The position numbers and the translations under genes are program-made. Shown one piece after another: positions 1-32,239 of a stretch of DNA of 32,239 nucleotides. Location of the stretch: contig JAUVIB010000001.1 in the NCBI GenBank assembly GCA_030592985.1, positions 1-32,239 of the forward strand, read 5' to 3'. Each line of letters starts with the position of its first letter. Position 1 is the first letter of the stretch. The DNA is from Calditrichaceae bacterium (GTDB taxonomy: Bacteria > Calditrichota > Calditrichia > Calditrichales > Calditrichaceae). The notes under the pieces were generated by a model. The model saw only the letters and a program-made list of their open reading frames with translations. It had not been told where the DNA came from and searched no databases.

Positions 1-550
1 TAGATTCATCTGAACCGGCAACGAGTAATTCAATTTCCGCTTTTTCCACTTGCTCGCGAGTCGGAAGAACAATATACTCATCTCCCAATTTCACAATACG
101 AACAGTACCAATTGGTCCGTTAAAAGGAATATTAGAGATGGATAACGCAGCCGAAGATCCAATTGCGGCCAGTACATCTGCATCATTTTCCTTATCTAAG
201 GATAAAACATTAGCGATTATTTGTGTTTCAAATAGAAACGTATCTGGGAATAAAGGACGAATAGGACGATCAATCAGTCTTGCTGACAAGATTTCTTTCT
301 CACTCGGCCTTGCTTCACGTTTAATAAATCCACCGGGAATTTTTCCGGCAGAATAAGCCTTTTCCCGATACTCTACACTAAGCGGGAAAAACCCCCGATC
401 TACACCAGCTTCTTCTGCTGCAACGGCAGTAACCAATACCATAGTTTCACCATAGCCTATCATAACAGCGCCATTTGCCTGTTTTGCCAATTTACCTGTT
501 TCGATCGATAATATCCTACCACCGATTTCAATTTCTTTACGAATAAACAT
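1..550 (-). CDS. pnp: Polynucleotide phosphorylase (PNPase), N-terminal 183 codons; the rest lies beyond the window start
   Basis: I translated the minus strand by hand from the ATG at 550-548 to position 2 and found no stop. The product reads MFIRKEIEIGGRILSIETGKLAKQANGAVMIGYGETMVLVTAVAAEEAGVDRGFFPLSVEYREKAYSAGKIPGGFIKREARPSEKEILSARLIDRPIRPLFP..., the typical PNPase N-terminal RNase-PH domain. It sits 20 nt downstream of rpsO, the classical rpsO-pnp arrangement. It is missing from the ORF track because no stop falls in the window. Confidence 0.93.
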   Translation of the reverse strand, partial: MFIRKEIEIGGRILSIETGKLAKQANGAVMIGYGETMVLVTAVAAEEAGVDRGFFPLSVEYREKAYSAGKIPGGFIKREARPSEKEILSARLIDRPIRPLFPDTFLFETQIIANVLSLDKENDADVLAAIGSSAALSISNIPFNGPIGTVRIVKLGDEYIVLPTREQVEKAEIELLVAGSDES

Positions 551-570
551 TCTTTCTCCGAGAGATTAAA

Positions 571-840
571 TTATTTTCTAATACTTAATTCTTTAATAAC
601 ATTACGATATCTCATGACATCTTTTTTAGAAAGATAGCGTAATAGCCTTCTTCTCTGACCAACTAATTTCAGTAAACCACGACGGTTATGATGATCTTTT
701 TTATGGATCTTCATATGTTCTGTTAGATATTTAATTCGTTCAGTAATTATAGCAACCTGAACTTCTGTTTTTCCGGTATCTGTTCGTTTTTCACCGAATT
801 TTTCTGCGATATTTGATTTGTCTTCTTTGGTTAATGCCAT
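571..840 (-). CDS. rpsO: 30S ribosomal protein S15
   Basis: The translation [74 protein letters not shown] is canonical S15. The track start at 852 is a TTG. The ATG at 840 is preceded by GGAGG with a 5-nt spacer (minus strand GGAGGAAAAAATG), so I use 840. Confidence 0.95.
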
Positions 841-853
841 TTTTTCCTCCAAC

Positions 854-1780
854 TTATAACTTAAAACTTATTTCCTTATCCAATTTAAGTTGTTCAATAA
901 GGTCATCGACCTTTTCAAACTTTCTTTCCTTGCGAAGGCGTTTTTTAAAAAAAATTGTTAACTTCTTATTATATATATCTTTGTTAAAATTAAAAATATT
1001 TGCTTCAATATGTACCGTTTTACTTTTTTCAAAGGTTGGTTTAATGCCAATATTCACCATCCCTTTATACATCTTTTCATTATAATAAACATCTATGGCA
1101 TATACTCCATTTGCCGGAATTAATTTATGTTCATCAACAACCTCAATATTCGCTGTGGGGAATCCAATTGTCCGCCCTCTTCCTATACCACGTTCAACCC
1201 GGCCGGTTAATGAATAGTATCTTCCTAAAAAACAATTTGCTTCTTCTGTCAAACCCTTTAGTAGTAGCTCTCTAATTTTTGAACTGCTTATAATTTTATC
1301 ATCCAGTTCAATAGGTCTGATTTTTTGCAATTTAAAGTTATATTTACCTGCAAGCGCTGTTAAATTTGAAAAATTGCCTTCCCTGTTTTTTCCGAAAGCA
1401 TGATCATAACCAATCACTAATTCCTTTACATTCAGTTTTTCTACCAGGATTTCTTTTAAAAATTTCTCATAACTCCATAGGGCAAATGATTCATTGAAAT
1501 TTATAATCAGTAGTTTTTCAACACCGGTCTTTTTAAGCGCATAAATTCTCTCATCAATGGTTGTTAATATTTTGAGATTTTTATATACATTAGGTTTAAC
1601 CACAATTTTAGGATTTGGATAAAAAGTTACAACAACACTATGTAAATTTGACTTTGTTGCCAGATTTTTCAAACCATCAATTATTTTTTGATGACCTAGA
1701 TGAATACCGTCAAAAGTTCCTACCGTAACTGCACTAGCTTTTACATCTTTTAAATCCGATAGTTTTCTATATACTTTCAT
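854..1780 (-). CDS. ribF: Bifunctional riboflavin kinase / FMN adenylyltransferase
   Basis: The N-terminal nucleotidyltransferase motif is [15 protein letters not shown] and the C-terminal riboflavin kinase motif is [13 protein letters not shown]. Length is 308 aa. It lies between truB and rpsO, as in many bacteria. Confidence 0.93.
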
Positions 1781-1783
1781 ACC

Positions 1784-2494
1784 CTAATTCGTTAAATCTT
1801 TCCACTTTTTAACAAATTCATCTATTTTAAAACTATTGTCAACAAAATAATCACCAATAGATAAACGCCTTAATTCCTCTGTTGTAGCTCCTGTTTCCAG
1901 CTTGTTCCCCAGTTCATAAGCATAAGATCGTATATAAAAGCCTTTGGATACATCCATTATTAAGTTTAAATACGGATTATCCCACGAAATAATTTCCATT
2001 TGATATAGACTGACCGGAACAGGCTTTCGCTCTACTTCAATTCCTTTTCTTGCAAGCTGATATAATCTTTTACCATTTACCCTTTTAGCCGAATACATTG
2101 GGGGTATTTGGTCAAACCGTTCAGGAAAGGAATTAAGCCCATCCTTAATTTTATCATAATCAAGGATGTCTGTTGATTGTTCTCTAACTACTTTACCCGT
2201 ACGATCATAGGTATCGGTTTCAATTCCAAAGTGAATAGAAACCTGATACTTTTTCCGCAAAACAGTAAGAGAAGTTAATGCTTTTGTCGCTCTTCCCACG
2301 CCTATTATCATTAATCCGCTTGCAAAAGGGTCCAGTGTACCTGCATGTCCGACCTTTTTATTTTTTACCGTAGAGCGGATTTTTTTTACAACATCAAAGG
2401 ACGTCCAATCTTTATCTTTATCAATTAATACGATAAAACCGTCGACAATATCAGCCTTAATAAATGGCTTATTCTTCTGAAGAACCGGTATCAT
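1784..2494 (-). CDS. truB: tRNA pseudouridine-55 synthase
   Basis: The catalytic-Asp motif VGHAGTLDPFASGLMIIGVG is present in the expected TruB context (LIDKDKDWTSFDVV). The ATG at 2494 overlaps the rbfA 3' end by 26 nt. Confidence 0.92.
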   Translation of the reverse strand: MIPVLQKNKPFIKADIVDGFIVLIDKDKDWTSFDVVKKIRSTVKNKKVGHAGTLDPFASGLMIIGVGRATKALTSLTVLRKKYQVSIHFGIETDTYDRTGKVVREQSTDILDYDKIKDGLNSFPERFDQIPPMYSAKRVNGKRLYQLARKGIEVERKPVPVSLYQMEIISWDNPYLNLIMDVSKGFYIRSYAYELGNKLETGATTEELRRLSIGDYFVDNSFKIDEFVKKWKDLTN

Positions 2495-2834
2495 CTTTAA
2501 TTTTTTCTAATAGTTGGTCAATCCTTTGCGCCTGTTCTAAGGTTTCATCATAGAAAAACCGAAGCTCAGGTATCCATCGGGATGTGATAAAAGGTTTTAA
2601 TTCAAACCTGATATATGCATTTGATTTTTCAAAGAACTTTGCTGTTTCTTTTTTCTGAACATCATCACCTAAAGAGGTATAATAGATTGAAGCAATTCTA
2701 AGATCCGGTGACATTTTGACCCTAGTTAAAGTAACAAACCCTTTTTGAGGATCATTTAACTTTGTTTCAATAATTTGCCCAAGAGTCCTTTTTAAGGAAT
2801 CAGCATACCGTTTTATACGTCTATTTTCTGCCAT
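2469..2834 (-). CDS. rbfA: Ribosome-binding factor A
   Basis: The 121-aa product contains RIKRYADSLKRTLGQIIETKLNDPQKGFVTLTRVKMSPDLRIASIYYT, typical RbfA. It occupies the conserved position between infB and truB. Confidence 0.9.
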   Translation of the reverse strand: MAENRRIKRYADSLKRTLGQIIETKLNDPQKGFVTLTRVKMSPDLRIASIYYTSLGDDVQKKETAKFFEKSNAYIRFELKPFITSRWIPELRFFYDETLEQAQRIDQLLEKIKDDTGSSEE

Positions 2835-3113
2835 CTATATATATTCAAATTTATATCTGATAATTTCAAATTTATAATCACTATCCAACTTGCTGAAAAC
2901 TTTATTTAAGGTCTCCTGAACATGGGTCTGAGTAGAAGAGACTGTAGCAATGGCGATTCCAGCCCTTTGCCATTTATCCTGAAACTCAATTTCAGCTATT
3001 GATATATTAAATTTTTTACTTCTATCTCTTATACTATTCAGTACCATCCGTTTATCTTTTAAAGAAGAGCTGGACGGAATTAGTATTTCAAGTCTTAATA
3101 CACCGATGGTCAT
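2835..3113 (-). CDS. DUF503 family protein (YlxP-like)
   Basis: The 92-aa product contains SLKDKRMVLNSIRDRSKKFNISIAEIEFQDKWQRAGIAIA. It holds the same infB-rbfA interposed position as Bacillus ylxP. Gaps to its neighbours are 0 and 1 nt. Confidence 0.8.
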   Translation of the reverse strand: MTIGVLRLEILIPSSSSLKDKRMVLNSIRDRSKKFNISIAEIEFQDKWQRAGIAIATVSSTQTHVQETLNKVFSKLDSDYKFEIIRYKFEYI

Positions 3114-3114
3114 A

Positions 3115-5781
3115 TTAAGCCAAACTTCGTTTTACCGACTTAATCTCATATGCCTCAAAAATATCGCCTATCTTTAAATCATTATAATTTTCAATCTGTA
3201 TGCCGCATTCAAAACCCGATGCAACCTCTTTCACATCCTCTTTAAAACGTTTTAAAGAAGCTAAACCGCCGGTGTATATTTCAACATCATCACGAATTAA
3301 TCTAATTTTACTATTACGTGAAATTTTACCGGAAAGCATATAACAGCCGGCAATAACTCCGATTTTAGAAATTTTAAACGTTTCGCGAACTTCTGCCTGA
3401 CCAATTACAGTCTCCTCTTTATCCGGCTCTAACAATCCTTCTAACGCCATTTTCACATCATTTATTGCATCATATACAACCCGGTAAAGTCGAATATCGA
3501 TTCCTTCTTTTTCAGCCAGTTCTCTTGCTTTTGCGTTGGCTCGAATGTGAAAACCAATTATTACAGCTCCGGCCGCTGATGCGAGTAATACATCTGTCTC
3601 CGTTATAGGACCGACTGCTTTTCTTATCACATCGACCTTAACTTCACTTGTATTAAGTTTTAATAGTGAATCCACTAATGCTTCCCCGGAACCATCTACA
3701 TCTGCCTTTATAAGAATCGGCAGTTCCCTCACAATACCGCTTTTTATCTGTTCAGAAATCTGAGCTAAAGTGGTTAATTTCACTTTTTTAGCATCTTGTT
3801 CTCTTTTTAACCGCTGCCTTTTACTACTGATCTCACGGGCCGATTTGTCATCGCGCATTATAATGAATTTATCCCCAGCCTGAGGTACTTCTATAAAACC
3901 GGTTATCAAAGCCGGCTGCGAGGGATAAACAGATTTTAAGCGATCTTCATTTTCATTCAACATTGTTCGTACTTTACCGTGTGTGTTCCCTGCGATAAAA
4001 TTGTCCCCAACTTTTAAAGTGCCTTCCTGAACCAGAACCGTGGCAACAGCGCCCTTCCCTTTATCCAATCGGGATTCTATAACAATACCGCGCGCTCGTT
4101 TATTGGGATTTGCTTTCAGGTCAAGCATTTCAGCTTCGAGTAAAACTTTCTCTAATAAGCCTTGTATTCCCTGGCCATTTATAGCAGATATTTCAGCACT
4201 CTGATAAGCTCCACCCCAGTCTTCCACAAGAATATCACGTTCAGCAAGCTGCTGCTTAATTTTTTCAACATTAGCTGTCGGTCTGTCTATTTTGTTAATA
4301 GCAATAACAATTTTTACACCTGCGGCTTTGGCATGGTCAAGCGCTTCTACTGTTTGAGGCATTACAGCATCATCTGCCGCAATAATTAAAATAACAATAT
4401 CCGTTACTTGTGCACCACGTGCACGCATTGCTGTAAATGCTTCATGTCCCGGCGTATCAAGAAAGGCTATTTTCCTGCCGTTATAATTCACTTCATAAGC
4501 CCCGATATGCTGGGTAATTCCGCCTGCTTCACCGCTTACAACATTACTTTCACGTAAATAATCCAAGAGTGAGGTTTTTCCGTGATCAACATGTCCCATA
4601 ATCGTTACAATCGGAGCTCTGCTCTCTAAATTTTCCTCGCTATCTTCCTCTTCTTCGATATCTTCTTCAATAAATTCCTCGGCATAGCGTTCTTCAATTT
4701 TATAATCATACTCATCTGCTAATAGAGAAATTGTATCGATATCCAAACGCTGATTAATGGAAACCAATAAACCAAGTTCCATACATTTTGTTAAAATTTC
4801 GTTTACAGGTATATCCATCAAATCAGCTAAATCGTTTGCTGAAATAAATTCTGTAACCTCTATGATATTTTCAATAATTTCTTCACCGGTATCAGTCTTG
4901 ATTTTTTTATGTTTCTTTGATTTTTTACCTTTGGTATCCATAGAAGCAAGCGTTTTCTTTACCGTTTCCTCAACCTGCTTAAGGTCAACCCGTTTTTTCT
5001 TATGTTTTTTATCTTTTTTACGTCTCTGTGTACTCGATTCAGCATCATCGCCTAAACTGGCTAAATTTATTTTTTTGCCGCCTTTTTTCCCGTCTTTACG
5101 AATCATTTCTAATGCTTTACGACGTTTTTTTTCTTTTTCGGTTAATTGATTCTCTTCTTTTTTAACCTTCTTTTTATCTTTCGCCCGTTTTTTAGTATCA
5201 GTCGCTTCATGTCCTTTTTCCTCAGGTTTATCGACTAAAGTTTTAACTTCTTTTTTAGCAATTACTTCTTCTATCTGTTTTTCTTCAACGGATTTCGTTT
5301 TTTCTGCATCCACCTTAACATTAGAAGGTATTTCGGCTGATTTTCTATCCTTTATTTCCTTCTTCTCAATAGGTTCAATCTTATCTTTTTTAGCATCTTC
5401 AATAGGGTGCGGTTTACGTCTTACCTTTTTCTCGACTTTTACAACAGGCTTTGATAGTGCCTCAACATTATCTACGATTGATTTCTTAACCGCTTCTATA
5501 TAAGCAGAACTATCTGTTTGACTCTCAATTGAGGTGTCGTTGGCGTCTTCATCCTCTTTTTCGCCAGTGATTTTTTTCCTACGAGCCTGGATTTGATCTG
5601 CTTTTTGTTTTTCTGTAGCAAACCGATCCAATATCTCCCCGTAAAGTTCCTCATTCACTGCTGTATTTAATCCGGCTTTTTTTATCCCTTTCTCTTCGAG
5701 AAAACTTACGATCGTCTCATGACCAAGGTTAAGTTGCTTACAAATTTTAAATACTTTATATTTTTTACCGGCTGTTGCCAT
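3115..5781 (-). CDS. infB: Translation initiation factor IF-2
   Basis: The 888-aa product has an IF2 N-domain ([21 protein letters not shown]) and a K/E-rich low-complexity linker. Its GTPase motifs are [20 protein letters not shown] and NKID, followed by the C-terminal IF2 domains. GAGG lies upstream of the ATG at 5781. Confidence 0.97.
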
Positions 5782-5886
5782 TTATACCTCAAACTCTATT
5801 TTGTGGATGCAATATCAGTGTTCCAATTTTTTCCCATTAACTGCATCTAATATGCATTTTTACAATCATCTATATTTTATAGAGGC

Positions 5887-7131
5887 TCACTCATCCTCAT
5901 TTACGACATATTTCTGGACAATCTCAAGAATCTTCACGGTAGATTTTTTTCCAATACCTTGTATTTCCAGCAATCCTTTTTCACCGAGATCCAGCACTTC
6001 TTTTACATCTAAAACATCAGCATTAAGAAGCTTACTTTTCAAGGCTGCCGGTAATTCTTCTAAATCTTCAATTGATATATAGGTAATCGTACTTTCTGTA
6101 GTATATTCAGATTCTTTGATCGGCTCAATTTGATATCCGCTTAATTTTGAAGCTAGCCGTAAATTTTGTCCACCTCTGCCGATGGCCAGAGACATTTGAT
6201 CATCCTCAATAATTGCCACTGCCATTTTTTCTTCAGGGTTTGAAAGAATTTTCACCGGTTTAACGGGTGTTAATGCTCGTGATATATAAATATCGGGTTC
6301 ACTTGAATAGCTGATGATATCAATTTTTTCGTTATTTAACTCTTTTACAATATTTTGAATCCGTATTCCTTTCATTCCAACACAAGCACCAACCGGATCA
6401 ACACGACGGTCTATGGATTCTACTGCTATTTTCGAGCGTTCGCCCGCTTCCCTCGCAACTTCTTTTACCTCTACAATACCATCATAAATTTCAGGAACTT
6501 CCAATTCAAATAACCGAACAAGGAACTGTTTATCCGCTCTGCTGACAATAATCTCCGGACCACGACCCTGATTACGCACTTCCTTTATCATGCTTCTAAT
6601 AGTTGCACCACGTCTTAAACGTTCATTTGCCAACTGTTCCTCTTTGGGCAAAAAGACTTCTATTTTATCTACATTGATATATGCACCACGCTTTTGGATT
6701 TGATGAATATCACCTATAATGATCTCACCAATACGGTCTTCATACTCATCAAGAATCTTCTCCCGTTCAAAATCTCTAATTCTCTGATTTAAATTTTGTT
6801 TTGCAGATATAATTAATCGCCGTCCAAAAGATATTGGATCAATTTCTTCAACGAGTTCATCATCAATTTCAGCATCAGGGTCAATTTTCAAAGCCGATTC
6901 CAAATCAATCTCAGTTGCCGGATTTTCAACTTCTTCCACCACAACTTTTTCCTGGTATATTTCAATATCACCTTTTTCAAAATTGACAATCACATCAAAG
7001 TTTTCCGAACTGCCATATTTTTTTTCAATCATTGAAATAAAAATGTTTTCAAGCATATCTCTCAGGTTTTCTTTTTCAATTTTTTTATCTTTTGCAATCT
7101 GAGCGATAGCATCCATAATATCACTATTCAT
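5887..7131 (-). CDS. nusA: Transcription termination/antitermination factor NusA
   Basis: The 414-aa product has an S1 domain (IIGDIHQIQKRGAYINV), KH domains (PVGACVGMKGIRIQNIVKEL; AIGRGGQNLRLASKLSG) and a C-terminal HhH-like tail. Confidence 0.96.
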   Translation of the reverse strand: MNSDIMDAIAQIAKDKKIEKENLRDMLENIFISMIEKKYGSSENFDVIVNFEKGDIEIYQEKVVVEEVENPATEIDLESALKIDPDAEIDDELVEEIDPISFGRRLIISAKQNLNQRIRDFEREKILDEYEDRIGEIIIGDIHQIQKRGAYINVDKIEVFLPKEEQLANERLRRGATIRSMIKEVRNQGRGPEIIVSRADKQFLVRLFELEVPEIYDGIVEVKEVAREAGERSKIAVESIDRRVDPVGACVGMKGIRIQNIVKELNNEKIDIISYSSEPDIYISRALTPVKPVKILSNPEEKMAVAIIEDDQMSLAIGRGGQNLRLASKLSGYQIEPIKESEYTTESTITYISIEDLEELPAALKSKLLNADVLDVKEVLDLGEKGLLEIQGIGKKSTVKILEIVQKYVVNEDE

Positions 7132-7153
7132 ACTTTTTGAAATTCCTCCAAAA

Positions 7154-7606
7154 TTACCAGGCTAATTTTACTTTTGCCTGATCAATACTTTTTCTATCGA
7201 TTTCGAGTATACCTTCACTCGTTTGAATTTCTATTTTATCAGAATCAAATCCTAATAATTTTCCCTGGTGTTTCTTTTTTTTTCCATCCTCATCATTAAC
7301 TTTAACAACCAGATCTCTGTTTAAGTTCTTTTTAAACTGAAAATCCTGAACTAGCGGTCGAGTTAAACCGGGTGAAGAAACATCCAGGCGATAATTCCCT
7401 ATAATTGACTCATCCATATCCAACTCATCCCTGATTTTACGGGAGAGTATCGTACATTGCTCTAAAGTTATTCCACTTTCACTGTCGGCAAATATTTGAA
7501 AAACAGGATTTTTCAGATCCCCTTTAACAAATGCTTCCACCACATATAAATTATGGGCTTCGCACTCTTTTTCAGCTATTTCCCTAAGTCTTTCTTCAAC
7601 AAGCAT
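7154..7606 (-). CDS. rimP: Ribosome maturation factor RimP
   Basis: The product shows RimP hallmarks (DVSSPGLTRPL), is about 150 aa, and sits immediately upstream of nusA. The track start at 7624 is a TTG lying inside the U-tract of a terminator hairpin, so I prefer the ATG at 7606 (MLVEERL...). Confidence 0.88.
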   Translation of the reverse strand: MLVEERLREIAEKECEAHNLYVVEAFVKGDLKNPVFQIFADSESGITLEQCTILSRKIRDELDMDESIIGNYRLDVSSPGLTRPLVQDFQFKKNLNRDLVVKVNDEDGKKKKHQGKLLGFDSDKIEIQTSEGILEIDRKSIDQAKVKLAW

Positions 7607-7622
7607 AGAATACCTATATAAC

Positions 7623-7647
7623 AAAAAAAAGTGGGTTCGAGCCCACT
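7623..7647 (-). terminator. Intrinsic-terminator-like hairpin plus U8 tract inside the rimP-nusA leader (candidate attenuator)
   Basis: The minus strand reads AAGUGGGCUCGAACCCACUUUUUUUUG. The stem pairs 7630-7635 with 7642-7647 and the T-run covers 7629-7623. It ends about 17 nt before the rimP ATG and lies downstream of the predicted promoter. Confidence 0.7.
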
Positions 7648-7663
7648 TTGTGTAGAAAAAGTT

Positions 7664-7692
7664 AATATACTAATTTGCTAAAGTTTTTGCAA
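7664..7692 (-). promoter_or_regulatory. Sigma70-like promoter candidate for the rimP-nusA-infB operon
   Basis: The minus strand reads TTGCAA (7692-7687), then a 17-nt spacer (aaactttagcaaattag), then TATATT (7669-7664). This rests on a hand count only, with no experimental support. Confidence 0.45.
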
Positions 7693-7783
7693 ATATTATT
7701 AACACCGTTCTTACTGTTATATACTTTCCCTTAGTTGTTATAAAAATAATCAAATAACTTTTTTAACCATTATTTCCTTACTT

Positions 7784-8479
7784 TTAAAATATTTGTTTTA
7801 AAATAATGACAGCTTTTACAATAAGTGGCGTTATAAAAATTGCAGGTAAAAAATTAGCATTAGATATCTTCCTTAATTCCAAAATCGTTATTCCCAGTCC
7901 GATTATTATGATACCGCCAACGGCTGTTGTTTCATTAATAACTTCATTAGAGAAAAAAGGGCTTAAATAGGAGGCAAACAAAGTAAAACCTCCCTGGATG
8001 ACGATGATAGGAATAATCGAGAAAAGAACACCGACTCCAAAAGCCGCTGCTAAGGCAATTGAAGTAAAACCATCCAAAACTGATTTAATAGCTAATAATT
8101 GATAATCCCCGCTGATACCATCATTAATCGAACCCAACACGGTCAATGGACCCACACAAAAGATCAAACTGGCCGTAATAAAACCTTCTGAGAACCCAAT
8201 ACTATTTTTTCCGGAAAACCGTTTCTTTAAAGAATCAGCTGCGTTTTCGAGCGCTTTTTCAATTTTAATAAGATAACCAATAATACCTCCGATTAACAGG
8301 CCGCCAAGCGGGATTAAAATATTCTCTGATTTCAGTCCCAGTTGAACACCAATCAAAATTGTCACCAAACCAATACCATTTAAAATATGTTTTTTCAACT
8401 CCTCCGAAATTCTTGAACGAATCAGAAGACCCAGCGCACTCCCCAAAACCACTGTAATTACGTTAATAACCGTTCCCAT
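7784..8479 (-). CDS. DUF554 family inner-membrane protein (YqgA/YdfK-like)
   Basis: The 231-aa polytopic protein begins MGTVINVITVVLGSALGLLIRSRISEELKKHILNGIGLVTILIGVQLGL, the characteristic DUF554 pattern. GGAG lies upstream of the ATG. Confidence 0.75.
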   Translation of the reverse strand: MGTVINVITVVLGSALGLLIRSRISEELKKHILNGIGLVTILIGVQLGLKSENILIPLGGLLIGGIIGYLIKIEKALENAADSLKKRFSGKNSIGFSEGFITASLIFCVGPLTVLGSINDGISGDYQLLAIKSVLDGFTSIALAAAFGVGVLFSIIPIIVIQGGFTLFASYLSPFFSNEVINETTAVGGIIIIGLGITILELRKISNANFLPAIFITPLIVKAVIILKQIF

Positions 8480-8594
8480 AATTCACTCCATCTTTAAGGG
8501 ATTATTAGAATCCTCAAAAGAGAATTTGTCTTGACAATCAAGTCACTCACATTCTCTAACACAAAATAATCCAGAATATAACTGAAAATTCAAT

Positions 8595-8621
8595 AAAAAA
8601 AAAGCCCGCAATTTGCGAGCT
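8595..8621 (-). terminator. Rho-independent terminator candidate downstream of the DoxX gene
   Basis: On the plus strand an A9 run (8595-8603) precedes the hairpin GCCCGCA/TGCGAGC (8604-8620, one mismatch). On the minus strand this reads as a hairpin followed by U9. Confidence 0.6.
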
Positions 8622-8772
8622 TTAACGAAATCTTCATCGTTCCTAATATTTATATGATACTGTCGATTTAATAATCAATGATTATTATTCATGGAAAGAC
8701 AGGAATCTGAAAATGTTTTCACTCACACTGCTATTATTAATTCATACTTGTATCATCAATTAATAAATGTGT

Positions 8773-9210
8773 TTATTTTATATATTTTTCTTCTATCAAA
8801 ACATCAATACTATATTTCCCGGGACCAGTAATAATTAGGCTTAATAACATTATCAGGTAATAAAAGGGAATTTCAAAACCATTACTACCGGCAGCAAAAC
8901 CATTTCCAATATGAACGGTAAAAATAGCAACCAACATTACAATCGACAAAGGTATTGAAATTAGTCGGGTACCTAATCCTAAAAAGAGCAGAATAAATCC
9001 ACTGGTTTCTGTAAAAACTGCTAAATAGGCATTTAAAGTGGGAAACGGGTAATTCATTCCTGCAAACCATTCTGCAATTGCATTGATATTACCAATTTTC
9101 TTCATTGCCGGTTCATAAAAGCCATAAGCCAAGATAAGCCTGAAAAATAAGGGTGGCAAGTCCTTTAGAGTGCTTAACTTATTTTTGATACCTAAAATTA
9201 ATTCAATCAT
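8773..9210 (-). CDS. DoxX family membrane protein
   Basis: The 145-aa protein has about four TM spans and the pattern FFRLILAYGFYEPAMKK...ETSGFILLFLGLGTRLISIPLSIVMLVAIFTVH, typical of DoxX. The RBS reads AGGGGGAAAAATG. Confidence 0.75.
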   Translation of the reverse strand: MIELILGIKNKLSTLKDLPPLFFRLILAYGFYEPAMKKIGNINAIAEWFAGMNYPFPTLNAYLAVFTETSGFILLFLGLGTRLISIPLSIVMLVAIFTVHIGNGFAAGSNGFEIPFYYLIMLLSLIITGPGKYSIDVLIEEKYIK

Positions 9211-9273
9211 TTTTCCCCCTGTTTTTATTAATATATTTCTTTTAACTAATTAATTGATAAAAATATTCATTTA

Positions 9274-10017
9274 TTAGATATATTTTTCTCTGTCCTTAAA
9301 TAATTTCTGAATGTAACTATCTTCAAAAGGTGCTGTAAATACCAATCCTGCCTCACGATAAACGGATAGCGGAATCCCGATATCAGCGAGAAATATTTCG
9401 CTGCTGTCCCTCACTGAAAGCCCCGTTTTGGGAAGGGCTAATGTCAATACTTTATCAGCTTTAAAATAACTTCCACTCTTATCTCCGCTAGATGCATTAA
9501 CACCCGATGGCACATCAAGAGAGATTGTTTCAGCTGTAGATGAATTACCATAATCAATTAATTTTTTGATAATCCCCGTTACCGGTTTATTCAGACTATA
9601 TCCAATCAAAGCATCTATAATCAATTTATAATGTGTATCATGCAATACATCTAATCCTTTGACAATCTTTCCCTGTGTTGTCCGATAAACCATATATTGA
9701 AGAGCAGACGGCTCGGAAAGAGAATGTTCATCGGATAGACATAGAGAAATATCCCCCCCGTGATTCGCCAAATGTCTGGCCGCACATATTCCTCCTCCCC
9801 CGTTTCCGCCTTTTCCCGCCATAATTAAAACCGGTATATCCTGCCAGTTTCTTCCTAGTGTAAACTTAACAAAATCAGCAAGATTCCGCCCGGCATTCTC
9901 CATCATCTGATATATATTGGGTCCAAGCCGGTTGATTGCGATATCATCAATCTCGCGCATTTTCTCTGCTGTTATGGCCGGAACCTTAATTCCAGACTCA
10001 GTAAAATATATTTCCAT
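9274..10017 (-). CDS. NAD(P)H-hydrate epimerase (stand-alone YjeF_N domain protein)
   Basis: The motifs are VLIMAGKGGNGGGGICAARHLANHG, IIDALIGYSL and LDVPSGVN. The 247-aa length leaves no room for a fused C-terminal dehydratase domain. Confidence 0.8.
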   Translation of the reverse strand: MEIYFTESGIKVPAITAEKMREIDDIAINRLGPNIYQMMENAGRNLADFVKFTLGRNWQDIPVLIMAGKGGNGGGGICAARHLANHGGDISLCLSDEHSLSEPSALQYMVYRTTQGKIVKGLDVLHDTHYKLIIDALIGYSLNKPVTGIIKKLIDYGNSSTAETISLDVPSGVNASSGDKSGSYFKADKVLTLALPKTGLSVRDSSEIFLADIGIPLSVYREAGLVFTAPFEDSYIQKLFKDREKYI

Positions 10018-10283
10018 AATTTCTTTCTGTTTTATCTCTTAGACGCATTTTAAACATAATCCTTACAAAAAAATTCAATTGTATACTTAATAACAACTGA
10101 GTTTTAATGCATTTTTCTTAAGGTACTTTTTTTGTTGATATTATCTTTTTTACTTACATTCTTTTAACAAATAGAAAGTATCCTTGGATTAATGAATTCA
10201 TACTAAAATTATTTAAAGTTTTTTTCAAAGGAGGAAATATTTTACTGGATAATGTAGCGGGGAAAAAGGTATTAATTTTATTC

Positions 10284-10769
10284 TTGTTATACCTTTTATT
10301 TGCTCTTATTATTTTTCCATCCTTGCCAAGAAGTAAGGCAGGAATACTTGATATCAAATATCATTACACCCCACAACAAGCTTACGATATTATCGGGAAC
10401 TATTCTCCCGAAGAACGCATAAATTATTCTATTTCAGCTCTTACCATTGATATTATATATCCAATCATATACTCTTTATTTCTATCTTCCTTAATAATAT
10501 TAATAGTTAGAAATTTATCCATCAGCACAGAAACATTACACAGATTATGCTACCTGCCCATTTCAGCAGCCATCTTCGATTTAATGGAGAATACATCCTT
10601 GGTTATCTTAATGATTTACTATCCGGGAAGGATTCATGGATTAGCTTTTTTTGCAGGATATTTTACGGCGGTCAAATGGCCTTTAGTGGTTATCAGTCTT
10701 TTATTGGTATTGATCTTTTCGATTATGTTACTAATTAGAAAGTATATAAGTCGACCACGAGGAATATAG
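10284..10769 (+). CDS. Hypothetical integral membrane protein (about 4 TM spans), family not recognised
   Basis: The ORF is strongly hydrophobic and periodic. The start is uncertain: 10284 is a TTG and the frame stays open far upstream. A GGAGG at 10230-10234 has no canonical in-frame start at a good spacing. Confidence 0.5.
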   Translation: MLYLLFALIIFPSLPRSKAGILDIKYHYTPQQAYDIIGNYSPEERINYSISALTIDIIYPIIYSLFLSSLIILIVRNLSISTETLHRLCYLPISAAIFDLMENTSLVILMIYYPGRIHGLAFFAGYFTAVKWPLVVISLLLVLIFSIMLLIRKYISRPRGI

Positions 10770-10812
10770 CTAATCGCCTTTAAAACGATCAGCCATATTT
10801 TTTCATATCTTG

Positions 10813-12312
10813 TCAGTCGTTAACAAGGCGATTAGATAATTGTGCTAAATCAGATTCTACCGAATTATCCGTCCGGATTTCATTAAAAGGAATACTATAT
10901 TCTTTCCCTGAGAGCACAGCCGGCATTTCATCTGTCCTACCCTCTAATACCAGCTTTCTTAGCTGCCGTGCCATCCTCTGAGCCAACATCAAATCCAGAT
11001 TATTGGGCATAGCACCACGAATATCCCGGGAGAAACCTTCACAGACCAATTTGTTCTTAGTTTTAAAACCGGCGGCAAATAGCTCATCACGAAAATATTC
11101 AGCAGCATTACCATTATACTTCTTTTCTTTTCGCTCTTTATCTTTATAACCTTCTGCCACAACGATAACAGCTTCCTGACGTTTTTCTAATTCCTTAATT
11201 ATTTTTATAATATTTAATCTTGATGAAGGAAGCACTGCCAGGTGAGCGCCTGCCCCTAATGCCGAATGCAATGCATGAAAACCGCCCTGGGCTCCCATCA
11301 TTTCAATTAAATAAATTCTGTTATGGGTGCGTGCATCAGCCATATAGCAGCGAATTTTTTCAGCGCCGACTTCAACACCTGTAAATTCTCCAATACAATC
11401 AGAGCCATAGATATCGGAATCAATGGTAACCGGAACAAAAAATATCTGCATGCTTTTCGGAAGCATTTCACTTAAGTTATTCATACCGGCAAATGTCCCA
11501 TCTCCACCTATCCCAATAAGAATTTTTACTTTTCTATTAACAATATTCTTAGCCGCTTTTTTTTGATTTTCAACTTTTTTAAACTCAGGATAGCGTTCTG
11601 TCCTAAAATCGGCGCCCCGTGCTTCGCGTAATGGCGGTGAAAAAAGAACTCCCGGAATATGTTCGAGACTCTGATAGGTGTCCGGATTATATATTAAACG
11701 ACGATAATCTGATGTTAGATTTGATACGATTGAACGGAAACCTTCAGCTGCGATATACACCTTATAACCCGCATTCTCCAAATACTCGGAAATAAAAGCC
11801 GTAACAGGGTTATATCCCGGTGCACAACCTCCATCCTGTATAAGAAGCACTTCAATTTCATCATATAGTTTAGTTTCTTCACGAATATAAGATGCGATCA
11901 ATTTGGCAAGCCCTTTAAAAACTTTAGCAGAGACAGATGGCGGAACTATTTTTTCATTTTCAAGATCATTTTCATTAAAAGAGTAGAGTATTCCGGCAGA
12001 AAGACACGTAACGGTACCTGTTCTATCTCGATTATCAAGCGCCGCAATTTCACCAAAAAAATCCCCTTTTTTAAAAGTTTTTATATTTCTACCCATTTTA
12101 TTCAGACAATATTCACCACTCTCAACAAAGAAGAAATCTTTTCCGCTTTCCCCCTCCCGCAATATAACGTCATTTGTTTTATAATGATATTTTTTTAAAA
12201 CATTAATAATCGGTAATATGTCAGATTCGTTAAAATCCCGAAATGGGGACACCGTCTGTATGAAACTTACCAGCGATGACTGATCTTTTTCTATTTTATC
12301 CTTTATAACCAT
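10813..12312 (-). CDS. Cyclic-nucleotide-binding domain fused to a PFK-family (6-phosphofructokinase-like) domain
   Basis: Residues 20-125 or so form a CAP/cNMP domain with the cassette FFGEIAALDNRDRTGTV. Residues 150-470 or so carry PFK motifs: GGCAPGYN, IGIGGDGT, PVTIDSDI, EMMGAQGG and SRDIRGAMPNNLDLMLAQRMA. Confidence 0.75.
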   Translation of the reverse strand: MVIKDKIEKDQSSLVSFIQTVSPFRDFNESDILPIINVLKKYHYKTNDVILREGESGKDFFFVESGEYCLNKMGRNIKTFKKGDFFGEIAALDNRDRTGTVTCLSAGILYSFNENDLENEKIVPPSVSAKVFKGLAKLIASYIREETKLYDEIEVLLIQDGGCAPGYNPVTAFISEYLENAGYKVYIAAEGFRSIVSNLTSDYRRLIYNPDTYQSLEHIPGVLFSPPLREARGADFRTERYPEFKKVENQKKAAKNIVNRKVKILIGIGGDGTFAGMNNLSEMLPKSMQIFFVPVTIDSDIYGSDCIGEFTGVEVGAEKIRCYMADARTHNRIYLIEMMGAQGGFHALHSALGAGAHLAVLPSSRLNIIKIIKELEKRQEAVIVVAEGYKDKERKEKKYNGNAAEYFRDELFAAGFKTKNKLVCEGFSRDIRGAMPNNLDLMLAQRMARQLRKLVLEGRTDEMPAVLSGKEYSIPFNEIRTDNSVESDLAQLSNRLVND

Positions 12313-12394
12313 AATTGATCCTTTATTTAAATAAATGGATAAAGATTATGAAGAAAATACCAAAAAAACGCGGCATTTTGGAAGAGGAAAAAAG

Positions 12395-14224
12395 TTATTC
12401 GATTACAGTAGTAAGCAAATTGTCTTTTTGGAGTATGTCTTCAAACTTACTCAACTCCAGCGGTTTGCTAAATAAATATCCTTGATATTTATCACAGTTA
12501 TATTTATTTAATACATGAAGATCTTCGAGCTGTTCCACACCTTCAGCAATAATATCTTTTTTAAGATTCTGGCCTAAAATAATGATAGATTTAACAAGTT
12601 CCTTATGATAATCACTTGTATTCAGATATTGAATAAATGATTTATCAATTTTTATAGCCGTAGCAGGAATCCGATGGAGATAAGAAAGGGAAGCAAAACC
12701 GGTTCCGAAATCATCGATTGCTAAACCAACGCCAAGATCGGAAATCTTTTCAATATTATTTAAGACTGTGCTATGATCATCCAAATAACTTGTTTCTGTT
12801 AATTCTAATTGTATTTTAGATGGATCTAAATGAAGATAATTAAGTGTATTAGTAATGCGTCTTACAATATTTGAAGCTTTTAATTGTTTTGCCGATAAAT
12901 TAATAGAGACATAGAGATCATGATCTACTTTATTTGAAAATGATTTATAATCATAACAGGCTTTGTTAAATACCCAGTCTCCGATATTGGTAATTAAATT
13001 GCTTTCTTCTGCGATAGGAATAAATGTATCAGGTGAAATCCAACCAAGTTCAGGACTGTGCCACCTTAATAGAGCTTCCGATCCAACGATAACATAATTA
13101 TTTTTTGATTCGTTTTTTGCAACAATCGGTTGATATACAACCTTAAATTGATTTTCATAATCTTGTTTTTCAACGAGTGTTTTTAAATTTCGTTCAATCA
13201 AGGTCTTGTTGGCGGCAGCTTCATTCATTTTAAGCGAAAAGTATTGATAATTATTCTTTCCTTTTCGTTTAGCATAATGAATGGCTGTATTAAGATTTTT
13301 AAGAAGAGCTTCTTTATCATTTCCATCTCTTGGCATGACAACAATCCCAATACTTGTTGTTAAATAAGAGATGTTTTGTCCGAAAATCATATACGGTGCG
13401 GAAAGATAAGAAATTAACTTTTCAGCAATTCTACCGGGTTCATATTTGTCTTTAACTTCTGAAAGAATAATACCAAATTCATTTCCACCAATGCGAAAAA
13501 TTGTATCAACTCCCGGTAAGGATAATTTTACTCTTGAAGCGGCCTCTTTTAGAACCATATCCCCAAAATGAAAACCAAGGGAATCATTAACCATTTTAAA
13601 ATTATCTAAATCGCAGGTAAGTATTGCAGAATAAGGATGATGGCCATGTTTAAGAACATCTAAATGATTATCTAAATATGTATAAAAAGCATATCTGTTT
13701 TTCAGACTCGTTAATTGATCATGATTAGCAAGATATTTAATTTCTCGTTGGCTTAAAATTGTTGCACTTAGGTTGTTACCAAATGAATAGATATATTCAA
13801 CCTTTTCGGGATTTTTTTGTGAGAAGACAGGTTTAAATGTTCGTTTAAAATAGAGGATTTTACTATTCTCTACAAATGGCAGTTTTTCTGTAAATGTAAT
13901 TGTTTTCTTTTCGTTAAGCACTTTATTAAAATGGGTGATTCGCTTTTTTAGCGCTTCTTTATTGATGCCAATTTTTTTAAAAAAATATACATCACTTTGA
14001 CCAATGATCGACTCCCGTAATTCACGATCAGGGATATATTGCTCATTCGCAAAAATATAGCTTCCCAATGGATCATAAACGGCAACTTCCATTGGAACAT
14101 CTTTGAAAATTTTAAATAAATTTTCTTTAATCAGTTTTTCATTATTAGATGAAGTAAACAAGTCCATAAATAATTTCAATATACTAGTCAGGATTTCAGT
14201 TATCATATTCCTATTAATTTGCAT
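12395..14224 (-). CDS. PAS-like / degenerate GGDEF (GGNEF) / EAL protein, a probable c-di-GMP phosphodiesterase
   Basis: The GGDEF domain carries RIGGNEFGI, with Asn replacing the catalytic acidic residue, and I saw no RxxD I-site. The EAL domain motifs appear complete: EALLRW, NLS, ELTE, DDFGTG, KIDKSF, EGVE and QGYLFSKP. Confidence 0.88.
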   Translation of the reverse strand: MQINRNMITEILTSILKLFMDLFTSSNNEKLIKENLFKIFKDVPMEVAVYDPLGSYIFANEQYIPDRELRESIIGQSDVYFFKKIGINKEALKKRITHFNKVLNEKKTITFTEKLPFVENSKILYFKRTFKPVFSQKNPEKVEYIYSFGNNLSATILSQREIKYLANHDQLTSLKNRYAFYTYLDNHLDVLKHGHHPYSAILTCDLDNFKMVNDSLGFHFGDMVLKEAASRVKLSLPGVDTIFRIGGNEFGIILSEVKDKYEPGRIAEKLISYLSAPYMIFGQNISYLTTSIGIVVMPRDGNDKEALLKNLNTAIHYAKRKGKNNYQYFSLKMNEAAANKTLIERNLKTLVEKQDYENQFKVVYQPIVAKNESKNNYVIVGSEALLRWHSPELGWISPDTFIPIAEESNLITNIGDWVFNKACYDYKSFSNKVDHDLYVSINLSAKQLKASNIVRRITNTLNYLHLDPSKIQLELTETSYLDDHSTVLNNIEKISDLGVGLAIDDFGTGFASLSYLHRIPATAIKIDKSFIQYLNTSDYHKELVKSIIILGQNLKKDIIAEGVEQLEDLHVLNKYNCDKYQGYLFSKPLELSKFEDILQKDNLLTTVIE

Positions 14225-14544
14225 GGATTTTTAGAGCATTTAGTATTCATTTTAACAATTTTAAGTAGTTCGCCTGTTTCCGTACAAATACTATGAAATA
14301 CACCATTAAATTAACAAGAAGTTTATTTATTCTTGTGTTCTATATCAAAATATAAAGTTTAATAGAAATAATCGTACTTGGCATATAACAAAAAAAATCG
14401 TATCTTAAAACTGTTAATTGATTACTTAAATATAATTAATATTTTAAACGCCTTTAAGTTATTCAGGAAAGAAATTAAAAGCAACTATCAATAGGATTAA
14501 TATAACTAATTTTTCTCTTAGTTTCTTATAATAATGGATATTAA

Positions 14545-15135
14545 ATGATATTTTTTTTGATGCATAACCATACCTCTGGCGTAAATCCGGAGAACTGGGT
14601 TGATCTTTATGCTGACTCATTATATCGATTTGCCATTTTAAGAATAAATGATAAAAATTTAGCACAAGATTTAGTTCAGGATACTTTTTTATCAGCTTTA
14701 AAAAGCTTAAATAAATTCAAACAAAAGAGTACTGTTCAAACCTGGCTTATAACTATTTTAAAACATAAAATTGTTGATCATTATAGAAAATCCTTTACCG
14801 ACGATGAAAATGATACGTTTTCGACTTCCTCCAACGGCGATTTAAATGATTATTTAGAAAATGGAATGTGGAATACAGAGAAAGCCCCACGAAAATGGCA
14901 TAAAACGGCTGATGATATATTTGAAGAAAAGGAATTTCTGGAAACATTACATCAATGCCTGTCATTACTTCCTGAACAATCCAGGAAAGTTTTTTCTTTA
15001 AGAGAAATTGATGGAATGAAATCAATAGAAATATGTAAGGAATTAAATATTTCAACGTCCAATTTATGGGTGCTACTGCATAGAGCTCGTAATGGATTAA
15101 GGAAATGTATTGAAAAAACATGGATGGCGCCATAG
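14545..15135 (+). CDS. ECF-type RNA polymerase sigma factor (sigma-70 group 4)
   Basis: Region 2 reads LYRFAILRINDKNLAQDLVQDTFLSALKSLNKF...TWLITILKHKIVDHYRK. Region 4 reads LPEQSRKVFSLREIDGMKSIEICKELNISTSNLWVLLHRARNGLRKCIE. The start may instead be the ATG at 14560. Confidence 0.9.
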   Translation: MIFFLMHNHTSGVNPENWVDLYADSLYRFAILRINDKNLAQDLVQDTFLSALKSLNKFKQKSTVQTWLITILKHKIVDHYRKSFTDDENDTFSTSSNGDLNDYLENGMWNTEKAPRKWHKTADDIFEEKEFLETLHQCLSLLPEQSRKVFSLREIDGMKSIEICKELNISTSNLWVLLHRARNGLRKCIEKTWMAP

Positions 15136-15200
15136 CGCGAAATTAATTAATAGAGTGAGATTCCTTTACAAGTTAAAAGAATAAGAGCAGTAGTTAAATT

Positions 15201-15521
15201 ATGAAAAAGATAGTACATAAAATAAATATGGGTTTAATGATGCTGATCGCAATGGGAACTCCATCCTGCGAAATTATCGGCAGAAAAATTTCAGAATCAT
15301 TTGACCGCCCATTAACCATAAAAGAGCGCATTCAGATAAAAATCCATTTATTAGGGTGTGTATTTTGCTTACGTTATAGAGATCAGCTTATCAAACTGCA
15401 TCAAATGGCTTCAAAATTAGCAGATGGGTTTGAGCAAAACAAACAAGATGAAATAAAACTTGATCCTAATATTAAATTAAAAATTAAAGAAAAAATAAAG
15501 ACCCATCATTCTCCCTCATAG
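15201..15521 (+). CDS. Small soluble ZAS-type (zinc-binding) anti-sigma factor
   Basis: It lies immediately downstream of the ECF sigma gene. It carries an HxxxCxxC motif (HLLGCVFC, nt 15345-15368) and a Cys 26 residues upstream (nt 15267-15269). No C-terminal TM segment is evident. The true start may be an internal Met at 15237 or 15252. Confidence 0.75.
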   Translation: MKKIVHKINMGLMMLIAMGTPSCEIIGRKISESFDRPLTIKERIQIKIHLLGCVFCLRYRDQLIKLHQMASKLADGFEQNKQDEIKLDPNIKLKIKEKIKTHHSPS

Positions 15522-15889
15522 ACGCCAATATAAATATCGGGTAAATATGTATAGAAAAACAATTGACACGATTAAGAACCCGGTAAATGACTTTTTTTGA
15601 ATAAAAGAATCATTGTAAAAGAAAATAAAACCATTGTTCATTTACAGCCAATCTGGAGGAATATGAATAATAGCGTTTGTATATCAAAATCTATTTCTAA
15701 TGAATCAATAGATTATTGCGAGCTAACCTTAATAAACTATCACAGTTGATTATCTGTATTAAGAAATTCCCATTGAACAATATTTGACCCATTAGTTAAA
15801 CTATCCCCCATACATCAAGTGCTTTGTTACTGTTTTTATTAATAATTGAATAGACTCCATCATACTTTAAATCTCACATGGGATTACTT

Positions 15890-17179
15890 TTAACCCTGTT
15901 CAACCGGGCGGCGTAACAGGGCAAAATTTCCCTGAAAATCAGGAATATTTATGTTGACGTCAATACCTCCGCCATGGGCGGTTTGTAAGCTATTACTCTC
16001 TAAATCTTCAATTGATTTCACTTTAAATGGAATTGTAGCAGCAGGTGTTATCAACTCTAACCTGTCGCCGCAACTAAAACGATTACGAACACGAATTTTT
16101 GCCTTGTGTAAATCTTTATTACACTCATCCACTATACCCACGAAGGTATGCGTATGATCATTGGAATGACTGTTTTCATAATTTTGACCCTTATCGAGCG
16201 GATTTTTTTCAAGGAAACCGCTAACGTATCCACGATTCGCTACGGCTTTAACTTCATTTTTAATATTTTCATCTACCATACCATGATCAATTACCTGGTC
16301 AATTGCCTGGCGGTAAGCACGCGTAATGACACTTACATAATAAAGCGATTTTGTTCTTCCTTCGATCTTAAAACTATCTATTCCGGCTTCGTATAAATCC
16401 TTAATCAATCCTATGGTGTTCAGATCTTTGGCATTCATAATATAGGTACCATGTTCATCTTCATCAATCGGCATTAACGATCCGGGACGTTCACTCTCTT
16501 CAAGATAATATTTATTATTTAGTGGAAGATAATCCACTTCTTTTTCAATTTTCGACGCCGGTTCCTGATAGAGATTATATTGCCAGCGACAGGCATTCGT
16601 GCAACTTCCCTGGTTAGCATCTCTGTGGGTAAAATAGTTTGAAAGAAGGCAGCGGCCGGAATAAGCAATGCAGATAGCTCCGTGAATAAATGTTTCCAAT
16701 TCAATATCCGGTACACGCTGTTTTATCTCTATGATTTCATCTATCGAAAGCTCTCTGCTTAATATAATTCTCTTTAATCCCAGGTCTTTCCAGAATTTCA
16801 CAGTCCGCCAATTTATTGTATTAGCCTGTGTTGATAGATGAATTACCAATTCCGGATATTTTTCTCTTGCCTCTATAATCATTCCGGGATCGGACATTAT
16901 TAGTGCATCCGGTTTTAAATCAGCAATAGACTCTAAGGATTTCAGGAAAGGTTCCACCTTACGATTATGGGGAAAAATATTCATCGTCAAGTAGAATTGT
17001 TTTTCAATGCTATGGGCATAGGCCAAAGCCTCTTTCAACTTTACATGATTAAAATCATTCTCCCTGGTTCGCAGAGAAAATCGTGGCACACCGGCATACA
17101 CGGCATCGGCGCCGAAGGAAAATGCGTACTGCATTTTTTCGTAGGTCCCGGCCGGTGACAATAATTCAGGTTTATACAT
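15890..17179 (-). CDS. U32 family 'peptidase'-like Fe-S protein (TrhP/YegQ/UbiU-like hydroxylase family)
   Basis: The N-terminus PELLSPAGTYEKMQYAFSFGADAVYAG is typical of U32. A four-Cys motif, CIAYSGRC-x15-CTNAC (C-x6-C-x15-C-x3-C), matches the 4Fe-4S signature described for U32 proteins. I cannot assign a specific substrate. Confidence 0.8.
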   Translation of the reverse strand: MYKPELLSPAGTYEKMQYAFSFGADAVYAGVPRFSLRTRENDFNHVKLKEALAYAHSIEKQFYLTMNIFPHNRKVEPFLKSLESIADLKPDALIMSDPGMIIEAREKYPELVIHLSTQANTINWRTVKFWKDLGLKRIILSRELSIDEIIEIKQRVPDIELETFIHGAICIAYSGRCLLSNYFTHRDANQGSCTNACRWQYNLYQEPASKIEKEVDYLPLNNKYYLEESERPGSLMPIDEDEHGTYIMNAKDLNTIGLIKDLYEAGIDSFKIEGRTKSLYYVSVITRAYRQAIDQVIDHGMVDENIKNEVKAVANRGYVSGFLEKNPLDKGQNYENSHSNDHTHTFVGIVDECNKDLHKAKIRVRNRFSCGDRLELITPAATIPFKVKSIEDLESNSLQTAHGGGIDVNINIPDFQGNFALLRRPVEQG

Positions 17180-17405
17180 ATTTTATATCCAAAATTGACA
17201 TGACAAAAAAGTAAACATAAATTTATAGGAATTTCATTCAACAATCAAATCGTCTAAAAAAATGTACTATTCAGAAATAACCTATTTTTAAATTCGGTAG
17301 TATTTACGGTGAAATTTATATATCTACCATCTTGAAAATAATTTTGATTTTCATACTCAATTGCTTAAGATTGTTTAAATTATAAATATCAAGCGGAAAA
17401 CCAGT

Positions 17406-18812
17406 ATGAGCGATACCTCTTTGCTGCAATTAAAAGACGATAGACGAATATATATATTAGACACGAATGTTCTTCTTCACGACCCTTCCGCCATTTTCCG
17501 GTTTGATGAGCATATTGTGTTAATTCCCCTTTCGGTTATCGATGAAATTGATGGTAAAAAAAACGATCCTATTATCGGATACAATGCACGGGAGATTAGT
17601 TCCAAACTGGAGCAATTAATAAATCGACGACCTGAGGATAAAATTGACATTCCTATCCCAAACGGGAAGAAGGGATTCATTCTTTTGATTCATGGATACG
17701 TATCAAATAATTTCCCTAAAGAATTATCCCTTACATACAAGGACAATATCATACTTTCACAAATCGTCGGACTTAAAGAGGCCTTTCCGCACAGAGAATT
17801 CATCTTTGTTACTAAAGACCGTAACCTGCGTATTAAAAGTATTGCTCTTGAAATTAATTCTGAGGATTACCAACATGATAAAATTTCCGATGAATACCTG
17901 GCAAGCTTTTTTCAGCCTCTTACTGAAATTCAATTAGATGAAGAAGAGATTAAATCTATTTTTGCATCTCAAAAAAGTGAAAATTGGGATGGGCCCTATA
18001 AAAAGAAATGGCATTTAAGAGAAAATGAGGGAGTTGCATTATTTGACCCCAATAATCATTTTTTTGGAATGGGAATCCGAAAGAGTAATCGTCTGAAATA
18101 TTTTGATTATCACTCAACCAAAATTCTCAGTTATTCTTCTAAAGTGATAGACCCACAATACGAATACAATTTTGAACAGGCTGTGTGTATGCAACAAGCT
18201 ATGGATGATGATATTAAAGTTCAGATTATTATCGGCAGAGCGGGAACAGGTAAAACTCACATTGCCATGGGTGCTGCATTGGAAAAAGTTTTTAAAGAAA
18301 GGAAATACGACTCTATAAAACTTATTAAACCCATTATCACAAAAAGTCGGCTGGGAGAAGATGTTGGATTTTTACCAGGCTCAATGAAACGTAAATTGCT
18401 GCCAAAAATGCGGCCGTTTATCGATAAGCTTCGCCTGTTCACCAAAGAGGGAGAAGAGGAAAATAGTTATAAAAAGTTGTTAGATTCCGGTATTATCGAA
18501 ATAATGAATTTAGCCGATGTTCGGGGTACCGATCTATCTAATGCTTTTGTCATTTTCGATGAAGCCCAAAATGCGAATCCTTTTCAAATGCGTACCTTGG
18601 GGACCAGACTTGGTGAAAATACAAAGTTGATTGTTTTAGGCGACCCGACTCAAATTGACAGCATTTATCTTGACAAATACAGCAATGGACTTATTAATTT
18701 ATATGAAACTTCATTAAAAAAGTCCTCTGATTTTATTGCCCAGATTTGTTTAGTGCAAATGGTTCGTTCTTACACTTCAAAATGGTTCGAAGAATCTTTA
18801 AAATCAAAATAA
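17406..18812 (+). CDS. PIN domain / PhoH-like ATPase fusion (YlaK-like)
   Basis: The N-terminal PIN domain reads YILDTNVLLHDPSAIF...LIPLSVIDEID. The C-terminal PhoH P-loop domain carries GRAGTGKTH and a Walker B (VIFDEAQN), plus LGDPTQID. Confidence 0.85.
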   Translation: MSDTSLLQLKDDRRIYILDTNVLLHDPSAIFRFDEHIVLIPLSVIDEIDGKKNDPIIGYNAREISSKLEQLINRRPEDKIDIPIPNGKKGFILLIHGYVSNNFPKELSLTYKDNIILSQIVGLKEAFPHREFIFVTKDRNLRIKSIALEINSEDYQHDKISDEYLASFFQPLTEIQLDEEEIKSIFASQKSENWDGPYKKKWHLRENEGVALFDPNNHFFGMGIRKSNRLKYFDYHSTKILSYSSKVIDPQYEYNFEQAVCMQQAMDDDIKVQIIIGRAGTGKTHIAMGAALEKVFKERKYDSIKLIKPIITKSRLGEDVGFLPGSMKRKLLPKMRPFIDKLRLFTKEGEEENSYKKLLDSGIIEIMNLADVRGTDLSNAFVIFDEAQNANPFQMRTLGTRLGENTKLIVLGDPTQIDSIYLDKYSNGLINLYETSLKKSSDFIAQICLVQMVRSYTSKWFEESLKSK

Positions 18813-18821
18813 TCACTCAAA

Positions 18822-19907
18822 ATGAACCAAATTATAAACATTAATTCCTTTCATAAAAACTTGCTCAGTTGGTTTGATAATCACGCTAGAATATTACCGT
18901 GGAGACAGAATCCTCACTGGTATAAAACCTATCTTTCCGAATTTATGCTTCAACAAACTCAGGTTGATCAGGTTTTACCTTATTTTCTGAAATTTTACCA
19001 TAAATATCCGGACATTTACGCGCTTGCCAATTTAGAAGAACAAGAGATATTAAGGCAATGGGCCGGGCTGGGATATTATTCAAGAGCGAGAAATCTACGT
19101 AAAGCATCCATAAAAATAGTAAAAAATTTTAACGGAAATTTCCCCGAAACAATTAAAGATGCCTTAACTCTTCCCGGAATAGGAATCTATACTGCCCATG
19201 CAATATTATCAATTGCTTTTAATAAACCGTATGCTGTTGTAGATGGAAATGTTAAAAGAGTAATAAGCCGTCTTTTTACCATAAACGAGGAGATCACCTC
19301 TATAAAAGCATTAAAAAAGATTACTCCTATCTGCGATTTCTTGTTAAACAAAAAATATCCTTCAAAACACAATGAAGCTCTTATGGAATTGGGAGCAACA
19401 ACCTGCACACCAATTAATCCCGATTGTCAAAGTTGTCCTGTTAATTTATTCTGTAAAGCAAATCAAGATAATGCTGTACACCTATTTCCTGTCAGAATAC
19501 CGCGGAAGGCTAAGCGTAATGTATTTTATTATACATTTATTATAAAACATAATGAATATTTTTTATTAATTAAAAGAGAAGCAAAGGGTTTACTTGCCTC
19601 AATGTGGGAATTTCCATCTTTAGAGGGAATTGAAAAGGGTTATTCACAGAAAAAACTGCTCAAATTTATTACTAACGACTTAGGTATCAATGGGAAAATA
19701 GACCATATTTATAAAAGTATAAAACATCAATATACACATCTGTCAGCGAGCTACACCCCGGTTAAAATTACAGCTGATTCTAAGAAGCAAACATTTGAGA
19801 TGTTTCCTGACTGGAAATGGATAAAACCTGGGGAACTGTCCCAATATCCTATTCATACGGCACATAAAAAGATAACTCGAAATTTAGAAATTGAAACCAA
19901 AGGATAG
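18822..19907 (+). CDS. mutY: A/G-specific adenine DNA glycosylase
   Basis: The motifs are LPWRQNPHWYKTYLSEFMLQQTQV, GLGYYSRARNL, the HhH LPGIGIYTAHAI, VDGNVKRV, and the 4Fe-4S loop C-x7-C-x2-C-x5-C (CTPINPDCQSCPVNLFC). The C-terminal domain is NUDIX-like. It starts 9 nt after the PhoH-like gene. Confidence 0.93.
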   Translation: MNQIININSFHKNLLSWFDNHARILPWRQNPHWYKTYLSEFMLQQTQVDQVLPYFLKFYHKYPDIYALANLEEQEILRQWAGLGYYSRARNLRKASIKIVKNFNGNFPETIKDALTLPGIGIYTAHAILSIAFNKPYAVVDGNVKRVISRLFTINEEITSIKALKKITPICDFLLNKKYPSKHNEALMELGATTCTPINPDCQSCPVNLFCKANQDNAVHLFPVRIPRKAKRNVFYYTFIIKHNEYFLLIKREAKGLLASMWEFPSLEGIEKGYSQKKLLKFITNDLGINGKIDHIYKSIKHQYTHLSASYTPVKITADSKKQTFEMFPDWKWIKPGELSQYPIHTAHKKITRNLEIETKG

Positions 19908-22538
19908 ATATCCGATTTCTTTGCCGGCAAGTGTCCTGCCAAAAGCAAACTTTAGCGGACCTAAGAAAGTATTAAACCCAATGCAAGCCCCGAAGGCTGC
20001 TTCCATATCAGCTGTAGTAAGGAGCAGAGTCGGCTCCTGCCATATCCCACCTAAATCATATCTCATCGATAGATATGTCTCCTTAAATATACCAAGTGGG
20101 ATTTTCAAACGATATTCCATTGATAACAAGAGCATTTGTTTACCATATAACTCATTTTTCCAATATCCATAAAAATTATCTATTCCACCCATTCTAAAGT
20201 TTTCTGAAAAAGGCAATGTCTTATCGCCAATACCGAGATGAGCTCTTCCATGCCATGTATGAATAGATTTGAAAGACAAATATCTCTCAAGATGAATCAT
20301 TGCCTTTGTATATCCTTCCTGACTGTTTAAAAGTATATCACTACCACTTTCAAACAACCAGTAAAAATAAGCTCCATTTGTGGGGAATGCACGTTTATTA
20401 CGTCCATCCGTTATAGATTTAAAAGAAATTGTATGTAAGTCTAATATCCGCTTTTTATTGAAATCTCCGGAATAGGCTTTATCTTCTACATTTTCTACAC
20501 GAAATTCTCCAATAATCTGTCCCAAACGAAATAATTGAAAGCCCAATTGTAATTTTATTCCAGTGCGCTTCTCTGAATATTGCCCGATAGTTTGGCCATC
20601 CATAAAAAAAGGATTTATTTCAGCGCTATAATATCCAAGTGCATTAATAGTCAAATATGTTTTAAAAATTCGGTCATTCCGAATACTTATACCATAAAAA
20701 TCATCTAAAGTACCAAAGCGACCGATAAGTGTTGTTTTAATTCCATTTCCAAGAAAATTTTGATCCGTCAACGCCAGGTAGAGTTGCGATTTTCTGTCAT
20801 TATCAATTTTACCTCCAATTTTCATTCGATAATGAGATTTTTCTTTTACATTTACCCTAAGAATATATTTGTTGTTTTTCTTGACAACATTTATGCCAAC
20901 ACGTTCAAAAAGGCCGGATGAATAAACATTCTGTACACCACGGTTAACAACTTTCCAATCAAACACTCTATTCTCGACTGCCCTAAATTCTCGTTGTATC
21001 ACATATTTTTTTGTTCGCTCATTGCCGGATATCTCAATTTTCTCAATTAACCCTTCATCAATATAAATTGAAAGTATACCTCGCTCACTATCAATTTGAA
21101 TATCCGTAAATTGCATAAGTGTATTATTATGTTCATAATAGATATTCCGAATTCGTTTTAGGTCGGATTTTAATGAATCAACATTAATCCGCGCGCCTAT
21201 TTGTAATGAGATATTATTTTTCAGAATCTGTAAATCAACAGTATGAACACCAATTAGATTAATATTTTTTAATACAGCACAGAACTCACTGCTTATTTTA
21301 ATATTTGCTTTACCATGCGTTGTATCGATAATAGCTGTAACTTTTTTATACCATCCTGTCTTAATCAAACTATCTAAAAAAGTATCGATGTTATAATATG
21401 ACAAACTATCACCTCTTTGTATCCATTGTTCTGCTTTTACCTCTTCGGGGACATCAACGGAAGAGATTAGCCACTTAGATAATTTATTTTTCGTCGAAGG
21501 ACTATTAATAAATTCATCAAGGACTAATATTTCTGCTTGCGCGGCTTTTTCACCTGCATCAATCAGTTCACCAATTTGAGAAAAATCAGTATTATTAATA
21601 CCTGAAATTTGCGGACGAATTAAAATATCCGCGTTTCTTTTTTTCCATTCATAACAAGTTTTGGACATTATTGTTGTTACTTGGTCGGCGATTTCCCAAG
21701 GAAGATTTAATTCATTTTTCTTACGTAACACAGCACTCATATCACTTGCAATAACTATGTCCGCCCCCATATCAGATACAACATCAACCGGTAAATTATT
21801 AACCAATCCACCATCTACCAAGAGGAGAGAATCTATTGCAACCGGTGAAAACAAGAGGGGTATTACCATCGATGCATTTATACTCTCCGGTAAGCTTCCA
21901 TCTTTAAGTATGACCATTTTCCCACTTATTATATCTGTTGCAACCACTCTGAATGGTATTTTCAAATCGTCAAAACTATTTTTCACCTGGTACGGTGCTT
22001 TAATAAATAATTCTGTAATTATATTTAATAATTTTTGTCCGGGGGTTAAAGCATCAGGGATATATGGCTTTAATCCTTTAAAACCAATGGATAACAAATA
22101 GCGGTCATACTCTGCTTTTTGCTCCATAAAAAGCGATGTCCTTTCGGTTTTATCGCTGAATATAGTATTCCAGTCAATAGTTTTGAATATTTCTTCAATT
22201 TGCTCAGGATCATAACCGGCTGCATACAATCCACCCACAAAGCTTCCGATACTAGTTCCGGCTATAAAGTCAATTGGTATTTGATGTTTTTCAATGTATT
22301 TTAACACACCAATATGGGCCGTTCCTCTGGATCCACCACCGCTAAGAGCCAATCCGATAGTAGGTTGGTTTTTTATTTTAGGATTGGATATAACAATGAT
22401 TTTACTATTCTTTAATTCAATTCTTTTGCTTAAAATAATGGATTCGGCAGTAATTTCTTGTATAAAAAGAAAGAAATAAAAAATTACGAAAAAATGCTTG
22501 ATTGTATTTCTCCTGAAAATAGATTTAACAACTTTCAT
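19884..22538 (-). CDS. Patatin-like phospholipase fused to POTRA and an Omp85/BamA-type beta-barrel (PlpD-like, type Vd architecture)
   Basis: It has a signal peptide, the oxyanion motif SGGGSRG, the nucleophile motif GTSIG and the catalytic Asp in VDGGLVNNLP. A POTRA-like segment follows (IEKIEISGNERTKKYVIQREF). The C-terminus is a beta-barrel with alternating aromatic residues that ends in ...LSFGFNF. Confidence 0.85.
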   Translation of the reverse strand: MKVVKSIFRRNTIKHFFVIFYFFLFIQEITAESIILSKRIELKNSKIIVISNPKIKNQPTIGLALSGGGSRGTAHIGVLKYIEKHQIPIDFIAGTSIGSFVGGLYAAGYDPEQIEEIFKTIDWNTIFSDKTERTSLFMEQKAEYDRYLLSIGFKGLKPYIPDALTPGQKLLNIITELFIKAPYQVKNSFDDLKIPFRVVATDIISGKMVILKDGSLPESINASMVIPLLFSPVAIDSLLLVDGGLVNNLPVDVVSDMGADIVIASDMSAVLRKKNELNLPWEIADQVTTIMSKTCYEWKKRNADILIRPQISGINNTDFSQIGELIDAGEKAAQAEILVLDEFINSPSTKNKLSKWLISSVDVPEEVKAEQWIQRGDSLSYYNIDTFLDSLIKTGWYKKVTAIIDTTHGKANIKISSEFCAVLKNINLIGVHTVDLQILKNNISLQIGARINVDSLKSDLKRIRNIYYEHNNTLMQFTDIQIDSERGILSIYIDEGLIEKIEISGNERTKKYVIQREFRAVENRVFDWKVVNRGVQNVYSSGLFERVGINVVKKNNKYILRVNVKEKSHYRMKIGGKIDNDRKSQLYLALTDQNFLGNGIKTTLIGRFGTLDDFYGISIRNDRIFKTYLTINALGYYSAEINPFFMDGQTIGQYSEKRTGIKLQLGFQLFRLGQIIGEFRVENVEDKAYSGDFNKKRILDLHTISFKSITDGRNKRAFPTNGAYFYWLFESGSDILLNSQEGYTKAMIHLERYLSFKSIHTWHGRAHLGIGDKTLPFSENFRMGGIDNFYGYWKNELYGKQMLLLSMEYRLKIPLGIFKETYLSMRYDLGGIWQEPTLLLTTADMEAAFGACIGFNTFLGPLKFAFGRTLAGKEIGYLSFGFNF

Positions 22539-22914
22539 TCTATTTCTTAAAAATTGAATTTATTAAAAAATTAGTATATTTCAAATATGTGGCAGTAAAA
22601 TTAAAAGCTCATTCAATACTATATGAGAATATTATACCATTTTGATAATATCGTTATCTCTCAGCTATCAAAAGAGTATTACTTCGCTTGTCTGGCCTTT
22701 GGCAAGGCGGAGAAAAGTATAAACGACCTGAAGAAAAAGGCAGTCGAAGCAATCTCTATTAAGCTTCTATCAAATTTAATTCGGTTTCACAGATTTTATT
22801 TGCTTAGCACATCTACGAAAAGAATTGAAGCAAATGGAATAAAATAAGGTTTTCTTTCTTCATCTAATAAATTATTAGCTAACTATAATAGAGATATTTG
22901 TTATTACAGGTTAT

Positions 22915-25900
22915 TTAATTATCATTTTCCAACGTCTTAAAATATTTTTCAATTAATTTTTTATAATCCTGACTATAACCTTCTTTTAAGGCACGGTTAA
23001 GCGCTTCTTCAAGGTTTTTTTTATCCATGTCATAGATATTTTTTATCTCACCAGGATCATTAGTATTGTATTGTTTAGCAATTTCTGCTTTTCGTTTTTT
23101 TGAATATTCCCGTTGCTGTGCAGATCTTTGCGCATCAAGCAACCTGGAAAGGATTTGCCGTTGTCTTTCAATGGTTTTACGATTTACATTATTTTTAATT
23201 AAATCCTGAATAACCTCTTCCATTTCTCCGGCAACATCACCGATCCGGCCCAACATATCATTCCTGTTTCCCATTTCACCACTCATTTTTTCAAGTGCCT
23301 GCTGCAAAGCTCTTTGTTCGGCTGCTAAGCGTCCCGCCATTTGCTGCTGCTGTGATGGCAGCATTCCGCCTGGTTTGTTACATAAAGTCATCGATTGCTC
23401 ATTTATCTGGCCTTGTCCGTCTGCCATTTGTGTTAATTGCTCCATAAATTCTTCAAAGCCTGTTCCCGAAGAAGATTTTGATAATTTCCCCTTAGAACTT
23501 TGCATTTTCATAAAGCTATCATTTAACCCTGCCATAGCATTCTGCTGATCCCTGGCGGCTTGAGAACCTTGTCCTCTTTCTGTTAAGCCTCTCAAGCTTC
23601 TTTGCATTCCGGTCTGGGCTCTTGCCATCGACTTGCTTATTTTGGGGTCTATAAAAAATGTTTTTTTGGATAACTCAATCACATCAGAAATGGTATGTTG
23701 AAAATTAGATAATATTTCCCCCTGTTTCTCCGCCAATTCCCGTTGGCGAATACTATAATCCGATGAACGATTTGTTTCTGTATATAAATTTTCCTGACCT
23801 TTCGACAGCTCCAGCATTTGTTTCATAATTGAAAGGATCTCTTTTTTAACATCAGCTTTGCCTTGCTCATTAATTTTTTTTTGTGCTTCCTCGAGAATTT
23901 TCTGTAAACTCTTCATATCCTGTTGTACTATATCAGAATTTTTCTGAGCATTATTCAGATCACTATTTGCTATATTTTGTTCAATCTGTTTAATCCCTTC
24001 CTGCATTTTTCCGCTTTGCAGCTTATCATCGGCTCTGTTTAAGAGTTTTTTACTTTCGTTAAATTTATTCAAACGAGGGTTTTTCATAAACTCCTGTAAA
24101 TCTTTATGAAGTGACTGTAAATTTTCTTCCTGTTGTTTTTGCATATTATATAAATTCTTCAAATCTTTTTCACTTGGGGATTTTTCTTTTGATTTTTCAG
24201 ATATTTTCTTCTGTTGCTCGGTCATTGATTTAGATTTTTGTACCAAACGATCCATCTGCTGTTCGAACTGAACCTGCTTTAGCAATTCCATTGTCCGGTT
24301 AATACTCTCGTTAAAGGCTTCCTGGTTAAGTTTAAATTTTCCAAGGGCTTTCTGCACATCATTTGGATTACTTTTATCAATTTGTTTTTGCAATTGTTTC
24401 ATAGCTTCTAACAATTCAGGCGAGGCTAAATCTTTAAACATCTCTTGTAATTTCATATATTTTTCTAAAACTTCTTCACTAATTAAATTGTTTTTATCCA
24501 ATTTTTCTATCATCTTCTCAATATCTTTTTGGACTTTATCAACTTTATTATGCAGTTCTTTCTGCTGTTCAAGAGATTGTTCTAATTTTTGTTTGGCCTG
24601 CCAGTCGAGTTTTTTATTTTTTTTAAGCTCTCTATCTATCTCTTCAAGCTTCTTTTTCAAATCTTCTGATTGTTCTTGTACATCTTTCATCTCATCAATA
24701 TTTTCATTTTCATTTTGGGTAAAGGAATCAAATATATCATCTATAGACGGAAAACGGATATAATAAGTTCTGCTCTTTCCAATTCCTGGTCCCGAAACAT
24801 TATTATTATCATGTATGCGCGCAAAATATTTTATACTTTCACCAAAAGCCAACGGGAGCTTATTAAAATCCCATAAATAATATATTTCCTGACGGTTTTC
24901 CCTGTTATTGTTTAACATCAATCTTACTTTTTTTTCTTGTTCATTATTAGAGCTATCCTCATGCAATATTTGATAAACAAGAAATGCTTTTGTCAAGCCG
25001 AAATCATCTTCAGCCTTAATTGTTAACGGCAGTTCAATATCTGGTGTGACTTCTATATCTTCCCCCGGTTTAGTAATATCAACAAATGGTATATTATCAG
25101 GTAATGTTTGAAGGCGATATTCTATCGGATTGATATTAATTTGCCCTGAAGTGTCTTGTAAAACTATTTTATAACGATCATCATTAATCAGGTAGAATGA
25201 ACCGTTTGCTGCCTTCCCTTTAACTATAAGCGGTATTTTTTTCCCTGATTGAAATTGAATTTCAGCAAATTTTAAAATCTTATTAGCGGTTAGTTTTAGT
25301 TCTATTAATGACCCTGGAAGAGACGAGATATCACCAATATTCCGATTAAGAAACTCTTTCGGTAGAGATGTATAAGACGGTGGCGTGATCGAAACATCAA
25401 ATTTCTGTGCAGAAGGAGGGATTAAAACTTTAACGTGATATACTTTAGAAATAATTTCCTCTCCATACTTCCTTTTATTCAAAACATTTACCAAAATATG
25501 ATAATCAAATGATTTTTTTACAGCAGATATTTTTCCTAGATAATATTCATTTTCTTTTACTAATTCAATGGTATTTCTTTTATCTTTATCCAGAATTACT
25601 TGCCCGCCGGTTATCACAGGTCCATTATAACGAACTCTAAAATTAATTATACTTCCTTTAATAACATCAGCATTACCAGGCATAACATCAAACTCGTAAG
25701 CTGAGATTTTTAAATAATCATTTAACGGATTTAAAAGCCTTTTACTTGAATGTATAATAATATCACTTTGGAAAAAGAACAAAATCAAGCTACCGATAAT
25801 TAACGGTATATAAAGCGAGGGTTTCGGAAGAAAATCATGAAGTGTTATTTTCTGTTTAAAATCAATGTCACCATAGCGCTGCAATGTCTGAATGATTGCA

Positions 25901-26298
25901 GCGCGACTTAGGCTTTGAGAAATATTCTGCTCATCATCACTTATCATTAAATTATAAGTATTAGCCAACTCGTCTCTGATTTCAGGAAATATTTTACCGA
26001 TTTCAAGAGCAATAACGGTGAAATCTGAATTATGATTAAGCTTGAAAAACATTTTAATATTTTGGAAAAAATATTTATTTAGGATGATAATAATAATGCT
26101 AAAATTAATTACAAAAAAACTAACGCGTGTTATTTTAGAAAAATAGAAAGTATGGTCAGCAATAGTAAGACTGAACCATGAAGAAGTTAGTAGCAATAAG
26201 AGAATGAAAAAATTGCCAAAAAATTGATATAATAATTTTCGACGGGCGTAGTAATATAATTTTAAAACAAGTTTTTCTTGTTTTTTATCCATAATCAA
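22915..26298 (-). CDS. Giant membrane-anchored coiled-coil protein (DUF4175-like by recollection; function unknown)
   Basis: The 1127-aa product has N-terminal TM spans and a beta-rich region of roughly 330 aa (e.g. FVDITKPGEDIEVTPDIELPLTIKAEDDFGL). About 400 aa of K/E/Q-rich heptad-like sequence follows, then a Q/M/G-rich segment and a conserved-looking tail (RQRQILSRLLDAQRS...YKKLIEKYFKTLE). The start is TTG at 26298 or ATG at 26292. Confidence 0.6.
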   Translation of the reverse strand: MIMDKKQEKLVLKLYYYARRKLLYQFFGNFFILLLLLTSSWFSLTIADHTFYFSKITRVSFFVINFSIIIIILNKYFFQNIKMFFKLNHNSDFTVIALEIGKIFPEIRDELANTYNLMISDDEQNISQSLSRAAIIQTLQRYGDIDFKQKITLHDFLPKPSLYIPLIIGSLILFFFQSDIIIHSSKRLLNPLNDYLKISAYEFDVMPGNADVIKGSIINFRVRYNGPVITGGQVILDKDKRNTIELVKENEYYLGKISAVKKSFDYHILVNVLNKRKYGEEIISKVYHVKVLIPPSAQKFDVSITPPSYTSLPKEFLNRNIGDISSLPGSLIELKLTANKILKFAEIQFQSGKKIPLIVKGKAANGSFYLINDDRYKIVLQDTSGQININPIEYRLQTLPDNIPFVDITKPGEDIEVTPDIELPLTIKAEDDFGLTKAFLVYQILHEDSSNNEQEKKVRLMLNNNRENRQEIYYLWDFNKLPLAFGESIKYFARIHDNNNVSGPGIGKSRTYYIRFPSIDDIFDSFTQNENENIDEMKDVQEQSEDLKKKLEEIDRELKKNKKLDWQAKQKLEQSLEQQKELHNKVDKVQKDIEKMIEKLDKNNLISEEVLEKYMKLQEMFKDLASPELLEAMKQLQKQIDKSNPNDVQKALGKFKLNQEAFNESINRTMELLKQVQFEQQMDRLVQKSKSMTEQQKKISEKSKEKSPSEKDLKNLYNMQKQQEENLQSLHKDLQEFMKNPRLNKFNESKKLLNRADDKLQSGKMQEGIKQIEQNIANSDLNNAQKNSDIVQQDMKSLQKILEEAQKKINEQGKADVKKEILSIMKQMLELSKGQENLYTETNRSSDYSIRQRELAEKQGEILSNFQHTISDVIELSKKTFFIDPKISKSMARAQTGMQRSLRGLTERGQGSQAARDQQNAMAGLNDSFMKMQSSKGKLSKSSSGTGFEEFMEQLTQMADGQGQINEQSMTLCNKPGGMLPSQQQQMAGRLAAEQRALQQALEKMSGEMGNRNDMLGRIGDVAGEMEEVIQDLIKNNVNRKTIERQRQILSRLLDAQRSAQQREYSKKRKAEIAKQYNTNDPGEIKNIYDMDKKNLEEALNRALKEGYSQDYKKLIEKYFKTLENDN

Positions 26299-26301
26299 AT
26301 T

Positions 26302-26985
26302 TTAATTTAATAAAGCATAAAGGAAAATATTAACAGCCATTTTAAGAGCTTGCATCCGGATAGGTTCCGGGTCATTATGGATCTCAACGTTTTCACAACC
26401 ATCACTGATATCTGTATTGAAACTATAAAAGCATACTAAACGATCATTTAAAATTAATCCATATCCATGGGACGGACCTCCTGCATGTTCATGGATTTTT
26501 GGCACACCCTGATTGAAGTGATAATAATAGTGATAAATAGGATGGGAAAAAGGGAGTTCAACAAACTTTAATTCGGGAAATACTTTTTTCATTTCTCTTC
26601 TGAAGGAGGCATCCATTCCATAATCATCATCTGCAAATAAAAATCCGCCGTTGGATAAATACTCGCGTAAAATTTTTACCTCTTCATTTGTAAAACGGAT
26701 ATTACCATGACCTGCTATATAGGCAAATGGATACAAATTAAATTCAGGATCACCTATCTTGTATGCATCCTCTTTTATTCCAACCTCAATGGAGAATTCT
26801 CTCTCCACTTTATTTAAGATATTTATCCAGGTTGTCTTATTTCCATACCAATCACCGCCGCCGCCATAATGTATGCGAACCGGAACAATTGGCTGCGCAT
26901 TACTGGTACCCATTATTATCAGTAAAAGAAAAAGATATTTATTCCAATTTCTTATATGACAAATTGTATTAACCAAAACAGTCAT
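26302..26985 (-). CDS. Secreted DUF4159-like protein
   Basis: It has a signal peptide (LFLLLIIMGTSNA/QP). The motifs HYGGGGDWYGN, YIAGHGNIRFTNEEVKILREYLSNGGFLFADDDYG and PFSHPIYH match my recollection of DUF4159. Its stop lies 3 nt before the giant ORF. Confidence 0.65.
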   Translation of the reverse strand: MTVLVNTICHIRNWNKYLFLLLIIMGTSNAQPIVPVRIHYGGGGDWYGNKTTWINILNKVEREFSIEVGIKEDAYKIGDPEFNLYPFAYIAGHGNIRFTNEEVKILREYLSNGGFLFADDDYGMDASFRREMKKVFPELKFVELPFSHPIYHYYYHFNQGVPKIHEHAGGPSHGYGLILNDRLVCFYSFNTDISDGCENVEIHNDPEPIRMQALKMAVNIFLYALLN

Positions 26986-27012
26986 TGTATTCTGCTCAAT
27001 TTATCTGATTAC

Positions 27013-27043
27013 AAAAAAAAACCCGTAATGTTATCATTACGGG
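27013..27043 (-). terminator. Rho-independent terminator closing the TPR / fusion / STAS / DUF456 operon
   Basis: The plus strand shows an A9 run (27013-27021), then a perfect 9-bp stem CCCGTAATG (27022-27030), loop TTAT, and CATTACGGG (27035-27043). On the minus strand this reads as a hairpin followed by U9, 28 nt after the DUF456 stop. Confidence 0.85.
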
Positions 27044-27070
27044 ATAATAAATTAATTACCGGTTTTAATG

Positions 27071-27571
27071 TTACACAATCTTTGAAGCCAGCATAACCGC
27101 CACAGTAACTGCACCTACCGTTTTAATTGATAATCCTGCCAATTTGCCAATCAATACACCAATGGATGCTCTTATACTTCGTTTTATATCTGAACTGTGT
27201 AAATATTCGACAAGAAAAGTACCAACGATTACGCCAATTACTGATCCTACAAGCGCTCCGATAATCGGTGTAACGAAAGCACCACTTATGGCTCCGATGA
27301 CTCCTATAACAATTCCACCGCTAATACCCCATTTTGATGCACCATATTTTTTAGAAGTAAGAACTATTAAGAGGAACTCAATCGCTTCGACTACCAGCAC
27401 AATAGCAAATAACAACAAGATATAAGAGAAAGAAAAAGCTTCAAACTTATTAATTAAACCATAAACCAATCCACTAAGTGCAATCAGCGAATTTCCAGGA
27501 ATCCCCAAAAAATTCGATATTGTCCAAAAGCTGATTAGTGCAATAAATAAAACATCAACCAAAACATCCAT
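27071..27571 (-). CDS. DUF456 family small membrane protein
   Basis: The 166-aa protein has about four TM spans. It carries GIPGNSLIAL...SKKYGASKWGISGGIVIGVIGAISGAFVTPIIGALVGSVIG, the glycine-zipper-rich pattern typical of DUF456. Confidence 0.7.
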   Translation of the reverse strand: MDVLVDVLFIALISFWTISNFLGIPGNSLIALSGLVYGLINKFEAFSFSYILLLFAIVLVVEAIEFLLIVLTSKKYGASKWGISGGIVIGVIGAISGAFVTPIIGALVGSVIGVIVGTFLVEYLHSSDIKRSIRASIGVLIGKLAGLSIKTVGAVTVAVMLASKIV

Positions 27572-27583
27572 TTTCTACTCACT

Positions 27584-28285
27584 TTAATTAACATTAGCAA
27601 ATTCAAATCTTTTAACTTTGCTATTCAAATTAAGTTCCACCAATTTTGAGCGCACTTCAAACCATCCCATTTTGGTATAACCATAAATAGCTGAATTAAG
27701 TATTCTTTTTATTTTTAAAGCGCCTACAATTGGATCTGTCTTAATAATCATTTTTATTTTGTCATTTACCGGTAGACTTGCCGGATCAATATTTTTCTCT
27801 TCTGTTTTGCTATCATCCATTTGCTCGGTTGGTTCTGTACCCGTTGCAAATTGCTCTACCGGTGGCTGCGATACTGGTTCTGATTTAGGTAATGTAATTT
27901 CTTTGGCAACTGATTTTCCTGCTGCTTCCAGCATTTCAAATTTATTTACAGCTTCATCAACAGTATCATACACATCAAGTATATGATGAAATTCAAGCAG
28001 TTCAAATATCTCATAAACATCCGGAACCATGCGAACCAATTTCAGATCTCCGCCATTTTCTCTTATAGATTTAATTTCACTGATGAAAATACCCCATCCT
28101 GCACTGCTGATATAATCAACATTTCCTAAATCAACAATGATAAAAAACCGTCCCTGTTTTAATAAAGCGCCTAGTGCCCGCTCTAATTCCGAAGAGGTGG
28201 TTGTATCAATATATCCTCCAACTTTTATAATGGATATATGATTTCTACTACCGGCAATTTCAGTTGATACTTGAATTCCTTCCAT
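27584..28285 (-). CDS. STAS-domain anti-sigma-factor antagonist (SpoIIAA/RsbV-like) with a C-terminal HTH-like extension
   Basis: The STAS core is IIKVGGYIDTTTSSELERAL...IIVDLGNVDYISSAGWGIFIS, with the phosphorylatable Ser in the DYISSAG context. An acidic/Pro-rich linker and a module of about 50 aa follow. The ATG at 28285 lies 5 nt after GGAGG, whereas the track start at 28288 is a TTG. Confidence 0.85.
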   Translation of the reverse strand: MEGIQVSTEIAGSRNHISIIKVGGYIDTTTSSELERALGALLKQGRFFIIVDLGNVDYISSAGWGIFISEIKSIRENGGDLKLVRMVPDVYEIFELLEFHHILDVYDTVDEAVNKFEMLEAAGKSVAKEITLPKSEPVSQPPVEQFATGTEPTEQMDDSKTEEKNIDPASLPVNDKIKMIIKTDPIVGALKIKRILNSAIYGYTKMGWFEVRSKLVELNLNSKVKRFEFANVN

Positions 28286-28319
28286 CAATTCCTCCTTTTA
28301 AGGCTGGCTCCACGAAATC

Positions 28320-31300
28320 CTATTTTTCAGGAGTATCGATTAACGATTTCATGGTAATCTTACTTTTTAAAAAGTCTTTCTGAGCTAATTTTTTTCTAAT
28401 TATTTCGAACTGATCATTTTTATTTTCTGAAGATGTTCGTTTTATATTTTTTAATTGATAATTTATTAAACCAATTTCATTTATAACACGAAAAACAACC
28501 TCATAACCTATTAATTTATTGATTTCTTTGATATAATTCAATAAAAGTTTTATCTTTTCATTTAAAAACGCAGAATCATATTTATCATAATCTTCCGAAA
28601 TCAAATTTATACACTGTTGAGTTTGTTCAATAATTTGCCTTGTGTCTTTCAATTCTTTTAAATCGGGCGACGTAATAATATCGCTTAAAATGAGCTTTAT
28701 TTTTTGAATATCTTTTTTGGGAATATCATTGCTATCATAGTCCTTTGAAACAAATTCCAAGGCTTTTAAATTCCCTTTAATAGAAGAATAAAATTTATCG
28801 ATGTTACCTGTGTTTATTTCCTGGACAACCCGATCTAACAGTTGATTCTTTATTAAATTTGGCTGAAAACTATCTTGAACATTTTTATTTTCAGCACTTT
28901 TATTTATTATCGCAGTTTTTTGGGTTTTATCGCTTTTTTTCTTTTTCTGCTTTGTTAGTTCTTTGACGGTTTTTACTTGCTTTATCTTTGATTTTTTCTT
29001 TTTTGTTTTTGCAGACGGTTTGTCCTTTTTTTGACTCTTTTTGCCGGTAAGTGTTTTACTCTTTTTAATATTATCAGTTGCAGCTATAGGTTTTCTTATG
29101 GGAATTTTAGTTTCCCCATCCTCTTTCTTTGGCGAAAAAGAAGTTATGATTGTTCTTTTATCATCACCACCGGCTAAAACTGGTTGTTTAAAACGAGAAT
29201 CTACCGTTTTACCACTTCTCTTTTCTATTTCACTTTCTGAAGATTCAAAATCGAGAATAACTTTTCCGTCTAATGTAAGCAGCGGCGTCCCCGGCTGCTT
29301 AATATGTTTCTTTCTCCCACCTTTAATAATGTAACGTTCTCTCTTTTCATGTGTATTCATTTTCAGCTTAACAAGCTCGTTATAAAGTCTGCGCTCATCA
29401 ATTTCAACAAAACCATATTTTTCAGTATTTAATTCACCACATATTCTTTTTGTACCAAATTTCGGGTGATTCCTAATAATGTCAAATATCTTCGTTTTTA
29501 CCTCTAGAGATATATGTTTTTTTTCTATAAGATCTTGCCGAGATAAATACTCTTTTAACCCATCAAGACCACGTTGATCCATAATATTTTTATATTTATA
29601 ATAATGATATTGTGAGACTCGCATAAGTTCACAAGCTTCTTTTACCGTATAACCACTATCTACAAGGCTAAATAACTCCTTCTGAACATTATATACAACA
29701 TCGCCATGCATCAATTTTTCTTTAACAGCTACAAAAGTAATATCATCATTTTGTGGAGCGCCTCTGGTAAAGCCGGCGATATCATCCTGAATACTTTTAA
29801 CAAATTCACCCACATCCATATGTGAGTCACGTCGAATTGCTTCAAGGAACCTTTCATCACGGTATAACTCACGATTAAGGTTCATGGCTTCGGTAATACC
29901 ATCTGTATAAAGGACCAAGATATCATCCTCACGCAAATGGATAGAATCCGATTCAATTTTCATATCAAATAAATTTATATCCGGCAACTGAATACCGACA
30001 GGAAAACCAGTAGGATTCAAATAATATGTCTGCTTATTTGATCCCCTGAAAAGTATCATGGGATTATGTCCTGCACTGGCATAATGAATAATTCTATTAC
30101 GAGAATCCAGAATCATATAAAACATGGTAACAAACATACCACGTTTCATATCATCCGTAACAAAACGATTAACTTTAGCCAATACATCAGCTGGATTTTT
30201 ATTTCCCCTTGATTCGAGACGTAATGCGGTTCTAATCATTGTCATAATCATTGACCCCGGCACTCCTTTACCGGATACATCTGCGACACAGATACCGATA
30301 GTATCTTCATCAATTGTCACAAAATCAAATAAATCACCACCCACTTCTTTAGCTGCTTCATAATAGGCGCCAATGTCATAGCCCTCCACACTGGGGAAAT
30401 CGCTGGGAAGCAGCATGTGCTGAATTTCCTGAGCGACCTGCAGCTCTTTTTGTAACCGTTGCTGTTCCATCAGGGTTACCTGGGCTTCCCTGAACTTATG
30501 GGTCATTTGATTAAAAGCCTCAGCGATCTCACCGATTTCATCAGTTGTATCAATATCAATTTCATCCTGATCTACTTTACCATGGACAACTTGGCGTACC
30601 CACTCTGCCAAACCGTGAAAAGGAAGCATAATACGACTAATAAGATAGAAGAACCCTAAATAACTAAGTACCAGTATTAACAGAACAATTATTAAAATTT
30701 TAATTCTATATTTAAAACTCTGATCATTAATCACATATTCAGGCACACGAACATGGACATAACCGAGGACAGCGCCGGTTCCTGTAAGACTCTGATGTAT
30801 CGCTGCACTTAACTCATAAACATCAAGGGTGTCTCCTATGGCATACTTGTAAGCTGTCACTTGCCCAAGACTATCTACAAATTCATAATTATCCGGCAAT
30901 TTGTATACACCAAGTTGATCGACATTCTCTAAATCGCTTCGCGCAACCATTTTGTTATTTGAAGAGCTAATGGAAACATCATAAATAATATCGGGTTTGC
31001 TATTTTTTAATGCGTATACTTTCTCAAAAAGATTTAAATCTGACTCATTTAAAATATCATCTATTACATATTCAGATAATGTTTCACATTCAGTAGCTGT
31101 CCTTCCTAAAATATCATTTCGAATATTTGAATTGGCATTAATAAAAAGCGGTACAAATACAATACCAATAATCAGCGTTAATATGACGGATACAATATAG
31201 GTGTATTTCATGCGCATGGAAAGATCATTCCATTTATGCATCAACATACTTTCATCAGTTGTATCTCTATTTTTCGTTAGCCTGAATTCATTACCATGTT

Positions 31301-31685
31301 CTGTGATTGTATAGTTTATATCATCCATAAGCTTACGCATCATTAAGATGCCAAGCCCACCCTTTTTACCAATATCAATATATTTTTCTAAATCGGGAGT
31401 ATTCGCCTGACGTGGGTCAAAACTTATTCCCTGATCGATAACTACTATAGTCAGGCTTAATCGCCTAACAATTGCCTTTAATGTGATTTCACCGTTTTTA
31501 ACATCAACATATCCATGGCGAATAATATTGGTGCAAGCTTCATCAACTACCAGCTTAAATGAGTTAATAACTTTTTCGGAAAAGCGATATTTTCTCCCAA
31601 TATGCTCCACAAATTCCCTTATCTGAAGCAGATAACTCATTTGTGCTGGGATCGTAATTTCTTCTTTTCTTACATTTCTAAACAT
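28320..31685 (-). CDS. Multidomain partner-switching protein: RsbW-type Ser kinase / TM / sensor loop / TM / HAMP / PP2C (SpoIIE) phosphatase / HTH modules / poly-Lys tract / helical C-domain
   Basis: Kinase boxes: VVDEACTNIIRHGY, VIDQGISFDP, KKGGLGILMMRKLMD (nt ~31272-31658). TM spans: ~31140-31208 and ~30633-30704. HAMP: DEIGEIAEAFNQM (~30471-30632). PP2C motifs: EVGGDLFDF, ADVSGKGVPGS, LYTDGITEA, NDDITFVAVK (~29718-30443). HTH-like segments: VKEACELMRVSQYHYYKYK and HPKFGTKRICGELN (~29340-29693). Lys-rich tract: ~28911-29333. The ATG directly abuts the stop of the upstream TPR gene (TAAATG). Confidence 0.85.
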   Translation of the reverse strand: MFRNVRKEEITIPAQMSYLLQIREFVEHIGRKYRFSEKVINSFKLVVDEACTNIIRHGYVDVKNGEITLKAIVRRLSLTIVVIDQGISFDPRQANTPDLEKYIDIGKKGGLGILMMRKLMDDINYTITEHGNEFRLTKNRDTTDESMLMHKWNDLSMRMKYTYIVSVILTLIIGIVFVPLFINANSNIRNDILGRTATECETLSEYVIDDILNESDLNLFEKVYALKNSKPDIIYDVSISSSNNKMVARSDLENVDQLGVYKLPDNYEFVDSLGQVTAYKYAIGDTLDVYELSAAIHQSLTGTGAVLGYVHVRVPEYVINDQSFKYRIKILIIVLLILVLSYLGFFYLISRIMLPFHGLAEWVRQVVHGKVDQDEIDIDTTDEIGEIAEAFNQMTHKFREAQVTLMEQQRLQKELQVAQEIQHMLLPSDFPSVEGYDIGAYYEAAKEVGGDLFDFVTIDEDTIGICVADVSGKGVPGSMIMTMIRTALRLESRGNKNPADVLAKVNRFVTDDMKRGMFVTMFYMILDSRNRIIHYASAGHNPMILFRGSNKQTYYLNPTGFPVGIQLPDINLFDMKIESDSIHLREDDILVLYTDGITEAMNLNRELYRDERFLEAIRRDSHMDVGEFVKSIQDDIAGFTRGAPQNDDITFVAVKEKLMHGDVVYNVQKELFSLVDSGYTVKEACELMRVSQYHYYKYKNIMDQRGLDGLKEYLSRQDLIEKKHISLEVKTKIFDIIRNHPKFGTKRICGELNTEKYGFVEIDERRLYNELVKLKMNTHEKRERYIIKGGRKKHIKQPGTPLLTLDGKVILDFESSESEIEKRSGKTVDSRFKQPVLAGGDDKRTIITSFSPKKEDGETKIPIRKPIAATDNIKKSKTLTGKKSQKKDKPSAKTKKKKSKIKQVKTVKELTKQKKKKSDKTQKTAIINKSAENKNVQDSFQPNLIKNQLLDRVVQEINTGNIDKFYSSIKGNLKALEFVSKDYDSNDIPKKDIQKIKLILSDIITSPDLKELKDTRQIIEQTQQCINLISEDYDKYDSAFLNEKIKLLLNYIKEINKLIGYEVVFRVINEIGLINYQLKNIKRTSSENKNDQFEIIRKKLAQKDFLKSKITMKSLIDTPEK

Positions 31686-32239
31686 TTATTTGTCACCTTC
31701 ATCTTCTATACGGCTCTTAGCATCTTTAATGGCATCCAATACTTTTTTATTATAAGGATAATCAACAAGAATTTCCTGCCATATTTTAATGGCTTCTAAA
31801 TATTTACCCTTTACAAATTCATTTACACCAATTAACCATTTACGCTCTACAGCCGGACTCATTTTTTCCTGGCCTACGGTTTCAATCTTTGCCCTTTCAA
31901 GACCACTCTGTGCAGTTTGATTCGAAGGATCTACTTGTAATACTGCTTGGAAAATGCTGCTTGCTTTATCATATTCACCCAATTCCAGCAGCATCAACCC
32001 TTCCTGTATCTGCTCATTTACTTTATATCTTTGAGCCAACAAATCAACCTCTCGTTGGAAAACCTGATCACTACTTCCCAACATTCTCACTTCAGCGATA
32101 AGACGTAAAGCTTCAGAATAATTTTGCCTATTAAATTCCTGCCTGCTTCTGACAAGCAGAGAATTTATCTCCTCTTGCAGCCTTCTGTTGGTAGTTGCAA
32201 TTGAGCTTTTAACCGTCTCATTATTCGGATCACGCTCCA
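31686..32239 (-). CDS. TPR-repeat protein, C-terminal part; the 5' end lies beyond the window end
   Basis: TPR-like helices are present: GEYDKASSIFQAVLQVDPSNQTAQSGLERAK and GKYLEAIKIWQEILVDYPYNKKVLDAIKDAK. The track starts it at a GTG (32090). I translated the frame by hand from 32091 to 32239 and found no stop (...NYSEALRLIAEVRMLG...), so the gene most likely runs off the window. Confidence 0.7.
   Translation of the reverse strand, partial: ERDPNNETVKSSIATTNRRLQEEINSLLVRSRQEFNRQNYSEALRLIAEVRMLGSSDQVFQREVDLLAQRYKVNEQIQEGLMLLELGEYDKASSIFQAVLQVDPSNQTAQSGLERAKIETVGQEKMSPAVERKWLIGVNEFVKGKYLEAIKIWQEILVDYPYNKKVLDAIKDAKSRIEDEGDK

Follow-up and report, generated by a model that had tools for sequence, protein, structure and literature searches.

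We propose, from sequence and predicted structure, that the 1121-aa ORF on the minus strand of the window (the whole analysed stretch of 32,239 nt) encodes a SypE-like bifunctional partner-switch enzyme, apparently an uncharacterised variant in which a transmembrane sensor replaces the receiver domain. The combination of kinase and phosphatase in one protein had been regarded as unusual, but in principle there is a precedent: in SypE an N-terminal kinase, a REC domain and a C-terminal PP2C domain follow each other in the same order, the target is the STAS protein SypA, and no sigma factor is known (PMC3610818, PMC8256260). Sequence comparison and structure prediction show which domains are present, that their catalytic and acceptor residues are intact and how the protein is placed in the membrane, as well as the synteny and paralogy of the parts. 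Coordinates are collected in Table 1.

The ORF is single and unbroken, as originally predicted. More than 120 full-length homologs with the same domain order come from independent assemblies and sources, including one in the complete genome of Caldithrix abyssi. Therefore the fusion ORF is not an assembly artefact, which settles the earlier concern about a chimeric assembly. Among the fetched loci every ORF with a kinase N-terminal to PP2C also carries HAMP and the HTH pair, and all of them except that of locus L009 carry the sCache domain. The C-terminal module is rare, with matches in only 236 of 1.84 billion representatives.

The proposed RsbW-type kinase at the N-terminus and the PP2C domain with its Asp motifs were both confirmed. 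Pfam HATPase_c_2 matches aa 12–138 (3.8e-26, 92 bits vs a cutoff of 27.4), and the best solved structure is RsbW (6m36, E 3.6e-16). The NCBIfam RsbW profile aligns with E 4.5e-21, although RsbW and SpoIIAB scores all stay far under the equivalog cutoffs (74.9 vs 145). In 119 homologs E49 and N53 of the N box, D84-x-G86 of G1 and G109-G-L-G112 of G2 are invariant. Pfam SpoIIE covers aa 460–655 (1.4e-49); D451, D595-G596 and D647-D648 are invariant in the same 119 homologs and D469 is kept in 118 of them. The NCBIfam SiaA profile aligns to aa 319–654 with E 9.9e-17, scoring 60.7 vs an equivalog cutoff of 700. Kinase and phosphatase are predicted to lie on the cytoplasmic side and to have opposing activities.

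A hydropathy scan of the whole protein finds exactly two hydrophobic spans, peaking at aa 164–182 and 330–349. The loop of about 145 aa between them models well (AlphaFold2 pLDDT 90.2, pTM 0.85), and its fold resembles extracytoplasmic PDC/sCache sensors. Its best Foldseek match is WalK/YycG (5is1, E 4e-5, TM about 0.65), with further matches to KinD, DctB, CitA and the periplasmic domain of Chlamydia RsbU (6mab); in relatives of the fusion sCache_3_2 clears the Pfam cutoff. Pfam HAMP follows at aa 348–399 (36 bits vs a cutoff of 25) in a region with about 89% conservation. Spans, loop and HAMP are thus arranged as had been described, and together with the catalytic motifs and the sCache fold they uphold the idea of a membrane-anchored protein in which kinase and phosphatase flank an extracytoplasmic sensor.

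Table 1. Features of the fusion gene and its surroundings in the window
Feature	Position	Strand	Basis or remark
Fusion ORF	28320..31685	-	kinase, TM, sCache, TM, HAMP, PP2C, HTH pair, linker, helical bundle
RsbW/SpoIIAB-type GHKL serine kinase domain, predicted cytoplasmic, aa 5-145	31251..31673	-	Pfam, solved-structure match, invariant boxes
Transmembrane helix 1, aa ~162-184	31134..31202	-	hydropathy scan
Predicted extracytoplasmic single-Cache/PDC sensor domain, aa ~185-326	30708..31133	-	AF2 fold, Foldseek, Pfam in relatives
Transmembrane helix 2, aa ~327-350	30636..30707	-	hydropathy scan
HAMP and beginning of helical connector to phosphatase, aa ~351-405	30471..30635	-	Pfam HAMP
PP2C/SpoIIE-type serine phosphatase, aa 425-656	29718..30413	-	Pfam SpoIIE, invariant Asp
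HTH1, HTH_28/HTH_23-type, aa 661-722, net charge about 0	29520..29705	-	profile matches, AF2
HTH2, HTH_32-type, aa 723-795, basic (+9), paralog of STAS C-terminal domain	29301..29519	-	profile matches, AF2
Conserved post-HTH segment, aa 796-840	29166..29300	-	near-invariant motif KQPGTPLLTLDG.VI
Disordered linker, aa 841-955	28821..29165	-	pLDDT 30-45; rich in Lys only in this lineage
C-terminal helical bundle, aa 956-1110	28356..28820	-	AF2; only in Calditrichota members
PorV/PorQ-like outer-membrane barrel and TPR gene, 3' end (TPR part)	31686..32239	-	cut by window edge
STAS protein, 233 aa plus stop	27584..28285	-	Pfam STAS 1.9e-19
STAS core	27935-28285	-	Pfam STAS
Predicted phospho-acceptor Ser61 codon of STAS protein	28103-28105	-	alignment to RsbV, SpoIIAA, TM1442
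Basic HTH2-like C-terminal domain of STAS protein	27587-27784	-	paralogy to fusion HTH2
DUF456	27071-27571	-	downstream, co-directional
DUF4159	26302-26985	-	downstream, co-directional
DUF4175-like, 1127 aa	22915-26298	-	downstream, co-directional
ECF sigma gene	14545..15135		sole sigma gene in window

Behind the phosphatase, where the pair is located in every member of the fusion family, AlphaFold2 places two helical modules (aa ~661–790, pLDDT 75–90). The expected HTH_28/32-like matches were found, together with HTH_23 and HTH_29, at aa 673–769, but in the window protein all lie under the Pfam cutoffs, and an NCBIfam match of aa 675–792 to the IS481 transposase N-terminus (E 1.2e-9) likewise stays under its own. 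More distant relatives clear the cutoffs in the corresponding region with HTH_28 (30.5 and 30.9 bits vs 25) and HTH_Tnp_1 (26.4 vs 24.1). With about 70% conservation, the HTH region keeps a constant position across homologs; its putative recognition helix has an invariant S, Y, K and K, and there is no DDE catalytic domain behind it. In fold and sequence searches the pair did not significantly match any DNA-bound structure, and neither a conserved operator nor a sigma-54 promoter was found upstream.

The segment directly after the HTH pair contains invariant columns in alignment A1 (conservation 0.57) at low AlphaFold2 confidence. A disordered stretch (~792–956, pLDDT 30–45) leads to the C-terminal bundle (~957–1102, pLDDT 70–85). 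The lysine-rich tract and the last 180 or so residues had been taken for output parts, and for neither does this hold across the family. The linker ranges in net charge from -75 to +24 and in length from 40 to 283 aa, so variable and disordered a tract, lysine-rich in one lineage only, is not a conserved output part. Among relatives the tail is interchangeable: some have a bundle, others a TPR array or three STAS domains in fusion, and some no tail at all. In loci L006 and L011 the three STAS domains are joined straight to the HTH pair, with their phospho-Ser motif retained, and P0315 also has three fused STAS domains. Residues 940–1121 of the window protein do include a helical bundle, yet its only Foldseek resemblance is to CheA P1, with a probability of 0.97–0.99 but E 0.4–2.5. 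The bundle may have an HPt-like fold at best; the His-equivalent position is not conserved in 119 homologs (H 72, N 39, S 5).

The adjacent STAS protein is most likely the substrate of the enzyme, as originally predicted: in alignments its Ser61, which is invariant (120/120), falls on the phospho-Ser of RsbV, SpoIIAA and TM1442. It had been described as a plain STAS domain, which is the case for the STAS proteins of loci L005, L006 and L011. In the window the STAS core is followed by an acidic linker and a basic HTH2-like C-terminal domain, which matches HTH2 of the fusion in BLASTP (E 6e-7) and in reciprocal HMM comparisons (1e-7 to 1e-14). Both copies are strongly basic, with a median charge of +8.

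Fusion and STAS genes belong to a conserved unit of four genes and are always neighboured by the gene for a giant secreted surface protein. The first gene encodes this giant protein, which has a type IX secretion (T9SS) sorting domain, the second a TPR-bearing PorV/PorQ-like barrel, and the last two the fusion and the STAS protein. The order giant gene, ~610–680-aa gene, fusion, STAS occurs in Calditrichota and in relatives that are only 29–40% identical. Barrel orthologs in 5 loci pass the NCBIfam cutoff of PorV_fam, and in 3 loci the T9SS type-A sorting domain is over its cutoff at the C-terminus of the giant protein. Of the PorV-like gene the window contains the TPR tail only; its frame is open to the window end and matches the 638-aa ortholog of locus L002. 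Its stop codon abuts the ATG of the fusion, and the gap of 34 nt between fusion and STAS gene contains a AAAGGAGG site, a spacing that is operon-like. The DUF456, DUF4159 and DUF4175-like genes follow with gaps of 12, 85 and 3 nt and are kept with the module in most fetched Calditrichota loci. Neither the giant cargo and PorV-like gene nor the HTH2 paralog of the STAS protein nor the SypE precedent had figured in the original prediction. In the literature searched no paper links Calditrichota to T9SS or ties a partner-switch module to T9SS.

The prediction that the operon lacks a sigma factor extends to the relatives, in whose fetched flanks none was found up to about 27 kb upstream. There the 10 kb upstream of the fusion consist entirely of the giant gene and the PorV/TPR gene, and the 10 kb preceding the giant gene contain no sigma factor. 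Within the window the gene of the ECF factor is indeed the sole sigma gene.

Taken together we consider it somewhat likely that the protein is a membrane-embedded bifunctional partner-switching enzyme which works like SypE with a transmembrane sensor for REC, serves a four-gene surface-protein unit and acts through its HTH modules. An extracytoplasmic cue would tip the balance between the kinase on TM1 and the phosphatase, connected to TM2 via HAMP, and thereby set the phosphorylation state of Ser61 in the STAS protein encoded immediately downstream. Such reciprocal regulation by the sensor is rather likely in our view. Enzyme and STAS protein would most likely control production or display of the giant surface protein, and we regard a functional tie between switch and cargo as quite probable. 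The output would not run via a cis-encoded sigma factor and might run via the transposase-derived HTH modules, that is, the HTH pair of the fusion and the paralogous HTH2 of the STAS protein; the likeliest mode would be that STAS phosphorylation gates DNA binding. This DNA-directed output we propose only tentatively.

The output could instead be a protein-protein interaction as in SypA, SiaC or HsbA, in which the STAS protein, unphosphorylated or phosphorylated, binds a target other than DNA. Candidates range from a diguanylate cyclase or an HD-GYP enzyme to the secretion machinery and the PorV/TPR protein, and HTH modules and tails would serve as docking sites or scaffold. The STAS outputs known so far are protein partners (SiaC-SiaD, HsbA-HsbD, HsbA-FlgM; SypA with unknown target), the tails of the family, whether TPR arrays, STAS domains or a helical bundle, are modules for protein interaction, and paralogous HTH2 domains on enzyme and substrate would fit homotypic docking. 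Upstream of the giant gene GAF-GGDEF and GAF-HD-GYP genes are present in L087 and L089 and a GGDEF gene in L088; however, these c-di-GMP genes are about 14–17 kb from the enzyme gene and were seen only in Calditrichota. The homology of the HTH pair to transposase DNA-binding domains, the invariant residues of its putative recognition helix and the basic charge of HTH2 and the STAS extension also argue against a protein target, which we consider unlikely. Still less probable is an anti-sigma function in trans, with the RsbW-like domain sequestering a distantly encoded sigma factor at the membrane until unphosphorylated STAS protein releases it. The similarity of the kinase to RsbW is in its favour, and CrsR and HsbR bind RpoS although rpoS lies outside their operon (PMC6482189), but the low equivalog scores speak against it, none of the family members examined has a sigma gene in its conserved neighbourhood, and the universal HTH pair and the STAS HTH2 would be left unexplained. 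An artefact, either by chimeric assembly or from an RsbU-like gene disrupted by the remnant of an IS element and read through into it, as the likeness of the HTH region to IS481/IS3 transposase N-termini might suggest, can be rejected in view of the many full-length homologs, the conservation and constant position of an HTH region without DDE domain and the invariant catalytic motifs.

The closest known system for the proposed membrane-embedded switch is SypE/SypA of Vibrio fischeri. Both enzymes have an HPK-like serine kinase of ~140 aa at the N-terminus (N-box Asn N52 in SypE, N53 in the fusion), a C-terminal PP2C domain and a regulatory module between them. SypE has just one STAS protein as its substrate, with phosphorylation at a conserved Ser, as predicted for the partner of the fusion, and both loci concern a cell-surface product. 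They differ in the central module, a cytoplasmic REC fed by a phosphorelay in SypE and TM, periplasmic sCache, TM and HAMP in the fusion, so that the enzyme itself would be the membrane sensor. SypE also lacks the HTH pair and tail, SypA lacks the HTH2-like extension, and the product is the syp biofilm polysaccharide in one case and a giant T9SS-type cargo in the other. Rv1364c of Mycobacterium tuberculosis, a cytoplasmic PAS-PP2C-kinase-STAS polypeptide not known to have a TM sensor or HTH pair, unites phosphatase, kinase and STAS domain in one chain and is in this respect comparable to the variants P0315, L006 and L011. If the HTH pair binds DNA, the fusion would resemble ToxR/CadC, membrane-tethered proteins that couple a periplasmic sensor to DNA binding with no diffusible phosphorelay; in these the winged helix is N-terminal and of OmpR type, there is a single TM, and enzymatic domains are absent, whereas the fusion has two TMs and its HTH pair, of transposase type, stands on the C-terminal side of two opposing enzymes. 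SiaA/SiaB/SiaC/SiaD of Pseudomonas aeruginosa and Chlamydia RsbU share the membrane PP2C with periplasmic sensor and HAMP, and SiaC has a non-sigma output partner, but their kinase is a separate protein and they have no HTH pair. HsbR/HsbA of P. aeruginosa and CrsR/CrsA of Shewanella oneidensis likewise combine a fused kinase and PP2C with a STAS antagonist, and their outputs include the non-sigma partners HsbD, a diguanylate cyclase, and FlgM (PMC6482189). Their REC-PP2C-kinase order (PMC6482189) is the reverse of that in the fusion family, and they are cytoplasmic without sensor, HAMP or HTH. Finally, the locus resembles known T9SS loci, in which the gene of a giant cargo with a C-terminal T9SS sorting domain comes directly before one for an outer-membrane barrel of the PorV/PorQ/PorP superfamily and for which the regulation known so far is PorXY-SigP (PMC4800418); unlike the known barrel, that of the fusion locus carries a C-terminal TPR array.

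The 1121-aa fusion protein is encoded by a single open reading frame without any break (Table). Besides the three domains that Pfam places above its curated cutoffs, a hydropathy scan detects exactly two hydrophobic spans, and the kinase and the HAMP-PP2C part are therefore assigned to the same, cytoplasmic side of the membrane. The original prediction had described this anatomy correctly with regard to the intact frame, the domains and the two spans. A protein search with the enzyme returned 3079 matches. Among the best 120 of these nearly all are full length (~1040–1290 aa) and carry the same Pfam trio, two being shorter partials; the named sources in this group are Calditrichota and one homolog belongs to Caldithrix abyssi DSM 13497, whose genome is complete. 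We expressed conservation as the mean fraction of the commonest residue per region in 119 aligned homologs (Table). Invariant in all 119 are the kinase residues E49, N53, D84-x-G86 and G109-G-L-G112, as are D451, D595-G596 and D647-D648 of the PP2C domain, with D469 present in 118. The closest solved relative of the kinase is RsbW (6m36, E 3.6e-16), and further similarities of the enzyme in NCBIfam are to RsbW/SpoIIAB and SiaA. Judging from these motifs the enzyme is predicted to combine an RsbW/SpoIIAB-type GHKL kinase possessing the N, G1 and G2 boxes with a SpoIIE-family PP2C possessing the metal-binding Asp residues. An assembly chimera or IS read-through as origin of the fusion is ruled out by the full-length homologs, the conservation, the invariant motifs and the constant architecture.

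Table. Positions of features in the window (nt), in the enzyme (aa) and in fetched loci of relatives (locus:nt), with conservation in 119 homologs of the enzyme
Feature	Position	Description or match	Conservation
Operon rimP-nusA-infB-rbfA-truB-ribF	854-7624 (-)	Housekeeping operon	
Cyclic-nucleotide-binding domain N-terminal on phosphofructokinase	10813-12312 (-)	499 aa; uncommon regulatory fusion	
GGDEF-EAL protein	12395-14224 (-)	609 aa; adjoins divergent ECF sigma gene	
ECF sigma factor, then small ORF	14545-15521 (+)	196 aa, then 106 aa without Pfam match	
PIN-PhoH fusion	17406-18812 (+)	468 aa	
MutY-like glycosylase	18822-19907	Follows PIN-PhoH gene	
Patatin-like phospholipase + POTRA + Omp85 barrel fusion	19884-22538 (-)	884 aa; position kept in C. 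abyssi and relatives	
DUF456, DUF4159, DUF4175-like	22915-27571	Membrane protein; signal-peptide-like N-terminus; 1127-aa TM/coiled-coil protein	
STAS gene	27584-28285 (-)	233 aa	
Enzyme gene	28320-31685 (-)	1121 aa	
Kinase	aa 12-138	HATPase_c_2 (Pfam), E 3.8e-26, 92 bits (cutoff 27.4)	0.83-0.92
Hydrophobic spans	aa 164-182, 330-349	Hydropathy scan	
Periplasmic loop	aa 180-328	AlphaFold2 model	0.42-0.55
HAMP	aa 348-399	Pfam, above curated cutoff	0.88-0.94 (with PP2C)
PP2C	aa 460-655	SpoIIE (Pfam), E 1.4e-49, 169 bits (cutoff 25)	0.88-0.94 (with HAMP)
HTH region	aa ~661-721, ~727-790	Two helical modules, AlphaFold2, pLDDT 75-90	0.67-0.73
Post-HTH2 motif	aa 796-840; 29166-29300	Predicted with low confidence	
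Disordered linker	aa ~792-956	AlphaFold2	
Gap-rich region	aa 841-960		~0.25
Helical bundle	aa ~957-1102	AlphaFold2, pLDDT 70-85	
C-terminus	last 160 aa		0.40-0.52
Shared genes before giant gene	L087:3444-9984; L089:703-7698	AAA+ activator, GAF-GGDEF, 382-aa TPR protein, GAF-HD-GYP, ~165-aa protein	
Genes before giant gene	L088:1-3872	GGDEF, TPR, small proteins; flank stops inside GGDEF gene	
ORFs at PorV-TPR position	L088:18162-22907	577 aa without Pfam match; three small ORFs; 305-aa TPR ORF	
Fusions with three STAS domains	L006:8001-12536; L011:8959-13218	STAS domains after HTH pair	
Fusion with TPR tail (P0302)	L004:8001-12998		
ParA/MinD-type ATPase	L006:12533-13303; L012:11819-12556	AAA_31/CbiA	

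When searching the sequence of the loop between the two spans against the PDB we obtained no significant match. The AlphaFold2 model of the loop, built with 31 family sequences (pLDDT 90.2, pTM 0.85), was compared to the PDB by Foldseek and matched extracytoplasmic PDC/single-Cache sensors with probability 1.0, E down to 4e-5 and TM 0.62–0.68. These include WalK/YycG (E 4e-5, TM about 0.65) as well as KinD, DctB, CitA, LuxQ and the periplasmic domain of Chlamydia RsbU. Pfam sCache_3_2 scores above cutoff in more distant relatives, and the window protein's own loop gives no Pfam match. According to the model the loop is a single-Cache-type sensor fold with a long N-terminal helix and a PAS-like alpha/beta core.

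The STAS gene lies 34 nt downstream of the enzyme gene in operon-like spacing, and its product matches the Pfam STAS domain with 69.8 bits (cutoff 22.6). The core (aa 1–117) is 97–100% conserved in 120 homologs. In the alignment its stretch VDYISSAGWG falls on VSYMDSTGLG of RsbV and on the corresponding stretches of SpoIIAA and TM1442, which places Ser61, invariant in 120 of 120 homologs, at the phospho-acceptor position. Beyond the core an acidic variable linker leads to a basic domain of ~65 aa, and this domain and HTH2, the second of the two helical modules that follow PP2C in the enzyme, are paralogs (35% identity, E 6e-7, BLASTP). HMMs of the two find each other with 1e-7 to 1e-14 in several loci, and the median net charge is +8 for both and about -10 for the STAS core. 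An exhaustive profile search likewise retrieved a 243-aa STAS protein via its HTH2-like domain. Plain STAS proteins lacking the extension are found in some relatives.

In the C-terminal half of the enzyme (aa 656–1121) AlphaFold2 predicts two helical modules, a disordered linker and a helical bundle (Table). HTH_28, 23, 32 and 29 match aa 673–769 of the window protein, all below the Pfam cutoff, and the N-terminus of IS481 transposases matches aa 675–792 in NCBIfam (E 1.2e-9, 38 bits, cutoff 224). In relatives HTH_28 and HTH_Tnp_1 exceed their Pfam cutoffs, and S, Y, K and K are invariant in the putative recognition helix; both indirectly support a predicted HTH assignment of aa ~661–790. No rve/DDE catalytic domain follows the HTH pair according to Pfam; its place is taken by the linker and the bundle. 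Neither the HTH region nor a profile of the 16-sequence alignment gave anything significant against PDB sequences; a DnaA match (E 0.012) from these searches lies within the helical tail and is probably spurious. When comparing the multi-domain model of this half to the PDB the HTH pair matched only a Pax5 paired domain, weakly and at rank 43, because the helical bundle dominated the fold search. A viral fold library gave no meaningful match. The best PDB matches of the bundle were CheA P1/HPt domains (E 0.4–2.5), mixed with generic four-helix bundles, and the window protein has Ser where the phospho-His would be expected (H in 72, N in 39 and S in 5 of 119 family members). Given the weak fold match and the lack of a conserved His we rejected the bundle as a true HPt domain. 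The lysine-rich tract, in the original prediction part of the output region, was also rejected as a conserved DNA-binding element, the linker varying across the family in net charge from -75 to +24 and in length from 40 to 283 aa. Directly after HTH2 we found a near-invariant motif, KQPGTPLLTLDG.VI, in which K, P, G, T, P, L, T, D, G, V and I are invariant in the 16 aligned sequences. It matched no known family and may be a docking motif.

When 1.84 billion cluster representatives were searched exhaustively with an HMM of the C-terminal module, just 236 matched at E ≤ 1e-3. In the family and the loci scanned the core of kinase, TM, sCache, TM, HAMP, PP2C and HTH pair is constant, with the HTH pair always starting around residue 650–680. 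The tail is either missing (767–870 aa in total), or consists of linker and helical bundle (Calditrichota including the window), of a long stretch ending in TPR arrays (1665–2253 aa) or of three fused STAS domains (1420–1511 aa). All variants have just the two TM spans beside the sensor, and where STAS domains are fused they retain the phospho-Ser motif. We also scanned species-representative genomes with generic PP2C motifs as query. Among the 80 loci listed from the matches, the HTH pair is present in all ORFs whose kinase lies before PP2C; the rest are ordinary RsbU-like genes, which make up most of the 80 loci, or reverse-order PP2C-kinase fusions, and those in loci L038, L071 and L078 carry no HTH pair. 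Some carriers bear labels other than Calditrichota, among them an Ignavibacteria MAG (L012) and a MAG labelled Spirochaetota (P0365).

Several variants deserve mention. In L006 and L011 each of the three STAS domains has its phospho-Ser motif, sensor, kinase, phosphatase and substrates form one polypeptide, and extra stand-alone STAS genes are located nearby. The TPR-array tails of P0302, P0343 and P0371 (1665–2253 aa) are cytoplasmic with no added TM; in Calditrichota the TPR array sits instead in the upstream PorV-like protein. Directly 3’ of the fusion two non-Calditrichota relatives (L006, L012) encode a ParA/MinD-type ATPase.

Upstream of the enzyme gene the window contains a frame that is open to the edge, corresponds to a 638-aa ortholog in a close relative and ends with its stop abutting the enzyme ATG. 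The gene order is constant across C. abyssi, close relatives and others that are just 29–40% identical: a giant ORF (about 1400–4700 aa), an ORF of ~610–680 aa, the enzyme and the STAS gene. The ~630-aa protein has an N-terminal PorV/PorQ-family outer-membrane barrel and C-terminal TPRs; PorV_fam (NF033709, cutoff 90 bits) scores 140.8 in L001, 125.8 in L002, 137.6 in L004, 123.9 in L009 and 103.4 in L012. At its C-terminus the giant protein carries a T9SS type-A sorting domain (TIGR04183, Por_Secre_tail), above the cutoff of 23 bits in L004 (25.0), L005 (24.4) and L006 (32.4) and below it in L009 (22.0), L012 (21.5) and L002 (17.4). In all six loci it also resembles the C-terminal domains of PorU, PorZ or other T9SS cargo. 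Judged by these profiles the orthologous loci encode a predicted PorV/PorQ-family barrel beside a sorting-domain cargo, the window itself holding the TPR tail of the barrel only. On the other side the STAS gene is followed by the DUF456, DUF4159 and DUF4175-like genes with gaps of 12, 85 and 3 nt; they follow the module in most fetched Calditrichota loci, and all of the more distant relatives lack them there. In L088 several ORFs occupy the PorV-TPR position (Table) and a second protein, a 1980-aa Big_1 protein, precedes the giant gene, an arrangement that may represent fragmentation or rearrangement.

A homology search with the giant protein missed the C. abyssi copy, and the context upstream of the giant gene was taken from three Calditrichota contigs (L087–L089). 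In L087 and L089 the 10 kb that precede the giant gene encode SurA-like PPIases, a sigma-54-type AAA+ activator, GAF-GGDEF, TPR and GAF-HD-GYP proteins and a small protein. In L088 no HD-GYP is encoded in the flank. A seeming 2.3-kb gap in L089 consists of more of the giant ORF. By analogy to SiaD and HsbD the c-di-GMP enzymes in this region could be targets of the STAS protein. We found no sigma gene in the operon or its flanks in the window and at least 10 related loci, and none in the 10 kb preceding the giant gene in L087 and L089 or in the flank fetched for L088. These flanks therefore argue against a sigma gene just beyond the window, and the claim that the operon encodes none was upheld. 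A sigma-54 promoter or shared operator was not detected upstream of the small-protein and giant genes in the three contigs.

The remaining genes of the window are listed in the Table. The 106-aa ORF after the ECF sigma gene is possibly its anti-sigma factor. The rimP-ribF operon confirms a chromosomal, non-mobile context.

From its domain content the protein is predicted to hold two enzymes of opposite activity that look intact, both cytoplasmic and attached to a two-TM sCache-HAMP sensor, and it is encoded next to a STAS protein with an acceptor Ser. We propose that the sensor biases kinase versus phosphatase reciprocally, TM1 acting on the kinase and TM2-HAMP on PP2C. As both activities flank one TM sensor, this would be a push-pull design in which one ligand-binding event could drive both. 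Because of the deep synteny and the Rosetta-stone-like fusions of TPR or STAS parts to the enzyme in relatives, the module would specifically serve the giant T9SS-type cargo and the PorV-like protein paired with it. Output would run through the HTH-type modules, and the HTH pair with its paralog on the substrate points to a non-sigma readout, possibly DNA-binding. We know of no such readout for STAS proteins. Our tentative preference is DNA binding gated by the phosphorylation state of the STAS protein, which appears possible, if short of an even chance. Against it stand the lack of a significant structural match to a DNA-bound HTH, the lack of an operator in our searches and the plain STAS proteins of some relatives. 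That the modules serve for protein docking appears rather unlikely, and sequestration of a sigma factor encoded elsewhere is quite improbable.

Taking up DNA binding again, in a joint reading the output would be the STAS protein itself, binding DNA (or docking to an HTH) as its phosphorylation dictates, and the HTH pair of the enzyme would bind an operator while tethered to the membrane. The switched partner would be DNA or an HTH domain and not a sigma factor, and the sCache domain would monitor export or surface state of the giant cargo, perhaps via the periplasmic TPR arm of the barrel, with feedback on the cargo operon. We regard this combination as unlikely in its entirety; if it held, no earlier partner-switching system would have been devoted to type IX secretion, nor would any have been read out directly by DNA binding.

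The usual textbook partner-switching module regulates a sigma factor and consists of three separate proteins. With its two activities in one chain the enzyme is a good model for how the kinase/phosphatase balance gets set. Calditrichota and related uncultured lineages are abundant sediment bacteria, and the linkage to cargo and barrel in these groups offers a testable candidate for the control of a huge surface protein.

The closest characterised system is SypE/SypA of V. fischeri. SypE has an N-terminal serine kinase, a regulatory module and a C-terminal PP2C, acts on a STAS substrate without a known sigma factor and belongs to a surface-structure locus (PMC3610818, PMC8256260). The enzyme shares with SypE the N-terminal kinase and C-terminal PP2C in one polypeptide, and the fusion, a real finding, is consequently less novel than the original prediction held. 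In contrast to SypE, in which the regulatory module is REC, the enzyme contains TM-sCache-TM-HAMP, for which we propose the same role; Pfam finds no Response_reg domain in it. SypE also lacks the HTH pair, and SypA the HTH2 extension of the STAS protein. HsbR and CrsR have the reverse order REC-PP2C-kinase (PMC6482189), whereas the kinase of the enzyme is N-terminal and REC is missing. The sensor-HAMP-PP2C part is common to the enzyme, SiaA and Chlamydia RsbU, the kinase being a separate protein in the latter two; with the SiaA model (NCBIfam NF038263, 60.7 bits, cutoff 700) the TM2-HAMP-PP2C part alone aligns. Unlike ToxR/CadC, the original point of comparison, the enzyme has two TMs and an HTH of another type, C-terminal to the enzymatic domains, and no Pfam match to Trans_reg_C (OmpR-type winged helix). 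The sigma factor usual in the operon of the classic module is absent from the operon and flanks of the enzyme. A further envelope-directed, sigma-free precedent comes from recent work on cyanobacterial HenR, which together with a STAS protein is reported to control a glycosyltransferase (PMC13555669). Surveys of partner-switch systems contain REC-PP2C-kinase fusions and sensor-PP2Cs only (PMC9239204). In the literature searched there was no tie of T9SS or PorV to STAS proteins or partner switching, and none of Calditrichota to T9SS. The enzyme is a new, uncharacterised variant of bifunctional partner-switch enzyme; new are the TM sensor placed between kinase and phosphatase, the conserved, putatively transposase-type HTH pair, of which the substrate carries a paralog, and the tight association with the gene pair for a giant T9SS-type cargo and a PorV-like protein. 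Known T9SS regulation proceeds by PorXY-SigP (PMC4800418), and our analysis points to a different way in which T9SS cargo may be regulated.
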